DNA of 64,000 nucleotides from an uncultured Geminicoccaceae bacterium (GTDB taxonomy: Bacteria; Pseudomonadota; Alphaproteobacteria; Geminicoccales; Geminicoccaceae): positions 11,979-75,978 of the forward strand of contig CAZDFD010000003.1 of the NCBI GenBank assembly GCA_964504655.1, given 5' to 3'. The translations under genes were made by a program, and so were the position numbers. Below are positions 1 to 64,000 of the stretch, in pieces (position 1 is the stretch's first letter; every line of letters begins with the position of its first letter). The notes below the pieces were generated by a model. It searched no databases. It saw nothing but the letters and a program-made list of their open reading frames with translations, and was not told where the DNA came from.

Positions 1-1
1 G

Positions 2-142
2 CACGGCACCCCCGCCGAGACCCGCGGCGAGGACAATGTCTGGACGATCGCCATGCTCGAGGCCGGTAAGCGCGCCGCCGCGGAGGGCCACACCGTTCGT
101 ATCGGCGAGGTCGGCGACGGCCGCTTCGTCGCCCGCAGCTGA
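2..142 (+). CDS. 3' end of an upstream CDS (last 46 codons, product unknown)
   Basis: The frame is open from the window edge to TGA at 140-142 (...NVWTIAMLEAGKRAAAEGHTVRIGEVGDGRFVARS*). Third codon positions are almost all G/C, as in real genes here. The overlapping 36.. frame lacks this bias. Confidence 0.5.
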   Translation, partial: HGTPAETRGEDNVWTIAMLEAGKRAAAEGHTVRIGEVGDGRFVARS

Positions 143-155
143 GGAGCCGCCGCCC

Positions 156-1736
156 GTGGCCGAGCGCAGCCGTCGCGTCCTCCTGATCGGCCTCGACAGC
201 GCCGATGCGGTGCTCATCGAGGAGTGGGCGCGGGCCGGCCACCTGCCGACCTTCGCCCGGCTGATGGCCGAGGGGTCCTGGTCGCGCCTCGAGACCACCG
301 CCGCGATGCTGCACGTCTCGGCCTGGCCGACCATCTATTTCGGCGCCCGTCCCGGGCGGCACGGCCTCTACCACGCCTACCAGGTGCGGGCCGGCGACCA
401 GCTGGTCCACCGGACCGACCCGAGCTGGGCGGCCCTGCCGCCGTTCTGGCGGACGCTCGACGAAGCGGGGCGGCGCTGCATCGTCTTCGACGCCTTCATG
501 GACAGCCGGCTGCCCGGCTTCCGGGGCGTGCAGATCGGCGAGTGGGGTACCTGGACCTGGTTCGGCGAGCCGTTCGCCTCGCCGACCGGAATGCGCGACG
601 CGCTGATCCGCGAGGTCGGGCCCTATCCCGCTCCCGAGCACAGCGCGCAGGTGACGGTGCCCGACCAGCTCTGGTTCCGCGACCGCCTCGTCGAGGCCGC
701 CGCCGCCAAGGGCCGCGCGGCCGACTGGCTCCTGCGCGGCCAAGCCTGGGACATGGCCTTCGTGACGTTCGGCGAACCGCACGGGGCCGGCCACTATCTC
801 TGGCACACGGGCGACCCGAGCTACCCGACGCATCGGCCGATCGCCGGCCTGCCGCACCCGCTGCTCGACGTCTACGCCGCGGTCGACCGGGCGATCGGCG
901 GGCTCCTCGAGCGGCATCTGGACGATCGGACCACGGCGCTCCTGGTCTCCGGCGACGGCATGGGCCCCAACTACTCGGGCGCCCACCTGATGCCCGAGCT
1001 CCTCCACAAGCTCGATCTCTACTTCGCTCCCGGTGTCGGTCAGGGCGAGACGGACGCCGCGGCGGCGCCCAGGCGCAGCCTCGCCGCGAGGCTGCGCGAG
1101 GCGATCCCCTTGCCGGTGCGCATGGCAGTGAGCCGCTGCCTGCCGCGCAGCGTCAAGTATCGGCTCTCGCTCAAGTGGATGAACGCCGACATCGACTGGA
1201 GCCGCACGCGGGCCTTCCCGATCCACAACAACAACGAGGGCTTCATCCGTCTGAACCTGGCCGGGCGCGAGCCCGAGGGGATCGTCGCGGCCGGCGCCGA
1301 GCGGGACGAGCTGACCCGGCTCCTCGCCGAGGAGCTCGCCCGCCTCACCAACCCGACGACCGGCCGGGCGGCCGGCCGGGTCGGGCTGATCGACGAGCTG
1401 TTCCCGGGCGAGGAGCGCCGGCACCTCCCCGACCTCGTCATCAGCTGGGACGAGGCCGCCCGGGTGCTCGACCGGCTCGAGGGACCGCGCGCCGGGCTGG
1501 TGTGCGGCAAGTGCGGGCACGAGACGCCCGCCTACTACACGGGCAACCATCGCCCGAACGCCTTCCTGGCGGCCGCCGGGGCCGGGGTGGCGGCGGGCGC
1601 GCGCCTGGAGCAGGGTCACATCCTCGATGTGCCGGCAACTGTGCTGGCGCTGCTGGGCGTGGATCCGCCGGCGCATTTCGAGGGCCGCGAGCGGACGGCG
1701 AGCCTCGCTAGGGGTCTGTTAACCAGCGTGGCCTAG
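156..1736 (+). CDS. alkaline-phosphatase-superfamily enzyme (type I phosphodiesterase / nucleotide pyrophosphatase-like)
   Basis: Part of ORF 36..1736. N-terminal LLIGLDSADAVLIEEWARAGHLPTF and later GEPHGAGHYLWH and SGDGMGPNY blocks are typical of this family. I moved the start to in-frame GTG 156, preceded by GAGGAG at 141-146, because the upstream gene ends at 142. No signal peptide is visible. Confidence 0.7.
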   Translation: MAERSRRVLLIGLDSADAVLIEEWARAGHLPTFARLMAEGSWSRLETTAAMLHVSAWPTIYFGARPGRHGLYHAYQVRAGDQLVHRTDPSWAALPPFWRTLDEAGRRCIVFDAFMDSRLPGFRGVQIGEWGTWTWFGEPFASPTGMRDALIREVGPYPAPEHSAQVTVPDQLWFRDRLVEAAAAKGRAADWLLRGQAWDMAFVTFGEPHGAGHYLWHTGDPSYPTHRPIAGLPHPLLDVYAAVDRAIGGLLERHLDDRTTALLVSGDGMGPNYSGAHLMPELLHKLDLYFAPGVGQGETDAAAAPRRSLAARLREAIPLPVRMAVSRCLPRSVKYRLSLKWMNADIDWSRTRAFPIHNNNEGFIRLNLAGREPEGIVAAGAERDELTRLLAEELARLTNPTTGRAAGRVGLIDELFPGEERRHLPDLVISWDEAARVLDRLEGPRAGLVCGKCGHETPAYYTGNHRPNAFLAAAGAGVAAGARLEQGHILDVPATVLALLGVDPPAHFEGRERTASLARGLLTSVA

Positions 1737-1767
1737 GGTCCGCCACGGCAGCTTGGGGAGTGGGCCG

Positions 1768-3669
1768 ATGTGTGGACTGGCCGGCGTGCTCTGCCGCGGC
1801 CCGGACATGGCCGGTGCGCAGTACGGCCCGGTGGTGGCCCGCATGTGCCGGCAGATCGCCCATCGCGGTCCGGACGACGAGGGGATCTGGAGCGACGGGC
1901 CGGTCTGCCTGGGCTCGCGGCGCCTGGCGATCCAGGACCTGTCGCCGGCCGGCCACATGCCGATGGTCGACCCGAGCGGGCGCTATGCGCTGGCCTACAA
2001 CGGCGAGCTGTACAACGCCGCCGACCTCAGGGCCGAGCTGCGCGCGGAGGGCGTCCGCTTCCGCTCGACCGGTGACACCGAGGTGGTCCTGCAGAGCCTG
2101 ATCACCTGGGGCCAGGGGGTGCTGCCGAGGTTCGCCGGCATCCTGGCCTTCGCCTTCTGGGATCGCGAGCGGCGCGAGCTGTGGCTGGCGCGCGACCATC
2201 TGGGGGTCAAGCCCCTCTATTACATGGAAAGCGGCGACCTGCTGCTGTTCGCCTCCGAGATCAAGGCGCTGCTGCCCGAGCACCCCGATCCGCAGGTCGA
2301 CGACGGCGCGCTGGTCGAGTGGTCGCTCTATCGCAACCTCGATTCCCCGACCCGGGGCACGCTGGTTCGCGGGATCGAGGCGGTGCTGCCGGGCGAGGTG
2401 GTGGTGGTGGCCGACGGCCGGCGGCGCCATTCCTGCTACTTCCGACCGACCCAGGCCGTCGACGCGGCCGAGTACCGGCGGGTCCGCGGGCTGACGCCCG
2501 AGGCCGTGGTCGAGGAAGTGGACGCGGCCCTCAAGGGGATCGTGCGCGAGCAGCTGGTCTCCGACGTGCCGGTCGGCACGCTTCTCTCGGGCGGGCTCGA
2601 TTCCTCGGTGCTGACCGCGATCTCGGCCGGGCTGCGCAGCGACCTCAAGGCCTTCCACGTCTCGATCGCGGGCTTCCCCGAGCACGACGAGCGGCCCTAT
2701 GCCGAGGCGCTGTGCCGCGACAAGGGCCTGACGTTCGTGCCGATGACCCTGGACGGCCCGGGCTTTCGGCGTGCGCTCGCGCGCACGGTCTGGCTCTCCG
2801 ACCTGCCGCTCACCCACCCGAACTCGGTCGCCTACCACCTGATCAGCCGGGTGGTGCGCGAGCACGGCGTGGTCGTGGCGCTGGCCGGCGAGGGTGCCGA
2901 CGAACTGTTCGGCGGCTATTCCTGGGCCTACCGGCGGCGGCGCCGACTGCAGCGACTGCGACCGTGGCTGGCACGGCTGCCGGCGGTGGTGCGCGAGACA
3001 CTGGCCCTCCTGGTCTACGCCGAGGCCGACCTGCCGGTCACCTCGGTGCGCTTCCGCGACCTCCTGCCGCCCACCGTGGAGCTGGTCGACCGCTACCAGC
3101 GGCAGGAGTGGCTGGGCGCCTGCATCGACGCCTACGGCTTCGAGCCGGCCGTCGAGGACCGCGAGATCCTGGGTGCCATGCTGGCGGATCTGTCGGACTT
3201 CCTGAGCCCGCTCCTGCGGCGGCTCGACCGCACCAGCATGGGCGCCTCGGTCGAGTGCCGGGTCCCGTTTCTCGATCCGCGCCTGGTGCGCCGGGCGGTC
3301 AATCTCCCGCTCGACTACAAGCTCGGCCGGTACGCCGACAAATGGGTCCTGAAGCAGGTGGCGACGCGCTACATGCGCCGTGAGCTCGTATTCCGCACCA
3401 AGATGGGCTTCCCCCTGCCGCTCGCCGAGTGGGCGCGTCCCTATGCCAGGGCCGAGTTCTTCGCCGGTGGTTTCCTCGAGACCCGGCTCGGCTTCGGCCG
3501 GCGCGGGTCCGAGCGGCTGGTCGGCCGGGCCGGCCGCTGGGTGCACGCCTTCTTCGGGCTCGTGACCCTCGAGATCTGGGGCCGGCTCAACCTCATGGGG
3601 CAGGGCCTGGGCGAGGTCGAGGCCTGGCTCGCGGGCTTCGAGCCGCGGTCCGCGCAGGAGCCCGGCTGA
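1768..3669 (+). CDS. asnB: asparagine synthetase (glutamine-hydrolysing) family amidotransferase
   Basis: ORF 1753..3669 trimmed to MCGLAGV (N-terminal Cys after Met, class II glutamine amidotransferase). It carries the PP-loop SGGLDSS and the C-terminal synthetase domain. Confidence 0.9.
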   Translation: MCGLAGVLCRGPDMAGAQYGPVVARMCRQIAHRGPDDEGIWSDGPVCLGSRRLAIQDLSPAGHMPMVDPSGRYALAYNGELYNAADLRAELRAEGVRFRSTGDTEVVLQSLITWGQGVLPRFAGILAFAFWDRERRELWLARDHLGVKPLYYMESGDLLLFASEIKALLPEHPDPQVDDGALVEWSLYRNLDSPTRGTLVRGIEAVLPGEVVVVADGRRRHSCYFRPTQAVDAAEYRRVRGLTPEAVVEEVDAALKGIVREQLVSDVPVGTLLSGGLDSSVLTAISAGLRSDLKAFHVSIAGFPEHDERPYAEALCRDKGLTFVPMTLDGPGFRRALARTVWLSDLPLTHPNSVAYHLISRVVREHGVVVALAGEGADELFGGYSWAYRRRRRLQRLRPWLARLPAVVRETLALLVYAEADLPVTSVRFRDLLPPTVELVDRYQRQEWLGACIDAYGFEPAVEDREILGAMLADLSDFLSPLLRRLDRTSMGASVECRVPFLDPRLVRRAVNLPLDYKLGRYADKWVLKQVATRYMRRELVFRTKMGFPLPLAEWARPYARAEFFAGGFLETRLGFGRRGSERLVGRAGRWVHAFFGLVTLEIWGRLNLMGQGLGEVEAWLAGFEPRSAQEPG

Positions 3670-5126
3670 TGGCTGGGCCGACCGGCGTCGCGGCGCGCGA
3701 CGCCCTCGTGGTCGCCACGGGGCAGCTGGCCCTGGCCCTGGCCGGGTTCCTCGCGGCGCTCCTGCTCGCGCGCGAGCTCGGGCCGGCCGCCTACGGCGTC
3801 TGGGGCATCGTCTACGCGCTGCTCGCCGGCGTCGAGCAGATCGGGAGGCTCGGCATCCCACAGGCGACGAGCCGGCTCGTGGCCGAGGCCGACGGCCGCG
3901 ATCGGGCGCTCGAGCGGCGCGCGGTGACCCTCGTGGCCCTGGTGTTCGCGGCCCTGTTCGCCTCGCTCTGGATCGGCGCGCCCTGGCTCGAGCGGCTGTT
4001 CGCCGTTCCCGACGGGACCCGTCTCCTGCGCATTGCCGCGCTCGACGTGGTGCCGTTCGGGCTGTTCGCGGTGACCGTCGCGATCCTCAACGGCCGGCGC
4101 GACTTCGTGCTCGAGGGAGTTGCCAACATCGCCTATGCCGGCGCGCGGATCCTGGGCCTCCTCCTGCTGCTGCCGTTCGGGCTCACGATCGAGGCGGCGC
4201 TCCTGGTGACCGCCGGCTCCTCGGTGGTGGGCTGCGCCGCGACCCTCTGGCGGCTCGGACCGCACGTGCTGCGGCCGCGGCTCGACGGGTTCGCGCCGAT
4301 CCTCAAGGTCGCGGCACCGGTCGCCGTGGCCTGGGGCGCGGCGGGGCTCCTGAGCCAGCTCGATCTGTGGGCGCTCAACGCCTTCGGATCGGCGGTCGAG
4401 CGCGAGGTCAAGGGCTGGTACACCGCGGCGCTCAACCTGGCGCGGCTGCCCAATCTCCTGGCCTTCGTCGCGACCTCGATCCTGGTGCCGACGATCGCCC
4501 GGGCGCTCGGCGCCGGCGATCGGGCGGCCGCCGGCGCGAGCCTGCGCGGCGGCGTCCGGCTGCTGCTCGTCGTGCTGCTGCCGGTGGGTGCCGTCGGGGC
4601 GGTGGAGGCCCGCGGCCTGCTCGAGCTGCTGTTCTCACCGGCCTACGGCGACGGCGCGCCGCTCCTGGCGCTCCTCCTGCTCGCCCACGGCGTGCTGCAC
4701 ACCGCGTTCGTCACCCTGGGCTCGGTGCTGCTCGCGGCCGGCCGCGAGGGCGTCGCCGCCCTGCTCGCCCCGGCCGCTGCGGCGCTGGCCCTCCTGCTCC
4801 TGCCGGCCGGAACGCTGCTCGCAGGTGCCGTCGGGACGGCGGCCGGCTCGCTCCTGACGGGTCTCCTGGCCTCCACCCTCGGAGCCTGGGTGGTCTGGCG
4901 GGAGGTCGGGCCGCTCGTCGATCCGGGCGAGGTCGTGCGTGTCGCGGCCTGCACCGCGGCGGTGACGCTGCTCGTCCTGGTGTTGCCCGGACGCGGCCCG
5001 TGGCTGCTCGGCGAGCTGGCGCTCGGAGCGTCCGTCTACTTGGGATTGCTGCTCGCCACGGGTCTGCTCGGGCGGATCGACGCCGGGTCGTTGCGTGCGC
5101 CGGCCGCGGCACCACGTCGGGGCTGA
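3669..5126 (+). CDS. oligosaccharide/polysaccharide flippase (Wzx-like, MOP superfamily)
   Basis: The ATG overlaps the asnB stop (TGATG). The 485-aa protein is highly hydrophobic with many TM segments, and its N-terminal pattern (GQLALALAGFLAALLLARELGPAAYGVWGIV) is typical of polysaccharide biosynthesis flippases. Confidence 0.75.
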   Translation: MAGPTGVAARDALVVATGQLALALAGFLAALLLARELGPAAYGVWGIVYALLAGVEQIGRLGIPQATSRLVAEADGRDRALERRAVTLVALVFAALFASLWIGAPWLERLFAVPDGTRLLRIAALDVVPFGLFAVTVAILNGRRDFVLEGVANIAYAGARILGLLLLLPFGLTIEAALLVTAGSSVVGCAATLWRLGPHVLRPRLDGFAPILKVAAPVAVAWGAAGLLSQLDLWALNAFGSAVEREVKGWYTAALNLARLPNLLAFVATSILVPTIARALGAGDRAAAGASLRGGVRLLLVVLLPVGAVGAVEARGLLELLFSPAYGDGAPLLALLLLAHGVLHTAFVTLGSVLLAAGREGVAALLAPAAAALALLLLPAGTLLAGAVGTAAGSLLTGLLASTLGAWVVWREVGPLVDPGEVVRVAACTAAVTLLVLVLPGRGPWLLGELALGASVYLGLLLATGLLGRIDAGSLRAPAAAPRRG

Positions 5127-5285
5127 GCCCCGAGCGGCGGGACGGACGGCGGCCGGTGGACGCTCGGTCCCCCGCCGTGTAGGACGGCCGTGGAGGGGGC
5201 GCCCGGCCCGGCCGCGCTGGCGGTCGGCGCGCCGTCGCGACCGTGGCGCCGGGCCGGCGGTCGCTCCGCGCACGATGGTCGAGCG

Positions 5286-6002
5286 ATGCGGCGGGGCAAG
5301 CTGATCGGCCTCGGGGTGGGACCGGGTGATCCCGACCTCCTGACCGTCAAGGCCGTCCGGATCCTGCAGGGGGCGCAGGTGGTGGCGTTCGTCGCCGCCG
5401 CCGGCCGGGCGAGCCGGGCCCGCGAGACCGCCGGCGCGCAGCTGCGGCCCGGCACCCGCGAGCTGGTCGCGGTGCTGCCGGCCGGCGCCGACGCTGCCGC
5501 GGCCTCGCGTGCCTACGGCCAGCTCGCGACCGGGATCGTGGGCGAGCTCGGCCAGGGCAACGACGTGGTCTTCCTGTGCGAGGGTGACCCTCTGCTGCAC
5601 GGCACCTTCGCGACCCTGCTCGAGCGGCTCGGATCCCGCTTCGAGAGCGTCGCCGTGCCCGGCGTCACCGGTTTCGCCGCCGCCGCCGCCGCCTCGCTCT
5701 GGCCGCTGGCGCTGCGCGAGCAGGCGCTCGCCGTGGTACCCGCCTCGCTGCCTCCGCGCCGCCTCGAGGCGATCCTCCGGGACGTTGACCGGGCGGTCCT
5801 GGTGCGGGTCGGCCGCCATCTGGGCAAGGTTCGCCAGGTGCTCGCGACCTGTCGGATGGCGGCGGGCGCCCTCCTGGTCGAAGGCCCCGGCGAGGCTGGC
5901 GCGCGCGCCCGGCCGCTCAAGGACGTGGCCCTGGAGGCGGCCGGGCCCACCGCCCTCGTGCTGGCCGCTCGCGAGCCCGCCGGCGCCGAGCGCGGCGGCT
6001 GA
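5286..6002 (+). CDS. cobI: precorrin-2 C20-methyltransferase
   Basis: ORF 5190..6002 trimmed to MRRGKLIGLGVGPGDPDLLTVKAVRILQGAQVV, the tetrapyrrole methylase signature. The 238-aa length fits CobI/CbiL. Confidence 0.8.
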   Translation: MRRGKLIGLGVGPGDPDLLTVKAVRILQGAQVVAFVAAAGRASRARETAGAQLRPGTRELVAVLPAGADAAAASRAYGQLATGIVGELGQGNDVVFLCEGDPLLHGTFATLLERLGSRFESVAVPGVTGFAAAAAASLWPLALREQALAVVPASLPPRRLEAILRDVDRAVLVRVGRHLGKVRQVLATCRMAAGALLVEGPGEAGARARPLKDVALEAAGPTALVLAAREPAGAERGG

Positions 6003-6090
6003 GCCCGGGCCCGCCGTCGTGGCCGCTGGCACGGCACCGCGAACCGGCTAGTGTGGCGCGGCCCGCGTCGCCCCGAGAGGCCGTCGCGCC

Positions 6091-7407
6091 ATGACCGCGC
6101 CCGCGCTCCTGCTCGCTGCCCCGATGACCGGCTCGGGCAAGACGATCGTGTGCCTGGCGCTGCTCGCGGCACTCGCCGGGCGCGGCCTGCGGGTCGGCTC
6201 GCTCAAGGTCGGCCCGGACTTCATCGATCCCTCCTTCCACGAGCGGGTGACCGGGCGGCCGTGCCACAATCTCGACAGCTGGGCGATGCGCTTCGCCACG
6301 CTCGTGGGGCTGCTCGAGGCGGCCGCCGAGGAAGTCGACATCGTCATCGGCGAGGGCATGATGGGGCTCGCCGACGGCGCCCCGGACGGCCGCGGCTCGA
6401 CCGGTGACCTCGCGGCCCTGCTCGGCATTCCTGTGGTGCTCGTGATCGACTGCGCCCGGCTCGGCGGCTCGGTGGCCCCGCTCGTCGAGGGCTTCCTGCG
6501 CTGGCGCGAGGAGGTCGAGATCGTCGGGCTCGTGCTCAACCGCGTCGGCGGCGAGGAGCACGCCCGGCTGCTCGCCCGGGCCTGCGAGGAGCGGTTCTCG
6601 ACCCGGATCCTCGGCTGGCTGCCCGAGGATCCCGAGCTCCTCCTGGAGAGCCGGCACCTGGGGTTGGTCCAGGCCGCCGAGCAGCCCCGCCTCGCGGCGA
6701 CGATCGAGCGGGCGGGGCTGCTCGCCGCGCGGCGGCTCGACCTCGACCGGATCGTCCGCCTGGCGCGCCCGCCGAGCCTCTCGGCGCTCGGCCGCGGCGC
6801 GCCGCCCTGGCCGCCGCTCGGTCAGCGCATCGCGCTCGCCCACGACGCCGCCTTCGGCTTCGCCTATGCGGCGGTGCTCGAGGGATGGCGCGCGGCCGGA
6901 TGCGAGCTGGTGGCGTTCTCGCCGCTCGCCGACGAGCCCCCGGATCCGACGGCCGATGCCGTGTTCCTGCCGGGCGGCTATCCCGAGCTGCACGCCCAAA
7001 GGCTCGCCGCGGCCGGCCGCTGGCGCGCCGGCCTCCGCGCCGCCGCCGCGCGCGGCGCCTTCGTCTACGGCGAGTGCGGCGGCTACATGGCGCTCGGCCG
7101 CGAGCTGGTCGACGCCGCCGGCACGGGCCACGCCATGGCCGGGCTCCTGCCGGTCACGGCGAGCCTCGCAGACCCCGACCCCCGGATCGGCTGGAGGCGC
7201 GTCGAGTTGGTCGAGGACGGGCCGCTCGGTCCGGCCGGCGTGGCCTACCGCGGCCACGAGTTCCACCTCGCGCGGATCGTCGGGCCGACCGACCGGCCGT
7301 TCGCGCTCGCCCGGGACGCGGCCGGACGCGAGCTCGGGCCGAGCGGCTGCCGAATCGGCCCGGTGGCCGGCTCGCCCGTCCACCTGATCGACCGCGAGGG
7401 CGGATGA
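6091..7407 (+). CDS. cobB: cobyrinate (hydrogenobyrinate) a,c-diamide synthase
   Basis: P-loop MTGSGKT, KVGPDFIDPSFH, and a C-terminal glutamine amidotransferase domain with GECGGYMALG. Confidence 0.9.
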   Translation: MTAPALLLAAPMTGSGKTIVCLALLAALAGRGLRVGSLKVGPDFIDPSFHERVTGRPCHNLDSWAMRFATLVGLLEAAAEEVDIVIGEGMMGLADGAPDGRGSTGDLAALLGIPVVLVIDCARLGGSVAPLVEGFLRWREEVEIVGLVLNRVGGEEHARLLARACEERFSTRILGWLPEDPELLLESRHLGLVQAAEQPRLAATIERAGLLAARRLDLDRIVRLARPPSLSALGRGAPPWPPLGQRIALAHDAAFGFAYAAVLEGWRAAGCELVAFSPLADEPPDPTADAVFLPGGYPELHAQRLAAAGRWRAGLRAAAARGAFVYGECGGYMALGRELVDAAGTGHAMAGLLPVTASLADPDPRIGWRRVELVEDGPLGPAGVAYRGHEFHLARIVGPTDRPFALARDAAGRELGPSGCRIGPVAGSPVHLIDREGG

Positions 7408-7489
7408 TGCCCGCACGCCGCTGGCCTCGGGCCCGGCTTTGCCGTAGCAGCGGGAGCACTCGGGATCGGGACCGAGGAGGAGCAGCTCG

Positions 7490-8566
7490 ATGTTGCGACG
7501 CGACGTGATCGCCACCGCCGGGGCCGCGAGCGTGGCCGGGCTCGCCGCTCCGGCGATCGCCCAGGGCAGGATCCGCTGGAGCATGGCCATGCCCTGGCCG
7601 CGCGGGACGCCCGGCGTGGCCGTCAACGCCGAGCGGTTCGCCCGCCGGGTCGAGGCGATGTCGGCCGGCCGGATCGAGATCAAGCTGTTCGGCGCCGGCG
7701 AGCTCGTTCCACCCTTCCAGGTGTTCGACGCGGTGCACGCCGGGACCGCCCAGCTCGGTCACGGCACGCCCTATTACTGGGCCTCGAAGTCGCCCTCCCT
7801 GCACTGGTTCACCGGCGTGCCGTTCGGCCTGACGGCCACCGAGCTCGCCGCCTGGCTGTACCACGGCGAGGGTGGCAAGCTCTGGAAGGAGGCCTACGCG
7901 CCCTTCAACGTGGTGGCCTTCTACGCCGGCTCATCCGGGGTCCAGGCGGGCGGCTGGTTCCGCAAGGAGATCAACGGGCTGGCCGACCTGCAGGGTCTCA
8001 AGATCCGGATCGCCGGGCTGGGTGCCGACGTGATGCGGCGGCTGGGTGCCACCCCGGTGACCACCCCGCCCGGGGAGATCCTGCCCAACCTGATGAGCGG
8101 GGCGATCGACGCGGCCGAGTGGATCGGACCCTGGAACGACCGTGCCTTCGGCCTGCAGAAGGTCGCCAGGTACTACTACGTGCCGGCTTTCCACGAGCCC
8201 GGCCCCGGCCTCGAGCTCCTGGTCAACAAGCAGGAATGGGAGAAGCTGACCCCCGACCTGCAGGCGATGCTCGAGACCGCGGCGTCGGCGACCGCCAACG
8301 AGACGCTGGCCGATTTCGTCTACCACAACATCGAGAGCTTCGTGCCGCTTCTGGGCGAGGGTGTCGAGCTGCGCGCCTTCCCCGAGGAGGTGGTGCGTGC
8401 GATGGGCGAGCAGTCGATGGCCGTGTTCGAGGAGATCGCCGCCAAGGACGCGCTCGCCCGCCGCGTGCACGACTCGTTCCTCGCGTTCCTCAAGCGTTCC
8501 GTGGTCTATGCCGACCGCTTCGACGCCCGGCTGCTCGCCATGCGACGGCTGGTCGTGCGGCTCTGA
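7490..8566 (+). CDS. TRAP transporter substrate-binding protein (DctP family), twin-arginine-type signal
   Basis: GAGGAGGA RBS upstream. The signal MLRRDVIATAGAASVAGLAAPAIAQG is followed by a typical DctP-family body (IKLFGAGELVP, GWFRKEINGLADLQGLKIRI, AAEWIGPWND). No DctQ/M genes lie nearby. Confidence 0.85.
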   Translation: MLRRDVIATAGAASVAGLAAPAIAQGRIRWSMAMPWPRGTPGVAVNAERFARRVEAMSAGRIEIKLFGAGELVPPFQVFDAVHAGTAQLGHGTPYYWASKSPSLHWFTGVPFGLTATELAAWLYHGEGGKLWKEAYAPFNVVAFYAGSSGVQAGGWFRKEINGLADLQGLKIRIAGLGADVMRRLGATPVTTPPGEILPNLMSGAIDAAEWIGPWNDRAFGLQKVARYYYVPAFHEPGPGLELLVNKQEWEKLTPDLQAMLETAASATANETLADFVYHNIESFVPLLGEGVELRAFPEEVVRAMGEQSMAVFEEIAAKDALARRVHDSFLAFLKRSVVYADRFDARLLAMRRLVVRL

Positions 8567-8716
8567 GGCAGGGCCGGCGGCGGGCGGCGAGCCGGCCGCC
8601 GACCGGGAAGCGGGGCCCGAGGGTCCGGCCGGCCATCGGCTCCGTCGCCCGGCCGCGGGCCCGAGCCGCCGGGCCTCGCGGCGGGCTCCTGGGAACGTCC
8701 TTCGTCGGAACGGGGC

Positions 8717-9439
8717 ATGCTGACCGACCTCAGAGTGGCCTGCGCGGTCCTGACCCGCCTGCCGGTGGGGCTCACGCGGCCGCCGGGCCGGGCCGAGCTC
8801 CTCCAGTCCGTGCACTGGTTCCCGATCGCCGGCGTGGCGGTCGGCGCCGCAGCGGCCCTGGCCTTCCTCCTGGCCGGGCTCATCGGCCTTCCCGGCCTGC
8901 CGGCACTTCTCTTAGCGCTCGCGACCCAGATCCTGGCGACCGGTGCCCTCCACGAGATCGGCCTCGCCGCCACCCTCGACGCCCTCCGACCGACCACGGG
9001 GCGCGACGCCGCGGGCGGGCGCCTCGGCACCCTGGCGCTGGTGCTGGCCGTGCTCGCGCGGGTCGCAGCGCTCACGACCTTCTGGAGTCCGGCGAGCTTC
9101 GCCGCGGCCCTCGTGGCCGCCTCGGCCGCATCGCGCGCCGCGCTGCCGGCGGTGATGCTGGTCCAGCCCGCGGCGCCGAACGGCTCGGGCGGCCGGCCGG
9201 ACCCGACCCGCGTCGCGCTCGGCCTCGGCCTCGCCTGCGCCGTCGCGGTGGCACTGCTGCCGCCCCGGGTGGCGGCCCAGGCGCTGCTCTGGGCCGGGCT
9301 CGCCGCCGCCACGGTGGCGGTCGCGCTCGGCCGGCGGCTCGGCGGCTGCTCCGGCGACGGCCTCGGTGCGGTCCAGCAAGCGGGCGAAATCGCCTTTCTG
9401 CTCTCGCTCTCGGCCGACGGCTGGCCGCGCTCGCTCTGA
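8717..9439 (+). CDS. cobS: adenosylcobinamide-GDP ribazoletransferase (cobalamin synthase)
   Basis: 240-aa polytopic membrane protein. N-terminal LRVACAVLTRLPV, an HE.GLA..LDAL block and GGCSGDGLGAV are CobS hallmarks. Confidence 0.85.
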   Translation: MLTDLRVACAVLTRLPVGLTRPPGRAELLQSVHWFPIAGVAVGAAAALAFLLAGLIGLPGLPALLLALATQILATGALHEIGLAATLDALRPTTGRDAAGGRLGTLALVLAVLARVAALTTFWSPASFAAALVAASAASRAALPAVMLVQPAAPNGSGGRPDPTRVALGLGLACAVAVALLPPRVAAQALLWAGLAAATVAVALGRRLGGCSGDGLGAVQQAGEIAFLLSLSADGWPRSL

Positions 9440-9460
9440 CCGCGCCGAGCCGCGGCGCGG
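9440..9460. terminator. GC hairpin between convergent cobS and the protease-nuclease gene
   Basis: CCGCGCCG-agccg-CGGCGCGG is a perfect 8-bp stem with a 5-nt loop in the 25-nt gap between two stop codons. There is no U-tract. Confidence 0.3.
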
Positions 9461-9464
9461 CCGC

Positions 9465-11651
9465 TCAGAGCAGGATGTCGGCCAGTCGGGCGATCGGCCG
9501 GTCGCGGGCCGCGGCGGTCGCCTCGAGCGTCCGCCCGCCGGCGAGCGGGTCCCAGGCGACGAGCCGTCCGAGATCGAGGCCGGTGGCGGCGGCGATCGCC
9601 GCGAGCGGACGCTGGCGCAGCCGGAACTCGCCGGCCTCGATCGCCTCCTCGCGGCGCCGGGCGAGCAGATCGCTCTGCTCGAGGACGAAGCCGAGGGCGC
9701 CCGGACGGCCGTCCTCGCGCGCGAACACCACGATCTTGAAAAATGCCCGCGGCACCAGGAGATCGCCCAGCGGCAGGTCGTTGTCCGAGAAGATCGGGCC
9801 GTTCAGGACCGAGACCCGGATGCGCTGCAGCGAGCCCTGATGGGCGATATGGTTCTCGAGATCGCCCCAGAGCTTGAGATCGCGGCTCGTGTAGACCGTC
9901 GAGCGGTTGAAGTCCTCGTGCTGCGGGGCGCAGTTGGTCCAGTGGAAGGTGTCGTCGTTGGCGGCGAGCGCCTCGGCCTGGTCGCGCCCCCAGGCGGCAT
10001 CCGCCCGCCGGGTCAGATGACCGCGGTCGAGCGGGTTGTCCCGGTAATAGACCTCTCCGGCCTGAACCTCGCGGCTCAGGCGCGGGTCGTACCGCCAGCG
10101 CCCGGTGCCCGCCTCGCGGCCGAGCACCACCGGCGCGTCGAAGTCGACATTGACCGCCGACAGGCAGGCGAGCCGGCGGCGGGCGTTCACGAGCACGCTG
10201 AAATGATGGTAGCGCAGTTCGGTCTCGCCCGGACGGCCAATCAGCTCGGCGAGCGGGCCGTGGCGGTCGTCGACCAGCCCCGGCAGCGCCAGCTCGAAGC
10301 CGAGGAAGCCGCGATCGAAGCCGGCCCGGTCGGCGTAGTCGGCCGGCCGCAGCCGCTCCTCGGCGTCGGCGCCACCCGGATCCGCCAAGCGCAGCTCTAC
10401 CCGGCCGGGTACCGGCGACGACAAGGTCAGCTCGAGCGTGAGCGGCACCTGCACGCTCACCCGGCCGGCCGCCTGGGGAGTGCCGCCCGCCGGCGCTGCC
10501 TCCTCCGCCGGGGCCGGCCCGAGACGGGGTTCGGGCGCGGGCGCGCCGGCCCGACCGGCGTCCAGGACCGCCTCGAGCAGCCGTGCCGCCTCGCCCGAGA
10601 GGCCCCCGAGCGCCGCCTCGAGGGCCCCGACCAGGGCCGAGACCCGCACGCCCTCGTTGGCCACCCAGGCGATCGCCGCCGGCGGGTCGCGGCCCTCGAC
10701 CCAGACGCTGCCGTCGCGCGCCAGCCAGCGCCCCGCGGCGTCGCGGGCAGGGACGGCGCTGTGGTGCAGCGCCACGACCTCCCAGCCGTCGTTGAACACC
10801 GGCGCGCCCGAGGACCCCGGCTCGGTGTCGGCCTCGTAGTGCAGGAACGGGGCGAACCCGGGGTCCTCGCCGGCCGGCCCGGTCAGGAGGTCGACCAGGC
10901 GGTTGCCGCGCAGCACGACCTCCTTCTCGCGACCCTGCGGATGCTGCACCAGATTGACCGGCTCGCCGATCGTGACCTTGCCGATCCGCCCGTCGAGCGG
11001 CGACCAGCCATAGCCCGCGACGGCGGCCCCTTCGCGCGACCGCCCGGCCACCGCGACCAGCGCCAGGTCGAGCGCACGGTCGTGCAGGAACAGCCGCTCC
11101 GGTTCGAGCGCGAAGGTCTGCGGGACCAGGGGCGGGCCGAACCCGTTCGCCTCGAGGTCGAGCTGGAGCGCGGCCACGGCCGCCTCGGCCGGGCTGCCGA
11201 GGACGTGCTCGTTGGTGAGCAGCACGCCCGGGGCGACCAGGAAGCCGGTGCCACGGGGCACGAGGCGCGGGCCGTGGCGGAGCACGATCCGGCCGACCGT
11301 GCGGGCGGCCGCGACCCCGCGCTCGAGGAACTCGACGCTGAGGAAATCCTTGAGGCCGATCATCGCCTCGCGGGCCGACGCGTCGTCGAGCCGCGGCGGG
11401 ACCGACGGCAGGACGGCGGCGGCACGGCCACCGTCGGTGCCGATTGCGGCCGCGTCCAATCGGGCGGCGGCCGCCCGCGCCGCCCGCCCGAGTCGGTCGA
11501 GGCGAGCTTCCAACCGCGCGGGGGTGTCGGCGCGGGTGAGCCGCCCGGCGCGCAGCGCCCGCAGCCGGGCCGCGCGCGGCCGGGCGCGGCGCTCGAACCG
11601 GCCGGCCGCCGCCTCGGCGAGTTCACGCAGGCGCGGATCGAGCTCGGGCAT
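9465..11651 (-). CDS. fusion protein: trypsin-like serine protease plus DNA/RNA non-specific (Serratia/NucA-type) endonuclease
   Basis: ORF 9465..11681 trimmed to MPELDPR (GGGGGGAG RBS). Protease triad: LLTNEHV, ALDLALV, TEPGSSGAPVF. Nuclease: DRGHLTRR and TNCAPQHEDFN (beta-beta-alpha-Me motifs). An Ala/Pro-rich linker joins the domains. No signal peptide. Confidence 0.85.
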   Translation of the reverse strand: MPELDPRLRELAEAAAGRFERRARPRAARLRALRAGRLTRADTPARLEARLDRLGRAARAAAARLDAAAIGTDGGRAAAVLPSVPPRLDDASAREAMIGLKDFLSVEFLERGVAAARTVGRIVLRHGPRLVPRGTGFLVAPGVLLTNEHVLGSPAEAAVAALQLDLEANGFGPPLVPQTFALEPERLFLHDRALDLALVAVAGRSREGAAVAGYGWSPLDGRIGKVTIGEPVNLVQHPQGREKEVVLRGNRLVDLLTGPAGEDPGFAPFLHYEADTEPGSSGAPVFNDGWEVVALHHSAVPARDAAGRWLARDGSVWVEGRDPPAAIAWVANEGVRVSALVGALEAALGGLSGEAARLLEAVLDAGRAGAPAPEPRLGPAPAEEAAPAGGTPQAAGRVSVQVPLTLELTLSSPVPGRVELRLADPGGADAEERLRPADYADRAGFDRGFLGFELALPGLVDDRHGPLAELIGRPGETELRYHHFSVLVNARRRLACLSAVNVDFDAPVVLGREAGTGRWRYDPRLSREVQAGEVYYRDNPLDRGHLTRRADAAWGRDQAEALAANDDTFHWTNCAPQHEDFNRSTVYTSRDLKLWGDLENHIAHQGSLQRIRVSVLNGPIFSDNDLPLGDLLVPRAFFKIVVFAREDGRPGALGFVLEQSDLLARRREEAIEAGEFRLRQRPLAAIAAATGLDLGRLVAWDPLAGGRTLEATAAARDRPIARLADILL

Positions 11652-11752
11652 CGGCTCCCCCCGACCGTCGGCCGGCCACACGGCGGACGACCTCTGCTAT
11701 AACCCTGCTCGCGAGGCAATCGCGTGCCAGTTGCCGGAGCCGGGAGCCGCCC

Positions 11753-12859
11753 ATGCGCCGGATCACCTTCGACGAGCTCGAGGCCAAGCTCGCCGACCCC
11801 GATCTGCCGGATGCGCGGATCCGTCCCTACCTGCGCGGCGTAGCCGAGGCGTCGGCGCCGTTCGACCCGATCGTGCAGCCCGATCCCGAGCGGGTCGAGC
11901 TCAGGCCGCTCGATGCGGTGCGGATCGAGCGGCTCGACTTCCTCGGCTGGGCCAACAGCTGGTCGCGCTGGCGTCGCCAGCAGCGCTGCCTGCGCCGGCT
12001 CGAGCGCGGCGAGAGCCTGCCGGTGCTCGTCTCCGAAGGCGACAGCTGGTTCCAGTTCCCGTTGCTGCTCGACGACACGATCGACCAGCTGGCCGAGCGC
12101 CACCTGATCTGGAGCCTCGATGCGGCCGGCGACACCCTCGCCCACATGACCGGCGCCGACGCCGAATATGCGGGCGCGCTGCTCGACCCGCGCCTCGCCG
12201 GCCGGGCCCGCGGCCTGTTGCTGTCGGCCGGCGGCAACGACGTGATCGGCACCGAGACCGACGCCCAGGGCCGCGAGGTCTCGGTGCTCGCCTCGATCCT
12301 GCGCCCGCGCACGCCCGGGCGCGACCCGGCCTGGCACGTCGACACCGACGAGCTCGCCCGCCGCCTGGCCGCGATCGAGACGGGCTACCGGCAGGTGCTC
12401 GAGACCGTGGCGGCGATCCGGCCGGGCACCTTCGTGGTCTGCCACGGCTACGCCCATGCCGTGCCGGCGTTCGAGGGCGACCCGCGCCGGCCCGGCTGGA
12501 CCCGGCACGGCGGCTGGCTGCGCCGTCCGCTCGAGAGCCGCGGCTTCGTCGATCCGGGCGAGCAGCGGGCCATCGTCGCCGCGCTGATCGACCGGCTGCA
12601 CGCGCTGCTCGCCCGGCTCTGCGGCGGCAACCGGCCCGGGGGGGCGTATCCCTACGCCTATCTGGTCGACTGCCGGCCGCTCCTGGGCGAGCACGACTGG
12701 GCCGACGAGATCCACCCCTGCGACGCCCCCGGCCGCGGCTTCGCCACGGTCGCGCGGGCGTTCGAACGGGTCATCGAGGAGGCGCTCGTCGCGCATCCGC
12801 TGCCGGCGCGGGCCGCGGCGCTGCCCGCCGGGCTCCGGCTCAGAAGGCGAACTCGCTGA
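11753..12859 (+). CDS. SGNH/GDSL-family hydrolase with an N-terminal extension of about 90 aa
   Basis: GGGAG RBS. Block I is VLVSEGDSWFQFP (Ser codon 12044-12046), block III is LSAGGNDV, and block V is WADEIHP. The N-terminal 90 aa match no family I recognise. Confidence 0.8.
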   Translation: MRRITFDELEAKLADPDLPDARIRPYLRGVAEASAPFDPIVQPDPERVELRPLDAVRIERLDFLGWANSWSRWRRQQRCLRRLERGESLPVLVSEGDSWFQFPLLLDDTIDQLAERHLIWSLDAAGDTLAHMTGADAEYAGALLDPRLAGRARGLLLSAGGNDVIGTETDAQGREVSVLASILRPRTPGRDPAWHVDTDELARRLAAIETGYRQVLETVAAIRPGTFVVCHGYAHAVPAFEGDPRRPGWTRHGGWLRRPLESRGFVDPGEQRAIVAALIDRLHALLARLCGGNRPGGAYPYAYLVDCRPLLGEHDWADEIHPCDAPGRGFATVARAFERVIEEALVAHPLPARAAALPAGLRLRRRTR

Positions 12860-14207
12860 ACAGGGGGTCGACCGAGCCGCCCCATTCCTCGTGGAAGCGG
12901 CGCAGCTTGAGCTCGGCCGGGGTGCGCCCGGTGGCACAGGTCTCCTCGAGCGGCGCCAGATAGCGCGTCTCGTCCTGGCCGTCCCAGTTGAGCCGGGCCC
13001 GCCGGGCGAGGCCGTCACGGGCGAGGCCCACGACGGTGCGGGCCAGATCGAGCACCGTGCCGCCGCGGAACGGGGTCGCGAGCCCCTGGCGCGGCACCTC
13101 CCGGCGCAGTTCCTCGAGCTCGGCCGCGGTCCAGCCGGCCACCAGATCGGCCGCCGCCGCCAGCGACCGCTCGTCGTAGAGCAGCCCGACCCAGAGCGCA
13201 GGCAGCGCGCAGATCGTGCGGAACCGCCCGCCGTCGGCGCCGCGCATCTCGAGGTAGCGCTTGAGCCGGACCTCGGGGAACGCGGTCGTGACGTGGTCGG
13301 CCCAGTCCGAGAGGGTCGGCCGCTCGCCGGGCAGCGCCGGCAGCCGGCCTTCGAGGAAGTCGCGGAACGACTGGCCCGAGGCGTCGACGTAGCGGCCCTG
13401 CCGGTAGACGAAGTACATCGGCACGTCGAGGAGCCACTCGGCGTAACGCTCGAAGCCGAAGCCCGGCTCGTGCACGAAGCCGAGCATGCCCGAGCGGTCG
13501 GGATCGGTGTCGAGCCAGACCCGCGAGCGCAGCGACAGGAACCCCGACGGCCGGCCCTCGAGGAACGGCGAGTTGGCGAACAGCGCCGTCGCGACCGGCT
13601 GCAGCGCCAGGCTGGTGCGCAGCTTGGTGACCATGTCGGCCTCGGACGCGAAGTCGAGGTTGACCTGAACCGTGCAGGTCCGCAGCATCATGTCGAGCCC
13701 GAGGCCACCGCGCCGCGGCATGTAGGCCCGCATGATCCGGTAGCGGCCCTTGGGCATCCAGGGGATGTCCTCGCGTCGCCACTTGGGATTGAAGCCCATG
13801 CCGAGCATCGCGACGCCGAGGGGCTCCGCGATCTTCTTGAGCTCGTCCAGATGCGTGTGGACCTCGCAGCAGGTCTGGTGCAGCGTCTCGAGCGGTGCTC
13901 CGGACAGCTCGAGCTGGCCGCCCGGCTCGAGGGTCACCGAGCAGCCGCCCTTGGTGAGCGCGATCGGCCGGCCCTCCTCGAGGACCGGCTCCCAGCCGAA
14001 GCTCTCGGCAAGCCCCTCGAGCAGCGCCCGGATCCCGGCTCGGCCCTCGTAGGGCAGCGGCCGCAGGTCGGCCGTCGTGAAGCAGAACTTCTCGTGCTCG
14101 GTGCCGATCCGGAAGCTCTGCCGTGGCTTGCAGCCCCCGGCGAACCACTCGACGAGCTGACGTCGGTCGGTGATCGGCTCGCCTGTGCCGGAGGGCGGCG
14201 CGGACAT
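12840..14207 (-). CDS. gshA: glutamate-cysteine ligase, plant/alphaproteobacterial type (GCS2 family)
   Basis: ORF 12840..14792 trimmed to MSAPPSG (GGAAGGAG RBS, cat at 14205-14207). The 455-aa protein has FRIGTEHEKF, LEPGGQLELSGAP, RTCTVQVNLDF and FPEVRLKRYLEMRGAD. Confidence 0.92.
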   Translation of the reverse strand: MSAPPSGTGEPITDRRQLVEWFAGGCKPRQSFRIGTEHEKFCFTTADLRPLPYEGRAGIRALLEGLAESFGWEPVLEEGRPIALTKGGCSVTLEPGGQLELSGAPLETLHQTCCEVHTHLDELKKIAEPLGVAMLGMGFNPKWRREDIPWMPKGRYRIMRAYMPRRGGLGLDMMLRTCTVQVNLDFASEADMVTKLRTSLALQPVATALFANSPFLEGRPSGFLSLRSRVWLDTDPDRSGMLGFVHEPGFGFERYAEWLLDVPMYFVYRQGRYVDASGQSFRDFLEGRLPALPGERPTLSDWADHVTTAFPEVRLKRYLEMRGADGGRFRTICALPALWVGLLYDERSLAAAADLVAGWTAAELEELRREVPRQGLATPFRGGTVLDLARTVVGLARDGLARRARLNWDGQDETRYLAPLEETCATGRTPAELKLRRFHEEWGGSVDPLFSEFAF

Positions 14208-14251
14208 GGGTGCTCCTTCCCCGAGTGACGCGGCCTCATAGCCCCGCCGCG

Positions 14252-14283
14252 CCGGCCGCCGCAACCGGGCCCCCGGCGGCCGG
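14252..14283 (-). terminator. perfect 9-bp GC hairpin between the parA-like gene and gshA
   Basis: CCGGCCGCC-(14 nt)-GGCGGCCGG in the 98-nt gap. It could be a terminator, attenuator or processing site. There is no U-tract. Confidence 0.25.
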
Positions 14284-14305
14284 TCCGCCCCGCCCCGGCA
14301 GCGGC

Positions 14306-14935
14306 TCAAGCCGAGAGGAGCTCCTGGAGCAGCGCCTCGACCTCGCGAGCCGCCGCACCCCTGGGCTCCGCCTCGACCACGCCCAGGCCCCTGGCGAAGC
14401 TCGCCACATAGGCCTGGCGGTTGCCGAGCTCGGCCACGGCCGCGGGCCAGCCCTCGCGGGCCACCGTGGCGCGCGCCTCCTCGACCGCCCGGCCGCGCGG
14501 CGGCACGCGGGTCCAGACCAGGCGTGCCGTGCGGCCCTCCCTGCGCGCGAGCTCGAAGGTCGCGCGGCTGGCCCAGAGGTCGGCCGGGCTCGGCTGGCAG
14601 GGCACGAGGACCAGGTCGGCGCGGCGGATCGCGCCCTTGGCCTCGCTCTCGGCGTGCGGCGGGGTGTCGACCAGCACGAGATCGACCTCGCGCCCGAGCC
14701 GGTCGAGCTCGACCCCGAGCCGCCAGCCGCCGACCATGGCGAAGCGCAATTCGGGCGCCGAGCGGGCCTCGTGCTCGCGGATCCGCATCCACCCCGTCAG
14801 GCTCGCCTGCGGGTCGATGTCGACCACCGCCACCCGCCGCCCGGCGGCGGCGAGCGCGGTGGCGAGCTGCACCACGAGCGTGGTCTTGCCGGCCCCGCCC
14901 TTCTGCTGCGCGACGGTCAGGATACGTGCCGCCAC
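14306..14935 (-). CDS. ParA/MinD-family P-loop ATPase (orphan ParA-like)
   Basis: GTG start with a GAGGAG RBS that contains the upstream gene's stop codon. Deviant Walker A QQKGGAGKTT, plus VVDIDPQ and LVLVDTPP. Confidence 0.85.
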   Translation of the reverse strand: MAARILTVAQQKGGAGKTTLVVQLATALAAAGRRVAVVDIDPQASLTGWMRIREHEARSAPELRFAMVGGWRLGVELDRLGREVDLVLVDTPPHAESEAKGAIRRADLVLVPCQPSPADLWASRATFELARREGRTARLVWTRVPPRGRAVEEARATVAREGWPAAVAELGNRQAYVASFARGLGVVEAEPRGAAAREVEALLQELLSA

Positions 14936-14945
14936 CGGGGTCTCC

Positions 14946-15875
14946 TCAATAGCCGCGGGCCCGCTCGACCCGGTGCAGCAGCGGCCGGCCGTCGGCCAGG
15001 CGGCGCAGGTTCTCGGCCACGACGTCGGCGCCGCTCTCGGGCAGGCTGTAGGCGGCGGCGTGCGGGATCACGGTGATCCGCGGATGCCGCCAGAAGGGAT
15101 GCTCCGGCGGGAGCGGCTCGGTCGCGAACACGTCGAGGGTGGCGTGCGCCAGCCTGCCGACGGCCAGGGCGTCCAGGAGGTCCTGCTCGACCAGGTGGGC
15201 ACCGCGCGCGAGGTTGACGAGGCGTGCCCCACTGGGCAGCCGGTCGAGCAACGGAGCGCTCAATATCCCGCGCGTCTCGGGCGTGAGCGGCAGCAGGCAG
15301 ACGAGCACGGACAGTCCGTCGAGGAAGGCGCCGAGCTCGCCCTGGCCGGCGAAGCTCGCGACCCCGTCGAGCGCGCGGCGGGTCCGGCTCCAGCCGCGCA
15401 CCGTGAAGCCGTGCGCCACCAGAAGGCGGGCGGCGGCGCCGCCGAGCTCGCCGAGCCCCAGGATCCCGACCACGGTCGAGGCCGGTGGCCGGGGCAGCAC
15501 CAGCCGCCAGAGCGCCCGGCGCTGCTGCGCCTCGTAGGTGTCGAGGTCGCGGTGGTAGCGCAGCACGTGCAGCAGCACGCACTCGGCCATGCTCGCGGTC
15601 AGCGCCGGGTCGACCATCCGGCAGATCGGCACGCCCGCCGGCAGGGTCGCATCCTCGAGCAGCCGGTCGACGCCGGCGCCGAGCGACAGGATCGCCTTGA
15701 GGTTGGGCAGGCTCGCGAGCAATCCCGGCGGCGGCAGCCAGACCAGCGCCGCCTCGATCTCCGCCGGATGGCCGAGCTCGGGGTGGACGCGCAGCTCGAG
15801 CCCGGGCAGGCGGCGGCGGAGCGCCGCGCCCCAGGCGACCGGATCGTCGTCCGGGCTCGCGAACAGGAGCGCCAA
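14946..15875 (-). CDS. D-isomer-specific 2-hydroxyacid dehydrogenase (glyoxylate/hydroxypyruvate reductase A-like)
   Basis: ORF 14946..16481 trimmed to a TTG at 15875 with a GGAGG RBS. Carries GILGLGELGG (NAD site), LVNLARG and DVFATEPLP..HPFW. Confidence 0.78.
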   Translation of the reverse strand: MALLFASPDDDPVAWGAALRRRLPGLELRVHPELGHPAEIEAALVWLPPPGLLASLPNLKAILSLGAGVDRLLEDATLPAGVPICRMVDPALTASMAECVLLHVLRYHRDLDTYEAQQRRALWRLVLPRPPASTVVGILGLGELGGAAARLLVAHGFTVRGWSRTRRALDGVASFAGQGELGAFLDGLSVLVCLLPLTPETRGILSAPLLDRLPSGARLVNLARGAHLVEQDLLDALAVGRLAHATLDVFATEPLPPEHPFWRHPRITVIPHAAAYSLPESGADVVAENLRRLADGRPLLHRVERARGY

Positions 15876-15971
15876 GAGGTACGCCTCCGCGGCGGGGCCC
15901 GTGCGCCTTGTGCCCGCCGCATCGCGGCGGTTCAAGGGCGAGCTTGCCCTGCGGCCCGGTCCTTCCAGATC

Positions 15972-16787
15972 ATGGTCACACGATCGCCACGGAGCCCCGG
16001 CTTGAAGACCGCCGCAGCCCTCCTGCTCCTCCTGCTCGGCCCGGTCGGCTGCTCGCTCGTGGCGCAGCGGGTCGGCGCCCAGACGCACTGGAGCCAGGCG
16101 CGATGGGCCGCCTCGGGGCTCGCCCCCGATCCCGCCCAGGCGCCCGAGGCGATCGTCCAGGTCTACGCCGCCCGCACCTGGGGCTGGAAGGCGGCCTTCG
16201 CGGTCCATTCCTGGATCGTCGTCAAGGAGGAGGGGGCGGCCGAGTACGAGCGGTTCGAGGTGGTGGGCTGGGGCGTGAGCCGCGGCCTGCCCGCGGTCCG
16301 CCGCAACATGCGGCCGGCGGACGGCTATTGGGCCGGCAACCGCCCGGAGATCGTGGCCGAGCGGCGCGGGCCCGAGGCGGCGGCGCTGATCCCCGGGATC
16401 AGGGCCGCGGTCGCCTCCTACCCCTGGCCGGATCGCTACCGGACCTGGCCCGGCCCGAACTCGAACACCTTCGTGGCGCACGTCCTGCGCCAGGTGCCCG
16501 AGCTCGGTGCCGAGCTGCCGCCGACCGCGATCGGCAAGGACTATCTCTCGTCCGGGATCGTCGGTCCGACCCCCTCGGGCACCGGCTACCAGCTCTCGCT
16601 CCTGGGCCTCCTCGGCATCGGCGTGGCCGCCGAGGAGGGGCTCGAGGTCAACCTCCTCGGGCTCGTCGTCGGGATCGACCCGGCCGAGCTCGCGATCAAG
16701 CTGCCCGGGATCGGCACGCTCGGCCTGCGCACCCGGCCGAGCGGCGCCGCCCCATCACCCGACGAGCGCGGCACGGCCGGATCCTAG
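15972..16787 (+). CDS. DUF3750-family protein with signal/lipoprotein-like N-terminus
   Basis: The ATG at 15972 lies inside shadow ORF 14421..16787. Carries LLLLLLGPVGCS, then VQVYAARTWGWKAAFAVHSWIVVK, WPGPNSNTFVAHVLR and AIGKDYL, which are typical of this family. Confidence 0.7.
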   Translation: MVTRSPRSPGLKTAAALLLLLLGPVGCSLVAQRVGAQTHWSQARWAASGLAPDPAQAPEAIVQVYAARTWGWKAAFAVHSWIVVKEEGAAEYERFEVVGWGVSRGLPAVRRNMRPADGYWAGNRPEIVAERRGPEAAALIPGIRAAVASYPWPDRYRTWPGPNSNTFVAHVLRQVPELGAELPPTAIGKDYLSSGIVGPTPSGTGYQLSLLGLLGIGVAAEEGLEVNLLGLVVGIDPAELAIKLPGIGTLGLRTRPSGAAPSPDERGTAGS

Positions 16788-16877
16788 CGACCGGCTTCCC
16801 GGGCGGCCGCCCCGGTCCCCTCGACAGGCCGCGGGCCGCTTCCTAGCCTCGCCCGAGCAGACCGGCGGGAGCGGGCG

Positions 16878-17930
16878 ATGGCGCGGGCCAAGGCGGTGGT
16901 GGTGGGCGGGGTCGGCGTGATCGGGCGCAACCTCCTCCTCTGGCTCGAGCGCAACACCGATTGGGAGCTCGTCGGACTGTCGCGGCGCGCGCCCGACTTC
17001 CCGACCCGAGCCCGCTTCCTGTCGGTCGACCTTCTCGACCGTGCCGACGCCCTGGCCAAGCTCGGCAGCCTCGCGGACGTGACCCACCTCTTCTACGCCG
17101 CCTTCCAGCAGGCGCCCACCTGGGCCGGCCACGACGGTCCGAACCTGGCGCTCCTCGAGAACAGCGTCGAACCGATCGCCGCCGCCTCCCCGGTCCTCGA
17201 GCACGTCCACCTGGTCGAGGGCACGAAGATCTACGGCTCGCATCTCGGCCCCTTCAAGACGCCGGCCAAGGAGAGCGACCCGCCGCACATGCTGCCCAAC
17301 TTCTACCACACCCAGGAAAGCTGGCTGCGGCGGTGCCGCGCGGGCAAGCCCTGGTCCTTCTCGGTGCTGCGGCCGCAGACCGTGTGCGGCTTCGCGGTCG
17401 GCAACCCCATGAACCTCGTGGTCGGGCTCGCCGTCTACGCCGCCATCTCGAAGGAGCTCGGCCTTCCGCTGCGCTTTCCGGGCAGCGAAAAGGCCTTCCG
17501 CTCGCTCTACCAGGTGACCGACAGCGAGCTGCTGGCCGCCTGCATGCACTGGTGCGCCACCACGCCGGCGGCGCGCGACCAGGTATTCAACATCACCAAC
17601 ACCGACTATTTCCGTTGGGAGAATCTCTGGCCCGGCTTCGCCCGCGCCTTCGCCATGGAGCCGGGTGGCGTGCAGACCCTGCGCCTCGCCGAGTTCATGG
17701 CCGACAAGGGGCCGCTCTGGGCGGAGATGCGGAAGAAGTACGACCTCCTGCCCATCCCCTACGAGCAGCTGGTCGCCTGGCCGTTCGTCGACTATTGCCT
17801 GACGCGCGACTACGACGTGATGACCGACACGATCAAGATCCGCAAGGCGGGCTTCCATCTCTGCGAGGACAGCGAGGAGATGTTCGCCCGCCAGTTCGCC
17901 GAGTTCCGCCGGATGCGCGTGATCCCCTGA
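16878..17930 (+). CDS. SDR-superfamily NAD-dependent epimerase/dehydratase (progesterone-5-beta-reductase-like)
   Basis: VVVGGVGVIGRNLL Rossmann motif, VTHLFYAAF and GTKIYG. 350 aa. Confidence 0.75.
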   Translation: MARAKAVVVGGVGVIGRNLLLWLERNTDWELVGLSRRAPDFPTRARFLSVDLLDRADALAKLGSLADVTHLFYAAFQQAPTWAGHDGPNLALLENSVEPIAAASPVLEHVHLVEGTKIYGSHLGPFKTPAKESDPPHMLPNFYHTQESWLRRCRAGKPWSFSVLRPQTVCGFAVGNPMNLVVGLAVYAAISKELGLPLRFPGSEKAFRSLYQVTDSELLAACMHWCATTPAARDQVFNITNTDYFRWENLWPGFARAFAMEPGGVQTLRLAEFMADKGPLWAEMRKKYDLLPIPYEQLVAWPFVDYCLTRDYDVMTDTIKIRKAGFHLCEDSEEMFARQFAEFRRMRVIP

Positions 17931-17939
17931 AGCGGCTGC

Positions 17940-18374
17940 TCAGGCGCCGAGCCGTTTCGCCACCGCCTCGATGCCGGCCTCGTAGACGCCCCTGATCAGG
18001 TTCACCATCGCCTCGCGGTCGGCCGGCGCCGCCTCGAAGCGCGACCACCACTCGACGAACGCCTTCTCGCCCATGGTCACCGGCGTCACCCGGATGGTCG
18101 CGACGTACTCGCTGATCGGCAAGGGCGAGCTCAGGATCGTGTAGACGCAGGTCCGCTTGAATTCGGACAAGCCGATCAGTCGCTCGCGGATCTCGGCGCC
18201 GTCCTGCAGCGTCAAGAGCCGCTCGGCGCCCACGAGCCCGGCCGGCACCCCGTTGGTGATCACGCTGGCCTTGAAGGCCGGGTGCCAAGCGGCGAGCCCG
18301 TCGAACGGGGCCATCACCTCCCACACCCGCCGGGCCGGGGCCGCCAGCACCGCGCTCACATAGACGTTCGGCAT
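17940..18374 (-). CDS. SRPBCC (Bet v1/polyketide-cyclase-like) family protein
   Basis: GGGAGGAG RBS. The 144-aa protein has an N-terminal VWEVMAPFDGLAAWHP pattern typical of SRPBCC ligand-binding proteins. Confidence 0.7.
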   Translation of the reverse strand: MPNVYVSAVLAAPARRVWEVMAPFDGLAAWHPAFKASVITNGVPAGLVGAERLLTLQDGAEIRERLIGLSEFKRTCVYTILSSPLPISEYVATIRVTPVTMGEKAFVEWWSRFEAAPADREAMVNLIRGVYEAGIEAVAKRLGA

Positions 18375-18444
18375 CCGCTCCTCCCTGTCCGAGAGCCCGC
18401 CGGCGCTCCGGCCTCCGCCGGGTCGTCCGGCCGGCGGTCCCGCC

Positions 18445-19197
18445 TCACTGCACCACCATGCCGCCGTCGACCAGCAGGATCGTGCCGCAGCAGAAGCTCG
18501 CCTCGTCGGAGGCCAGGAACAGGATGGCGTTGGCGATCTCCTCGGGCGTGCCGGCCCGACCGATCACCTGGCGCGCCTCGAGCGTCCGCCGCATGCCCTC
18601 CGGGTCGGGTGCGCCGGCCACGATCCGCTCGTAGTAGTCGCTCGCGACCGTGCCCGGGGCCACCGCGTTCACGCGGATGCCGTCCCTGGCGTGGTCGATC
18701 GCCATGGCCCGGGTGAGACCGGCGACGGCACCCTTCGAGGCGACGTAGGCGGCCCGATCGGGAATGCCGATGAACGAGGTCGTCGAGGCGACGTTGACGA
18801 TCGTCCCGCCGCCCTGGCGGCGCATCACCGGCACGACCGCCCGCGAGCAGAGGAACACGCCCTTGACGTTGGTGGCCATCAGGGCGTCCCACTCGGCCTC
18901 GCTCGTCTGCTCGATGCTGCCGCGATGGCCGTAGCCGGCATTGTTGACGAGCACGTCGATCCGCCCGAAGCGGGCCAGCGTGGCGGCGACCAGCGCCTCG
19001 ACCTCCGCCGCCCGGGCGACGTCGCAGGCCTGCATCAACACCGCCTCCGCGGGGCCGGTCGCGACGCCGGCCAGTGCGGCCGCGTCGCGGTCGGAGAGCG
19101 CGACGCGGGCGCCCTCGGCCAGGAAGCGCAGCGCGGTCGCCCGGCCGATCCCCCTGGCGGCGCCGGTGACGATGGCGACCTTGCCGGCCAGACGCAT
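18445..19197 (-). CDS. short-chain dehydrogenase/reductase (SDR)
   Basis: Trimmed to MRLAGKVAIVTGAARGIGRA (TGxxxGIG), with NNAG and YVASKGAV (YxxxK). GGAGG RBS. Confidence 0.85.
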   Translation of the reverse strand: MRLAGKVAIVTGAARGIGRATALRFLAEGARVALSDRDAAALAGVATGPAEAVLMQACDVARAAEVEALVAATLARFGRIDVLVNNAGYGHRGSIEQTSEAEWDALMATNVKGVFLCSRAVVPVMRRQGGGTIVNVASTTSFIGIPDRAAYVASKGAVAGLTRAMAIDHARDGIRVNAVAPGTVASDYYERIVAGAPDPEGMRRTLEARQVIGRAGTPEEIANAILFLASDEASFCCGTILLVDGGMVVQ

Positions 19198-19329
19198 GCC
19201 CCCTCCGCACTGCCGGATCGAGGCTGTCACGGCGGCGAGCCGGTCGGCAAGCGGTCGGTGCGCGCAGGCGCCTTGCGCCGCGGCCCACGCTGCCTAGGCT
19301 GCGGGCGTCGGCGGAGGGGAGTCGCGGCC

Positions 19330-19968
19330 ATGACCTTCACCATCTACGGTCCCGGCTACAGCACCTACACGCGGTCCGCGCGCATGGTGCTCGAAGAGAA
19401 GGGGGCCGCCTACACGCTCGTCGAGGTCGATCTGTTCAAGGGCGAGCACAGGCAGGAGGCGCATCTCGCGCGCAACCCATTCGGGCCGGTGCCGGCGTTC
19501 GACCACGACGGCTTCACCCTCTACGAGACGCGGGCGATCGCCCGCTATCTCGACCGCGTCGTCCCGGGGGTCCCGCTGACGCCCACCGACCCGCGCGCCG
19601 AGGCGCGGATGCTGCAGATCCAGGGCATCATCGACTCTTATGCCTATGGCGCGATGATCACGACGATCTTCATCCCCCGCGCGATCGTCGGGCCGCAGGG
19701 CGGCCCCGTCGACGAGGCGGCGATCGCCGCGGCTCTGCCCAGGGCCGAACTCGCCCTGGCCGAGATCGAGCGGCTGATGGGCGCCGGGCCCTGGCTCGTC
19801 GGCGGCGAGGTCACGCTCGCCGACCTCTGGCTCGCCCCGGTGCTGGCCTACTTCCAGATGGTGCCGGAGGGCCAGAAGGCGATGGCCGGCCGCACCGCCC
19901 TGCAGGGCTGGTGGACCCGGATCCGGGCCCGTCCCTCCTTCGTCCGCACCGAGCCCAGGCTCGGCTGA
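19330..19968 (+). CDS. glutathione S-transferase
   Basis: MTFTIYGPGYSTYTRSARMVLEEKG, NPFGPVPAFDHDGFTLYETRAIARYL (thioredoxin-fold G-site), and an alpha-helical C-terminal domain. Confidence 0.85.
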   Translation: MTFTIYGPGYSTYTRSARMVLEEKGAAYTLVEVDLFKGEHRQEAHLARNPFGPVPAFDHDGFTLYETRAIARYLDRVVPGVPLTPTDPRAEARMLQIQGIIDSYAYGAMITTIFIPRAIVGPQGGPVDEAAIAAALPRAELALAEIERLMGAGPWLVGGEVTLADLWLAPVLAYFQMVPEGQKAMAGRTALQGWWTRIRARPSFVRTEPRLG

Positions 19969-20064
19969 GCCGGCCGCCGCGCGCCGCCCTTCCGGAGCAT
20001 CCGGTTCGGCTCTAGCGTGCCGGCGCGCCGGGCCCGGCCCGGCGTCGCCGCGCGGAGCCGCCCC

Positions 20065-21726
20065 ATGCCCGTCGATCCGATCACCGTCTCGGTCGTCCAG
20101 CACCGCCTGCACGGGATCGTCGAGGAGATGGGCGAGGCGATGCTCCGGACCTCCTACTCGCAGATCCTCAACTCCTCGCGCGACTTCTCGACCGCGCTCG
20201 CCGACCCCCGGGGCCGCCTCGTGGCGCAGGCCGAGCACGTGCCGATCCACGTGGGCGCCCTCCCCTTCGCCGTCCGCTCGGTTCAGGCCGCCTTCGAGGG
20301 CCGCATCCACCCGGGCGACGTGTTCCTGCTCAACGACCCCTATCGCGGCGGCAACCACCTGCCCGACCTCACCGCCTTCGTGCCGGTGTTCGGCCAGGGC
20401 CGCCACCTGTTCTGGGCGATCAACCGGGCCCACCAGTCGGACATCGGCGGCGCCACCCACGGCGCCTACAACCCCGGGGCGACCGAGATCTGGCAGGAGG
20501 GCATCCGGGTCCCGCCGCTCAGGCTCTACGAGGCCGGCGCGCTGCGCGAGGACGTACTCGAGCTGCTGGCGTTGAACGTCCGCCATCCGCGCGACTTCAA
20601 GGGCGATCTGGCGGCCATGATCGGCTCGGCCCGGGTCGGCGAGCGGCGGCTCGCGGCCCTTCTGGCGGAACTCGGCGCGGACGCCGCCCTCGAGGCGGTG
20701 GAGGCGGTGCTCGACGGCGCCGAGCGGCGGGTGCGCGCCATCCTGGCGGCCTGGCCGGACGGCGCCTATCGCGGCGAGGCGGTGCTCGACGACGACGGCC
20801 ACGGCCGCAGGGACGTCACCATCCGCGCCACCGTCACCAAGCGCGGCAGCGACCTCGAGGTCGATCTGACCGGGAGCGACGAGGAGGTCACCGGCTTCGT
20901 CAACTCCTCCTACCCGAACAGCTACTCGGCCTGCGTGGTGGCCCTCGCCTACCTGATCGACCCGGACATCCCGAAGAACGACGGTGCCTTCCGCCCGCTC
21001 ACCATGAAGGCGCGCGAGGGCACCGTGGTCCACCCGCGCGAGGGCCGCCCGGTGACCCTCTGCACCAACCATTGCGGGCAGGAGATCATCGAGGCGATCG
21101 TCAAGGCTCTTGCGCCGGCCTGCCCGCAGCGGGCCATGGCCGGCTGGGGCCGCCGCTTCCGGGTGGCGATCCGTGGCACCGACCCGCGCAACGGCCGGCC
21201 GTTCCTGTGGCATCTGTTCCAGGCCCGGCCGGGCGGCGGCGCCTCCCCGGCCGGAGACGGCTGGCCGGCGGCCGGCGAGTGGCAGGCCGCGGGCGGCATC
21301 AAGTTCGGCTCGCTCGAGGTCCACGAGGTCCGCTTCCCGCTGTTCTTCCGCCGTCACGAGCTGCGCCCCGGCAGCGGCGGCGCCGGGCGCCACCGTGGCG
21401 GCCCCGGCGCCGTGCTCGAGATGGCGGTCGAGGTCGGCGCGCCGGCGGTCGCCAACACCGCCGGCGACGGCGTGCGGCACGGCGCCTGCGGCGTGCTCGG
21501 CGGCAGCGACGGGGCGCCGCACGACTACCGGCTCGTCTCGGCCGACGGCGCGGTGCGGATGCTCGCGACCAAGGAGGTCGGGATCGGGATCCGCCCGGGC
21601 GACGTGCTCGTGGCGCTCTCGGGCGGCGGCGGCGGCTGGGGCGATCCGGCGGCGCGCGACCCGGCGGCGACGGCCCGCGACCGCGCCGAAGGGCTGCTCG
21701 CCCCGGCGGCGGAGGCCGCCCGATGA
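20065..21726 (+). CDS. hyuB: hydantoinase B/oxoprolinase family protein
   Basis: Trimmed to MPVDPITVSVVQHRL (GGAG RBS). Carries LNSSRDFSTAL, NDPYRGGNHLPD and GGGGWGDP. Confidence 0.88.
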   Translation: MPVDPITVSVVQHRLHGIVEEMGEAMLRTSYSQILNSSRDFSTALADPRGRLVAQAEHVPIHVGALPFAVRSVQAAFEGRIHPGDVFLLNDPYRGGNHLPDLTAFVPVFGQGRHLFWAINRAHQSDIGGATHGAYNPGATEIWQEGIRVPPLRLYEAGALREDVLELLALNVRHPRDFKGDLAAMIGSARVGERRLAALLAELGADAALEAVEAVLDGAERRVRAILAAWPDGAYRGEAVLDDDGHGRRDVTIRATVTKRGSDLEVDLTGSDEEVTGFVNSSYPNSYSACVVALAYLIDPDIPKNDGAFRPLTMKAREGTVVHPREGRPVTLCTNHCGQEIIEAIVKALAPACPQRAMAGWGRRFRVAIRGTDPRNGRPFLWHLFQARPGGGASPAGDGWPAAGEWQAAGGIKFGSLEVHEVRFPLFFRRHELRPGSGGAGRHRGGPGAVLEMAVEVGAPAVANTAGDGVRHGACGVLGGSDGAPHDYRLVSADGAVRMLATKEVGIGIRPGDVLVALSGGGGGWGDPAARDPAATARDRAEGLLAPAAEAAR

Positions 21727-23771
21727 TCCGCATCGGCGTCGACGTCGGTGGCACCTTCACCGATCTCGTCGCGGTCGACGACGCCGGCCGGCTGGTCCAC
21801 GCCAAGGCGCCCTCGACCCCGGCCGACCCGTCAGAGGGCGTGCTCGACGGCCTTACCCGGCTGGCCGAGGCCATGCGGCTCGACCGCGCCCTGCTGCTCG
21901 GGCGTACCGAGCGCATCGTGCACGGCACCACCGTCGCCACCAACGCGCTGCTCGAGCGCAAGGGCGCCAAGGTGGCACTCCTCACCACCGAGGGCCACCG
22001 CGACATCGTCGAGATGCGCGAGGGGCTCAAGGACGACCGCTACGACCTCCGCCAGCCGCCGCCCGAGCCCCTGGTGCCGCGCCGCCTGCGTCTGCCCGTG
22101 CGCGAGCGCATCCGCTGCGACGGGCGGATCGAGATCCCCCTGGATCCGGCCTCGCTCGCGGCTGCGATCGCCAGGCTCCGCGCCGAGCGGGTCGAATCGG
22201 TCGCGGTCGGCTATCTGCACAGCTGGCGCGACCCGACCCACGAGCAGGCCACCCGGAGGGCGCTCGCCGAGGCCCTGCCGGGACTGCCGGTCTCGCTCTC
22301 GAGCGAGGTGCTGCCGCAGATCAAGGAGTTCGACCGGCTCGCCACGACCGTCGTCAACGCCTATGTGGCGCCGGCGCTCGGCCGCTACCTGGCGCGGCTC
22401 GAGGAGCGCCTGCGGGCGGCCGGCTATGGCGGTCCGGTGCTCGTCATGCTGAGCCACGGCGGCGTCGTGACGGTGGCCGAGGCGGCGAGGCTCGCCGCCG
22501 GCGCCGTGCTCTCGGGGCCGGCCGGCGGGGTGGCCGCGGCCCGCCATGCGGCCCGCGCGCTCGAGGCTCCCGACCTCATCCCCTTCGACATGGGCGGCAC
22601 CTCGACCGACATCTCCCTCGTCGCCGGCGGCCGGGCGGCGATCGCCGCCGACCGCAAGCTCGCGGGCGAGCGGATCGCCCTCATGAGCCTCGACATCGCG
22701 AGCATCGGCGCCGGCGGCGGCTCGATCGCCCGGGTCGATGCCGGCGGCATCCTGCAGGTCGGTCCCGAGAGCGCGGGCGCCGACCCGGGGCCCGCCTGCT
22801 ACGGCCGCGGCGGCGTGCGGGCCACGGTCAGCGACGCCGATCTCGTGCTCGGCTATCTCGACCCCGAGCGCTTCGCCGGCGGCGGCATGCGGCTCGACCG
22901 GGCCGCCGCCGAGCGCGCGGTCGGCGTCGTGGCGCATGCCCTCGGCTGTGATCCGGTGACCGCCGCGGCCGGCATCCAGCGGGTGATCGACACCAAGATG
23001 GCCGAGGGCATCCGCCTGGTCTCGGTCCGCCGCGGCGTCGACCCGCGCCGCTTCGCGGTGCTGTCCTTCGGCGGTGCCGCCGGGCTGCACGTGAGCGCAG
23101 TCGCCCGTCAGCTGCAGATCGGCCGGGTGATCGTGCCCCGCCTGGCCTCGGTGCTGTCGGCGTTCGGCATGCTCGCCTCCGACCTGCGGATCGAGCTGGC
23201 GCGTACCCACATCGCCGAGGCGAGCGCGCTCGAGGAGGCGGCGCTCCGCGACCTCTATGCCGGGCTCGAGGCCGAGGGCCGCGCGCGGCTCGCCGCCGCC
23301 GCCTTCACCGGTCCGGTGCGCGTCCACCGCAGCGCCGACATGCGCTACGGCGAGCAGATCTTCGAGGTCGCGGTCGACCTCGACCCGCTCGACTGGGAGG
23401 CGCCGGGCCTCGTCGCGCGGATCGAGTCCGCCTTCCACCGCCGCCACGAGGAGCTCTACACCTACAGCCTGCCGGACCGCGCGCCGGTGCTGGTCAACGC
23501 CCGGCTGGCGGTGATCGGCGAGCTCGACCATCCGCCGGCCGAGCCGGCCCGCCCGGCGGCGGCGCCGGCGGCGCCGCGCGGCCACCGCCGGATCCATCTG
23601 GGCGGCTGGACCGAGGCCGCGGTGCACGCCCTCGACGAGCTCGCGCCCGGCCAGGTCGTGGCCGGGCCGGCGCTGGTCGAATCGGCCACCACCACGGTCC
23701 TGCTCCGGCCGGGCGACCGCGCCCGCGTGACCGATCGGGGCTGGCTCGACGTGGCGTTGCCGACCGGCTGA
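21723..23771 (+). CDS. hyuA: hydantoinase A/oxoprolinase family protein
   Basis: ATGA overlap with the hyuB stop. Carries MIRIGVDVGGTFTDLV, HGTTVATNALLERKG, FDMGGTSTD and SIGAGGGSIA. Confidence 0.9.
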   Translation: MIRIGVDVGGTFTDLVAVDDAGRLVHAKAPSTPADPSEGVLDGLTRLAEAMRLDRALLLGRTERIVHGTTVATNALLERKGAKVALLTTEGHRDIVEMREGLKDDRYDLRQPPPEPLVPRRLRLPVRERIRCDGRIEIPLDPASLAAAIARLRAERVESVAVGYLHSWRDPTHEQATRRALAEALPGLPVSLSSEVLPQIKEFDRLATTVVNAYVAPALGRYLARLEERLRAAGYGGPVLVMLSHGGVVTVAEAARLAAGAVLSGPAGGVAAARHAARALEAPDLIPFDMGGTSTDISLVAGGRAAIAADRKLAGERIALMSLDIASIGAGGGSIARVDAGGILQVGPESAGADPGPACYGRGGVRATVSDADLVLGYLDPERFAGGGMRLDRAAAERAVGVVAHALGCDPVTAAAGIQRVIDTKMAEGIRLVSVRRGVDPRRFAVLSFGGAAGLHVSAVARQLQIGRVIVPRLASVLSAFGMLASDLRIELARTHIAEASALEEAALRDLYAGLEAEGRARLAAAAFTGPVRVHRSADMRYGEQIFEVAVDLDPLDWEAPGLVARIESAFHRRHEELYTYSLPDRAPVLVNARLAVIGELDHPPAEPARPAAAPAAPRGHRRIHLGGWTEAAVHALDELAPGQVVAGPALVESATTTVLLRPGDRARVTDRGWLDVALPTG

Positions 23772-23779
23772 GCCCGGGT

Positions 23780-25207
23780 TCAGCGGGTGAGCAGGAGCCC
23801 ACCCGTCCAGAGGGTCGCCAGGGCCAGCGCCAGCGCCGCCGTCGGCAGCGCCCGGCGGAGCAGAAGAGGGTCGGCCGCGGCGCTGCCGGCCAGGACCGCG
23901 GCCAGCCCGAGGCGCGGCGGCGAGAGCAGCGTGAAGGTGCTCGCGACCGCGTTCAGCACGCCGCCGAGCGGCTCGAGCGCGATCCCGGCCGCGGGCGCGA
24001 GCGCCGCCACGATGGGCATCAGGAGGCTGTTCGAGCCGGCGTTCGAGGCGGTCAGGAAGCCGGCCAGGGCCGCCATCCCCGGCACCGCCAGGATCGCCGC
24101 CGGGCCGGCCATGGCGAGGAGCCCCTGGGCGGCGGCGGCGGCCAGTCCGGCGGCGCCGTAGACCGTCGCCATCGCCACGAACAGCAGGGTCACGAGGCAG
24201 GGCGTCCAGGCACGCCGGCCGGCCGCCCGCAGGGCCGGACCCAGCGCGGCGGCGCCGCGCCGCGCCACGAGGAAGCCGAGCGCCACCACGAGCAGCCAGC
24301 TCGCCGGGCTGCGCAGGAGCGGCAGCGGCGGCAGGTCGGCGGCCGGGCGCAGCACCAGGAGCCGTTGCGCCGGCTCGGCCACGGCCGGCACCAGCCGCAC
24401 CGCCAGGAGCGCGGTCACGAGGCAGCCATAGTCGAGGGTCCCGCGCAGGGTGGCCGCGAGCCGGGCGGGTCCGGGGCGCACGTCCCGCAGCCAGCGCAGC
24501 GCCAGGAGGAGCCCGCTCGCCACGAGGCCCACGAGCTCGAGGTCGAGCCGCGGGCTGAGCCGGACCAGGAGCAGGCCGAGCGCCGCCAGCCAGAGCGCGT
24601 CCTCGAGCGTCGCCGCGGCCGGCCGGGCGAGCCCGACGCGACGCGCCAGAGCCTCGAAGGCCACGAGGTGGCCGGCCAAGAGGAGGGCCGTGACCTCGGC
24701 CGAGGCGAGGCCGAGGGCGCGCGGCTCGAGCCCGGCCAGATCGGCGCCGAGCCGGGTGCCGACCGCGAGCGCCCCCCACGGCACCAGCACCTGGCTGAAC
24801 AGGCCGAGGAGCGCCGCCGCGGGCGCGGCCAGCCCGCGCGCCCGAAGCGCCGCGAAGGCCACGAGCCAGCCGACCCCGAAGCCCGTCGCGCACTCGGCGA
24901 ACGGGCCCAGCAGGAAGGCCGCGGCGAACGGGCTGGGCGCGGTCTCGCCGCCGGCCGCCGGCTCGTCGCCGCCGCGGGCGCCGTGGAACAGGAGCCCCGC
25001 CGCCACCACCAGGATCACCTGGAGCGCCAGCCAGCCGCCGCGCAGGAGCTGCAGCGCCGCCTCGGGCGGCGCCAGTCGGCCGGTCGCGAGCGCCGGCCCG
25101 AGGGTCGCGGCGAGCCCGAGTCCGCCGGCGAGCACCGCCCCGCCCCGGGCGGCGAGCACGCCGACCACGACGAGGATCGGGAACGTGGCCGCGATCGCGC
25201 CCGTCAA
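23780..25207 (-). CDS. polytopic permease, L-lactate permease (LctP) family-like
   Basis: 475-aa hydrophobic protein. GFLTASNAGSNSLLMP resembles the LctP FLTGSDTSSN motif. TTG start 7 nt after the ppk2 stop; the start is uncertain. Confidence 0.6.
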   Translation of the reverse strand: MTGAIAATFPILVVVGVLAARGGAVLAGGLGLAATLGPALATGRLAPPEAALQLLRGGWLALQVILVVAAGLLFHGARGGDEPAAGGETAPSPFAAAFLLGPFAECATGFGVGWLVAFAALRARGLAAPAAALLGLFSQVLVPWGALAVGTRLGADLAGLEPRALGLASAEVTALLLAGHLVAFEALARRVGLARPAAATLEDALWLAALGLLLVRLSPRLDLELVGLVASGLLLALRWLRDVRPGPARLAATLRGTLDYGCLVTALLAVRLVPAVAEPAQRLLVLRPAADLPPLPLLRSPASWLLVVALGFLVARRGAAALGPALRAAGRRAWTPCLVTLLFVAMATVYGAAGLAAAAAQGLLAMAGPAAILAVPGMAALAGFLTASNAGSNSLLMPIVAALAPAAGIALEPLGGVLNAVASTFTLLSPPRLGLAAVLAGSAAADPLLLRRALPTAALALALATLWTGGLLLTR

Positions 25208-25214
25208 CAGAGCG

Positions 25215-26054
25215 TCAGAGCGTCGGAACCGTGTGCAGGGCCTTGAGCGCCGCCGGCACGTCCTTCGGTCGCTTGGGCGGCTTCGGCATGTCCGGGAGCT
25301 CGTGCTGCACCTTCTCGTACGGGACCAAGCTCAGGAAATGCTTGATCAGGCTCAGCCGACCGCGCCGCTGATCGTTGAAATCGACGAGATACCAGGGCGC
25401 ATACTCGCTGTCGGTCGTCTCCAGCATTCGCTGGTATGCCTGCGTGTAGTCCCAGTATCTCAACACGGATTCGATATCCATGGGGCTCAACTTCCAGTGC
25501 TTCACCGGATCGGTCAGGCGCGAACGGAATCGCTCGAGCTGGACGTCCTGGCTCACCTCCAGGAAATATTTGATGAGCATGATGCCGGATTGGACGATCT
25601 GACGCTCCAGGAACGGCGTCACCTTCAAAAAGCGCTCGGTCTCCTCGGGCGTGCAGAAGCCCATCACCGGCTCGACCCCGGCCCGGTTGTACCAGGAGCG
25701 GTCGAACAGGACGATCTCGCCGGCCGCCGGGAAGTGGGCCATGTAGCGCTGGATGTAGAGCTGCGTGCGCTCGCGGTCGGACGGCTTGGGCAGTGCCACG
25801 TGCTTGAAGACGCGCGGGCTCGTGCGCTGCATGATCCGCGCGATCACGCCACCCTTCCCGGCGGTGTCGCGGCCCTCCAGCACGACGATGATCCGACCGC
25901 CCGTGGCGACCGTCCAGTCCTGCAGCCGCACGAGCTCGAGCTGCAGCTCCTCGAGCGCCCGCTCGAACTCCTTGCGCTTCATCTTGACGGGCGGGGTGGC
26001 CGTGGCCGACGCATCCTCGGGCTTGCTGCCCTTGCCCTCGCTCTTCCTGCCCAT
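25215..26054 (-). CDS. ppk2: polyphosphate kinase 2
   Basis: Trimmed to MGRKSEG. Carries VVLEGRDTAGKGG (Walker A), FDRSWYNRAGVEPVMGF and KHWKLSPMD. G+C is locally lower and the codons are unusual for this window. Confidence 0.9.
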   Translation of the reverse strand: MGRKSEGKGSKPEDASATATPPVKMKRKEFERALEELQLELVRLQDWTVATGGRIIVVLEGRDTAGKGGVIARIMQRTSPRVFKHVALPKPSDRERTQLYIQRYMAHFPAAGEIVLFDRSWYNRAGVEPVMGFCTPEETERFLKVTPFLERQIVQSGIMLIKYFLEVSQDVQLERFRSRLTDPVKHWKLSPMDIESVLRYWDYTQAYQRMLETTDSEYAPWYLVDFNDQRRGRLSLIKHFLSLVPYEKVQHELPDMPKPPKRPKDVPAALKALHTVPTL

Positions 26055-26136
26055 GCCCCGATCCAGTCCTCTGCACGCGCTCGATGGCGCGAAGGTGACG
26101 CTATCGGCCGCGGCGGGGGGCGGCAAGGCGGTCGGG

Positions 26137-26868
26137 TCAGGGGTCGACCAGGCGGAACTCGACCGGTACGGCGAGGCTCGCCTCGACCGGCCGACCGGCG
26201 GCCGTGGCCGGCTGGAAGCGCCAGCGCCGGACCGCCTCGAGGGCCGCCTCGTCGAGGAGCGTCGAGCCGCTCGAGGCGGCGACCTCGACCGCGACCGGCA
26301 GGCCCGAGGCGGCCACCCGGACGGCGAGCGTCACGATCCCCTGGATGCCGCGCCGACGCGCCGCCGAGGGGTAGCGCGGCGCCGGGTTGTCGGACGAGCC
26401 CAGCGCCCAGCCGGCGGGCGCGCCGGCCGGCGCCGCCGGCAGCGCGGCGAGCACCTGGCCGACGCCGGGCATCGCCGCGGCGGGCCCGGCCGCCCCGGGA
26501 TCGTCCGGGGCGGCCGGCGCGGGGGCCGGCGGCTGCGGGACGGCCGCGACGGCGGCCGGCCGAACCCTCGGGGCGGACCGCGGCGGCCGCGGCGTCACCC
26601 GCGCCTCCACCGGCGGCCCGGGCGGCGGTGGCGTGGGCGGCGGCGGCGCGGCCGCCGGCTCGGCCGACGGGGCCTGCGGCACCGCGGCCGGAGCCGGCGC
26701 GGGGGCGATCGCCACGAGCTCGACCGCGACCACCGGCGCCGGGGCCGGCGGCTCCTGGCGCGGGGCCAGGAGGACCGCGGTCAGCACCGCCCCGTGCGCC
26801 AGCCCCGAGCCCAGGATCGCGAGCGCCACGCCTCCGACCGGGAGCCCTTCGGGTGGCCGGTGGCGCAC
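26137..26868 (-). CDS. tonB: TonB-family energy transducer
   Basis: GTG 13 nt after the btuB stop. N-terminal TM anchor, Pro-rich spacer (PPPPTPPPPGPP), and C-terminal YPSAARRRGIQGIVTLAV...LDEAALEAVRRWRFQPA. Confidence 0.8.
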   Translation of the reverse strand: MRHRPPEGLPVGGVALAILGSGLAHGAVLTAVLLAPRQEPPAPAPVVAVELVAIAPAPAPAAVPQAPSAEPAAAPPPPTPPPPGPPVEARVTPRPPRSAPRVRPAAVAAVPQPPAPAPAAPDDPGAAGPAAAMPGVGQVLAALPAAPAGAPAGWALGSSDNPAPRYPSAARRRGIQGIVTLAVRVAASGLPVAVEVAASSGSTLLDEAALEAVRRWRFQPATAAGRPVEASLAVPVEFRLVDP

Positions 26869-26881
26869 CGCCCGGTCCCGC

Positions 26882-28876
26882 TCAGAACGCCAGCCGGCCG
26901 CGCAGGCCGAGGAACGCCCCGAGGCCGGAGCCGCGATAGCCGAACGCCTCCTCGTAGTCCTGATCGAGCAGGTTCTGGACCCGACCGACGACCGCGAGCC
27001 CGGGCAGGAGCTCGTAGCTCGCAGCCGCGTCGACCAGCCAGAAATCGTCGAGCACACGCCGCCCCTGAGCGAAGGCCGGGGTGAACACGTTGTCCTCCTG
27101 GCTGCCGTTGTAGCGGGCGGCGAGATCGACCCGGAGGCGGGCCCGGCCGTCCCGGTCGGCGAGCGCCGACCAGGTGAGGCCGAGCGAGCCGACATGCCGG
27201 GGCCGCCGCGCGAGCTGATCGCCGTCCGGATCGTCGGTGTCGGTCAGGGTGTAGGCGGCGCGCAGCTCCAGCTCCCTGAGAAGCCTCGCCCGGGCGGCCA
27301 GCTCGAGCCCCTGGGTGTCCGTTCGACCCTCGAGGTTGACCGGCCGGAAATCGCCCGTGGCCGGGTCGAGCTCGCTGCCGACGAAGTCCTCGATCTCGTT
27401 GCGGAACACGCCGGCCGAGATCGTCAGCCGGCCGCCCAGGAGGCTCTGCTCGACGCCCGCGTCCCAGCCGGTCGACTGCTCCGGCTCGAGGTCGGGGTTG
27501 CCCTGGAAGTTGGCGAAGAAGCCGAACAACTCGACCAGCGTCGGGTTCTGGACGCCCCGTCCCCAGCTGGCGCGCAGCCGCGTGCCGGTCTCGGGGATCA
27601 CGTAGGACCCCGTGATCCGCGGCGACAGGAAGTCCTCGAACTGGTCGTTGACGTCGTAGCGCAGGCCGGCCGACAGGGTGAGGCGATCCAGGAACGTCAC
27701 GCGCCAGTCGGCGACGAGGCCGGTGTTGTTGATCGCCTCGAACTCGGCGAACGAGCTCCGGCCGTCGTCGCGCTGCCACTCGGCGATGAAGGTGAAGGCG
27801 TGGCTCGCCTGGACGAGCGTGGTCGTGTCGAGGAACAGGTTCGCCTGGTAGTCGAGGATCGTCCGGTCGGCGTCGAACTCGAAGGTCTTGTCGCCCCGAT
27901 CGAGCTGGTCGCTGCGGGTACTCAGCCCGGAGAAGCCGAGCGTGTGCTCGAGCCGGCCGTCGAGCGTGGCGAGCCTGGCCTGGGCGCGGCCGGAGACCGA
28001 CGAGCGTCGCTCGGCGAGGTCGGCGTCGGTCGGGATCAACAGCCCGTCGCGGGTGTCCGGGCCGAATTCGTCGTACTCGTTCTCGGCCTCGACCCAGCGG
28101 AGCGTGCCGCGCAGCTCGAGCGCCTCGAAGGGCCGCAGCCCGACATTGGCGTTGAGCGTGCCGTTCCAATAGCCGTCGTCCTCGCCGCCCCGGGAGGCGA
28201 TGTTGCTGCCGCCGGTGGTGAGCCCGCTGATCCCGACATAGCCGTCCACCCGCTCGTCGCCGGCACCCAGCGAGACGCCGCCGTCGAGCGTGCGGAACGA
28301 GCCGCCGGCACCGAACGCCTCGGCCTGCGGCCGGCCGCGGCCGCGCTTGGTCGTGATGCTGACCACGCCGCCGATCGTGTTCGAGCCGTAGAGCGTGGCC
28401 TGCGGGCCGCGCAGGATCTCGATCCGCTCGACATCGGCGGTGCGCAGGTCCTCGAAGCGGAAGAGGCCGGTCGAGGCGGGGTCGTTCATCTTGACCCCGT
28501 CGATCACCACGAGCGTGTGGTTGGCATCCGCGCCCCGGATCCGCACGTCCGTCAGCGATCCCATCGGCCCGCTCCGGTTGACCGCGAGCCCGGGCACCTC
28601 GCGCAGGACGTCCGAAACCAGCACCGCCTGGCGAGCCGCCAGGTCCTCGGCGGTGATCACGGTGAGCGCGCTGCCGACCGTCTCCGGGGCGGTCGGGAAG
28701 CGGGTCGCGGTGACGACCGTCGTCGGCAGCGCCGCGTCCTGCCCCGCCGCCGGCGCCGCCAGGACGACCGACACCGCGACGAGGAGCCGCCCCGCTCCCC
28801 GCCGCGCCACGCCCGCGAATCGAGCCGATTTCCGGCCGGGCGCGCCGCCCCGACCGACCTGCGCCTGTTCGACCAC
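26882..28876 (-). CDS. btuB: TonB-dependent outer-membrane receptor, probable cobalamin transporter
   Basis: TonB box TTVVTATR, plug domain (VPGLAV, IRGADANHTLVVIDG, IEILRGPQATLYGSN) and terminal aromatic ...RGRLAF. It lies directly downstream of a cobalamin riboswitch. GGAGG sits 10 nt before the GTG. Confidence 0.85.
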   Translation of the reverse strand: MVEQAQVGRGGAPGRKSARFAGVARRGAGRLLVAVSVVLAAPAAGQDAALPTTVVTATRFPTAPETVGSALTVITAEDLAARQAVLVSDVLREVPGLAVNRSGPMGSLTDVRIRGADANHTLVVIDGVKMNDPASTGLFRFEDLRTADVERIEILRGPQATLYGSNTIGGVVSITTKRGRGRPQAEAFGAGGSFRTLDGGVSLGAGDERVDGYVGISGLTTGGSNIASRGGEDDGYWNGTLNANVGLRPFEALELRGTLRWVEAENEYDEFGPDTRDGLLIPTDADLAERRSSVSGRAQARLATLDGRLEHTLGFSGLSTRSDQLDRGDKTFEFDADRTILDYQANLFLDTTTLVQASHAFTFIAEWQRDDGRSSFAEFEAINNTGLVADWRVTFLDRLTLSAGLRYDVNDQFEDFLSPRITGSYVIPETGTRLRASWGRGVQNPTLVELFGFFANFQGNPDLEPEQSTGWDAGVEQSLLGGRLTISAGVFRNEIEDFVGSELDPATGDFRPVNLEGRTDTQGLELAARARLLRELELRAAYTLTDTDDPDGDQLARRPRHVGSLGLTWSALADRDGRARLRVDLAARYNGSQEDNVFTPAFAQGRRVLDDFWLVDAAASYELLPGLAVVGRVQNLLDQDYEEAFGYRGSGLGAFLGLRGRLAF

Positions 28877-28974
28877 CCCTCGTGCGCCTCCAACCGCAGC
28901 TAAGGCCTGACCGAGCCGTCACCGCAGCGGAGATCCGCGCCCGCGACACACCCCGATCGCGAGCAGGGTGACGA

Positions 28975-29150
28975 TGGCGGCGGCAGGTCTCCTGGCTCGC
29001 GCGTCGCTGCCGCTCGGCCCTGCCTTCCCGGTTTCCCAGTGGCAGATGCGGGCCGTGGCTCGGCGCCTACAGTTGCGGGGGCAGCCACGGATTGGGCCCG
29101 AAGGCCGCACCGTGTTCCCTCTTTCCTCCCCTCTCGGGGAACCGTCGCCG
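28975..29150 (-). promoter_or_regulatory. cobalamin (B12) riboswitch
   Basis: The reverse complement reads ..AGAGGGAACACGGTGCGG..AATCCGTGGCTGCCCCCGCAACTGTAGGCG..CTGCCACTGGGAAACCGGGAAGGCAGG..GCGAGCCAGGAGACCTGCCGCC. This covers the conserved core blocks and the B12 box of the cobalamin riboswitch family (Rfam Cobalamin). Confidence 0.9.
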
Positions 29151-29309
29151 AGGCCGAGGCTGCACCCCGACGGCGGGACCGTCAAGCGCGATGGACAGGC
29201 GGCGCCGGCGGTCGTGCTGCGGCGGATCGCGCGGCAGCCGTACCGCTCGCGCGCTTCCTCCGGCCGCCCCGATCGGCCATGCTCCGCACCGTCCAGCCGG
29301 AGCCCCGCC

Positions 29310-30521
29310 TTGCCCGAGCCCGCCACCAGGCAGGCCGTCCTGCCGATCGTCCTGGCCGCTTGCGCCGTCGCCGTCGTCACCTTCGGCTCGCGCTCGGGCT
29401 TCGGGCTCTACCTCGAGCCGCTCACCCGCACGCAGGGCTTCTCGCGCGAGGCGTTCTCGATCGCGATCGGCATCCAGAACATCCTGTGGGGCATCGGCCA
29501 GCCGCTCGCGGGCGCGCTCGCCGACCGCTTCGGGACCACCCGCGTGCTGATCGGCGGGACGCTGGTCTTCGCCCTTGGGCTCGCCCTGATCGCGCTGGCC
29601 GACACGCCCTGGCTCTTGAACCTCTCGCTCGGCGTGCTCGTGGGCCTCGGCGGTGCCGGCGCCTCCTTCGGCATCGTCATGGCGGCCGCCGGCCGGCTCG
29701 TGCCGGACGACCGCCGCTCCTGGATGATGGGACTGGTGGTCGCGTCGAGCTCGCTCGGCCAGTTCCTCTACGGCTTCCTCAACCACGCGCTCATCAGCGC
29801 CTTCGGCTGGCAGACAGCGCTCGTCACGCTCGCGGCGATCCTGCTCCTGATCCTGCCGCTGGCACTGGTCTTCCGCGGCGAGGGCGGCGCGGTCGCCGGC
29901 GCCGCCGCGCAGTCGCTCGGCGAGGCGGTGCGCGAGGCGGTCGGCCACCGGAGCTTCCTTCTGCTCACCGCCGGCTTCTTCGTCTGCGGCTACCACGTGG
30001 CGTTCATCCAGACCCACCTGCCGCCCTACATCCTGGACGCCGGGGTGGCACCCTGGGTCGCCGCCGCCTCGATCGCGCTCGTGGGCCTGTTCAACATCGT
30101 CGGCTCCTACACCGCCGGGGTGCTCGGCGGACGCTGGAGCACGCGCTGGATCCTGGCCGCCATCTATCTCGGCCGGGCGGTCGTGATCGGGCTGTTCCTC
30201 TTGACCCCGCCGACCGCCACCACGACGCTCCTGTTCTCGGCCGCGATGGGGCTCCTCTGGCTCGCGACCGTGCCGCCGACCTCGGGCCTGGTCGCCCTGA
30301 TGTTCGGGCCGCGCTACATGGCGACTCTGTTCGGGCTCGTCTTCCTGAGCCACCAGGTGGGGGCACTCCTGGGCGTGTGGTTCGGCGGCTGGTGGTTCGA
30401 CGTCACGGGCTCCTACGGGCCAGTCTGGGCGACGATGATCCTCACCGGGATCCTGGCCGGGCTCGTCCACCTGCCGATCGTCGAGCGGCCGGTGGCCCGG
30501 CTGCGCCCGGCCGCGATCTGA
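29310..30521 (+). CDS. MFS transporter
   Basis: ORF 28968..30521 overlaps the riboswitch, so I trimmed it to in-frame TTG 29310 (GGAG 7 nt upstream). About 12 TM segments and the GALADRFGTTRVL loop motif. Confidence 0.72.
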   Translation: MPEPATRQAVLPIVLAACAVAVVTFGSRSGFGLYLEPLTRTQGFSREAFSIAIGIQNILWGIGQPLAGALADRFGTTRVLIGGTLVFALGLALIALADTPWLLNLSLGVLVGLGGAGASFGIVMAAAGRLVPDDRRSWMMGLVVASSSLGQFLYGFLNHALISAFGWQTALVTLAAILLLILPLALVFRGEGGAVAGAAAQSLGEAVREAVGHRSFLLLTAGFFVCGYHVAFIQTHLPPYILDAGVAPWVAAASIALVGLFNIVGSYTAGVLGGRWSTRWILAAIYLGRAVVIGLFLLTPPTATTTLLFSAAMGLLWLATVPPTSGLVALMFGPRYMATLFGLVFLSHQVGALLGVWFGGWWFDVTGSYGPVWATMILTGILAGLVHLPIVERPVARLRPAAI

Positions 30522-30523
30522 GG

Positions 30524-31429
30524 GTGGCCGGGCCCGCGGGCGAGCGGGGCGGCCCCGCGCTCACCGCCGCGGCGCTCGTCGCGGTCGCGGTCTGGGGCGG
30601 CTCGCCGGCCGCCACCAAGCTCGCCCTCGAGGCGGTGGCACCGGTCGACGTGGCGCTCCTGCGCACCCTGCTCGGCTGCCTCCTGGCCCTGCCGCTGGTG
30701 CTGCTGCTCCGCCTGCCCCTGCCGCGCGGCCGCCGCCAGTGGCGGCTGCTCGGGCTCTCCTCGGGCTGCGGCTTCCTGCTCTTCCCGCTGCTGTTCTCCT
30801 TCGGCCAGATCCGCACCTCGGCGACCCACGCCACCTTGATCCTGGCCTTCCTGCCGGTCTTGACCGCGCTCTACGCGCTCGCCTGGGACCGCCTTCGACC
30901 GAGCCCGCGGCTGGTGGCGGGCTGCCTCGTGGCGCTCGCCGGCGAGGCCGGCCTGGCGCTCTCGCGCGACGCCTCGGCCGGCGTCGGCGAGGCGAGCCTC
31001 GCGGGCGACCTCCTGGTGCTCGCCTCGGGCTGCGCCTCGGCCTTCGGCTACGTCGCCGGCGCGCGGCTCGCCCGAGAGGGCTATCCGAGCGCGGCCGTCA
31101 CCTTCTGGGGCATCGTGCTGGCGAGCCTCGTCCTGCTGCCGGTCGTGCCGGGCCTCCTCGGCCGGCTCGCCGCGGCGCCGGGGACCGCCCGGGCCTGGGC
31201 CGGGCTGCTCTATCTGGGCCTCGGCTCGACCGTGCTCGCCTACATTCTCTGGTACGGGGCGCTCGCCCGGGGCGGCATCACCAGGATCGGCCTGACCCAG
31301 TTCCTGCAGCCGGTGGCCGGGCTGCTACTGGCCGTGCTCCTGGTCGGCGAGACGATCGGCGCGGCGGTGCTCCTGGCCGGCCTCGTGATCCTCCTCGGCA
31401 CCGCGCTCGCCCGCGGCGGCACCGGCTGA
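30524..31429 (+). CDS. DMT-superfamily (EamA-like) transporter
   Basis: In-frame GTG 30524 within shadow ORF 29039..31429. 301 aa, 10 predicted TM segments in two EamA-like repeats (VAVWGGSPAATKLAL; STVLAYILWYGALARGG). Confidence 0.72.
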   Translation: MAGPAGERGGPALTAAALVAVAVWGGSPAATKLALEAVAPVDVALLRTLLGCLLALPLVLLLRLPLPRGRRQWRLLGLSSGCGFLLFPLLFSFGQIRTSATHATLILAFLPVLTALYALAWDRLRPSPRLVAGCLVALAGEAGLALSRDASAGVGEASLAGDLLVLASGCASAFGYVAGARLAREGYPSAAVTFWGIVLASLVLLPVVPGLLGRLAAAPGTARAWAGLLYLGLGSTVLAYILWYGALARGGITRIGLTQFLQPVAGLLLAVLLVGETIGAAVLLAGLVILLGTALARGGTG

Positions 31430-31439
31430 GCGCCCGCTC

Positions 31440-32342
31440 TCAGCCGGCGGCGAAGGGCGGCAGGCCGGCGCTCCACCGCTCCATCGCCTCGAGGCCGGCG
31501 GGCGTCGGCCGCTCGCACGGCTCACGATCGACCACGGGCCCGAGGCCGAGCCGACGCGCGGTGATCCGCTTGCCGTAGCAGACGAAGCGAGGCACCGACT
31601 GCATCAGGAACACGATCAGGGGCAGGATCGAGGCGTAGAGGCGGTCGGCCTCCTCGATCCGCCCGGCGCGGAAGGCCTCGTAGATCCGCACCTGCACGTC
31701 GAAGCATTCGGGCGCCGGGATCATGCCGGCGCAGCCGGCCCTGAGCACGTCGGTGAGCTCGAGCCCGGCGCGGCCGTTGAAGATCGCCACCTCGGGGCCG
31801 AGGAGCTCGTGCGTGCGGCCGATCTCGAGCGCCGAGGACTCGCCCTTGAGGAGCCGGAAGTTCGGGTGGTTGCGCCGCAGCGCCACGAGGCTCTCGTCGC
31901 CCAGGCCGACGCCGATGAACTGCGGCGCGTTCTGGATCGCGACCGGGATCGGTGCGGCGTCGGCGACCCGCCCGAAGAAGCGCAACAGCTCGCTCTCGGC
32001 GAGCGGCCGGGTCGGCGGCGGCTGCAGGATCACCCAGGCGGCCCCCAGATCGGCGGCCGCTTTGACGAACTCGATCTGGTCCTCGGCCGTCTGGCCGAAC
32101 ACGGTGATCGCCACGGGCAGCCGGCCGGCCACGTCCGCGAGGCACCATTCCATGACGCTGTGCCGCTCGGCGGGATCGAGCTTGGAGACCTCGGTGGCGA
32201 GCCCCAGAGCCGCGATCCCGTGCGCCCCGCCGCGGACGCAGGCCTCCACCTGGCGGCGCATCGCCTCCCGGTCGAGCCGCCCGTCCGGCCCGAACAGCGC
32301 GTAGAGGATCGGGTAGATGCCGTGGAACGCGCTCGCTGCCAT
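31440..32342 (-). CDS. dihydrodipicolinate synthase/N-acetylneuraminate lyase family aldolase
   Basis: 300 aa. YALFGPDGRLD, GAHGIAALGLATEVSKL and a conserved K in LLKGES. A class I aldolase family pattern. Confidence 0.8.
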   Translation of the reverse strand: MAASAFHGIYPILYALFGPDGRLDREAMRRQVEACVRGGAHGIAALGLATEVSKLDPAERHSVMEWCLADVAGRLPVAITVFGQTAEDQIEFVKAAADLGAAWVILQPPPTRPLAESELLRFFGRVADAAPIPVAIQNAPQFIGVGLGDESLVALRRNHPNFRLLKGESSALEIGRTHELLGPEVAIFNGRAGLELTDVLRAGCAGMIPAPECFDVQVRIYEAFRAGRIEEADRLYASILPLIVFLMQSVPRFVCYGKRITARRLGLGPVVDREPCERPTPAGLEAMERWSAGLPPFAAG

Positions 32343-32463
32343 GCCCGCCTCCGACCGACCGCGGCGAGGCTAGCGGCGGGCCGGCGCCGCGCCCAGCCAC
32401 ATCCCCGCTTGCGCCCCCTGCGCCGGCCGCTAGATAAGGAAAGCGTCAACAAGGGAGGGGACC

Positions 32464-33756
32464 ATGGCCGCAGAACGCGGGCTCAACGAGCTCTATACCC
32501 GCGATCCCGAGCGCGCCGACGCGCTCGTGTTCGGACGCCGCGGGGCCCTCAAGGGTGCGAGCCTCGCGGCGATGAGCGCCGCGCTCGGGGCCGCCATCCC
32601 CTTCGCCCGGCTGATGCCCGAGGGCTACCTTCCGGTGGCGCTCGCGCAGGAAGCCAAGCCCGTCTTCCCGGGCAAGCATCCGGGCCTCGTCCTCCTCGGC
32701 GACAAGCCCCTGGTGGCCGAGACCCCGGCGCATCTGCTCGACGACGCCGTGACACCCACCGACCGCCACTTCATCCGCAACAACGGCACGGTGCCCGACC
32801 CGGCGGCCGATCCGATGGCCTGGCGGATCAAGGTCGACGGCGAGGTCAACAGCCCGCTCGAGCTCGCGCTCGGCGAGCTCAAGAGCCGCTTCCCGCGGGT
32901 CGAGGGTCAGTTCATGCTGGAGTGCGGCGGCAACGGCCGCGCGATGTTCCAGCCCCCGGCCTCGGGCAACCAGTGGACCACCGGCGGCGCCGGCTGCGCC
33001 CGCTGGGCCGGGGTGCGCCTCAAGGACGTGCTGCAGGCGGCCGGGCTCAAGGGCAGCGCCGTCTACACCGCGCATTTCGGCGCCGATCCGCACCTCTCGG
33101 GCGATCCCACCAAGGTCCCGCTCTCGCGCGGCGTGCGGCTCGAGAAGGCGATGGACGAGACCAGCCTGATCGTCCTCGAGATGAACGGCGAGCCGCTGCC
33201 GCAGATCCATGGCGGGCCCGTCCGCCTGCTGTTCCCGGGCTGGTCCGGCTCGGCCAGCCAGAAATGGCTGACCCGCATCTGGATCCGCGACAGGGAGCAC
33301 GACGGCCAGGGCATGCGGGGGACGTCCTATCGGGTACCCACGGCGCCGATCGTTCCGGGCAGCCCGAGCAAGGGCGAGGGCTATCGCGTCCTCGAATCGA
33401 TGCCGGTGCGCTCGATCGTGACGAGCCCGGCGGACGGCACGAGGCTGCCCGCCGGCACCCGCGAGATCGCCGCCCGTGGCCATGCCTGGGCCGGCGATCT
33501 CGAGGTCCAGGAGGTCTGGACCACGATCGACTTCGGCGCCACCTGGCAGAAGGCGGAGCTCGACCGCCCGGTCAACCGCCACGCCTGGCAGCACTGGCGC
33601 CAGAAGATCGCGCTGCCGACCCACGGCTACTACGAGCTCTGGGTGCGCGCGGTCGACAGTCGCGGTCACAGCCAGACCTTCGCCGCGGCCAACTGGAACC
33701 CGAGCGGCTACGGCGGCAACGTCTATCATCGCATCGCGCTGTTGATCGAGGCCTGA
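32464..33756 (+). CDS. sorA: sulfite-oxidase-family molybdopterin oxidoreductase (sulfite dehydrogenase large subunit-like)
   Basis: Tat-like GRRGALKGASLAAM. HFIRNNG, and LECGGNGR carrying the Mo-ligand Cys. C-terminal dimerisation domain. Confidence 0.8.
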   Translation: MAAERGLNELYTRDPERADALVFGRRGALKGASLAAMSAALGAAIPFARLMPEGYLPVALAQEAKPVFPGKHPGLVLLGDKPLVAETPAHLLDDAVTPTDRHFIRNNGTVPDPAADPMAWRIKVDGEVNSPLELALGELKSRFPRVEGQFMLECGGNGRAMFQPPASGNQWTTGGAGCARWAGVRLKDVLQAAGLKGSAVYTAHFGADPHLSGDPTKVPLSRGVRLEKAMDETSLIVLEMNGEPLPQIHGGPVRLLFPGWSGSASQKWLTRIWIRDREHDGQGMRGTSYRVPTAPIVPGSPSKGEGYRVLESMPVRSIVTSPADGTRLPAGTREIAARGHAWAGDLEVQEVWTTIDFGATWQKAELDRPVNRHAWQHWRQKIALPTHGYYELWVRAVDSRGHSQTFAAANWNPSGYGGNVYHRIALLIEA

Positions 33757-34112
33757 TGCGGGGCGGCGCGGCGATCCTCGTGAGCCTCCTCCTCCTCGGC
33801 GCCGCCGCGGCCGCCGAGGAGGATCGGCTGGCCCACTTCCCCGAAGGACCGAACTGGGAACTCGTGGCGTCCTTCTGCACCGCCTGCCACTCCGGCCGGC
33901 TGATCGCGGCGCAGGGCATGAGCCGCGAGCGCTGGGACTCCACCCTGTCCTGGATGAGCGAGAACCACGGCATGCCGCCGCTCGAGGGCGAGTACCGCCA
34001 GATGTTCCTCGATTACCTGGCGTTCGCCTTCGGCGATCGCGGAGCCGGGGCGCCGCGAGCGCCGAGGCCGCCCGGACCGCCGCCGCGCAAGAACCCCTTC
34101 CTGCCCAACTGA
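33756..34112 (+). CDS. sorB: monohaem cytochrome c subunit (SorB-like)
   Basis: The ATG overlaps the sorA stop (TGATG). Signal peptide MRGGAAILVSLLLLGAAAAA and haem motif CTACH. Confidence 0.68.
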   Translation: MRGGAAILVSLLLLGAAAAAEEDRLAHFPEGPNWELVASFCTACHSGRLIAAQGMSRERWDSTLSWMSENHGMPPLEGEYRQMFLDYLAFAFGDRGAGAPRAPRPPGPPPRKNPFLPN

Positions 34113-34128
34113 AGGCGGCCGGCGGGGC

Positions 34129-34641
34129 TCAGGCGTGGCCGGGCCGGAGGGCACGCAGATGCCGCTCCTGCGCCGGCGTCTCGATGGCACCCGGGCGGGC
34201 GACGCGCACCCGCGCCACCGCCTGCTCGGGATCGAGCCCGAGCTCGATCAGGAGACGGGCCGCGACCGTGCCGCTCCGCCCGAGCCCGGCCCGGCAGTGG
34301 ATCGCGAGCCGGCGGCCGTGGCGCAGCTCCCCGGCGAGCCGCGGCCCGAGGTCCGCCCAGGCCGCCTCGAAGTCGGCGCCCGGCACCGCCAAATCGGCGA
34401 TCGGCGCGTGCCGGAAGGCCGTGCCGTGGGCCGCGCAGGCGCGGGCGAGCCGGCCGAGGTCGAGGCCGAGCCGGGCCGCCTCGCCGGGCTCGACCAGCGA
34501 CACCAGGACCGCGGCGCCGACCGCGGCCAGTTGCCGGGCGTGCACGTCCGGCGAGCCGGTGGGCGCGGGCAGGACCAGGATCGCCCCGGTCGCGGCGGGA
34601 GCCGCCTCGATCCACCGCCCGAGCAGCTCCGGCTCCCACAT
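34129..34641 (-). CDS. Cys-based protein/dual-specificity phosphatase (CX5R)
   Basis: GGGGAGGGG RBS. Active-site loop IHCRAGLGRSGT (HCxxGxxRS/T). 170 aa. Confidence 0.75.
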   Translation of the reverse strand: MWEPELLGRWIEAAPAATGAILVLPAPTGSPDVHARQLAAVGAAVLVSLVEPGEAARLGLDLGRLARACAAHGTAFRHAPIADLAVPGADFEAAWADLGPRLAGELRHGRRLAIHCRAGLGRSGTVAARLLIELGLDPEQAVARVRVARPGAIETPAQERHLRALRPGHA

Positions 34642-34769
34642 CGACCCCTCCCCGCTCGCGGCTCCGGCCGCGACCGGGCAGGCCCCGCATGCGCGCCGGC
34701 CCGGTGGCCTGCACGGCGCGCTTACTCTATGGCTCGCCCGGCGAGGAGTGTCCGCGGAGACAGGGCGTC

Positions 34770-35720
34770 ATGGCCGTTCATCTGGGTGCCGTCAGCAATC
34801 AGCAGCCCTTCGTGTTCGAGGAGCTCGAGCGGCGCGGCTTCGTGATCCACAAGGTGTTCCACGGCAAGGGCTGGCAGGACTGGGCGCGCGACCTGGCACC
34901 GCACGCGGCCGAGATCCGGGGCGTCCTCTCGGGCGGCATGACGGGGCTGCCCAAGGGCCTGATCGACGCCCTGCCCAGGCTCGAGCTCTGCTCGATCAAC
35001 GGCGTCGGCCTCGAGACCACCGACCTGCCCGCGGCCAAGGCCCGCGGGGTCGTGGTGACCACGACGCCCGTGCTGTTCGACGACGTGGCCGATCTGGCGA
35101 TCGTGCTCGGCATGGCGGCCTGCCGGCGGATCGCCGAGGGCGACCGCTTCGTGCGCGCCGGTCGCTGGCTGCAGGGACGGATGCCCGTCGGCCGGAGCTT
35201 CTGGGGCAAGCGCTACGGGATCCTGGGCCTCGGCCGGATCGGCCAGGCGGTGGCGCGCCGGCTCGAGGGCTTCGGCGGCACGATCGGCTATTTCGATCCC
35301 GTGCCCAAGACGGGGCTTTCCTGGCGGGCCCACGGCTCGGCCCTCGAGCTCGCCCGCGAGAGCGACATCCTCTTCCTCTGCGCCGCGGGCTCGCCGGGCG
35401 GCGGGGTGATCGTCGGCCGCGAGGTGCTCGCGGCCCTCGGACCCCAGGGCGTGTTCGTCAACATCGCCCGCGGCTGGCTCGTGGACGAGCCGGCGCTGGT
35501 CGAGCTCCTTGCCGGCGGCGGCCTCGGCGCGGCCGGCCTCGACGTGTTCGCCGACGAGCCGACCGTGCCCGAGCGTCTGCTCGGCCTCGACAACGTGGTC
35601 CTGACCCCGCACGTCGCGAGCTCGACCCAGGAGTGCATGCGGCGGATGGGCGAGTGCGTGCTCGCCAACGTCACCACCTGGTTCGCCGAGGGCCGTGCGG
35701 TCACACCCGTGGCGATGTGA
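34770..35720 (+). CDS. D-isomer-specific 2-hydroxyacid dehydrogenase
   Basis: Trimmed to MAVHLG. Carries GILGLGRIGQAVA, FVNIARG and DVFADEPTVP..LTPHVAS. Confidence 0.85.
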   Translation: MAVHLGAVSNQQPFVFEELERRGFVIHKVFHGKGWQDWARDLAPHAAEIRGVLSGGMTGLPKGLIDALPRLELCSINGVGLETTDLPAAKARGVVVTTTPVLFDDVADLAIVLGMAACRRIAEGDRFVRAGRWLQGRMPVGRSFWGKRYGILGLGRIGQAVARRLEGFGGTIGYFDPVPKTGLSWRAHGSALELARESDILFLCAAGSPGGGVIVGREVLAALGPQGVFVNIARGWLVDEPALVELLAGGGLGAAGLDVFADEPTVPERLLGLDNVVLTPHVASSTQECMRRMGECVLANVTTWFAEGRAVTPVAM

Positions 35721-35731
35721 GGGAGGCAGCC

Positions 35732-36550
35732 TTGCCCAAGGTCGTCATCACCGGCGCCGCCGGCTCGATCGGCGGCAAGCTCCGCCGCCACATGGAGGGC
35801 CTCGGCTGGCCGCTCGTCCTGCTCGACAAGGAGAGCGGGGGCGACCCGGCGATCGAGGCGGCCGATCTCTCCGTCTGGGACGCCGCCTGGGTCGATCGGC
35901 TCCGGGGCGCCGACGCGCTCCTCCTGCTCGCAGGCGTACCCTACCCCCACGCCTCCTGGGCCGAGCTCGTGCCCAACAACCTCGACCTCGTCGGCAACTG
36001 CCTCGAGGCCTGCGTGCAGTCCGGGGTCCGGCGGGTGGTCTTCGCCAGCTCGAACTGGGTGCTGGGCGGGCTGCGCTTCGAGGAGGGCCGGCTCGCCCCC
36101 GACACCACGCCGCATCCGGTCAACGGCTACGGCGCGTTCAAGCTCGTGGGCGAGCGGATGGGCAGGCTCTACGCCGAGCGCCGCGGCCTGTCGGTGGTCT
36201 GCTTCCGCATCGGCTACGCCCAGCGCGAGCCCGGCAACCGGCCGGGCCCGCACATGAACTGGGGCTTGTGGGGCCAGGCGATGTGGCTCTCCGACCGCGA
36301 CCTCTGCCAGGGCTTCGAGAAGGCCGTGCTGGCGCCGAACGATCTGCGCTTCGCCGTCTTGAACCTGATGAGCGCCAATCCGGGCATGCGCTGGGACCTC
36401 GAGCCCACCCGGCAGGCGATCGGCTACGTCCCCGAGGACGGTGCCGCACCCGTGTCCACCCCCGAGATCGCCCACGAGGAGGAGGTGAGCCGCGAGGGCT
36501 GGGCGGCCATGGAGCGGATCCGCGACTTCCTGATGCGCCGCCGCCGCTGA
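35732..36550 (+). CDS. NAD-dependent epimerase/dehydratase family protein
   Basis: TTG 35732 with a GGGAGG RBS. Carries VVITGAAGSIGGKL and YGAFK (YxxxK). Confidence 0.78.
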   Translation: MPKVVITGAAGSIGGKLRRHMEGLGWPLVLLDKESGGDPAIEAADLSVWDAAWVDRLRGADALLLLAGVPYPHASWAELVPNNLDLVGNCLEACVQSGVRRVVFASSNWVLGGLRFEEGRLAPDTTPHPVNGYGAFKLVGERMGRLYAERRGLSVVCFRIGYAQREPGNRPGPHMNWGLWGQAMWLSDRDLCQGFEKAVLAPNDLRFAVLNLMSANPGMRWDLEPTRQAIGYVPEDGAAPVSTPEIAHEEEVSREGWAAMERIRDFLMRRRR

Positions 36551-36602
36551 ACCGCGCCCGGCCGCGCCCCGTAGAGCAGGGCGACCGGGAGCGGAGGGAC
36601 GG

Positions 36603-37331
36603 ATGGCCGGGCGGATCGTGGTCGTCGGCGGCACGGGCGGGATCGGCGCGGCGCTCGCCCGAAGGATCGCCGTGACCGGCCGCTCCCTGCACCTGGTGGC
36701 GCGCGAGGCGGGCCGGCTCTCGGCGCTCGCGGCCGAGCTCGACGCGAGCTTCGCCACCGCCGACGCGGCCGACCCCGCCGCGCTGCGGGCCGCGATCGAG
36801 GCCGCCTCCGGCCCTCTCTCGGGCCTCGTCTACGCGGTCGGCACGATCACGCTGAAGCCGCTGCCGCGCGTTTCGCCCGAGGACGCCGAGCGCGACTTCC
36901 GGGTGAACGCGCTCGGCGCGCTCGTGGCGGTGCAGGCCTCGCTGCCGGGCCTGCGCGCGCACGGGCCCGGGGCCTCGGTGGTGCTGTTCTCGACCGTGGC
37001 CGTGCAACGCGGCTTTCCGATGCACGCCTCGATCGCCATGGCCAAGGGCGCGGTCGAGGGCCTCACCCGCGCGCTCGCGGCCGAACTCGCCCCCGAGATC
37101 CGGGTCAACGCGATCGCCCCCTCCTTGACCCGCACACCCTTGGCCGCCGGCCTCACCAAGAACCCGCAGATGGCGGAATCGATCGCCCGCCAGCACCCCC
37201 TGCGGCGCCTGGGCGAGCCCGAGGACGCCGCCGCGCTCGCCGCCTTCCTCCTTTCACGCGATTCGGGCTGGATCACCGGCCAAGTGATCGCCCTCGACGG
37301 CGGCCGGGGCGCGCTCGAGGCCAAGGGCTGA
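36603..37331 (+). CDS. short-chain dehydrogenase/reductase (SDR)
   Basis: GGAGGGA RBS. Carries VVVGGTGGIGAAL and a C-terminal ITGQVIALDGG. Confidence 0.82.
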   Translation: MAGRIVVVGGTGGIGAALARRIAVTGRSLHLVAREAGRLSALAAELDASFATADAADPAALRAAIEAASGPLSGLVYAVGTITLKPLPRVSPEDAERDFRVNALGALVAVQASLPGLRAHGPGASVVLFSTVAVQRGFPMHASIAMAKGAVEGLTRALAAELAPEIRVNAIAPSLTRTPLAAGLTKNPQMAESIARQHPLRRLGEPEDAAALAAFLLSRDSGWITGQVIALDGGRGALEAKG

Positions 37332-37346
37332 GACGCGCCCCCGGGC

Positions 37347-38276
37347 TCACGGCACCTGGGCGCCCGTGACGTGGGTCCAGACCGCGTAGAGCGAGGTCGT
37401 GCCGCAGATGAAGAGCCGGTTGCGGCGCGGGCCGCCGAAGCAGAGGTTGGCCACGACCTCGGGCACCTTGATCTTGCCCAGGAGCCGGCCGTCCGGGTCG
37501 TAGCAGTGCACGCCGTCGCCGGCGCTGGTCCAGAGCCGCCCCTCGCTGTCGCAGCGAAAGCCGTCGAACACGCCCACTTCCGAGCTCACGAGCACCTCGC
37601 CGCCGACGAGGCGCCCGTCCTCCTGGACGAGGAAGCGGCGGATGTGCCGCGGCCCCTGCGGATCGTGGCTGATCCCGGTGTCGGCCACGTAGAGGACGCG
37701 CTCGTCGGGGGAGAAGCAGAGCCCGTTGGGGCGCTGCATCACCTCGACCACGGGAGTGAGACCGCCGCTGCGCGGGTCGAGGCGGAAGACGAAGCAGCCG
37801 CCATACTCCCGCTCGCCCTTCTCGCCCTCGAGCACCGTGTCGATGCCGTAGGCGGGATCGGTGAACCAGACCGTGCCGTCGGACTTGACCACGACGTCGT
37901 TGGGCGAGTTGAGGCGCTTCCCGTTCCAGCGTTCGGCCAGGACGGTGATGCGACCGTCCGGCTCGGTCCGCTCGACCCGCCGGTGCCGGTGGCTGCAGGA
38001 GACCAGCCGCCCCTCGCGGTCGCGGGTGTGGCCGTTGGTGTTGCCGGCGGGCTGGCGGAAGACCGAGACCTGCCCCTCGAGCCCGGTGACATCGGGCACG
38101 AAGCGCAGGATCCGGTCGTTGGGGATGTCGGAGAAGAGGAGCTGGTTGGCATCGGCGAACCAGACCGGGCCCTCGGCCCAGGCGGCCCCGCTCCAGAGGC
38201 GCACGAGCCGGGCGTTCATCGAGGCGAGGCGCTTGAAGCGCCAGTCGTGCACCTCGTACTCGCGGATCTGCTCCAA
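37347..38276 (-). CDS. SMP-30/gluconolactonase/LRE-family lactonase
   Basis: ORF 37347..38564 trimmed to TTG 38276 (GGGGAGG RBS). Carries AEGPVW, LLFSDIPNDRI, NSPNDVVV..DGTVWFTDP, PNGLCFSPDE and DGFRCD. Confidence 0.85.
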   Translation of the reverse strand: MEQIREYEVHDWRFKRLASMNARLVRLWSGAAWAEGPVWFADANQLLFSDIPNDRILRFVPDVTGLEGQVSVFRQPAGNTNGHTRDREGRLVSCSHRHRRVERTEPDGRITVLAERWNGKRLNSPNDVVVKSDGTVWFTDPAYGIDTVLEGEKGEREYGGCFVFRLDPRSGGLTPVVEVMQRPNGLCFSPDERVLYVADTGISHDPQGPRHIRRFLVQEDGRLVGGEVLVSSEVGVFDGFRCDSEGRLWTSAGDGVHCYDPDGRLLGKIKVPEVVANLCFGGPRRNRLFICGTTSLYAVWTHVTGAQVP

Positions 38277-38307
38277 GGCCGCCTCCCCGGCTTTCCCGGC
38301 CCCGGCC

Positions 38308-39078
38308 TTACCGGCCGTCGGATGGCCCCGCAAGCCGGGCCGCGCGCCGGGCGAGCGCCGCCCGTGGCCGGTCCGTGGTGAAGACCGAAAGCCCGAGGGC
38401 GAGCGCCTTGTCGATCTGATGGTCCTCGTGCGCCGCCCACGCCCCGACCTCGAGGCCGGCGGCGCGCAGGGCCGCCACCCAGGCGGCATCGAGATGGTCG
38501 ATGTGCAGGCCCACCTCGCCGACCTCGGCCTCCCGCGCCAATCGGGCCAGAGCCTCGGGCGCACCCAGGGTCGCCTGCACGAGGGGCGCCACGAGCCAGA
38601 GCCGCGAGGGCGCGCCGGCCCGGGCGGCGTCGGCTAGGACCGGCAACAGGAAGCTCGTGACCACCGTCCGCCCGAGCAGGGCCATGCCGCGGAGGCGGTC
38701 GACGAGCTCGGCCTCGATCCCGGGATACCGGGCGAAGGCGGCCCCGGGCTTGATCTCGACCCGAAGGTCGATCGAGGCCGGAGCCAGGACCTCGAGCACC
38801 TCCTCGAGCGTCGGCACGGTCTCCTCCGGCGCCTCGCGCAGGCGCACGGCGCGCAGGTCCGGAACGCGCCAGGCGTCGACCGGGCCGCTTGCGGTCGTGG
38901 TGCGCTCGAGGGTGGCGTCGTGCAGCACCACGAGGGCGCCGTCGGCCGAGCGGTGGACGTCGAACTCGACCTGCTCGACGCCGAGGCCGGCCGCGTAGCG
39001 GAAGGCGGCGAGGCTGTTCTCGACCGCTTCGCGGGCACCGCCGCGATGGGCGGCGATCGCCGGGCGAAGGGTGCTCAT
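38308..39078 (-). CDS. glycerophosphodiester phosphodiesterase family protein
   Basis: ATGA overlap with the upstream permease stop. Carries AAHRGGAREAVENSLAAF, VEFDVHRSADGALVVLHD and FTTDRP. Confidence 0.85.
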   Translation of the reverse strand: MSTLRPAIAAHRGGAREAVENSLAAFRYAAGLGVEQVEFDVHRSADGALVVLHDATLERTTTASGPVDAWRVPDLRAVRLREAPEETVPTLEEVLEVLAPASIDLRVEIKPGAAFARYPGIEAELVDRLRGMALLGRTVVTSFLLPVLADAARAGAPSRLWLVAPLVQATLGAPEALARLAREAEVGEVGLHIDHLDAAWVAALRAAGLEVGAWAAHEDHQIDKALALGLSVFTTDRPRAALARRAARLAGPSDGR

Positions 39079-39896
39079 CGGCCGATCTCCGGAGCGAAGC
39101 CGCGCACGAGCTGGCGTTCGGCCAGCACGAAGAGGAGGAGCGTGGGGGCCATGACCAGCACCGCCCCGGCCATCACCACGGGCCAGTTCACGTTGCCGTC
39201 GTCGATCGCCACGTCGTGGAGGGCCGCGAGGCCGACCTCGAGGGTGCGCATGTCGGGCGAGGTCGTGACCACGAGCGGCCAGAGAAAGCTCGTCCATTCG
39301 GCGAGGAACTGGAAGATGGCCATGGCGGCGATCGCCGGACGCGCGAGCGGCACCACGACCAGCCGGAGGATCTGCAAACGCCCGGCGCCGTCGACCAGCG
39401 CCGCATCGTCGAACTCGCGCGGGATGTTGCGGAACTGCTGGCGCAGGAAGAAGCACACGAACCCCGAAGCGAGCGACGGCAGGACGAGCGCCGGGTAGGA
39501 ATCGACCAGATCGAACGCCGCCATGGTCAGATAATTGGGGACGAGCGTGACGTGGCTCGGGATCAGGAGCGTGGCGACGATCGCGAGGAAGGCCAGGTCG
39601 CGGCCCTTGAACTCGAGCCGGGCGCAGGCGTAGGCGGCGAGGATCGCGGTCAGGAGCGAGCCCGCGGTCACGGCGCCCGCGACCAGGAGCGAGTTCAGGA
39701 GATAACGGTCGAAGGGAGCCGCCTCGAGCGCGCGGGCATAGTTGTCGAGGCGCAGCGGCCAGAGCGCGGGCTCGCGCGCGAGGAACGCATCCGGCGGCAT
39801 GAGGGAGACGAGAAGCGCGAGCAGGAAGGGCAGGCCCAGGAGCGAGGCCGCGGCGAGCGCCAGGAGGTCACCTCCCCGGACTACCGGCCGGCTCAC
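39075..39896 (-). CDS. carbohydrate-type ABC transporter permease (CUT1, UgpE/MalG-like)
   Basis: GTGA overlap with the preceding permease. The EAA loop reads DDAALVDGAGRLQILRLVVVPLARPA. Confidence 0.85.
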   Translation of the reverse strand: MSRPVVRGGDLLALAAASLLGLPFLLALLVSLMPPDAFLAREPALWPLRLDNYARALEAAPFDRYLLNSLLVAGAVTAGSLLTAILAAYACARLEFKGRDLAFLAIVATLLIPSHVTLVPNYLTMAAFDLVDSYPALVLPSLASGFVCFFLRQQFRNIPREFDDAALVDGAGRLQILRLVVVPLARPAIAAMAIFQFLAEWTSFLWPLVVTTSPDMRTLEVGLAALHDVAIDDGNVNWPVVMAGAVLVMAPTLLLFVLAERQLVRGFAPEIGR

Positions 39897-40822
39897 CGGT
39901 CGCCCCCGTAGTGGATGCGCCGGCCGAGCGTGCGGAACTGCAGCCAGGTGAAGGCCAGAAGGCCCAGGAACAGCAGCACGGCGAGCGCCGAGCCGCGCCC
40001 GATCTCGAAATAGACGAAGCTCGTGCGGTACAGGAGATGCACGAGGAGATCGGTGCTCCAGGCCGGGCCGCCGCGGGTCATGACGGCCACGAGCGTGAAG
40101 GTCTGGAAGCTGTCGATCACCATGACGCACAGGAGGAAGAAGGTGGTCGGCATCAACAGCGGCAGGGTGACGTGGCGCAGGCGGGCGAGCCGACCCGCCC
40201 CGTCGAGCGCCGCAGCCTCCTGGACTGCGCGCGGGATCGCGGCGAGCCCGGCCGTGAACACCACGACGTCGTAGCCGAGGTTCTTCCAGACGGCGACGAG
40301 CGCGAGCGAGACCAGGGCCAGATCGGTCGAGCTCAGCCAGGGCAGGCCCGCGCCGCCGAGCCCGCGCAGCAGCGCGTTGGCGAGGCCCACGTCGGCGTTG
40401 AGGATCCAGCTCCAGACGAGGGCGACCGCAACGCTGCTCGTGACGTAGGGGGCGAAGACGACCGCCCGGGCGAGCCGGCGGAGCGGCGTCGCCTCGACCA
40501 GGAGCTGGGCCAGGAGCAGCGCCACGCCCAGGCGCAGCGGCACGGTGAGCAGGGTGAACAGGAAGGTGCGCTCGAGGGCGTTGCGGAACTCGCCGCTCGC
40601 CAGGAGCTCGCCATAGTTGGCGAGCCCGACGAAGGGTCGCCCCGCCGCGAGGAAATCCCAGCGGTGGAAGGACAGCCAGAGCGACCAGAGGACGGGCCAG
40701 TAGACGAACAGGCCGAGGCACAGCAGCGCCGGGGCGAGGTAGAGCCAGGGTGCCAGCTCCCGGCCGAGCCGCGAGCGGGGCGGAGTGGCGACGGCGGGAC
40801 GTTCGAGGGCCAGGGTGGACAC
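39893..40822 (-). CDS. carbohydrate-type ABC transporter permease (CUT1, UgpA/MalF-like)
   Basis: 309 aa. The EAA loop reads QEAAALDGAGRLARLRHVTLPLLMP. Six TM segments. Confidence 0.85.
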   Translation of the reverse strand: MSTLALERPAVATPPRSRLGRELAPWLYLAPALLCLGLFVYWPVLWSLWLSFHRWDFLAAGRPFVGLANYGELLASGEFRNALERTFLFTLLTVPLRLGVALLLAQLLVEATPLRRLARAVVFAPYVTSSVAVALVWSWILNADVGLANALLRGLGGAGLPWLSSTDLALVSLALVAVWKNLGYDVVVFTAGLAAIPRAVQEAAALDGAGRLARLRHVTLPLLMPTTFFLLCVMVIDSFQTFTLVAVMTRGGPAWSTDLLVHLLYRTSFVYFEIGRGSALAVLLFLGLLAFTWLQFRTLGRRIHYGGDR

Positions 40823-40950
40823 GCGCGACCTCCGCGGCCTTCGTGCACGGCGGGCGATTGCAGAACCGTGACGGGACCTTCACCGGGTCGTCACCGTCGC
40901 AGGCCCTTCTGCGTCGGGGTCCCGCCCGCGTCCGGCTGGAGGATTCGCCC

Positions 40951-42231
40951 GTGCACCGCCGATCCCTGCTCTCCTCGATCGTCCCGAGCGCCGCGGTCGT
41001 CGCGGCGAGCCTCGTCCTCCCGCTCGCCCCGGCTCGGGCGGCCACGGAGGTGACCTTCTGGCATTCCTTCGCCTCGGGCGAAGGGGCCAAGGCGATCGCC
41101 GCCATGGTCGAGCGGTTCCACGCGGCCCAACCCGAGGTCCGCGTCAAGGCGGAGTTCGCCGGCAGCTACGGTGATCTCGTGACCAAGCTGCAGGCGGCGA
41201 TCCCGGCCAGGCGCCAGCCGCATCTCGTGATGCTCGAGATCACCCGCTACGGGCTGTTCGCCGAACGCGGGGCGCTCGCGCCGCTCGAGCCCTTCCTCGA
41301 GCGCGAGGGGACGAGCTTCACCGAGCAGATCCGCCCCTTCGCCCGCGAGGCCGCGTCCTACAAGGGCCGCTCCTTCGTCCTGCCGTTCAACGTCTCGACC
41401 CCGCTTCTCTATTACAATCGCGATCTGTTCGCCGCGGCCGGCCTCGACCCGGACAAGGCGCCCGCCACCTGGGACGAGCTCCTGGCCGCCGCCCGCAAGC
41501 TGCAGCGCACCGAGAACGGCCGGCCGGCCGTGTGGGGCATCAACCCGCCGCCCCAGTGGGTGCGCTGGGCGATGACCCATCAGGCGGGCGGCGGATGGGT
41601 CCTGCCGGACACCGACGAGGTGCTGATCGACCGGCCGGAGTCGGTCGAGGCCTACCGCACCGCCGCCTCCTGGGTGATCGAGCACGGTCTGGCGTCCAAG
41701 GACGCCGCGCTCGACGAGAAGGTGGCGGTGCAATATTTCCTCTCCGGGCAGGCGGCGATCCACTTCGATTCGACCGGCTCGCTCGGCAACCTCAAGCGGG
41801 ACGCCAAGTTCTCGGTCGGCGTGGCCCCCCTGCCCTGCAAGCTGCGCTGCGCCGCTCCGGTGGGCGGCGCGGTGATCGGGCTCCTGGCGGGCCATCCGCC
41901 GGCCGAGACCGAGGCCGCCTGGCGGTTCCTCGCGTTCATCAATCGCCCGGAGCAGAACGCCACGGTGTTCGCGCTCACGGGCTACCTCCCGGTGCTCGCC
42001 GCCACCCCGACCATGCCCGAGGCCAAGGCGCGGCTCGAGGGCGATCCCGCCTGGTCGGCCGCGATCAAGCAGCTCGATGTAGCCTTCGTGCGCGCCCGCC
42101 CGCCGGCCATGCCCGCGATCCGCGCCAAGGAGGAGCAGGTCTGGCAGGCGATCGTGCTCGGCAAGCAGTCCGCGGAGCAGGCCCTCGCCGAGTTCGCCCA
42201 GGAGATGCGGCGGCTTCTGGCCGGAAGCTGA
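40951..42231 (+). CDS. ABC transporter substrate-binding protein (CUT1 family)
   Basis: GTG 40951 with a GGAGGA RBS. Signal peptide ..LPLAPARAATEVTFWHSF. Typical family-1 SBP body. Confidence 0.85.
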   Translation: MHRRSLLSSIVPSAAVVAASLVLPLAPARAATEVTFWHSFASGEGAKAIAAMVERFHAAQPEVRVKAEFAGSYGDLVTKLQAAIPARRQPHLVMLEITRYGLFAERGALAPLEPFLEREGTSFTEQIRPFAREAASYKGRSFVLPFNVSTPLLYYNRDLFAAAGLDPDKAPATWDELLAAARKLQRTENGRPAVWGINPPPQWVRWAMTHQAGGGWVLPDTDEVLIDRPESVEAYRTAASWVIEHGLASKDAALDEKVAVQYFLSGQAAIHFDSTGSLGNLKRDAKFSVGVAPLPCKLRCAAPVGGAVIGLLAGHPPAETEAAWRFLAFINRPEQNATVFALTGYLPVLAATPTMPEAKARLEGDPAWSAAIKQLDVAFVRARPPAMPAIRAKEEQVWQAIVLGKQSAEQALAEFAQEMRRLLAGS

Positions 42232-42245
42232 CCCGGGCTCGGCGC

Positions 42246-42285
42246 CGCTCCCGGGGGGGGGGCGGGCGGCTTCGCCCGGGGAGCG
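42246..42285 (+). terminator. long GC hairpin after the binding-protein gene
   Basis: CGCTCCCGGG...CCCGGGGAGCG (about 10 bp with one bulge), 15 nt after the stop codon. No U-tract. Confidence 0.3.
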
Positions 42286-42333
42286 CGACGGGTCGGCTCG
42301 ACCCTGCTAGAATGCTCCTTGGAGGAGGAGCGC

Positions 42334-42891
42334 ATGGCCGAGCCTGCCCGTCGCCTGACGACCGTCGAGGAGTTCCTGGCCTTCGACGACGGCACCCAGA
42401 CCCGCTACGAGCTCGTGGGCGGCGAGCTCGTGGCGATGGCCGCGGCGAGCCCGGTGCACGGTATCGCGCTCGTCAACCTCGCCGCGATCGTTCGCTCGCA
42501 CCTGCCACCCGGTTGCCGCGCGATGAGCCAAGTGACCGTCCGGGTGAGCGCGACCGATGCCTTCGTGCCCGATCTGGTGGTGAGCTGTCGGCCCACGCCG
42601 GAGCCGCGCATCGTCGAGCAGCCCTCGCTCGTCGTCGAGATCCTTTCGCCCACGACGCGCAGCTTCGACCTCGGCGAGAAGGCCGACCGCTACAGCCAGC
42701 TGCCTTCCTGCCGCGAGATCTGGCTCGTGGACAGCACGCGGCCGTGGATGCGGCTCTGGCGACGGGCGGGTGAGCTCTGGACCGTCACGCTGCCGATCGT
42801 CGAGGGCGGCTTCACGAGCGAAGTCCTGGGCACCGAGATCGCGCTCGCCGAGCTCTACCGCGGCGTCGAGCCCGCGGCCGCGGAAGGCTGA
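42334..42891 (+). CDS. Uma2-family (DUF820) putative endonuclease
   Basis: ATG with a GGAGGAGG RBS. Carries [23 protein letters not shown] and VVEILSPTT...[20 protein letters not shown], a PD-(D/E)xK-like Uma2 pattern. Confidence 0.8.
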
Positions 42892-42965
42892 GCCGCGTCC
42901 GGTCGGGGTTCTCCCGCCCGCCGTCACCCCCTAGCCTGCGGGCCGCGGCGAGCGAGGGAGGACCG

Positions 42966-44690
<1,725 letters not shown>

Positions 44691-44770
44691 GCGCCGCGAC
44701 CGTTCGCGGGTTGTCTCCCCGGCCGGCGGTCGCCACAAGCTCGACCGAGGATGGGGGAAAGGGACCGAGC

Positions 44771-47482
44771 GTGGACGAGCGGGACGGGCGGTGCGCCGAG
44801 GAGCGGGCAGCGAGCTGGCACGCCGCCGAGCTAGAGGAATGCCTGCGCGCGCTCGGCAGCCGGCCGGAGGGGCTGAGCCCGGCGGAGGCCGAGGAGCGGC
44901 TCGCCCGCTTCGGCTTCAACCGGCTGCCCGAGCCGCCCCGCAAGGGGCCCTTGGTGCGGTTCCTCCTCCAGTTCCACAACCTCCTGATCTACGTGCTCCT
45001 GGTGGCGGCCGTCCTCTCGCTGCTCTTCGAGCATCCGGTCGACGCCGCGGTCATTCTGGGCGTCGTTCTGATCAACGCGGTCGTCGGGTTCGTCCAGGAG
45101 GGCAAAGCCGAGGCCGCGCTCGAGGCGATCCGCGGCATGGTCGACCCCAAGGCCTCGGTGCTGCGCGAGGGCCGGCGGCTCACCGTTCCGGCCGAGCGGG
45201 TGGTGCCGGGCGACGTCGTGCTCTTGGAAGCGGGCGATCGGGTACCGGCCGATCTGCGCTTGTTGCGCGCCAGGGGCCTCAGGATCGACGAGGCGATCCT
45301 GACCGGCGAGTCGGTCCCGGTCGACAAGAGCACGAACCCCGCGCCGCGGGAGGCGGCGCTCGGCGATCGACCCTGCATGGCGTTCTCCGGCACCTTCGTC
45401 GTCGCCGGGCAGGGCACGGGCGTGGTCGTTGCGACCGGTGCCGAGACCGAGCTCGGCAAGATCGGCAAGCTTCTGGGCCAGGTCGAGCGGCTCGAAACCC
45501 CGCTGTTGCGGCAGATGGCGGGCTTCGCCCGCACCCTCACGGTCGTGATCCTCGCGGTCTCCGCGGCCGCCTTTCCCTTCGCCTGGCTGGTCCAGGCCTA
45601 TCCGCTCGACCTTTCCTTCATGACGGTCGTCGGGCTCGCCGTCGCCGCCATCCCCGAGGGCCTGCCGGCGGTCATGACGATCACGCTCGCCATCGGCGTG
45701 CAGCGCATGGCCCGCCGCAACGCCATCATCCGCCGCCTGCCGGCGGTCGAGACCTTGGGCTCGGTCTCGGTCATCTGCTCGGACAAGACCGGCACGCTCA
45801 CCCGCAACGAGATGACCGTGCAGACGGTCCGCACCGCGTCGGCGCTCGCCCGCGTCTCCGGCAGCGGCTACGCCGCCGAGGGCGCGTTCTCGTCCGACGG
45901 TGCGCGGATCGACCCGCTCGCCGACCCGGTGCTGGCCGAGCTGATCGAGGGCGGCCTGCTCTGCAACGACGCCGAGGTCCGGCACGGCGAGGCTGGCTGG
46001 CTCGTCGACGGCGATCCGATGGAAGGCGCGCTCGTCACGCTCGCGATGAAGGCCGGTCTCGACCCGGCGACCGTGCGCAGGGACCTGGTGCGGCTCGACG
46101 AGATCCCCTTCGACAGCCGTCACCGGTTCATGGCGACACTGCACCGGAGCCCGGACGGCCACCGCTTCGTGATCGTCAAGGGCGCGCCCGAACGACTGCT
46201 CGAGATGTGCCGGACCGAGCGGACGACCGAAGGCGAGCGGCCCGTGGATGCCGCCTTCTGGCGGGCGGCGGCCGAGGAGCTGGCCGGCCGCGGTCAGCGG
46301 GTGCTGGCGCTCGCCCGCGCGCCGGCACCACCCGGCGACCGGCCGCTCGAGCCCCGGGACGTCGAGGGTGGCTGCGTGCTCGTGGGCCTCGTGGGCCTGA
46401 TCGACCCGCCGCGCGAGGAAGCGGTGGCGGCGGTCGCCGAATGCCACACGGCCGGCATCCGGGTCGTCATGATCACCGGCGACCACGCCACGACCGCCAA
46501 GGAGATCGCCCGCCAGCTCGGCATCGCCCGCGAGCCGTCGGTCGCGACCGGCAACGAGCTCGACGCGCTCGACGCCGAAGGCTTCCGGCGGGCCGCCCGG
46601 GAGGTCCACGTCTTCGCCCGCACCACCCCCGAGCACAAGCTGCGTCTGGTCGAGGCGCTGCAGGCGGATGGGCGGATCGTCGCCATGACCGGCGACGGGG
46701 TCAACGACGCGCCGGCCCTCAAGCGCGCCGACGTCGGTGTGGCGATGGGGATGAAGGGGACCGAGGCCGCCAAGGAGGCGGCCCAGATGGTGCTCGCGGA
46801 CGACAACTTCGCCTCGATCGTGGCGGCCGTGCGTGAGGGCCGCACGGTCTACGACAACCTCATGAAGGTCATCGGCTGGACTCTGCCCACCAACGGCGGC
46901 GAGGCCCTGACGATCCTGGCGGCGCTCGCCCTGGGCCTGGCCCTGCCCGTGACCCCGGTGCAGATCCTCTGGATCAACATGGTGACCGCGGTGGCGCTCG
47001 GCCTCACCCTGGCCTTCGAGCCGACCGAGCCCGGCACCATGCGCCGGCCGCCGCGGCCGGCCGACCGGCCGATCCTCTCGGGCGAGCTCGTCTGGCGCAT
47101 CCTCTTCGTCTCGGTGCTGTTCGTCTGCGGCGCCTTCGGCGTGTTCTACTGGGCCGACCTGCGCGGCGAGACGATCGAGGAGGCGCGGACCCTGGTCGTC
47201 AACACGATCGTCGTCATGGAGATCTTCTATCTCTTCAGCGTCCGCTACGTGCACGGCACCTCGCTCACCGTCGAGGGGCTCGTCGGCACGCCGGCGGTGC
47301 TGATCGGGGTGAGCGTGACCGTGCTCGCCCAGCTCGCCCTCACCTACCTCCCCTGGATGCAGTCCCTGTTCCAGACCCGCCCGGTCGGCCTGCTCGACGG
47401 GATCGTCGTGCTGGCGGTGGGTGTGGCCCTCCTGGTGCTCTGCGAGCTCGAGAAGCGGCTCCGCGCCCGGCTCCAGGGCTAG
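44771..47482 (+). CDS. cation-transporting P-type ATPase (type II, Ca/Mg-like)
   Basis: In-frame GTG 44771 within shadow ORF 43085..47482. Carries TGES, CSDKTGTLT, MITGD and TGDGVNDAPALKRADVGVAMG, with 10 TM segments. Confidence 0.9.
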   Translation: MDERDGRCAEERAASWHAAELEECLRALGSRPEGLSPAEAEERLARFGFNRLPEPPRKGPLVRFLLQFHNLLIYVLLVAAVLSLLFEHPVDAAVILGVVLINAVVGFVQEGKAEAALEAIRGMVDPKASVLREGRRLTVPAERVVPGDVVLLEAGDRVPADLRLLRARGLRIDEAILTGESVPVDKSTNPAPREAALGDRPCMAFSGTFVVAGQGTGVVVATGAETELGKIGKLLGQVERLETPLLRQMAGFARTLTVVILAVSAAAFPFAWLVQAYPLDLSFMTVVGLAVAAIPEGLPAVMTITLAIGVQRMARRNAIIRRLPAVETLGSVSVICSDKTGTLTRNEMTVQTVRTASALARVSGSGYAAEGAFSSDGARIDPLADPVLAELIEGGLLCNDAEVRHGEAGWLVDGDPMEGALVTLAMKAGLDPATVRRDLVRLDEIPFDSRHRFMATLHRSPDGHRFVIVKGAPERLLEMCRTERTTEGERPVDAAFWRAAAEELAGRGQRVLALARAPAPPGDRPLEPRDVEGGCVLVGLVGLIDPPREEAVAAVAECHTAGIRVVMITGDHATTAKEIARQLGIAREPSVATGNELDALDAEGFRRAAREVHVFARTTPEHKLRLVEALQADGRIVAMTGDGVNDAPALKRADVGVAMGMKGTEAAKEAAQMVLADDNFASIVAAVREGRTVYDNLMKVIGWTLPTNGGEALTILAALALGLALPVTPVQILWINMVTAVALGLTLAFEPTEPGTMRRPPRPADRPILSGELVWRILFVSVLFVCGAFGVFYWADLRGETIEEARTLVVNTIVVMEIFYLFSVRYVHGTSLTVEGLVGTPAVLIGVSVTVLAQLALTYLPWMQSLFQTRPVGLLDGIVVLAVGVALLVLCELEKRLRARLQG

Positions 47483-48936
47483 GCACCCCGGGGCTCGGCC
47501 TCCACGCCCGGGGTGACGAGCCGCTCCCGGGCGGCGCGCATGCAGCGGGCGACTTCGCCGGCCCGAACGAAGGCCGGGTCGGCCTCGAGCAGGGCCAACA
47601 GCGTGCGCGCCCGATCGGGCGGCAGCGGCGGTCCGCCGCCCGCCTCGAGGCGGGCCGGCGGCGGCGCGGCGCCGCCCGGCGCCGGATCGAAGCCACCCGC
47701 CTCCTCGGCGAGGCCCAGCCGCCCGCCCTCGCGCAGCTCCACGAGCTGGTCGAGCTGCCAGGCGGTGCGCAGCCCCTGCGCGCGCAGCCGCCGGTAGAGA
47801 TCGGGCTTGAGCTGGACCAGGAGGCAGGCCTGGCCGATCCAGTCGATCACCTGCGGCAGGCTGAACGGCGTCCTGAGCGTCAGATGCAGCGGGTTGGCCG
47901 CGACCAGGCCCTGCGCGTCGTGGATCCCGGCCTCGGCCAGCCGCACGCGCGTGTAGGCGTCGATGCCCTCGATCATTTCGAGCTCGAGCTCGTCGGCGCG
48001 CTGCTCGGCGCCGGCGCCGAACAGGCGGCGGGTCCGCCCGGCCAGCCAGCGCAGCGCCACCTCGGGCACGACGCCGGCGGCGAAGGCCACGAGCAGCACC
48101 GCGACCTCGTCCCAGCGCTGGGCGTTGTCGAGATCGCCCGGCACCAGGAGGATCTTGGTGTGGTAGACGAACAGGGCCACGATCGCGGCGCCCAGGAGGC
48201 GGAGCGCGATCGTCTGGTAGGCGTGGCCGGTGACGTCCCTGAGCGCCATCCGCCGCGAGAGGTAGGTGATCGACCAGAGGAGCGCGCCCAGGAATGCGAA
48301 GGCGAGGCAGAGGAGCGCGCCCGCCTGGTGGTCGACAAGGGCGCGCAGCACCTCGGGCGCGAGCGGCTCGCCGCCGAGCACGCCGCCCTGGGCCGCGAGC
48401 GGGCCGCCCAGGAGCAGGCTCGGCCGGCCGGCCAGATCGAGCCGATCGGCCGAGAAGGCGAGGAGGCCCAGCGCCAGGGCGAGCAGGACCGCCAGGAGGA
48501 AGGAGGGCAGCGAGACGTTCTTGAGGAAGGTCGGCTCCTCGATCCCCGTCTCGTAGTCCTCGATCCGGCTCTCCGGCCGCAGCCCCTGGCCGTCGCGGGT
48601 GAGGAACGGCCGCAGCGCCAGCGTGCCGCCCAGACGGTAGGCGAACGCCGCCTTGCGGAGCTCCTCGATGTCGGAGTTGGAGCCCAGCCGGCGGAACCAG
48701 CGCCCGACCACGAGCAGCGAGACCAGGGCGACCGAGAGGAGCGTGACGCCGGCCCAGGGCAGGCTGGTCGGATCGAGGCGGGCGGCCTCGCCGGGCGGAT
48801 GCCGCCACCACCACAGGAGGAACGCCGCGATCGGCCCACCGGCCAGGAGGACCGCCGAGACCACGGCACCGATCTCCATGCGACGGCCGATCTGCTCGCG
48901 CCGATCGGCGGGCCCGCGGAACCGGATGCCCCACAT
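47479..48936 (-). CDS. hypothetical polytopic membrane protein with C-terminal helix-hairpin-helix-like module
   Basis: Realistic composition and about 6 TM segments. The C-terminal MIEGIDAYTRVRLAEAGIHDAQGLV resembles HhH/DUF4332-type motifs. Start is uncertain (48936, 48879 or 48972). Confidence 0.6.
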   Translation of the reverse strand: MWGIRFRGPADRREQIGRRMEIGAVVSAVLLAGGPIAAFLLWWWRHPPGEAARLDPTSLPWAGVTLLSVALVSLLVVGRWFRRLGSNSDIEELRKAAFAYRLGGTLALRPFLTRDGQGLRPESRIEDYETGIEEPTFLKNVSLPSFLLAVLLALALGLLAFSADRLDLAGRPSLLLGGPLAAQGGVLGGEPLAPEVLRALVDHQAGALLCLAFAFLGALLWSITYLSRRMALRDVTGHAYQTIALRLLGAAIVALFVYHTKILLVPGDLDNAQRWDEVAVLLVAFAAGVVPEVALRWLAGRTRRLFGAGAEQRADELELEMIEGIDAYTRVRLAEAGIHDAQGLVAANPLHLTLRTPFSLPQVIDWIGQACLLVQLKPDLYRRLRAQGLRTAWQLDQLVELREGGRLGLAEEAGGFDPAPGGAAPPPARLEAGGGPPLPPDRARTLLALLEADPAFVRAGEVARCMRAARERLVTPGVEAEPRGA

Positions 48937-49008
48937 CGCCGTCACCCCCGGCCGCTCGCGTCGCGCGAGCACGACAGCAAGGATTCTACGCCTCGGGCGT
49001 TCGTCCGC

Positions 49009-49509
49009 CTAGGGGGCCGGGCGATCCTCGCCCTGGTCGAGCTCGGCCGCCCGAGCGAAGGCCGGCCCGGACAGGGCGTGCGCCAGGATCGGCTCGCGGA
49101 CGGCGCCGAGCGCGCGGTAGAAGGCGTTGGCCGGCTCGTTCCAGGGCTTCGAGCACCACCAGAGGAAGCTCAGCCCACGGGCGCGGGCGTGCGCGGCGCA
49201 GGCCGCCAGGAGCCGCCGCCCGACGCCCTGGCGGCGCGCCTCCGGCACCACGTAGAGGTCGATCAGGTAGGCGCCGCGAGCCGCCCACTCGCTGGCGTAG
49301 CTCGGCTCGAGGAAGGCGTAGCCGACGAGCGTGCCGTCGCGCTCGGCCACGAGCGCGTCGAAGGCACGGCCGGGGCCGAGCCCGTCGCGCGCCAGCGCCG
49401 CCGCGTCCAGATGCTCGGTGGGCTCGCCCACGAGGGCGTTGAGATGGGCGGCCATGGCCACGACGGCCTCGACGTCGCGCGGCTCGGCGGCGCGGACGGT
49501 GATCGGCAC
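49009..49509 (-). CDS. GNAT-family N-acetyltransferase
   Basis: GTG 49509 with a GGAGGA RBS. Motif A reads VVPEARRQGVGRRLL, followed by NEPANAFYRALG. Confidence 0.8.
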   Translation of the reverse strand: MPITVRAAEPRDVEAVVAMAAHLNALVGEPTEHLDAAALARDGLGPGRAFDALVAERDGTLVGYAFLEPSYASEWAARGAYLIDLYVVPEARRQGVGRRLLAACAAHARARGLSFLWWCSKPWNEPANAFYRALGAVREPILAHALSGPAFARAAELDQGEDRPAP

Positions 49510-49591
49510 GGCGGATCCTCCGCGAGACCGTGGCGCCCTGCGGCCCGGGCCTCTAGGCTCGAGGGAACGCCGCAACCGGAACAGGCCAGCC

Positions 49592-49936
49592 ATGCCCGAG
49601 CCCGTCAACCCGCAGAAGCTCAACCCGCTGCAGCTCAAGACGCTCGCCATCCTGCAGGCGCTCGCCGAGGAGCCGGCGTTCGCCGATCCGCCGGACGGCC
49701 AAGGCACGGTGCGGATCCGCGCCCTGCCGCACGCACACGGCGACCATTTCCACATCGGCGGCCGGGTGGTGCTCGCCCGGGACGCAACCGGGCTGGCCAA
49801 CCCCAACGTCTACAACGTGCTGGCCCGCAAGGGCCTGATCCTGGCCGGGCCGGCCGGCGAGCCGGTGCTGACCGCGGCGGGCCGCACCTATGCGACCGGG
49901 GTCGCGGCCGCCGTCCTGCACACCACCGGCCATTGA
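49592..49936 (+). CDS. hypothetical protein (114 aa)
   Basis: ATG 49592 within ORF 49331..49936. Third codon positions are nearly all G/C and the composition is non-shadow-like. I recognise no family. Confidence 0.6.
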   Translation: MPEPVNPQKLNPLQLKTLAILQALAEEPAFADPPDGQGTVRIRALPHAHGDHFHIGGRVVLARDATGLANPNVYNVLARKGLILAGPAGEPVLTAAGRTYATGVAAAVLHTTGH

Positions 49937-50027
49937 GGCCGCGGCCACCTGCCACAGTGGCCTTGGATCCGTCACATCCGGCTGGTAGCTTGATCTACTC
50001 GGTATTGCAGGACGCTCGGCAGGCACC

Positions 50028-51437
50028 GTGACGGACATGATCGAGAATCGAACCTTCGAGGAGATCGCGATCGGCGAGAGCGCGAGCCTCGAGAAGGCGA
50101 TCACGCGCGAGGACATCGAACTCTACGCCGCCGTCTCGGGTGACGCCAATCCGACCCATCTGGACGAGGAGTTCGCGGCCAAGAGCCCGTTCAAGGGCGT
50201 GATCGCGCACGGCATGCTCACCGCCGGGCTGATCTCCAACCTGCTCGGCAACCGCCTGCCCGGACCGGGCACGATCTATCTGGGCCAGGACCTGCGCTTC
50301 CGCCGCCCGGTGCGCGCCGGCGACGTCGTCAAGGTGACCGTGACCGCCCGGGAGAAGCGCCCGGAGAGGAGCGTCGTGGTGTTCGACTGCCTGTGCGCCA
50401 ACCAGCGCGGCGAGGCGGTCCTCACCGGCACCGCCGAGGTGATCGCGCCCCGGGAGAAGGTCCGCCGCGAGGCCGCGACCCTGCCCGAGATCACCGTCCA
50501 CCGCCACGCCAAGTACGAGCGGCTGATCGAGCGCGCCGCCGAGATCCCGGCGGTCGCCTGCGCGGTCGCCCACCCCTGCGATGCGAGCTCGCTCCAGGGC
50601 GCGCTGGAGGCCACCGCCAAGGGCATGATCGTGCCGATCCTGGTCGGCCCCGTGGCCAGGATCCGCCGCATCGCCGAGGCGGAGGGCGTCTCCCTCGACG
50701 GCGTCGAGCTGATCGACGTGCCGCACAGCCACGCCGCCGCCGCCAAGGCGGTCGAGCTCGTGCGCGCCGGCCGCGCCGAGCTCCTCATGAAGGGCTCGCT
50801 GCACACCGACGAGCTGATGGCCGAGGTCGTGGCGCGCGAGACCGGGCTTCGCACCGAGCGGCGCATCAGCCACGTCTTCATCATGGACGTGCCCACATAT
50901 CCCGAGCCGCTGTTCATCAGCGATGCCGCGATCAACATCGCCCCCGACCTCGAGACCAAGCGCGACATCGTGCAGAACGCGATCGACCTGCACCGTGGCC
51001 TCGGCCTCGGCGAGCCGCGCGTGGCGATCGTCTCGGCGGTCGAGACCGTGACCCCCAAGATCCCCGGCACGATCGAGGCCGCGGCCCTCTGCAAGATGGC
51101 CGAGCGCGGCCAGATCACCGGCGGGCTCCTGGACGGGCCCTTGGCGCTCGACAACGCGATCAGCCCGGAGGCGGCGCGGATCAAGGGCATCCGCTCGGAG
51201 GTGGCGGGCCGCGCCCAGATCCTGATCGTGCCCGACCTCGAGGCCGGCAACATGCTGGCCAAGAACCTGTCCTTCCTGGCCGGTGCCGACGCCGCCGGCG
51301 TGGTGCTCGGCGCGCGCGTCCCGATCGTCCTCACGAGCCGGGCCGACACGGTGCGCACCCGGCTCGCCTCGGCGGCGGTGGCCGCCCTCTACGCGCACGC
51401 CCGGCGCACCGCCCTCCCGGTCAAGGCGGCGGAGTAG
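50028..51437 (+). CDS. pta: bifunctional MaoC-like enoyl-CoA hydratase / phosphate acyl(acetyl/butyryl)transferase
   Basis: N-terminal hot-dog domain (SGDANPTHLDEEFA..GVIAHGML), followed by a PTA_PTB domain (AHPCD, LMKGSLHTDELM, VPDLEAGNMLAKNL). Confidence 0.88.
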   Translation: MTDMIENRTFEEIAIGESASLEKAITREDIELYAAVSGDANPTHLDEEFAAKSPFKGVIAHGMLTAGLISNLLGNRLPGPGTIYLGQDLRFRRPVRAGDVVKVTVTAREKRPERSVVVFDCLCANQRGEAVLTGTAEVIAPREKVRREAATLPEITVHRHAKYERLIERAAEIPAVACAVAHPCDASSLQGALEATAKGMIVPILVGPVARIRRIAEAEGVSLDGVELIDVPHSHAAAAKAVELVRAGRAELLMKGSLHTDELMAEVVARETGLRTERRISHVFIMDVPTYPEPLFISDAAINIAPDLETKRDIVQNAIDLHRGLGLGEPRVAIVSAVETVTPKIPGTIEAAALCKMAERGQITGGLLDGPLALDNAISPEAARIKGIRSEVAGRAQILIVPDLEAGNMLAKNLSFLAGADAAGVVLGARVPIVLTSRADTVRTRLASAAVAALYAHARRTALPVKAAE

Positions 51438-51443
51438 GCGGCC

Positions 51444-52637
51444 TTGGCCGACACCATCCTCGTCGTCAACGCCGGCAGCTCGTCGATCAAGTTCGAGCTG
51501 TTCGAGGTCGGCCCGGGCGACCTCCTGACGAGCCGGCTCGAGGGCCAGATCGAGGGCATCGGGGTGCGGCCACGGCTGGTGGCCGCCGGAGCCGACGGCC
51601 GGAGCCTCGCCGACGAGCACTTCGAGGCCGCCCGGGTCGCCGACGTCGAGGCCGCCCAGGGCGTGGTCGGCGCCTGGCTCGAGCAGCGGCTCGAGCGGCC
51701 GCCGCTCGCGATCGGCCACCGCGTCGTGCACGGCGGGCCCGACTACGCCCGGCCGGTCCGGCTCGAAGCCCGCGTGCTGGCCGATCTCGAGCGACTCGTG
51801 CCGCTCGCACCCCTGCATCAGCCGAACAACCTGGCGCCGATCCGGGCACTCCTCCGCCGGAGCCCGGAGTTGCCGCAGGTCGCCTGCTTCGACACCGCCT
51901 TCCACCGTGGCCATCCGGAGCTCGCCGACCGTTTCGCCATCCCCGAGGCGCTGCACGCGGAGGGCATCCGCCGCTACGGCTTCCACGGCCTGTCCTACGA
52001 GTACGTCGCCGGTCGGCTGCCCGAGCTGGCACCCGAGCTCGCCCGCGGCCGGGTGATCGTCGCGCATCTGGGCTCGGGCTGCTCGATGTGCGCCCTGCGC
52101 GGCGGCCGCTCGATCGAGAGCACCATGGGCTTCACCGCGCTCGACGGGCTGCCGATGGGCACGCGGCCGGGCCAGCTCGACGCCGGCGTGGTGCTGCACC
52201 TGTTGACCGCCAAGGGCATGGACGCCGCTTCGATCGAGCGCTTCCTCTACCACGAGTGCGGGCTCAAGGGGCTCTCCGGCATCTCCAACGACGTCCGGGT
52301 CCTGCTCGCGAGCGACGATCCCCGCGCCAAGCGCGCGCTCGACTTCTTCACCTACAAGATCGCCCAGATGACCGGCTGGCTGGCCGCCGCGCTCGAGGGT
52401 CTGGACGGCTTCGTGTTCACCGCCGGCATCGGCGAGAACGCGCCCACCGTGCGCGAGGCGGTGGCGCACCGGCTGGGCTGGCTCGGCCTCCGCCTCGACC
52501 CCTACGCCAACGGCGCCGGGGAGACGGTGATTTCGACCCCGGGCTCGCGGGTGCAGGTCCTCGTGATCCCGACCGACGAGGAGCTGATGATCGCCCGCCA
52601 CACGCTGCGCCTGCTGCGCGGCTCCACGGCCGGCTGA
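51444..52637 (+). CDS. ackA: acetate/propionate-family kinase
   Basis: Carries [42 protein letters not shown] and FTAGIGEN. Confidence 0.9.
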
Positions 52638-52651
52638 CAGGGGAGACCGTC

Positions 52652-53431
52652 GTGCTCGACCCCAAGCTCACCACGCTCGCCGGCAAGCGCGGCCTCGTGA
52701 CCGGCATCGCCAACGACCGCTCGATCGCCTGGGGCTGCGCCAAGGCGTTCCGCGGGCTGGGCGCCGAGCTCGCCGTCACCTACCTGAACGACAAGGCCAA
52801 GCCGTTCGTCGAGCCGCTCGCAGAGCGGCTCGAGTCGCCGATCCTGATGCCGCTCGACCTCCGGGTCGAGGGCCAGCTCGAGGCGGTGTTCGCGCGGCTC
52901 GAGAAGGACTGGGGCCGGCTCGACTTCCTGCTGCACTCGATCGCCTTCGCGCCGCGGGACGACCTCCACGGCCGGGTGGTCGACTGCTCGCGGGACGGCT
53001 TCCTGCAGGCGATCGACATCTCCTGCTGGTCGTTCATCCACATGGCCAAGCTCGCCGAGCCATTGATGACGGACGGCGGGGCACTGTTCTGCATGACCTA
53101 TTACGGCTCGCAGATGGTGATCGAGAACTACGGCATCATGGGCCCGGTCAAGGCGGCGCTCGAGTGCGCGACCCGCTATCTCGCGGCCGAGCTCGGCCCC
53201 AAGGGGATCCGCGTGCACGCCATCTCGCCCGGGCCGCTCGAGACCCGCGCCGCCTCGGGCATCCCGGAGTTCGACGAGCTCCTGCACAAGGCGCAGGAGA
53301 AGGCACCGGTGCGCAGCCTGGTCTCGATCGACGATGTCGGCCTCGCCACCGCCTATCTGGCGACCGACGCCGCGCGCCTGATCACCGGCAATGTCGTCTA
53401 TGTCGACGGCGGCTACCACATCATCGACTGA
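52652..53431 (+). CDS. fabI: enoyl-[acyl-carrier-protein] reductase (NADH), FabI type
   Basis: GTG with a GGGGAG RBS. Carries GLVTGIANDRSIAWG, LLHSIAFAP, YYG...MGPVKAALE and AISPGPLETRAAS. Confidence 0.9.
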   Translation: MLDPKLTTLAGKRGLVTGIANDRSIAWGCAKAFRGLGAELAVTYLNDKAKPFVEPLAERLESPILMPLDLRVEGQLEAVFARLEKDWGRLDFLLHSIAFAPRDDLHGRVVDCSRDGFLQAIDISCWSFIHMAKLAEPLMTDGGALFCMTYYGSQMVIENYGIMGPVKAALECATRYLAAELGPKGIRVHAISPGPLETRAASGIPEFDELLHKAQEKAPVRSLVSIDDVGLATAYLATDAARLITGNVVYVDGGYHIID

Positions 53432-53461
53432 GCCGGCGGACCGGCTCGGGGGGAGACTCCG

Positions 53462-55681
53462 ATGGCTGAGAAGCGCCCGGCGGGTGGCGGGGTGGCGAAC
53501 GACGGGCCGTTCGCCTGGGCCGAGCCCTGGGCCGGAGCCTGGGTCGACGCGGTCCAGCGCTCGATCCTGTTCCTGGACACGCTGCGCCGGCGCGGCAACG
53601 AGCACCTCGAGCACGTCGCCAAGCCGGTCCCGCACGTGCTCTCCTTCACGGGCAAGCTCGTGGTCGACGGCCGCACGCTCGCCCGACCGGTCAATTACGG
53701 GGTGGTCGCGATCGACCCGCCCGAGGGGGTCGAGATCGACCAGCGCAAGCGGCCGTTCGTGGTGGTCGACCCGCGCGCCGGGCACGGGCCCGGGATCGGC
53801 GGGTTCAAGGCCGACAGCGAGATCGGCGTGGCGCTGCGGGCCGGCCATCCCTGCTACTTCGTGGGCTTCACCCCCGAGCCGATGCCCGGCCAGACGATCC
53901 CGGACGTGCTCGAGGCCTGCGCGCTGTTCCTCGAGGCGGTGATCGCCCGCCACCCCGAGGCCGAGGGCCTGCCCTGCGTGGTCGGCAACTGCCAGGCGGG
54001 GTGGATGATGGCGATGCTGGCGGCGCTGCGGCCGGAGCTGTTCGGGCCGTTGATCCTGGCCGGCTCGCCGCTCTCCTACTGGGCCGGCGTGCACGGGGTG
54101 AACCCGATGCGCTACTCGGGCGGGCTCCTCGGCGGGAGCTGGCTCGCGGCACTCGCCTCCGACCTCGGCCACGGGCGGTTCGACGGCGCGCATCTGGTCG
54201 CCAACTTCGAGAGCCTGAACCCGGCCAACGCGCTCTGGACCAAGCAGTACGATCTCTGGTCCAAGATCGACACCGAGGCGCCGCGCTATCTGGGATTCGA
54301 GCGCTGGTGGGGCGGCCACGTGCTGCTCAACGCCGAGGAGATCCAGTTCATCGTCGACGAGCTGTTCATCGGCAACCGGCTGGCCACCGGCGAGATCGTC
54401 CTGGCGGACGGCCGGCGCATCGATCTGCGCGCCATCCGCTCGCCGGTCCTCTGCTTCTGCTCGAAGGGCGACGACATCACCCCGCCGCAGCAGGCGCTCG
54501 GGTGGATCACCGACCGCTACGAGCACGACCGGGACATCGTCGCCGCCGGGCAGACGATCGTCTACGCCATCCACGACAGCGTCGGCCATCTGGGCATCTT
54601 CGTCTCCGGCAAGGTGGTCGGCAAGGAGCACCGCGAGTTCGCCTCCAACATCGACATGATCGACTGTCTGCCGCCCGGCCTCTACGAGGCGGTGATGCTC
54701 CGCAAGGACGAGCTGACCCCGAACCCCGAGCTGGTCGAGGGCGACTATGTCGTGCGCTTCGAGCGCCGCTCGCTCGACGACCTGCGGGCGCTCGGCGGCA
54801 ACGACCTCGAGGACGAGCGCCGGTTCGCGGCGGTCGCCCGCCTCTCGGAGGTCAATCTCGGGCTCTACCGCCGCTTCCTGCAGCCCTACGTGCGGGCGAT
54901 GGCGAGCGAGGAGAGCGCGTCGGCTCTGCGGGAGCTGCACCCCGCCCGCCTGCAGTACACCCTGTTCTCCGACCGCAACCCGTTCCTCCGCCCGATCGCC
55001 GAGCTCGCCGAGCGGGTCCGGGCCGAGCGCCGGCCGGCCGAACCGGGCGATCCCCTGGTCGCCGCCCGCGACCAGCTCGCGCGGGTCGTGGCGAGCGGCC
55101 TCGAGACCTGGGGCGAGCTGCGCGACCAGATGGTCGAGGCCACCTTCCACGCCGTCTACGGCTCGCCCCTCGTGCAGGCGTTGGCCGGGCTCGACGGGCG
55201 TGCGGCGCCGCCCCGGCGGCGGCCCGGGCGCGAGCCCGAGGAGGCGGCGCTGGTGCGCGAGCGGATCGCCCGGCTGCGCGAGCGGATCGGCGAGGGCGGC
55301 CTGCGCGAGGCGGTGATCCGCGCCGTGGTGTGGATCGGCATGGCCGACCGCCTCGCCGACGAGCGCGGCTTCGCGGTCGTGCGGGCGGTCCGCGAGAGCC
55401 TGCCGGACCGCCCACCCCTGGCCGCGTTCAAGGCCGCCCTGCGCGAGCAGTTCCTGATGATCCTGCTCGACGAGGAGGCGGCGCTCGACGCCCTGCCGAG
55501 GCTGGTCGGGACGGCGCCGGAAGACCGCGCCCGGGCGCTCGAGGTGATCCGCAGGATCGCCGCCGCGCCGGGCGTCCCGGAGGGCTTGAAGGCGGAGCGG
55601 CTCGCGCGCATCGAGGCGATCTTCGCGCCGCCCGAGGAGCAGGAGCCCCGTGTCCGACGCGTGCAGGGAGGAAAGCGATGA
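53462..55681 (+). CDS. DUF3141-like alpha/beta-hydrolase-fold protein with PHA-synthase-like Cys box
   Basis: 739 aa. N-terminal QRSILFLDTLRRRGNEHLEH...RPVNYGVVAI, then VVGNCQAGW (Cys codon 53990-53992), a later SKGDDITPP, and VGHLGIFVSG. Confidence 0.8.
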   Translation: MAEKRPAGGGVANDGPFAWAEPWAGAWVDAVQRSILFLDTLRRRGNEHLEHVAKPVPHVLSFTGKLVVDGRTLARPVNYGVVAIDPPEGVEIDQRKRPFVVVDPRAGHGPGIGGFKADSEIGVALRAGHPCYFVGFTPEPMPGQTIPDVLEACALFLEAVIARHPEAEGLPCVVGNCQAGWMMAMLAALRPELFGPLILAGSPLSYWAGVHGVNPMRYSGGLLGGSWLAALASDLGHGRFDGAHLVANFESLNPANALWTKQYDLWSKIDTEAPRYLGFERWWGGHVLLNAEEIQFIVDELFIGNRLATGEIVLADGRRIDLRAIRSPVLCFCSKGDDITPPQQALGWITDRYEHDRDIVAAGQTIVYAIHDSVGHLGIFVSGKVVGKEHREFASNIDMIDCLPPGLYEAVMLRKDELTPNPELVEGDYVVRFERRSLDDLRALGGNDLEDERRFAAVARLSEVNLGLYRRFLQPYVRAMASEESASALRELHPARLQYTLFSDRNPFLRPIAELAERVRAERRPAEPGDPLVAARDQLARVVASGLETWGELRDQMVEATFHAVYGSPLVQALAGLDGRAAPPRRRPGREPEEAALVRERIARLRERIGEGGLREAVIRAVVWIGMADRLADERGFAVVRAVRESLPDRPPLAAFKAALREQFLMILLDEEAALDALPRLVGTAPEDRARALEVIRRIAAAPGVPEGLKAERLARIEAIFAPPEEQEPRVRRVQGGKR

Positions 55682-56106
55682 GCGGACTGGTGACGCCGGC
55701 CGATCTCAAGCGGATCGCCGAGGAGCAGGAGACCGCGAAGCTGCAGGAGGCGCTCGAGCGCAAGCGCCGCCACGAGGAGGAGGAGCGCAGGTTCTACGAG
55801 GACTTCATGAGCCGCGAGCCGCAACCGGACGCGCTCGAGCGCTTCAACGCCGTCGTCTCGCGCGCCGCGGCGAGCGGCCTCAGCGAGGTCAAGGTGATGG
55901 AGTTCCCGGCCTCCTGGTGCACCGACGGCGGCCGGGCCATCAACAATTTCGAGGAGAGCTGGCCGGAGACGCTGCAGGGCTGGGCAAAGAACGCCTACGC
56001 CTACTTCAAGCAGCATCTCGAGGGGTCGGGCTACAAGGTGCGCGCCCAGATCCTCAACTACCCGGACGGCAATTTGGGCACGGTCGGGATCTTCGTCTCG
56101 TGGTGA
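55678..56106 (+). CDS. hypothetical protein (142 aa), translationally coupled to the DUF3141 gene
   Basis: ATGA overlap and a GGAGGAAAG RBS. Charged helical N-terminus (EEQETAKLQEALERKRRHEEEERRFYEDF) and a globular C-terminus. Confidence 0.65.
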   Translation: MSGLVTPADLKRIAEEQETAKLQEALERKRRHEEEERRFYEDFMSREPQPDALERFNAVVSRAAASGLSEVKVMEFPASWCTDGGRAINNFEESWPETLQGWAKNAYAYFKQHLEGSGYKVRAQILNYPDGNLGTVGIFVSW

Positions 56107-56167
56107 GCCGGGCCGGACCGCCGCTGCCGGCGGCCGGCCGCCCGGCTCGGGCCGGGGCGGGCCGGGT

Positions 56168-56956
56168 GTGACGCTCGCCGACCGCATGCGGCCCGAGCCG
56201 GGCCGGCGGGTCCTCGTGACCGCCGGGGCCGCCGGCATCGGCCTCGCCGTCGCCCGCGCCTTCGCCGAGGTCGGCGCGCGCGTGCTCGTGTGCGACGTCG
56301 ACGAGGCGGCCCTCGCGGCCCTCCCGTCCGAGCCGCCGGCGATCCGCGGCGTGCCCTGCGACGTGGCCGAGGAGGCGGAGGTCGCGCGGCTGTTCGGCGA
56401 GGTCGAGGCGTGGCTCGGCGGGCTCGACGTGCTGGTCAACAACGCCGGCATCGCCGGGCCGACCGGCGGCGTGGCGGAGATCGCCCCGGCCGACTGGCGG
56501 CGGACGCTGGACGTGAACATCACCGGAATGTTCCTCTGCACGAGGTTGGCCGTGCCCCTACTCCGCAAGGCGGAGGAGCCGGCGATCATCAACCTTTCGT
56601 CGGTGGCCGGCCGGCTCGGCTACGCCTATCGGACCCCCTACGCCGCCTCGAAATGGGCGGTCGTCGGGTTCACCTCGAGCCTCGCCAAGGAGCTCGGGCC
56701 CGAGGGCATCCGCGTCAACGCGCTGCTGCCCGGCGTGGTCCGGGGCGAGCGGATCGAGCGGGTGTTCGCCGAGCGCGCCCGCACGCTCGGCGTGCCGGTC
56801 GAGGAGGTGCGGCAGGGCTATCTCCAGAAGGTCTCGCTGCGGCGGATGGTCGAGCCCGAGGACATGGCCGCCATGGCCCTCTTCCTGTGCTCGCCCGCCG
56901 GCCGCCACGTGCACGGCCAGGCGCTCTCGATCTGCGGCAACGTCGAGACGATCTGA
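56168..56956 (+). CDS. short-chain dehydrogenase/reductase (SDR)
   Basis: Carries VLVTAGAAGIGLAVA, NNAGIAG, and YAASKWAV (YxxxK). Confidence 0.85.
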   Translation: MTLADRMRPEPGRRVLVTAGAAGIGLAVARAFAEVGARVLVCDVDEAALAALPSEPPAIRGVPCDVAEEAEVARLFGEVEAWLGGLDVLVNNAGIAGPTGGVAEIAPADWRRTLDVNITGMFLCTRLAVPLLRKAEEPAIINLSSVAGRLGYAYRTPYAASKWAVVGFTSSLAKELGPEGIRVNALLPGVVRGERIERVFAERARTLGVPVEEVRQGYLQKVSLRRMVEPEDMAAMALFLCSPAGRHVHGQALSICGNVETI

Positions 56957-56960
56957 GCCC

Positions 56961-57626
56961 TCAGACCGGCGCCGCCGGCCCGGCCCGAAAGCCCGTCGCG
57001 AGCAGGTAGATCTCCGAGGACTCGGCCCGCGTCGCCCGGGGCCGCAGCAGCCGATGGCCGGCGAACCGCGCCCGCACGCCCGGCAGGATCCTGGCCTCGG
57101 CACCCTTGAGCAGCTTGAGCAGGCAGGCGCCGCCCGGGGCGAGCGCGCGCCCGGCCAGATCGAGCACCGCCTCGGCCACCGCCTCCGAGCGCAGCCGGTC
57201 GACCTCGCGCACGCCCGTGGCGTTCGGCGCCACGTCCGAGAGCAGGAGGTCGGCCGGGCCGCCGAGCAGCTCCAGGAGGCGGGCCTCGATCCCGGGATCG
57301 GTGAAGTCGCCGCGGACGAGATCGGCACCCGGCAGCGGCTGCATCTCGAGCAGGTCGCAGGCCACCACCCGGCAGCCCTTCTGCAGGGCGTACTGGGTCC
57401 AGCTCCCGGGTGCGGCACCCAGGTCCAGGACCCGCAGCCCGCGGCGCAGCAGGCCGTGGCGGCGGTCGATCTCCTCGAGCTTGAAGACCGAGCGGGCGCG
57501 GAAGCCGCGCCGGCGCGCCTCGGCCACGTAGGGATCGGCGAGCTGGCGGGCGAGCCAACGGGTCTGCCTGGCGGTCCGCCCGGCCCGCGGCCGCGGCCGC
57601 TCGCCGCCGCCGCGCGGCGCCCTCAT
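56961..57626 (-). CDS. rlmE: 23S rRNA (uridine-2'-O)-methyltransferase RlmE/FtsJ
   Basis: ATGA overlap with the ppx stop. Carries WLARQLADPYV..A...G.RARSVFKLEEID, DLGAAPGSWTQY, SDVAPN and LLKLLKG. Confidence 0.9.
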   Translation of the reverse strand: MRAPRGGGERPRPRAGRTARQTRWLARQLADPYVAEARRRGFRARSVFKLEEIDRRHGLLRRGLRVLDLGAAPGSWTQYALQKGCRVVACDLLEMQPLPGADLVRGDFTDPGIEARLLELLGGPADLLLSDVAPNATGVREVDRLRSEAVAEAVLDLAGRALAPGGACLLKLLKGAEARILPGVRARFAGHRLLRPRATRAESSEIYLLATGFRAGPAAPV

Positions 57627-58663
57627 GCCGCGGCCTGGCCCCGGAGCGCGTCCCGGAGCGAGCCGCCCATGAGCGCCGCCAGGATGCCCTCGCGCAGCCC
57701 GCGGTCGGCGACCCTCAGGCTCTCGACCGGGACCATCCGGTGCACCGCGTCGAGGATCGCGCAGCCGGCCACCACGAGGTCGGCCCGGCCCTGGCCGATG
57801 CAGGGATGCGCGGCGCGGGCGGCGTTGTCGATCGCACGCAGCCCCTCGGCCACGCTGCGGATCACCGCGAACGGCAGCCGCAGCCCGTCGACCTTGCTGC
57901 GGTCGTAGCGACGCAGGCCGATGTGCAGCGCCGCGAGCGTGGTGACCGTGCCCGAGGTTCCGAGCATCTCGACCGTGGCGCCGTTCAGGCCGGCGCAGAG
58001 CGGCCCGTCCCGGCCGAGCGCCCTGAGCCGGCCGTGCACGTGCTCGACCATCCGACCGTAGGTCGGCGGATCGATGTCGCGGCCGTAGGTCTCGGCGAGC
58101 GTGACCACGCCCAGCGGCAGCGACAGGGCGGTGCCGGGCTCGTCGTCGGCGGGGTCCGCCCGCCGGTCGAGCCACAGCAGGTCGGTGGACCCGCCGCCGA
58201 TGTCGACCACGAGGAGCTGGTCGGCCGCCGGGTCGGCCAGCGGCAGGCACCCCAGCATGGCCAGCCGCGCCTCCTCCTCGTGCGCCAGGATCTCGAGCTC
58301 GAGGCCGGTCACCCGCCGCACCCGGCGCAGGAAGTCGGCGCCGTTGGCGGCCCGCCTGCAGGCCTCGGTGGCGACGCAGCGGGCCGCCGCCACCCGGTGG
58401 CGGGCGATGATCCGGGCGCACACCTTGAGGGCTGCGAGCGTGCGCGCCATGGCCGGCTCGGACAGCCGCTCGCGCCGCGACAGCCCCTCGCCCAGCCGCA
58501 CGATGCGCGAGAAGCTGTCGACCACGGTCGAGCCCTCGACCCCGACCTCGACCACGAGCAGCCGGCAATTGTTGGTGCCGAGGTCGAGCGCCGCCAGCCG
58601 GTCGCCCGGCCTCGGGGCGAAGCGGCGCGCGGGAAGGGTGTCGGGCTCGGCCGTCGGGTGCAT
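57623..58663 (-). CDS. ppx: Ppx/GppA-family phosphatase
   Basis: Carries AALDLGTNNCRLLV, VATEACRRAANG, DIGGGSTDL and GTSGTVTTLA. Confidence 0.88.
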   Translation of the reverse strand: MHPTAEPDTLPARRFAPRPGDRLAALDLGTNNCRLLVVEVGVEGSTVVDSFSRIVRLGEGLSRRERLSEPAMARTLAALKVCARIIARHRVAAARCVATEACRRAANGADFLRRVRRVTGLELEILAHEEEARLAMLGCLPLADPAADQLLVVDIGGGSTDLLWLDRRADPADDEPGTALSLPLGVVTLAETYGRDIDPPTYGRMVEHVHGRLRALGRDGPLCAGLNGATVEMLGTSGTVTTLAALHIGLRRYDRSKVDGLRLPFAVIRSVAEGLRAIDNAARAAHPCIGQGRADLVVAGCAILDAVHRMVPVESLRVADRGLREGILAALMGGSLRDALRGQAAA

Positions 58664-58798
58664 GCTCGGGGCTGGTGGCTCGGATGGCGGCCGAGTCTAT
58701 CGTTGCCTCGGGCGGGCGCAAGGAGCGCCGGCACGGGCCTTGCGGACGCGACCGCCGGTTGCTAACCGCCGCACGTGGCGAGGTGGGGGGAGCGGACC

Positions 58799-59041
58799 GT
58801 GACGAGCGAGCGGCTGATCGCGCAGAAGGCGCCCTACCGGGTCGAGCTGGTCGCCGGCGAGACCTACTGGTGGTGCGCCTGCGGCCGCAGCGCCAAGCAG
58901 CCCTTCTGCGACGGCTCGCACAAGGGCACCGGGCTCGCCCCGCTCAAGCACACGGCCGCGGCGAGCGGTCCCGCCTTCCTGTGCGGCTGCAAGCACACCC
59001 AGCGCTCGCCGCTCTGCGACGGCACCCACAAGAGCCTCTGA
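58799..59041 (+). CDS. CDGSH-type iron-sulfur domain protein (two motifs)
   Basis: GTG with a GGGGGGAG RBS. CACGRSAKQPFCDGSH and CGCKHTQRSPLCDGTH both fit C-x-C-x2-S/T-x3-P-x-C-D-G-S/T-H. Confidence 0.8.
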   Translation: MTSERLIAQKAPYRVELVAGETYWWCACGRSAKQPFCDGSHKGTGLAPLKHTAAASGPAFLCGCKHTQRSPLCDGTHKSL

Positions 59042-59044
59042 GCG

Positions 59045-59572
59045 GTGCGGTCCGCGACCCGGACCCTGGCCGTGGCGCTGGCGCTGGCGCTGCCGGCGGG
59101 GTGCGCGCGCAAGCCGCCCGAGGCGCTGCCCTGCCCGCGGCCGGCGATCCTCGACGGCGCCCAGACGCTCGAGCGGCGGAGCGGGCCCGGCCCGGCCGAC
59201 TTCGCCTGGCGGGCGACCCTGACCGGGTTCGGCGGCGGCTGCCGCTTCGAGGCCGACGCCACGGTGATCCGGCTCGCCCTGGATCTCGCGGTCGTGGCCG
59301 GCCCGCGCGCCACCCCGGGCGCCGCGATCGAGGTGCCCTGGTTCGTGGCCGTGGCCGATCCCTCGGGCCGGGTGATCGACAAGCAGGGCTTCACCACCCG
59401 GGTCGAGCCCGCGGCCGGGCCGGGGCCGCGCCTGTTGAGCGAGCAGATCGAGCAGCGCATCCAGGGGGTCGGGGCCGCCGAGGCGCCCGCCTGGCGGGTC
59501 TATCTGGGCCTCGAGGTCGAGCCCGAGGAGGGCCTCAGGCGGCTGCGCGAGCGGGCCCGCCAGGCTCCCTAG
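59045..59572 (+). CDS. hypothetical lipoprotein
   Basis: Signal peptide with lipobox (LALALPAGC). Starts 3 nt after the CDGSH stop. Its 3' end overlaps the convergent DUF2339 gene by 38 nt. Confidence 0.6.
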   Translation: MRSATRTLAVALALALPAGCARKPPEALPCPRPAILDGAQTLERRSGPGPADFAWRATLTGFGGGCRFEADATVIRLALDLAVVAGPRATPGAAIEVPWFVAVADPSGRVIDKQGFTTRVEPAAGPGPRLLSEQIEQRIQGVGAAEAPAWRVYLGLEVEPEEGLRRLRERARQAP

Positions 59573-62183
59573 GCGGCGGCTCGGCGACGTAGCGGCGGTA
59601 GAGGAAGCCGACCCCGACGAGGCAGAGGCCGAGCGCCAGGAACGAGACCGCCCGATAGAGGCCGTCGAGCTCGGCCAGATCGAACAGGAAGGCCTTGAGG
59701 ATGGCGAGCGCGCCGACCAGGAGCGCCGCCGCCCGCAGCCAGCGCAGCCGGCGGCGGATGCCGGCGAACAGGAGGCCGGCCGCGAAGGCGAGCCAGGCGG
59801 CCGACCAGGCGAGCCACTCGGCATCGCCCGTGGGCCCATCGAGGCGCGTGCCCTGGAAGGCGTGGCGGACCTCGAGGGTGAGCCAGAGGAAGGCCAGCGC
59901 GAGCGCCGCAGCCGCGGCCGGGCGGGCGAGCACCGCCGGCGGGTCGCCCGGGCCGCCGCCGGCGCTGCGGGCGATCCGGAGGGCGATCGCCGCCGGCCCC
60001 AGATAGGCCGGCAGCAGCAGGTTGAGGACCGGCCACGGGCCGACCGGCTCGCCAGTGAGCGCCGGATTGGCGGCGAGCACGAGGGCGGCCAGCTGCAGGC
60101 AGCCGAGCGCCAGCACGAGATGGCCCGCGAGGCGCAGCGCCCGGCCGGCCGGATCGGCTCCCAGACGCCAGAGGAGGAGCGGCGTCAGGAGCCAGGCGAG
60201 CGTGGCCGAGGCGAGCATCGGCAGGCGCAAGAGATCGGCTGCGTCGGTGGCACCGGTCGCCCGGCGCAGCACGGCCGTGACCAGCAGGAGCCAGAGCAGG
60301 ACCGCCAGGCCCTGCAGCAGCTCCTCGAGCCCGGCCGCGGGCGGCGCCGGGACGCGCCGGAAGGTCCAGGCCGCGGCCGCGAGGGCCAGGAGCGGCAGGA
60401 GGTGGGCCACGGCCAGCGCCGGCAGCGGCGCGGTCGGACCCGAGAGCTCGACGCCCAGGAGGATCCGGGCCAGGAGCACGAGCCCGAGCACGGCCGCCGG
60501 CAGGCGCAGGGCCGCGAGGTCTAGCCGGGCCGCGACGTGGGCGAGTGCCGCCACCTCGAGGGCGAGCGCCAGGTCGAGCCAAGCGTCCTCGAGGGCCATG
60601 GCGAGCCCGAGGGCGAGGCCGCCCGCGGCGGCGACGGCGTAGGCGGCGAGCGCGGTCAGGAGTGCCGGCCGGCCGGCCAGACGCTGCGCCGCGAGCGTGG
60701 CGAGCAGCGCCAGGGCGAGCGCCAGGGCCGACCAGGGCGGGCTCACCGCGAGGCCCTCGAGGCGGGCGTAGGCGAGCGCCAGGGCGGCGAGCGGCACGAA
60801 GCCCGAGAGCGCCGCCCAGAAGCCGGGATGCGGGCTGCGCCGGAGCGCCGCCGCGCCGATCAGCGCCCAGCCGAGCGCCACGCCGGCCAGGGCGGCTGCG
60901 ACCGGCCGGCCCTCCGGGGCCACCCAGAAGGCCGGCTCGAGCGCCACGCTCGGGTCGCGCAGATGGCTCGTGACGAGGCTCTCGACGGGCGGCTGGACGA
61001 GTGCCGCCGCCACGAGCGTGACCGCGGCCAGGACCGCCGCCACCCAGCGCGAGGCCGGTGCGGCGAGCCCGACCAGGACCGCGGCCGCGGTGAGGAGGAG
61101 GAGGCTCGCGACCGCGCCCCGGGCGTGGGCGGTCAGGAGCTGGAGCGGCAGCTCGAGCAGTGCCGCCGCGAGCAGCATCAAGGCCGCCGCCGGCGCCAGC
61201 GCCCGGCCACCGGCGGCGCGCGCGAGGAGCCCGAGCCCGGCCACACCCAGGGCCAACAGCACGAGGCCCGGGGCGGCCGGGCTCGCCCACGCCGCGGGCA
61301 TGGCCAGGAGGACCACGGCCCAGACCGTCCCGCCCACGAGGTCGAGCCAGGCGAGCCAGGCCCAGCGGCGCAGCCCGGCCACCAGGGCCAGGCTCGCGAC
61401 GACCGCGGCCAGGTACAGGGCGAGCCCCCAGGCCGCCGGCTCGTCGCCCGCGACGAGCGCCGGTGCGGCCAGCGCGCCGACCCCGCCGAGCGCCGCCAGG
61501 AGCGCGCCGTAGCGGAGGGCGAGCGCCACCGACAGGCCGGCCGAGAGCGCCAGGAGGGCCAGCGCCACGGCGCGCGGCACGAGCCCGTAGAGCAGGTGTG
61601 CGGCGAGCGTGGCGCCGTAGAGGGCGGCGACGGCACCCGCGGCGAGCGCCGCCGGCACGAGGAAGCCCGTGCCCGCCCCGGCCGGCCGGCGCCGCCAGGC
61701 CTGCTCGGCCAGGACCAGGAGTGCCACGCCCGCGAGGTAGGCGAGCCCGGTCCGGGCGCGCGGGCCGAGAAGCCCCTGCTCGACCGCCCAGCCGGCGAGG
61801 AACAGGCCGCCCAGCACCAGCGCCAGGCCGCCGAGCCACACCAGCCAGCGCTGCGCCAGCCGGCCCTCGAGATCGACCGCGGCCGGCGCCGTCGCGCCCG
61901 ACCCGGCCGGCTCCGGCTCTGGAAGGGGCGGTTCGGGCGGGGCCGGCTCGGGCGGGGGCGGCTCGGCGGGGGCGGCCCGCGCCGGGCCCGGTTCGGCCGC
62001 GGTCGGCGCCGCGACCGCCCCGAGCCGGGCGCGCAGCTCGGCCAGCTCGCCCTCGAGCCGCCGCACCCGGCTGCGGGTCGTCCAGGCGACGATCGGCCCG
62101 GACAGGAAGAAGAGCGCGGCTGCGAGGAGGATCAGCGTCCAGACGAGCTCGTCCACCACCCCCGTCCCCGGTGCGGCCGCCAT
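59535..62183 (-). CDS. DUF2339-family large polytopic membrane protein
   Basis: Trimmed to MAAAPGTG. N-terminal TM, a coiled segment ([14 protein letters not shown]), a Pro-rich spacer, then about 20 TM helices, as is typical of DUF2339. Confidence 0.78.
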
Positions 62184-62265
62184 GCGCCGCCTCGCTGGCC
62201 CGCGGCCGCCCGCGGCGCTACATAGCCGCCGACCCGGCCACAGGACGACAGGGAACGGCACCCCG

Positions 62266-62709
62266 ATGCGCTATCTCCACACCATGATCCGCGTCAGCGA
62301 CCTCGAGACCTCGCTCGACTTCTTCTGCAACAAGCTCGGCCTGCGCGAGGTCCGCCGCATCACCAACGAGCAGGGCCGTTTCACCCTGGTCTTCCTGGCC
62401 GCCCCCGAGGACACGCTGACCGGGCCCGAGAACCGGCGCTCGCCGTTGATCGAGCTGACCTACAACTGGGATCCCGAGGTCTATACCGGCGGCCGCAACT
62501 TCGGCCACCTGGCCTACGAGGTCGACGACATCTACGCCCTCTGCCAGCGCCTGATGGACGCCGGCATCACGATCAACCGGCCGCCGCGCGACGGCAACAT
62601 GGCCTTCATCAGGACCCCGGACGGGATCTCGATCGAGCTCCTGCAGAAGGGCGCGCCCAAGCCGCCGGCCGAGCCCTGGCGGTCGATGCCCAACACCGGC
62701 ACCTGGTGA
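62266..62709 (+). CDS. gloA: lactoylglutathione lyase (glyoxalase I)
   Basis: Trimmed to [20 protein letters not shown]. Carries [17 protein letters not shown], and [16 protein letters not shown]. Confidence 0.9.
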
Positions 62710-62732
62710 TCCCCGGCCGGCGGCGGGCCTCT

Positions 62733-62752
62733 GCGCGCCCGGCGCGCTTTGT
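62733..62752 (+). terminator. possible intrinsic terminator after gloA
   Basis: GCGCG-cccgg-CGCGC hairpin followed by TTTGT, 24 nt after the stop codon. Confidence 0.35.
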
Positions 62753-62819
62753 AGCTGGACGATCACAACTCCGTGGGTAGACTGACTCGACCGGGTCCAG
62801 GCCCGGTCGGGAGACGCCC

Positions 62820-63086
62820 ATGGCGGAACGCCGGCTGCGCACCGGCTGGATCCTGCGCGAGCGGTGGCGGCGCGCCACCTGGACCGCGACCGCGCTCGGC
62901 GCGGCCGCCGGGCTCGTGGTCTGCTTCCTCGTGGCCCGCTCCTACCTCGCCACCGGCCACGCACCGGGCGCCGGGTTCCTGGCCGTGCTCGGGGCGATCC
63001 TGGCGCTCGCCACGCTGCTGCCCAGGCAGATCGTGGCCGCCCTCGGCCGGCGCGCCCGGCGGCGCCACCGCCTGGATTGGGGCTGA
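62820..63086 (+). CDS. small hypothetical membrane protein (88 aa, 2 TM)
   Basis: GGGAGA RBS. Third codon positions are nearly all G/C. Two hydrophobic spans are flanked by Arg-rich ends. Confidence 0.55.
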   Translation: MAERRLRTGWILRERWRRATWTATALGAAAGLVVCFLVARSYLATGHAPGAGFLAVLGAILALATLLPRQIVAALGRRARRRHRLDWG

Positions 63087-63098
63087 GGGAGCCCCTCC

Positions 63099-63845
63099 TC
63101 AGCGGCGGGCGGTCCGCACCGCCGGCGGCCCGGGCGCGCCCGCGATCTCGCGCACGAGCTTGGCCAGCACCGCCCGGCGGAAGTCGTCGAAGTCGTTGGC
63201 CACGATCATGAACGAGCCCGGCCCGCCGATCACGTGCCGCTCGTAGTAGTCGTCGAGCGCCACCTGCCGCGGGGTCGGCATGCCGAACGGCTGCGGCCGG
63301 TCGTTCAGGATCGGCAGGCCGTTGATCACGACGCCCTTGTCGAGCACCTCCCAGCGGGCGTCCTCCACCGGCCGGCCGTTGTTGTTGGTGCCGTCGCCCG
63401 ACACGTCGATCACCCGCCGCTCGCCGGCGTAGCCGTTGCCCTCGAGGAGCCCGGCGGCGTAGTCGAGCGCCCCCGAGATCGAGGTCCAGCGGCCGCGGCC
63501 GAGGGGCGCTTCGGCCAACTGCGAGGCCAGCCGCTCGCAGGCCTCGGGGCCGTCGAGCAGGGTCCAGTCGACCACCGTCTGCTGGTAGGCCGACCCGGCC
63601 CACTCGACATAGGCGACCGCGATCCGCTGCAGCCCGCCCTGCTCGATCGCCCGGTGCACGAGCGGATCCCGGAGCGCCGCCACGTAGCCCTGGCGCTGCT
63701 GGTGCGCCTCGACATCGTCGACGCTGCCGGACACGTCGACCGCGAGCACGAGCTCGAGGTCGACCGGCAGCTCCTGCGCCAGCCCCGGGCCGGCGGCGAG
63801 CAGCAGCGCCGCCGCGAGCCCGCCGAGGACGGCCGACCGTCGCAT
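63099..63845 (-). CDS. DUF1194-family (vWA-like) secreted protein
   Basis: Trimmed to MRRSAVLGG (GGGGAGGAGGGA RBS). Signal peptide, DLELVLAVDVSGSVD, IAVAYVEWAG, VIDVSGDGTNNNG and VINGLPI. Confidence 0.8.
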   Translation of the reverse strand: MRRSAVLGGLAAALLLAAGPGLAQELPVDLELVLAVDVSGSVDDVEAHQQRQGYVAALRDPLVHRAIEQGGLQRIAVAYVEWAGSAYQQTVVDWTLLDGPEACERLASQLAEAPLGRGRWTSISGALDYAAGLLEGNGYAGERRVIDVSGDGTNNNGRPVEDARWEVLDKGVVINGLPILNDRPQPFGMPTPRQVALDDYYERHVIGGPGSFMIVANDFDDFRRAVLAKLVREIAGAPGPPAVRTARR

Positions 63846-63946
63846 CGATCCCTCCTCCCCGACCGGACCCCAGGTTGACCCGGCGGCGCGGCCACGGCAA
63901 GGGCGCACCCTCATGCGCGCCACAGCGCGCCAAAGGAGGAAGCCCC

Positions 63947-64000
63947 ATGCTCGCTCCGCTGCGCCACGGCGGCGTTCCCGACCCGGCCACCCTGCTCGGC
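63947..64000 (+). CDS. 5' end of a CDS running off the window (product unknown)
   Basis: AAAGGAGGAAG RBS 5 nt before the ATG. MLAPLRHGGVPDPATLLG.. has G/C-rich third positions. Confidence 0.4.
   Translation, partial: MLAPLRHGGVPDPATLLG

Follow-up and report, generated by a model that had tools for sequence, protein, structure and literature searches.

A predicted cytoplasmic protease-nuclease fusion with LypC domain architecture, divergently paired with an SGNH hydrolase gene in a Geminicoccaceae genome

The window, that is the whole 64-kb stretch of Geminicoccaceae DNA that was analyzed, contains a divergently transcribed two-gene cassette composed of the genes for a protease-nuclease fusion and for an SGNH/GDSL hydrolase. 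The Pfam-assigned neighbors of the fusion are CobS, DctP, SGNH, GCS2, and a ParA-like protein, which gives the locus housekeeping surroundings (cobalamin synthesis, GshA, and a TRAP transporter), and ten more large ORFs of the window are either housekeeping or have no assignment. The cassette comprises the following features.

9465-11651, minus strand: whole gene of the 728-aa protease-nuclease fusion with LypC domain architecture (translation, Pfam, GC3)
11298-11651, minus strand: N-terminal helical region, aa 1-118, Arg/Ala-rich, without a signal peptide (AF2, conservation, hydropathy)
10542-11297, minus strand: S1 protease domain of chymotrypsin fold, V8/Spl/FAM111A-like, aa 119-370 (Pfam, PDB profile, Foldseek)
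11205-11207, 11067-11069, and 10809-10811, minus strand: codons of the invariant protease triad His149, Asp195, and Ser281, respectively
10356-10541, minus strand: Ala/Pro-rich flexible linker, aa 371-432 (AF2, conservation)
10422-10466, minus strand: conserved beta-hairpin in the linker, aa 396-410 (AF2)
9468-10355, minus strand: Endonuclease_NS domain, EndoG/NucA/Serratia-type beta-beta-alpha-Me, aa 433-728 (Pfam, Foldseek)
10017-10019, 9933-9935, and 9906-9908, minus strand: codons of the invariant nuclease residues His545 (of DRGH), Asn573, and Asn582, respectively
11652-11752, no strand: divergent intergenic region between the fusion and SGNH genes (alignment with the orthologous locus L081)
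11753-12859, plus strand: SGNH/GDSL hydrolase gene, 368 aa, divergent to the fusion (AF2, Foldseek, motifs)
12044-12046, 12236-12238, 12704-12706, and 12713-12715, plus strand: codons of the invariant SGNH catalytic residues Ser98 (GDSW), Asn162 (GND), Asp318, and His321, respectively

The gene encodes a real, intact, and signal-less fusion of a trypsin-type protease and an EndoG/NucA-type nuclease. Its 728-codon frame on the minus strand has zero internal stops and a GC3 of 0.92, and two database proteins are 100% (P0001) and 85% (P0002) identical to its product; a long antisense ORF at 9366-11702 on the plus strand was rejected as an artifact of the 74-76% GC genome. The likely start is the ATG at 11651 rather than the GTG at 11681, since the orthologue begins at the same ATG. 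Comparison with the 85%-identical orthologue gave a dN/dS of 0.25, equal to that of the neighboring CobS gene, thus the fusion gene is functional and evolves under purifying selection. A scan of positions 9300-12000 for sigma-70 promoters and terminators gave no match, as expected for a high-GC alphaproteobacterium.

An earlier reading of the locus made from the sequence alone (hereafter the sequence-only reading) had described a four-part ORF with both enzymes intact. Translation, Pfam matches, and the AF2 model confirmed this organization, and the codons that it had assigned to His149, Asp195, Ser281, and His545 proved correct, with all four residues invariant in 96 homologues. The AF2 model of the 728-aa fusion has a pLDDT of 85.2, and its pTM of 0.60 leaves the inter-domain arrangement uncertain. 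The N-terminal region forms helices at residues 6-69 and 90-117 (pLDDT about 80-95) and contains the conserved residues A15, R18, R46, and E95 in homologue alignments. It has no Pfam match even at E<=10, EAD included, its HMM matches solely protease-bearing proteins in a local HMM search, and a profile search of 5.8 billion proteins with this region alone found none at E<=0.01. The region may serve as a regulatory element, a pro-region, or an adaptor. The protease domain matches Trypsin_2 at residues 134-295 (5e-20) and belongs to peptidase family S1, with H149, D195, and S281 in the His-Asp-Ser order and invariant in alignments of 29 and 96 homologues. A PDB profile search matched it to SplB, V8, and exfoliative toxins, and the best Foldseek match is the FAM111A protease domain (8s9k, E 2e-12), while its S1 pocket is ambiguous, with Asp at the 189-equivalent and His at the 213-equivalent position.

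The linker is disordered at residues 377-394 and 413-432 (pLDDT <50), and both P403 in its hairpin and Glu432 at its end are nearly invariant in homologue alignments. We regard residues 371-432 as a candidate processing region and speculate that Glu432 might be a V8-type autocleavage site. The nuclease domain matches Endonuclease_NS at residues 477-695 (1.6e-32) and is a member of that family by its DRGH histidine and metal-binding asparagine: residues D542, G544, H545, N573, and N582 are invariant in the alignments of 29 and 96 homologues, and H545/N573/N582 correspond to the H-N-N motif of EndoG in the family profile alignment. A single-sequence phmmer search of the PDB with this domain gave no match, whereas the family profile does match, and Foldseek relates the domain to EndoG, CPS-6, NucA, and the Serratia nuclease (TM-scores 0.65-0.74, normalized to target).

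By hydropathy, none of 120 homologues carries a signal-peptide-like hydrophobic stretch in its first 45 residues, and TM-like segments occur in four of the 120, in no case N-terminally. These profiles support the cytoplasmic appearance of the protein noted in the sequence-only reading. That reading had also seen no inhibitor gene; Pfam scans likewise found no inhibitor-family domain among the neighbor genes, and the gene 3' of the fusion is a convergent CobS. The fusion is accompanied by neither the signal peptide nor the recognizable inhibitor gene that characterizes secreted Serratia/NucA-type nucleases.

The SGNH partner lacks a signal peptide and begins with a conserved extension of about 90 aa. 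Its Pfam match to Lipase_GDSL_2 is weak (0.012), and its AF2 model (pLDDT 88.4) finds GDSL esterases and PAF acetylhydrolase in Foldseek. Residues S98, G161-N162-D163, D318, and H321 are invariant in 56 SGNH homologues; with the block I Ser, the block III GxND Asn, the block V DxxH, and a flavodoxin-like fold, the enzyme is predicted to be catalytically complete. The gene has no match in PADLOC-DB. In 39 out of 54 informative metagenomic loci the SGNH gene adjoins a member of the protease family, triple fusions included. Gene fusions between SGNH and protease exist and the link recurs in distant lineages; moreover, protease fusions that carry Exo_endo_phos adjoin SGNH, and SGNH domains are found within plasmid proteins annotated as caspase, S8 peptidase, amidase, or trypsin-like. 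Thus, SGNH is a recurrent partner of the protease family, an association that is newly seen here and that emerged only from searches starting at the SGNH side. The remaining 14 informative loci contain SGNH without the protease, and a tblastn search of 80 distant fusion loci for the SGNH neighbor gave no match, hence the pairing is clade-specific and not obligatory. In the intergenic region between the two genes, two blocks, 11684-11701 and 11709-11727, match the orthologous locus at 100% of positions, the dS of the flanking genes being about 0.35, and an inverted repeat CGCGA-N5-TCGCG lies within the conserved blocks at 11710-11724. The region is a candidate shared promoter or operator.

Relatives of the fusion were identified in at least 591 species genomes, and the family also includes members from actinobacteria, cyanobacteria, Bacillus plasmids, and archaea. 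The family is present on 131 plasmids, and 50,697 phage records contain no member of it. Many lineages carry the gene on plasmids, and its patchy distribution was shaped by horizontal transfer. One Geminicoccaceae locus has the same gene order as the window except that the 2.3-kb fusion gene is absent, a presence/absence polymorphism at a single site; the SGNH gene without the fusion is retained in a Geminicoccaceae relative. At E<=1e-30, the protease module is represented by 978 clusters, and in the 71 that were sampled the domains fused to it are Endonuclease_NS (25) and Endonuclease_1 (11), as well as lipase-type alpha/beta hydrolases, PLD, ATLF, others, or none. The N-terminal helical region and the S1 protease therefore constitute a conserved module with interchangeable C-terminal effectors (NucA, Endonuclease I, EEP, PLD, and lipases), and effector swapping on this module is a new observation.

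We did not find a universally conserved neighbor of the family by all-vs-all ORF clustering in 80 loci or by Pfam and PADLOC tallies of 138 neighbors: the biggest neighbor ORF cluster covers 8 of the 80 loci, and any one family accounts for at most 5 of the 138 immediate neighbors. In 75 loci, the genes right beside the fusion vary widely in kind, most of them have housekeeping functions, and matches to defense models are sporadic, so the fusion is not typical of defense islands. Of the two contexts in which the sequence-only reading had suggested looking for recurrence, the adjacency to SGNH holds and the defense island does not; a PADLOC search, which it had also proposed, did not recognize the fusion as a system. 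The sole match in PADLOC-DB v2.0.0 is a weak one to the RT-Protease_XI protease domain (6.5e-4), and NCBIfam provides no family assignment. Some relatives adjoin STAND/NACHT NTPases or extra peptidases, and a few are operonic with STAND NTPases, while in most loci examined no NTPase lies beside the gene. For example, one relative is accompanied by extra trypsin and caspase peptidases and by peptidoglycan-hydrolase effectors (locus L086), in agreement with the published account of System 3 (Kaur 2020), and two others are surrounded by accessory parts of the System 3 type described below (L045 and L059). In the window, no CARD-protease, sensor, or NLR-like gene adjoins the fusion (Pfam of neighbors), the protease HMM detects no second trypsin-like ORF across the 64 kb, and the parts scanned contain no GTA or phage gene.

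The domain architecture itself is widespread and already described. The sequence-only reading linked the architecture to no named defense system and had given prior cataloging as grounds for setting its proposal aside; such cataloging exists, since the combination of protease and nuclease was noted by Jablonska 2017, predicted as the conflict "System 3, NucA-peptidase" by Kaur 2020 (PMC7159879), and studied in Caulobacter crescentus as LypC (ACL94044.1), part of the cell-lysing CARD-NLR-like LypABC system (Banks et al., Nat Microbiol 2026; PMC13236601). The protein of the window is, as judged from its sequence, a cytoplasmic protease-nuclease with the LypC domain architecture and a member of a large family that moves horizontally. 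In Caulobacter, the protease activity of LypC is essential for lysis, its nuclease catalytic residues are dispensable, and overproduction of the lypABC operon is toxic (PMC13236601).

We slightly favor the view that the fusion, together with SGNH, is a latent, proteolysis-driven intracellular death or lysis cassette of the conflict type. The protein would be made in an auto-inhibited form until a trigger, which may stem from an NLR-like partner encoded elsewhere, activates the protease. The protease could then cut the flexible linker of its own polypeptide, the N-terminal extension of SGNH, or host proteins, and the destructive outputs would be the action of the NucA domain on DNA/RNA and of the SGNH hydrolase, as a putative proteolytically controlled effector, on lipid or cell-envelope esters. 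The sequence-only reading had likewise proposed a latent conflict effector in which the protease gates or releases the nuclease. The idea of such an effector agrees with published predictions and modules (Kaur 2020, PMC7159879; Tuck 2025, PMC12799240), but gating of the nuclease probably explains only part of the mechanism, because lysis by LypC requires the protease and not the nuclease residues; for the same reason, cells may be killed by an activity other than the nuclease.

It is unlikely that the fusion is instead the downstream arm of a LypABC-like NLR/CARD system encoded elsewhere, one that lyses cells for GTA or prophage release and not for anti-phage defense. LypC, which shares the architecture, is required for GTA-mediated lysis in Caulobacter and acts inside the cell (PMC13236601). 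Moreover, GTAs are common in alphaproteobacteria, to which the host belongs by its Geminicoccaceae synteny, the lypABC operon also lies outside a defense island, and the few relatives in operons with STAND NTPases fit such an arrangement. However, the window parts scanned contain neither LypA- or LypB-like genes nor GTA or phage genes, the NTPase is missing beside the gene in most loci examined, the family extends to actinobacteria, cyanobacteria, Bacillus plasmids, and archaea, and the catalytic spacing of LypC differs from that of all collected homologues, which places it in another clade.

Even less probable is that the fusion is a toxin or a scavenging enzyme exported, together with the SGNH lipase, by a non-classical route, such as a T1SS-like C-terminal signal, T6SS/T7SS cargo, or lysis/vesicles. 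Swappable C-terminal toxin-like domains are a hallmark of secreted polymorphic toxins, and the C-terminus of the family is conserved as [DE]-[IV]-x-[LF], similar to the combination of acidic and hydrophobic residues at the C-terminus of T1SS proteases. A T1SS is encoded 3-6 kb away in Rhizobium gallicum, the copies on Bacillus cereus plasmids lie among peptidoglycan-binding proteins and S8 peptidases, and a virulence role was suggested for the architecture (Jablonska 2017). Nevertheless, signal peptides are missing from all 120 homologues and likewise from the Bacillus-cluster neighbors, the fusion has no RTX repeats, and LypC acts intracellularly. The family spans Gram-negative bacteria, Gram-positive bacteria, and Methanosarcina, with both termini conserved across groups that share no export machine, and this broad range of envelope types argues against an export signal tied to one of them; in particular, the C-terminal D-I-x-L was rejected as a T1SS signal in the main reading since it is equally conserved in Gram-positive homologues. 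Polymorphic secreted toxins combine a trafficking domain with a downstream immunity gene. Pfam scans of the protein found no trafficking domain, VgrG, PAAR, Rhs, and LXG being absent both from the protein and from the 25 commonest neighbor families, and neither ORF clustering in 80 genome loci nor the neighbor tallies revealed a conserved downstream immunity or inhibitor gene. Export by an unrecognized route is thus disfavored.

A housekeeping role in nucleic acid or protein turnover during starvation, development, or repair, with SGNH as an unrelated neighbor, would suit the core-genome neighborhood kept in a relative, the CobS-like purifying selection, and the occurrence of SGNH without the fusion in Geminicoccaceae, but we consider it very improbable given the patchy, transfer-shaped, and often plasmid-borne distribution, the presence/absence polymorphism, the effector swapping and fusion to death-type domains, which are not expected of a housekeeping enzyme, and the recurrence of the SGNH-protease link, gene fusions included, in distant lineages.

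Returning to the death or lysis cassette, we tentatively extend it, with a good deal of doubt, to the possibility that the SGNH family is an unrecognized protease-controlled lytic effector, repeatedly linked to or fused with proteases of the S1, caspase, and S8 types, and that the cassette of the window is a minimal self-contained death/lysis module without an NTPase sensor. Proteases of the trypsin, caspase, and S8 types are recurrent partners of the published effector families, and the SGNH family shows the same pattern. In Caulobacter Tn-seq tables, no SGNH or GDSL entry is found among the entries listed, and the listed esterase/lipase genes are not enriched in insertions. Published work on LypC names no executioner of lysis (PMC13236601); should this reading be true, an SGNH-type enzyme would be a specific candidate for the lytic effector that acts after LypC-like proteases, and the locus offers a simpler two-gene context than LypABC in which to seek it. 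Death effectors gated by proteolysis have lately come to light as one of the main principles of prokaryotic immunity, which parallels the caspase/NLR pathways of eukaryotes, and our comparative data associate the LypC-type protease module with one particular SGNH hydrolase and with a range of exchangeable nucleases and lipases. They also correct the label "DNA/RNA non-specific endonuclease" in hundreds of genomes, the nuclease residues being unneeded for lysis in the studied relative LypC, and raise testable questions about the targets of the protease, the activity that actually kills or lyses the cell, and function without a STAND/NLR sensor.

Among known systems, the Serratia nuclease, Anabaena NucA, and EndoG have the same catalytic fold as the fusion and likewise a DRGH / H-N-N active site. 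The Serratia nuclease and NucA are held away from the genome of the producer by export and EndoG by mitochondrial confinement, and dedicated inhibitors exist for NucA (NuiA) and EndoG (EndoGI), whereas the nuclease described here is fused to a protease and has no signal peptide and no inhibitor-type domain in its neighbors. Human FAM111A is an S1 protease that acts inside the cell and is lethal to it when hyperactive; its protease domain (PDB 8s9k) shares only about 15% sequence identity with that of the fusion, and the protein is eukaryotic and lacks a fused nuclease. In the trypsin-protease and MBL "gated pro-nuclease" modules of Hachiman, AVAST, and canu, which were described along with other protease-effector modules (Tuck et al., Science 2025, PMC12799240; bioRxiv 2025.11.14.688446), a trypsin-like protease is likewise coupled to a latent non-specific nuclease/hydrolase effector. 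However, their nuclease is of the MBL fold and encoded by a separate gene, and their protease is fused to a sensor, while the fusion joins a beta-beta-alpha-Me nuclease directly to a protease without a recognizable sensor domain, and no MBL gene or sensor domain adjoins it. NucA and SGNH are absent from the four protease-effector modules described in these reports.

The core of System 3, NucA (Endonuclease NS) and a trypsin-like peptidase, fused or operonic and mostly alphaproteobacterial, is present in the fusion, and NucA was proposed to be deployed by proteolysis (Kaur 2020). Its accessory parts (peptidase paralogues, EAD1-fused effectors, and Death-like STAND proteins) were not found among the window genes scanned, and the core is also known without them (Kaur 2020). 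System 3 was reported in 45 organisms, vs. the at least 591 species genomes with relatives here, and SGNH, GDSL, or lipase partners are not mentioned (Kaur 2020). LypC is encoded third in its operon, after the CARD-trypsin-ATPase LypA and the NLR-like ATPase LypB, whereas the fusion adjoins an SGNH hydrolase instead: the protease HMM and Pfam found no adjacent CARD-trypsin(-ATPase) protease in the 64-kb window, and no NLR-like STAND ATPase was recognized among the flanking genes or the ten further large ORFs. A LypC-like copy with neither a CARD protease nor an NLR partner beside it is thus newly seen here. The distance from the catalytic Ser of the protease to the catalytic His of the nuclease is 175 residues in LypC, which has a much shorter linker, and 264 in the fusion, and this spacing of LypC, compared by its published description, matches none of 262 collected proteins and 65 locus proteins, which suggests a different clade. 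The domain order and disordered linker of the fusion agree with that description, and its domain boundaries are similar: both proteins comprise an N-terminal extension followed by a trypsin-like serine peptidase, a flexible linker, and an Endonuclease_NS-type domain with catalytic His and Asn, and both are apparently cytoplasmic, alphaproteobacterial, and encoded outside defense islands. Moreover, Roseibium, Pseudarthrobacter, Mesorhizobium, Sphingomonas, Amycolatopsis, Bacillus cereus, and Nibricoccus are common to the published list of LypC structural homologues and to the homologues of the fusion.

The protease-nuclease gene in the window (9465-11651, minus strand) is an unbroken ORF of 728 codons. 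The high GC content of the source genome (74-76%) gives rise to long chance ORFs in several frames; however, the minus-strand frame is the only one across 9465-11651 with a coding signature (GC3 0.92, GC2 0.54). A 778-aa antisense ORF over the gene (9366-11702, plus strand) and a 573-aa antisense or out-of-frame ORF across real genes (8119-9840, plus strand) both have low third-position GC and were rejected for annotation as by-products of the 75% GC. Translation probably starts at the ATG at 11651, since the 85%-identical orthologue begins at the same position. The sequence-only reading of an intact protease and an intact nuclease within a single ORF is confirmed by the Pfam matches to Trypsin_2 (aa 134-295, 5e-20) and Endonuclease_NS (aa 477-695, 1.6e-32), and the codon coordinates it assigned to catalytic residues were all correct. 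No variation occurs in alignments of 29 and 96 homologues at the protease triad (H149/D195/S281) or at nuclease positions D542, G544, H545, N573, and N582; a profile alignment with EndoG identifies H545, N573, and N582 as the H-N-N active site. Comparison with the orthologue gives a dN/dS of 0.25 for the whole fusion (0.19 for the protease and 0.31 for the nuclease domain), compared with 0.23 for the adjoining gene, CobS.

The AlphaFold2 model of the fusion (mean pLDDT 85.2, 96 input sequences) contains confidently predicted N-terminal helices (aa 6-69 and 90-117), a chymotrypsin-fold domain, an EndoG-like domain, and a linker (aa 371-432) that is disordered apart from one conserved hairpin; how the domains are placed relative to one another is uncertain given the pTM of 0.60. 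The best Foldseek matches of the protease domain are the human FAM111A protease domain and staphylococcal V8/Esp-type enzymes, and those of the nuclease domain include EndoG, CPS-6, NucA, and Serratia nuclease. Most family members share a C-terminus of the form [DE]-[IV]-x-[LF]-COOH (window 9465-9500; alignment A1), which is preceded by a variable, low-confidence segment and beyond which a few members extend shortly. This end could bind in the protease, serve as a structural strand, or work like an export signal.

The proposed lack of an export signal holds for the homologues compared: in all 120, the first 45 residues are free of any hydrophobic stretch resembling a signal peptide, and a TM-like segment is found in only four, in none of them N-terminally. 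Relatives occur in at least 591 species genomes from Alphaproteobacteria, Acidobacteriota, Planctomycetota, Cyanobacteria, Actinomycetota, Chloroflexota, Bacteroidales, Bacillales, and Methanosarcina, and on 131 plasmid records, whereas none was found among 50,697 phage records. The N- and C-termini are conserved among organisms with very different cell envelopes, which argues against an envelope-dependent export signal.

The neighbourhood of the gene in the window is as follows:

8717-9439, CobS gene, convergent with the fusion gene, 25 bp apart
9465-11651, minus strand, protease-nuclease fusion gene
11753-12859, plus strand, SGNH hydrolase gene (368 aa), divergent from the fusion gene
Past the CobS and SGNH genes, glutamate-cysteine ligase and ParA-like ATPase genes
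Upstream in the window, TRAP binding protein and cobalamin genes

The other scanned parts of the window contain housekeeping genes or lack an assignment, and a search of the 64 kb with a protease HMM revealed no further trypsin-like ORF. No Pfam match at E<=1e-5 was obtained for three large ORFs, two with coding-type GC3 (23780-25207 and 47479-48972, both minus strand) and one that failed the GC3 filter (44791-46836, plus strand); a DUF2339 membrane protein is encoded at 59535-62261 (minus strand) in a stretch of about 80% GC.

Synteny is identical in the closest relative (85% identity). A further locus, from a Geminicoccaceae metagenome-assembled genome (L091, 225-3484), has the same CobS / SGNH / GCS2 / ParA order as window 8717-14204 and is collinear on both sides at 69-79% nucleotide identity, its SGNH gene being 66% identical to that of the window; as judged from sequence, this collinearity places the window in or near Geminicoccaceae. 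In L091, the 2.3-kb protease-nuclease gene is missing from its exact position between CobS and SGNH, and this clean presence/absence polymorphism indicates that the gene is accessory and variable at the site. The divergent intergenic region of 101 bp contains two blocks (window 11684-11727) that are 100% conserved with the orthologous locus, while the synonymous divergence of the flanking genes is about 0.35. Within these blocks lies an inverted repeat, CGCGA-N5-TCGCG (11710-11724), a possible operator common to both genes; together, the blocks and the repeat suggest shared regulation of the fusion and SGNH genes.

The SGNH partner is catalytically complete, with S98 of the GDSW motif, G161-N162-D163, and D318-x-x-H321 invariant in 56 homologues, and about 90 aa at its N-terminus form a conserved extension. 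Its AlphaFold2 model (pLDDT 88.4) is matched by GDSL esterases and PAF acetylhydrolase in Foldseek. A search from the SGNH side recovered the divergent pair with a Trypsin_2-Endonuclease_NS protein in two independent loci, one of them in a Bosea genome. In Mesorhizobium onobrychidis and Ensifer aridi, a Trypsin_2-Exo_endo_phos fusion is encoded directly upstream of SGNH on the same strand, and in one locus the SGNH domain is fused to Amidase_3 and Peptidase_M15_3 beside a trypsin paralogue, 3.4 kb from a protease-NucA gene.

Recurrence beside the SGNH gene, raised by the sequence-only reading for the fusion, was observed for the protease family: a homologous protease gene is directly adjacent in 39 of 79 metagenomic SGNH loci, or 72% of the 54 informative ones, the other 25 having flanks too short to judge. 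No protease was found at 14 loci with flanks of at least 2.5 kb on each side, and one locus has only a distant protease match, 3.3 kb off. All 25 complete adjacent protease genes encode Trypsin_2; five also encode Exo_endo_phos and one Endonuclease_NS, and most are protease-only. Several continuous SGNH-protease-EEP fusion ORFs (~1,250-1,300 aa) were also identified. SGNH domains on plasmids reside in proteins annotated as caspase family, S8 peptidase, N-acetylmuramoyl-L-alanine amidase, and trypsin-like peptidase. The pairing is clade-specific, being seen in the window protein's own clade, unlike the wider range. That the SGNH family represents an unrecognised protease-controlled lytic effector is a tentative suggestion that we hold to be rather doubtful. 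On the Sinorhizobium meliloti plasmid pSymA (L177, 2002-9902), SGNH makes up the N-terminal half of a 638-aa 'caspase family protein'. The genes before it encode a C1 (papain-like) peptidase, a TIGR02594 protein, and a SUMF1/FGE-type protein, and a VapBC pair lies close by; this context resembles a conflict system.

The protease module is combined with a variety of effectors. A search with aa 1-370 against 1.84 billion cluster representatives yielded 978 clusters at E<=1e-30. Among 71 clusters sampled from the best 150, all carry Trypsin_2, 25 Endonuclease_NS, 11 Endonuclease_1, and several lipase-type alpha/beta-hydrolase domains (PGAP1, LCAT, Abhydrolase_6, Lipase_3); less frequent are DUF1353 (three), PLDc_2 and ATLF (two each), and Phosphoesterase, Metallophos, and Peptidase_S8 (one each), and the rest have no extra domain. 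In longer relatives of the window protein, lipase or Peptidase_C25 domains are inserted between protease and nuclease. An exchange of degradative domains around an unchanging module is characteristic of conflict systems.

No conserved neighbour was found over 80 mostly distant genome loci, the biggest ORF cluster covering eight; 138 immediate neighbours matched 158 Pfam families, none more than five times. Defence-model matches among these neighbours were sporadic, and the protease-nuclease, not typically a defence-island gene, stands alone across most of its range. Several individual contexts are described here. In a metagenomic locus (L086, 9192-17360 and 1421-6624), the operon of the fusion gene (46% identical) also encodes a Peptidase_M10-like protein, a phenoloxidase-type protein (Hemocyanin_M/C), a small TM protein, and a caspase (Peptidase_C14) of 891 aa; the opposite strand carries genes for a trypsin paralogue of 897 aa and for an SGNH-Amidase_3-Peptidase_M15_3 protein, with IS elements and an integrase on their flanks. 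In E. aridi (L093/L094), the Trypsin-EEP/SGNH pair follows two animal-haem-peroxidase genes. The proximity of serine protease and phenoloxidase or peroxidase in these loci is reminiscent of arthropod prophenoloxidase cascades. On the Bacillus cereus plasmid pC1L1 (L174, 813-14055), a 599-aa family member is located among two S8 peptidases, peptidoglycan-binding proteins, a SpoIID/LytB-domain protein, a PGRP-type amidase, and another endonuclease; an obvious signal peptide is absent from all eight proteins with inspected N-termini, and the cluster gives the impression of a set of lytic enzymes kept in the cytoplasm. Some actinobacterial relatives are found in operons (L045, 7681-9912; L059 and L078, ~11950-14640; L014, 8205-9920; L046, 11832-13127) with an upstream NACHT NTPase, an overlapping downstream AAA_16-LuxR-type STAND protein, an S8 peptidase, or Peptidase_M43. 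Thus, the same protease-nuclease may be plugged into different regulatory partners.

We lean, by a modest degree, towards the cassette being a latent, intracellular, proteolysis-driven death or lysis module, in which the protease would be the controlling activity and the NucA domain and SGNH hydrolase the destructive outputs. We infer auto-inhibition of the protease-nuclease, perhaps by its helical N-terminus acting as pro-region or adaptor, cleavage within the disordered linker and/or the SGNH N-terminal extension, and, by conjecture, the nature of the activating trigger. The observed basis comprises an intact gene with complete catalytic sites, no export signals, evidence of selection and of mobility, effector swapping, and the SGNH linkage including fusions; an essential protease, toxic overproduction, and dispensable nuclease catalysis are presumed by analogy with LypC, the Caulobacter crescentus trypsin-endonuclease. 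The main weaknesses are the lack of a recognisable sensor and the housekeeping neighbourhood. It is unlikely that the cassette instead acts downstream in an NLR/CARD system whose other genes lie elsewhere, serving GTA or prophage release. Still less probable is a toxin or scavenging enzyme that leaves the cell by a non-classical route, to which the polymorphic C-termini and their conserved acidic-hydrophobic end would conform; however, conservation across phyla, the lack of immunity genes, and the fact that LypC acts inside the cell speak against it. A housekeeping turnover enzyme is very improbable in view of the patchy, plasmid-rich distribution and domain swapping.

The trypsin-nuclease architecture, which the sequence-only reading did not connect to a named system, is already in the literature. 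Endonuclease_NS domains are frequently coupled with Trypsin_2 (Jablonska et al., 2017), and a mostly alphaproteobacterial 'NucA-peptidase' conflict system, fused or operonic, has been defined in which a proteolytic cascade would bring NucA into play (Kaur, Burroughs, Iyer, and Aravind, 2020; PMC7159879); that paper names no SGNH, GDSL, or lipase partners. In C. crescentus, the CARD-NLR-like LypABC system is required for host lysis in gene-transfer-agent release, and its overexpression is toxic (Banks et al., 2026; PMC13236601). LypC comprises a trypsin-like peptidase (S296), a flexible linker, and an endonuclease (H471, N505); S296A abolishes lysis, whereas H471A, N505A, and the double mutant retain it, one Caulobacter homologue entirely lacks the nuclease domain, and the downstream lytic effector is unknown (PMC13236601). 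The earlier view of a latent effector is partly right, the literature on LypC placing the weight on the protease rather than the nuclease. Many genera are common to the published list of LypC structural homologues and to the homologues of the window protein; however, compared by spacing and published description, LypC is at best a sister clade, since its Ser-to-His distance is 175 residues versus at least 188 in every collected homologue and 264 in the window protein. Proteases that unlock latent effectors have precedents with MBL nucleases, alpha/beta hydrolases, Pepco, and EACC1 (PMC12799240; bioRxiv 2025.11.14.688446), a set that does not include NucA or SGNH. New here are the SGNH partner, which is specific to the clade, the wide range of effectors swapped on the protease module, and a copy that, unlike LypABC, stands without adjacent NLR and CARD partners.

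Follow-up and report, generated by a model that had tools for sequence, protein, structure and literature searches.

The window analysed here, 64,000 nucleotides of DNA from an uncultured Geminicoccaceae bacterium, carries on its + strand five co-directional genes, as the earlier note had described; 6, 14 and 30 nt separate the first four, and the fifth is joined to the fourth by an ATGA overlap. The first (50028-51437) encodes a MaoC-PTA fusion (PF01575 and PF01515; NF006045) and is followed by genes for AckA (51444-52637; PF00871, TIGR00016), a FabI of the operon type, or PRK07533 clade (52652-53431; NF005717), a DUF3141 protein (53462-55681; PF11339) and small142, a 142-residue product of no family (55678-56106). 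These family matches agree with the identities first given to the genes. Third-position GC is at least 0.9 in all five ORFs, as in real genes of 73% GC DNA. A 715-residue ORF (47884-50031) overlapping the first start was rejected as a GC artefact. Because alignments of its relatives begin at residue 5, MaoC-PTA may start at ATG 50037 instead of GTG 50028. The operon contains the sole Pta and the sole AckA homologues of the genome.

The transcription unit is probably larger than five genes, taking in orfU upstream and an SDR ketoreductase gene downstream. orfU (49592-49936, +) encodes 114 residues with a His-rich patch, for which no Pfam or NCBIfam match was found. Seven same-genus copies of the locus have it immediately 5' of MaoC-PTA and in the same orientation (68-85% identity), and a copy of 54% identity lies 7 kb from an operon-type FabI gene in another genus (L044); orfU probably opens the conserved unit, or else has a promoter of its own. 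Alignment of eight same-genus loci revealed one conserved block in the 91-nt spacer before MaoC-PTA, a promoter-like element at 49961-49989 (+; CTTGG, about 17-19 nt, TAG). This element was not picked up by a sigma-70 consensus scan, and it resembles the CTTG-N17-CTA promoter type of alphaproteobacteria. The FabG-like SDR gene (56168-56956, +), which closes the cluster conserved in the genus, follows either FabI or the DUF3141 gene pair in seven same-genus copies (76-90% identity); the contig of one further genome (G006) was too short to reveal orfU or SDR and was left out of both counts. The SDR protein scored 249 bits with the FabG subfamily model NF009466 and 181 bits with 3-hydroxybutyrate dehydrogenase models, below the cut-offs of the latter, and its closest solved structure is 5unl, a '3-ketoacyl-ACP reductase'. 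No recurrence of SDR beside DUF3141 was seen in other genera. Directly 5' of orfU within the genus is a gene for a type IIA-like P-type cation ATPase (44693-47482, +, start provisional; Pfam E1-E2_ATPase and Cation_ATPase_N/C), whose best NCBIfam models are of Ca type, every one scoring below its cut-off. P-type ATPases adjoin DUF3141, Pta or AckA in other genera as well (L016, L018); the gene is treated here as context that may have a functional link to the operon.

The MaoC-PTA fusion scored 742 bits with the NF006045 model, which is named 'bifunctional enoyl-CoA hydratase/phosphate acetyltransferase'. Residues ~5-150 form a PhaJ-like (R)-specific enoyl-CoA hydratase domain containing the hydratase motif SGDANPTH, with PhaJ (5cpg, 135 bits) as the closest solved structure, and residues ~160-465 form a butyryl-type phosphotransacylase domain closest to phosphate butyryltransferase (7vg9, 225 bits), true Pta structures scoring 36-68 bits. 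The two domains named at the outset are thus upheld and, by nearest structures, narrowed to PhaJ type and butyryl type. Their fusion argues that the substrates of the two putative activities are metabolic neighbours. AckA scored 343 bits with PF00871 and 335 bits with TIGR00016, compared with 43-75 bits for butyrate-kinase models.

The operon FabI (NF005717, 449 bits; model cut-off 337) contains the Tyr-x6-Lys motif and is 50% identical to a housekeeping FabI encoded on contig C84 of the same genome. The motif GIPEFD was present in 57 of 57 operon-type sequences and GIGDFR in 19 of 19 of the housekeeping type, so that the operon enzyme has Asp at the position of an invariant housekeeping Arg, which we take to be an ACP-docking residue. 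The protein is predicted to be a dedicated NADH-dependent enoyl-thioester reductase, paralogous to the housekeeping enzyme.

In the DUF3141 protein (PF11339, 907 bits), the alpha/beta-hydrolase core is PhaC-like and has GNCQAG as its Cys nucleophile box; the C-terminal ~300 residues form a helical region. C177, D337 and H376 were invariant among 29 sequences. For its AF2 model (pLDDT 75) the top PDB fold matches were PHA synthases (E 9e-7 to 2e-5), yet it scored only 33 bits against the class III PhaC model, which has a cut-off of 365, and family-model and fold searches detected no PhaC_N, PHB_depo_C or depolymerase domain. The small142 start overlaps the DUF3141 stop, with a ribosome-binding site, GGGAGGAAAG, just upstream, an arrangement that suggests translational coupling. 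In the AF2 model of small142 (pLDDT 82) a long, charged helix at the N-terminus is joined to a compact alpha/beta domain; no PDB fold match (best E 0.5) and no Pfam or NCBIfam family was found for the protein. Homologues of small142 adjoin DUF3141 in 25 of 80 other-species loci, on either side and either strand, and within the genus the two genes are gained or lost jointly; small142 is therefore a likely conserved partner protein of DUF3141.

Within the genus, DUF3141 and small142 are absent from 5 of 9 copies of the locus, and Pta-AckA-FabI-SDR is kept. The pair appears to act as a separable cassette, which one clade has lost or is losing by decay. Of the tight five-gene operon originally proposed, the gene arrangement therefore stands, but the unit is divisible, with DUF3141 and small142 as an accessory cassette. 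The genome carries three canonical PhaC genes, and the host genus looks, from its gene content, like an aerobic PHA accumulator.

To assess conservation across lineages, 50 DUF3141 loci with sufficient flanking DNA, from many lineages, were examined for genes within 9 kb. PTA, AckA or operon-type FabI was found at 45 of the 50 and all three at 33, in several gene orders; lack of co-conservation had been offered as a refutation of the proposed route, and the linkage proved strong despite the shuffled order. The most conserved adjacency is that of DUF3141 and phosphotransacylase, FabI is conserved as much as AckA, and Nitrospira, Thiodictyon and Contendobacter carry the Pta-AckA-FabI triad too. 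In a 300-genome sample of the phylum, canonical PhaC was present in 21 of 21 DUF3141-positive and 148 of 279 DUF3141-negative genomes (Fisher p = 3e-6, relatedness ignored), and it was found in 53 of the 54 genomes behind the DUF3141 loci. The suggested link to PHA metabolism gains support, DUF3141 being PhaC-like in motif and fold and almost confined to PhaC-positive genomes. Upstream of DUF3141, 30 of 80 loci have a perfect TTGA-N6-TCAA (FNR/FixK) box, against an expectation of about 2, and recurrent neighbours at these 80 loci include PPK2 (26), CRP/FNR regulators (9) and pyruvate formate-lyase (7); both findings favour a setting of energy metabolism and hypoxia.

The gene set is not new but a rearranged member of a widespread DUF3141-pta-ackA-fabI module. 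An orfA-pta-ackA-fabI operon of S. meliloti is said to have been described by Summers, Denton and McDermott (1999, J Bacteriol 181:2217), and its enzymes reportedly showed acetate kinase and phosphotransacetylase activity. In annotated replicons of Sinorhizobium and Ensifer the genes stand as DUF3141-pta-ackA-fabI, the DUF3141 protein being 58-60% identical to that of the window, and from gene order we infer that orfA is the DUF3141 gene. The Sinorhizobium pta-ackA operon mentioned in the earlier note thus appears to be the same module, judged by shared families. According to a review (PMC8231600), the S. meliloti operon, which has the same four families, is co-transcribed as a single unit and induced by phosphate stress through PhoB. 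Its order is DUF3141-PTA-AckA-FabI instead of MaoC/PTA-AckA-FabI-DUF3141, and the window differs further in the N-terminal MaoC domain of its PTA and in having orfU, small142 and SDR; no PHO box was recognised at the window's operon on inspection by eye.

The literature had already taken notice of the gene set (PMC8231600, PMC3721108). The lxa locus of B. cenocepacia J2315 contains a similar gene set that is up 75-224-fold at low oxygen, and an lxa mutant survives anoxia more poorly (PMC3721108). 'Group D phaC' clusters of Burkholderia sensu lato are arranged as phaC-pta-ack-fabI-phaB or phaC/phaJ-pta/ackA, and in some the phosphate acetyl/butyryl transferase is fused to PhaJ, as in the window's MaoC-PTA (PMC8231600). 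Genes for a PhaC-type protein, a phosphate acetyl/butyryl transferase, acetate kinase, FabI and a PhaB-like reductase, with a cation P-type ATPase nearby, make the content of these clusters similar to that of the window, and at low oxygen those of lxa rise 15-224-fold; the window is without the universal stress proteins, Anr-type regulator and FNR-type boxes of lxa. The identity of group D PhaC to the ORF of S. meliloti is given as no more than 2-24% (PMC8231600); it is likened to DUF3141 here by gene content. In a B. diazoefficiens phaR mutant, blr3455-3459 (two hypothetical proteins, pta, ackA2 and fabI) and the MaoC-like nodN are up 4-9-fold, which also favours a link to PHA.

We tentatively propose, with a probability of roughly 0.45, that the locus encodes a fermentation branch, used under stress, that draws on the (R)-3-hydroxyacyl-CoA pool of PHA metabolism, converting PHB to butyrate or acetate plus ATP. 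DUF3141, with small142, would cleave stored PHB by CoA thiolysis at its Cys-Asp-His site to give (R)-3-hydroxybutyryl-CoA, which the PhaJ-like MaoC domain would dehydrate to crotonyl-CoA. The dedicated FabI would reduce this with NADH to butyryl-CoA, providing an electron sink and a thermodynamic pull forward; the butyryl-type phosphotransacylase domain would then form the acyl phosphate and AckA would produce the free acid and ATP. These last two enzymes would also serve acetyl-CoA that arises where PHB is broken down by the oxidative branch.

The proposed chemistry, from 3-hydroxybutyryl-CoA through crotonyl-CoA, butyryl-CoA and butyryl phosphate to butyrate and ATP, resembles the clostridial butyrate branch (Hbd-Crt-Bcd/Etf-Ptb-Buk), and the PTA domain is Ptb-like by nearest structure; anaerobes are able to dismutate crotonate or 3-hydroxybutyrate to acetate and butyrate. 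In the window, MaoC/PhaJ would take the place of crotonase, the NADH-dependent FabI that of Bcd/Etf and an AckA-family kinase that of Buk. For the thiolysis step there is a precedent in PhaZa1 of Ralstonia eutropha, a Cys-Asp-His alpha/beta-hydrolase that, reportedly according to Uchino, Saito and Jendrossek (2007), thiolyses native PHB. Thiolysis by PhaZa1 with CoA yields 3-hydroxybutyryl-CoA and conserves the ester bond energy. DUF3141 differs in its lack of PHB_depo_C and is nearer to synthases in sequence and in fold, the latter as judged with a structure library that may contain no PhaZa1-type protein.

A number of observations count against this route. That the nearest relatives of DUF3141 are synthases, and that no depolymerase domain was detected in it, speaks against thiolysis, and AckA belongs by its family scores to the acetate/propionate kinases, not the butyrate kinases, which, like the activities reportedly measured in S. 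meliloti, argues against a C4 substrate. MaoC is fused or adjacent at only 4 of the 50 loci, canonical PhaC was not detected in one Nitrospiraceae MAG with DUF3141-Pta-AckA, no FNR/FixK box was found in the window even with two mismatches, and no PhaR-type CTGC-N3-GCAG site was found near the operon. Loss or pseudogenisation of DUF3141 in one clade, with the rest kept, indicates that the core is independent of it; with Pta-AckA-FabI-SDR persisting in sister species, DUF3141 would be an optional feeder step.

A possible, though doubtful, alternative is that the module runs toward storage, with DUF3141 as a stress-induced alternative PHA synthase and small142 as a PhaE/PhaR-like subunit. When oxygen or nutrients are low, acetyl-CoA would be split, one part giving acetate and ATP through Pta-AckA and another serving as an electron sink through reduction and polymerisation, and MaoC with FabI would supply butyryl-CoA for more reduced C6 monomers or butyrate. 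This would suit the synthase-like fold and sequence of DUF3141 and its translationally coupled small partner, a feature of class III and IV synthases, as well as the joint derepression of phaC2 and the cluster on mutation of phaR in B. diazoefficiens. At lxa, moreover, Pta and AckA are induced together with a PHA synthase and an acetoacetyl-CoA reductase, for which the authors propose a PHA electron sink (PMC3721108), and the Burkholderia review interprets the cluster as PHA synthesis (PMC8231600). However, DUF3141 fails the PhaC family models and lacks PhaC_N, at least one canonical synthase is already present in 74 of 75 DUF3141 genomes (three in this one), and no phasin gene recurs in DUF3141 neighbourhoods. 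The adjacency of DUF3141 and phosphotransacylase also suits a product-to-substrate relation better than competition for the same acyl-CoA.

It is improbable that the module activates acids at the expense of ATP or polyphosphate, with AckA phosphorylating acetate, 3-hydroxybutyrate or butyrate, phosphotransacylase forming the CoA ester and DUF3141 the polyester, much as the engineered Buk-Ptb-PhaC pathway does, or as polyphosphate- and glycogen-accumulating bacteria do in their anaerobic phase. Pta-AckA is reversible, PPK2 is a neighbour at 26 of the 80 loci, and many of the close homologues belong to Competibacter, Contendobacter, Defluviicoccus and Dechloromonas, but this excess of wastewater taxa possibly reflects database composition. 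Phosphate-stress control through PhoB in S. meliloti, as given in the review (PMC8231600), would also fit. FabI, conserved as much as AckA, is left without a role, and the FNR/FixK boxes and pyruvate formate-lyase neighbours indicate energy shortage, in which spending ATP on storage would be costly. The window's ppx is probably incidental, as it sits in a convergent ppx-rlmE pair, a common housekeeping arrangement.

Slightly less probable still is an ordinary acetate-overflow operon with passengers, in which Pta-AckA would yield only acetate and ATP or acetyl phosphate, with FabI as a spare enzyme of fatty-acid synthesis and DUF3141 as an unrelated thioesterase, acyltransferase or hydrolase not acting on PHA: acetate kinase and phosphotransacetylase are reportedly the only activities measured for the operon type (PMC8231600), the Pta-AckA pair has no second copy in the genome, NCBIfam names FabI an enoyl-ACP reductase equivalog and the core is kept without DUF3141 in sister species, but chance hardly explains a four-gene linkage that spans many lineages and varied gene orders, an Arg-to-Asp change is fixed in the operon FabI clade, which never occurs without a housekeeping FabI, and the MaoC-PTA fusions, the butyryl-type PTA and the restriction of DUF3141 to PhaC-positive genomes are left unexplained.

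The route from PHB to acids and ATP is thus the reading we prefer. With a relative of the PHB polymerases joined to enzymes that would convert a C4 CoA ester to acid and ATP, the locus probably helps the cell, when stressed, to obtain energy and dispose of surplus electrons. If both branches run, two C4 units could yield one butyrate and two acetates, with a gain of about three ATP and without need of an external electron acceptor.

With a window GC content of about 73%, long spurious ORFs are common, and real reading frames were picked out by codon-position GC. The five tightly packed, co-directional genes proposed earlier were borne out with minor corrections and with the same gaps. On the + strand, a MaoC–PTA fusion (50028–51437, 469 amino acids) is followed after 6 nt by AckA (51444–52637, 397 amino acids), after 14 nt by FabI (52652–53431, 259 amino acids), and after 30 nt by a DUF3141 protein (53462–55681, 739 amino acids), whose stop codon overlaps, as ATGA, the start of a 142-amino acid ORF, small142 (55678–56106), with a GGGAGGAAAG ribosome site ahead of that start. 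The MaoC–PTA start may be the ATG at 50037; a 715-amino acid ORF running across this start (47884–50031) was discarded as a low-complexity GC artefact. The upstream end of the same unit is probably formed by orfU (49592–49936, 114 amino acids), which matches no Pfam or NCBIfam family, and a FabG-like SDR ketoreductase, SDR262 (56168–56956), lies 61 nt downstream of small142. Scans for σ70 promoters and intrinsic terminators over 49300–57700 gave no matches, and the GC-rich hairpins found downstream of small142 and ahead of the first gene were only as stable as shuffled sequence (z = −0.27 and −0.10, respectively). The spacing and the missing terminator-like sites are compatible with a predicted single transcript. 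Upstream are a P-type cation ATPase (44693–47482, + strand) and, between it and orfU, a GNAT protein and a 497-amino acid membrane protein of no family (47479–49455, − strand). Downstream, convergent with the operon, is a ppx–rlmE pair (56961–58663, − strand) that looks like housekeeping; ppx was considered as a link to polyphosphate and judged incidental because it forms part of this pair. The gene for the RlmE/FtsJ-type rRNA methyltransferase follows ppx, at 56961 to about 57600 (− strand), and shares its frame with a misleading 586-amino acid ORF.

The gene names, first given from the sequence alone, were upheld by Pfam and NCBIfam matches. The MaoC–PTA protein combines MaoC and PTA_PTB domains and matches NF006045 ([quoted passage not shown]) at 742 bits. 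Its PTA_PTB part is short (∼310 amino acids; PF01515, 144 bits; NF008852, 522 bits) and is adjoined on the same strand by the AckA-family kinase. Of solved structures, a phosphate butyryltransferase comes closest to this domain (225 bits), ahead of other acyl and branched-chain phosphotransacylases, and true Pta structures reach just 36–68 bits; the Ptb equivalog cut-offs were not reached (NF004472, 317 bits against 399; TIGR02706, 309 bits against 410). AckA (PF00871, Acetate_kinase, 343 bits) fits the acetate/propionate kinase family, and butyrate kinase models scored 43–75 bits, under their cut-offs. Both the Pta and the AckA of the operon are the only such genes of the genome.

The operon FabI (NF005717, 448.6 bits, cut-off 337; PF13561, 287 bits) has an SDR fold with the Tyr-x6-Lys pair present in the motif NYGIMGPVK. 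It is an extra paralogue, the housekeeping copy being on contig C84, and genomes bearing this operon type (the PRK07533 clade) carry a housekeeping type too. The two types are distinguishable by a motif that reads G(I/L)xxFD in 57 of 57 operon-type sequences and GI(G/S)DFR in 19 of 19 housekeeping ones, such that an invariant Arg of the latter is Asp in all of the former; the GIPEFD form found in the window is common to 56 FabI genes beside DUF3141. The basic ACP-docking residues of E. coli FabI are K201, R204, and K205, and we take the housekeeping Arg to be R204. The fixed Arg to Asp exchange suggests a substrate other than acyl-ACP, for example enoyl-CoA. For SDR262, the closest solved structure is an uncharacterised "3-ketoacyl-ACP reductase."

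The DUF3141 protein has PF11339 as its sole Pfam match (907.5 bits, profile positions 1–581 of 582). Its nucleophile box is GNCQAG (G-x-C-x-G), and Cys-177, Asp-337, and His-376 are invariant across 29 diverse DUF3141 sequences. In the AlphaFold model (mean pLDDT 75, with low confidence in the loop around His-376), the best PDB fold matches are the PHA synthases of Chromobacterium, Aeromonas, and Cupriavidus (E = 9e-7 to 2e-5, target TM 0.4–0.5), ahead of generic hydrolases. The curated PhaC models all failed on this protein (TIGR01836, 32.6 bits against a cut-off of 365; TIGR01838, 19.3 bits against 623), and neither a PhaC_N domain nor the depolymerase domain PHB_depo_C (PF06850) was found by Pfam; the genome's only PF06850 match is weak and lies elsewhere, on contig C74 (PhaZ-type). 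As judged from the predicted fold and these profile searches, the protein is thus PhaC-like, yet outside the known PhaC classes. Among 300 genomes sampled evenly across the phylum, DUF3141 was found in 21, all of which also have a canonical PhaC, compared with 148 of the 279 genomes without DUF3141 (Fisher p = 3e-6, which exaggerates the significance, since related genomes are not independent). Canonical PhaC was likewise present in 53 of 54 genomes reached via DUF3141 loci, the sole exception being a Nitrospiraceae MAG with DUF3141–PTA–AckA (G041, locus L061), in which PhaC_N and the class III PhaC model both gave no match. The window's own genome has three canonical PhaC genes. The model of small142 (pLDDT 82) combines a long charged N-terminal helix with a compact alpha/beta domain, and no Pfam or NCBIfam family or PDB fold match was found for it.

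To place the operon more widely, the DUF3141 family was followed through a protein collection, where clustering at 90% identity divides it into more than 8000 clusters, with members at least 60% identical across classes. Eighty loci (L053–L132) were extracted, each from a different GTDB species, and include Alpha-, Beta-, and Gammaproteobacteria, Desulfobacterales, Smithella, Nitrospiraceae, Rokubacteria, and Acidobacteriaceae. Fifty of these have sufficient flanks (at least 4–5 kb either side), and in 45 of the 50 a Ptb-like PTA, AckA, or operon-type FabI lies within 9 kb of DUF3141, with all three present in 33. Small142 is near DUF3141 in 19 of the 50 and a MaoC domain in 4. The most frequent order is (small142)–DUF3141–PTA–AckA–FabI, beside many permutations; FabI is divergent upstream in some loci, and Desulfobacterales have AckA–FabI–DUF3141–MaoC/PTA. 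Co-conservation of the gene set therefore held, and the fact that these genes stay together although their order changes gives good support for a functional link. Plain acetate overflow with the remaining genes as passengers sits poorly with that link and is very unlikely. Independent look-ups also showed DUF3141–PTA–AckA in Nitrospira, Thiodictyon, and Contendobacter.

Among the further neighbours in the 80 loci, PPK2 was found near DUF3141 in 26, often adjoining small142 (e.g. L112:7456–8298, − strand, PF03976, 321 bits), and this recurrence suggests a connection of polyphosphate with the module. Others were GNAT proteins (16 loci), SulP transporters (15), CRP/FNR regulators (9), 3-oxoacid CoA-transferase subunits (8–9), and pyruvate formate-lyase with its activase (7). 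Of the 80 loci, 30 have a perfect TTGA-N6-TCAA box (FNR/FixK/Anr-type) in the 450 nt preceding DUF3141, against about 2 expected from a background of 0.025 per 450 nt in the same loci (binomial p ∼1e-27). These boxes are mostly in Bradyrhizobium, Ensifer/Rhizobium, and Xanthobacteraceae, and in some Betaproteobacteria.

Within the genus, DUF3141 and small142 behave as a separable cassette. All eight other genus genomes have the order P-type ATPase, orfU, MaoC/PTA, AckA, FabI, and then SDR convergent with ppx, one of the eight loci (G006) stopping at a contig end. The GNAT and 497-amino acid membrane protein genes are found between ATPase and orfU only in the window's genome and G004 (L026) among the loci examined, with orfU directly following the ATPase in the remaining same-genus loci where the junction is visible. 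The cassette sits between FabI and SDR; it is intact in the window's genome and G004, and is present in G006, where the contig ends within DUF3141. In G007 (L025, G007:C18 ∼4873–7034, − strand), DUF3141 is split by frameshifts into six fragments and has two or more TGA stops, beside intact small142, FabI, AckA, and MaoC/PTA; this looks like a pseudogene caught while the cassette is being lost. G001, G003, G005, and G008, and one of two G002 loci, are without both DUF3141 and small142. In a tree of MaoC/PTA and AckA, the window's genome groups with G004, and the sister clade holds all cassette-free loci and the pseudogene; divergence of the cassette is in line with that of the flanking genes. 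Read most simply, the cassette would have been ancestral at the base of the genus and then have decayed or been lost in one clade. This pattern indicates that DUF3141 and small142 move together, and that the core of Pta, AckA, FabI, and SDR works without them.

Some further arrangements were noted in the family. G002 has two MaoC/PTA–AckA loci, on C333 (L041) and C299 (L027), of which one is syntenic without DUF3141 and the other is a divergent copy, ∼63% identical, with DUF3141; the latter was probably acquired by horizontal transfer. In two other genera, two small142 paralogues stand in tandem in the stretch from DUF3141 to MaoC/PTA (L014, G011:C8; L015, G020:C11), and in G011 a canonical PhaC (PhaC_N match C8:150420–150929) is directly upstream of DUF3141.

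The gene set is not new, the cluster having been described since 1999. Annotated Sinorhizobium and Ensifer replicons carry DUF3141–pta–ackA–fabI, and the passage of PMC8231600 that cites Summers 1999 gives the S. meliloti "ORF-pta-ack-fabI" as co-transcribed and induced by phosphate starvation via PhoB. The phosphate-stress pta–ackA operon of Sinorhizobium that the earlier note had mentioned appears to match these replicons and the operon as cited in that passage, and we infer that S. meliloti orfA is the DUF3141 gene. The window resembles this type in its DUF3141, its adjacent short PTA_PTB and AckA, and its operon-type FabI, but is without the FNR/FixK box of 30 of 80 relatives and shows no recognised PHO box of the kind reported for the S. 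meliloti operon. By eye, no convincing direct repeat of a PHO box was seen in the 91-nt spacer before MaoC/PTA, where the sole conserved block is a CTTGG…TAG promoter-like element (49961–49989). TTGA-N6-TCAA does not occur in the whole window, nor with up to two mismatches upstream of the operon, and the PhaR-type CTGC-N3-GCAG is absent near the operon, its one match in the window, below chance expectation, being distant at 1140.

In B. cenocepacia J2315, low oxygen raises expression of the low-oxygen-activated (lxa) locus, with increases of 224-fold for a PHA synthase, 116-fold for phosphate acetyl/butyryl transferase, 94-fold for acetoacetyl-CoA reductase, 75-fold for acetate kinase, and 15-fold for a cation ATPase, and an lxa mutant has reduced viable cells after anoxia (PMC3721108). 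In a B. diazoefficiens phaR mutant under microoxia, blr3455–3459 (two hypothetical proteins, pta, ackA2, and fabI) and the MaoC-like nodN bll3460 are up 4–9-fold. Burkholderia clusters phaC-pta-ack-fabI-phaB and phaC/phaJ::pta/ackA have been interpreted as PHA synthesis (PMC8231600). One rival keeps the module but casts DUF3141 as a synthase that is induced by stress and serves as an electron sink; it would agree with that interpretation and with the fold matches, and less readily with the failed PhaC models, and we regard it as rather unlikely. The available text of PMC11616126 concerns two other S. meliloti FabI genes, FabI1 and FabI2, and holds no data on operon-type FabI, and a literature search found no biochemical characterisation of DUF3141, the operon FabI, or the whole gene set.

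The best reading, to which we give a probability of roughly 0.45, is a PHA-linked fermentation branch from (R)-3-hydroxyacyl-CoA to saturated acid and ATP. The earlier note had proposed that these five genes take PHB or 3-hydroxyacyl units to acid and ATP, and its reasoning on the route is sound but unproven. In such a branch, DUF3141 with small142 would conserve the polyester bond as 3-hydroxyacyl-CoA, MaoC would dehydrate the (R)-3-hydroxyacyl-CoA to enoyl-CoA, FabI would reduce this to acyl-CoA with NADH, the Ptb-like domain would carry out phosphorolysis of acyl-CoA, and AckA would form ATP from the acyl phosphate. As the FabI step is practically irreversible, the direction would be set from hydroxyacyl-CoA to saturated acid, and this step could also draw forward the CoA thiolysis of the polyester, which would be unfavourable by itself. 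An ATP- or polyphosphate-driven route from acid to PHA, for which the recurrence of PPK2 might speak, is improbable. MaoC is joined to PTA in several unrelated lineages, which argues that the substrates of the two domains are close to each other in metabolism. On the proposed fermentation route, if an oxidative branch from 3-hydroxybutyryl-CoA via acetoacetyl-CoA to two acetyl-CoA used the same Pta–AckA pair, two monomers would give butyrate, two acetates, and ∼3 ATP in redox balance. Dismutation of crotonate or 3-hydroxybutyrate of this kind is known in anaerobes.

Within this branch, thiolytic action of DUF3141 is tentatively proposed, and it is possible, if doubtful, that DUF3141 and small142 form a CoA-dependent PHA mobiliser or reversible synthase feeding a FabI/Ptb-like/kinase fermentation of PHB to butyrate, acetate, and ATP. 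Against the fermentation reading, acetyl activities are the only ones ever measured for the operon type, the kinase falls outside the Buk family, MaoC mostly lies away from the cluster, sister species dispense with DUF3141, and no regulator site for oxygen or PHB can be recognised in the window. The FNR boxes, pyruvate formate-lyase, PPK2, and P-type ATPases of relatives fit a theme of ATP supply and electron disposal when respiration fails, as do the low-oxygen induction and survival phenotype of B. cenocepacia.

The window locus adds a new gene order with a MaoC fusion, two extra conserved small proteins, and a clean natural gain-and-loss series of the DUF3141/small142 cassette within one genus. 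The butyryl-type PTA, the Arg to Asp exchange in FabI, and the PhaC co-occurrence are sequence arguments that sharpen a testable hypothesis, and with the cassette intact in some species, frameshifted in one, and deleted in others, the genus is a natural experiment that makes the question tractable. PHB is usually viewed as a carbon and electron store that is useful only with respiration. If the fermentation reading is true, stored polyester would yield a reduced acid together with ATP, with no electron acceptor needed, and roles would be found for the unnamed partner protein, for the dedicated FabI clade, and for a DUF family that counts over 8000 sequence clusters. It would also account for the way in which many bacteria of soil, plants, and wastewater outlast anoxia or nutrient stress. 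In the doubtful case that DUF3141 and small142 mobilise PHA as proposed, ordinary "aerobes," in ∼7% of sampled Pseudomonadota genomes and several other lineages, would have an unrecognised anaerobic maintenance metabolism.
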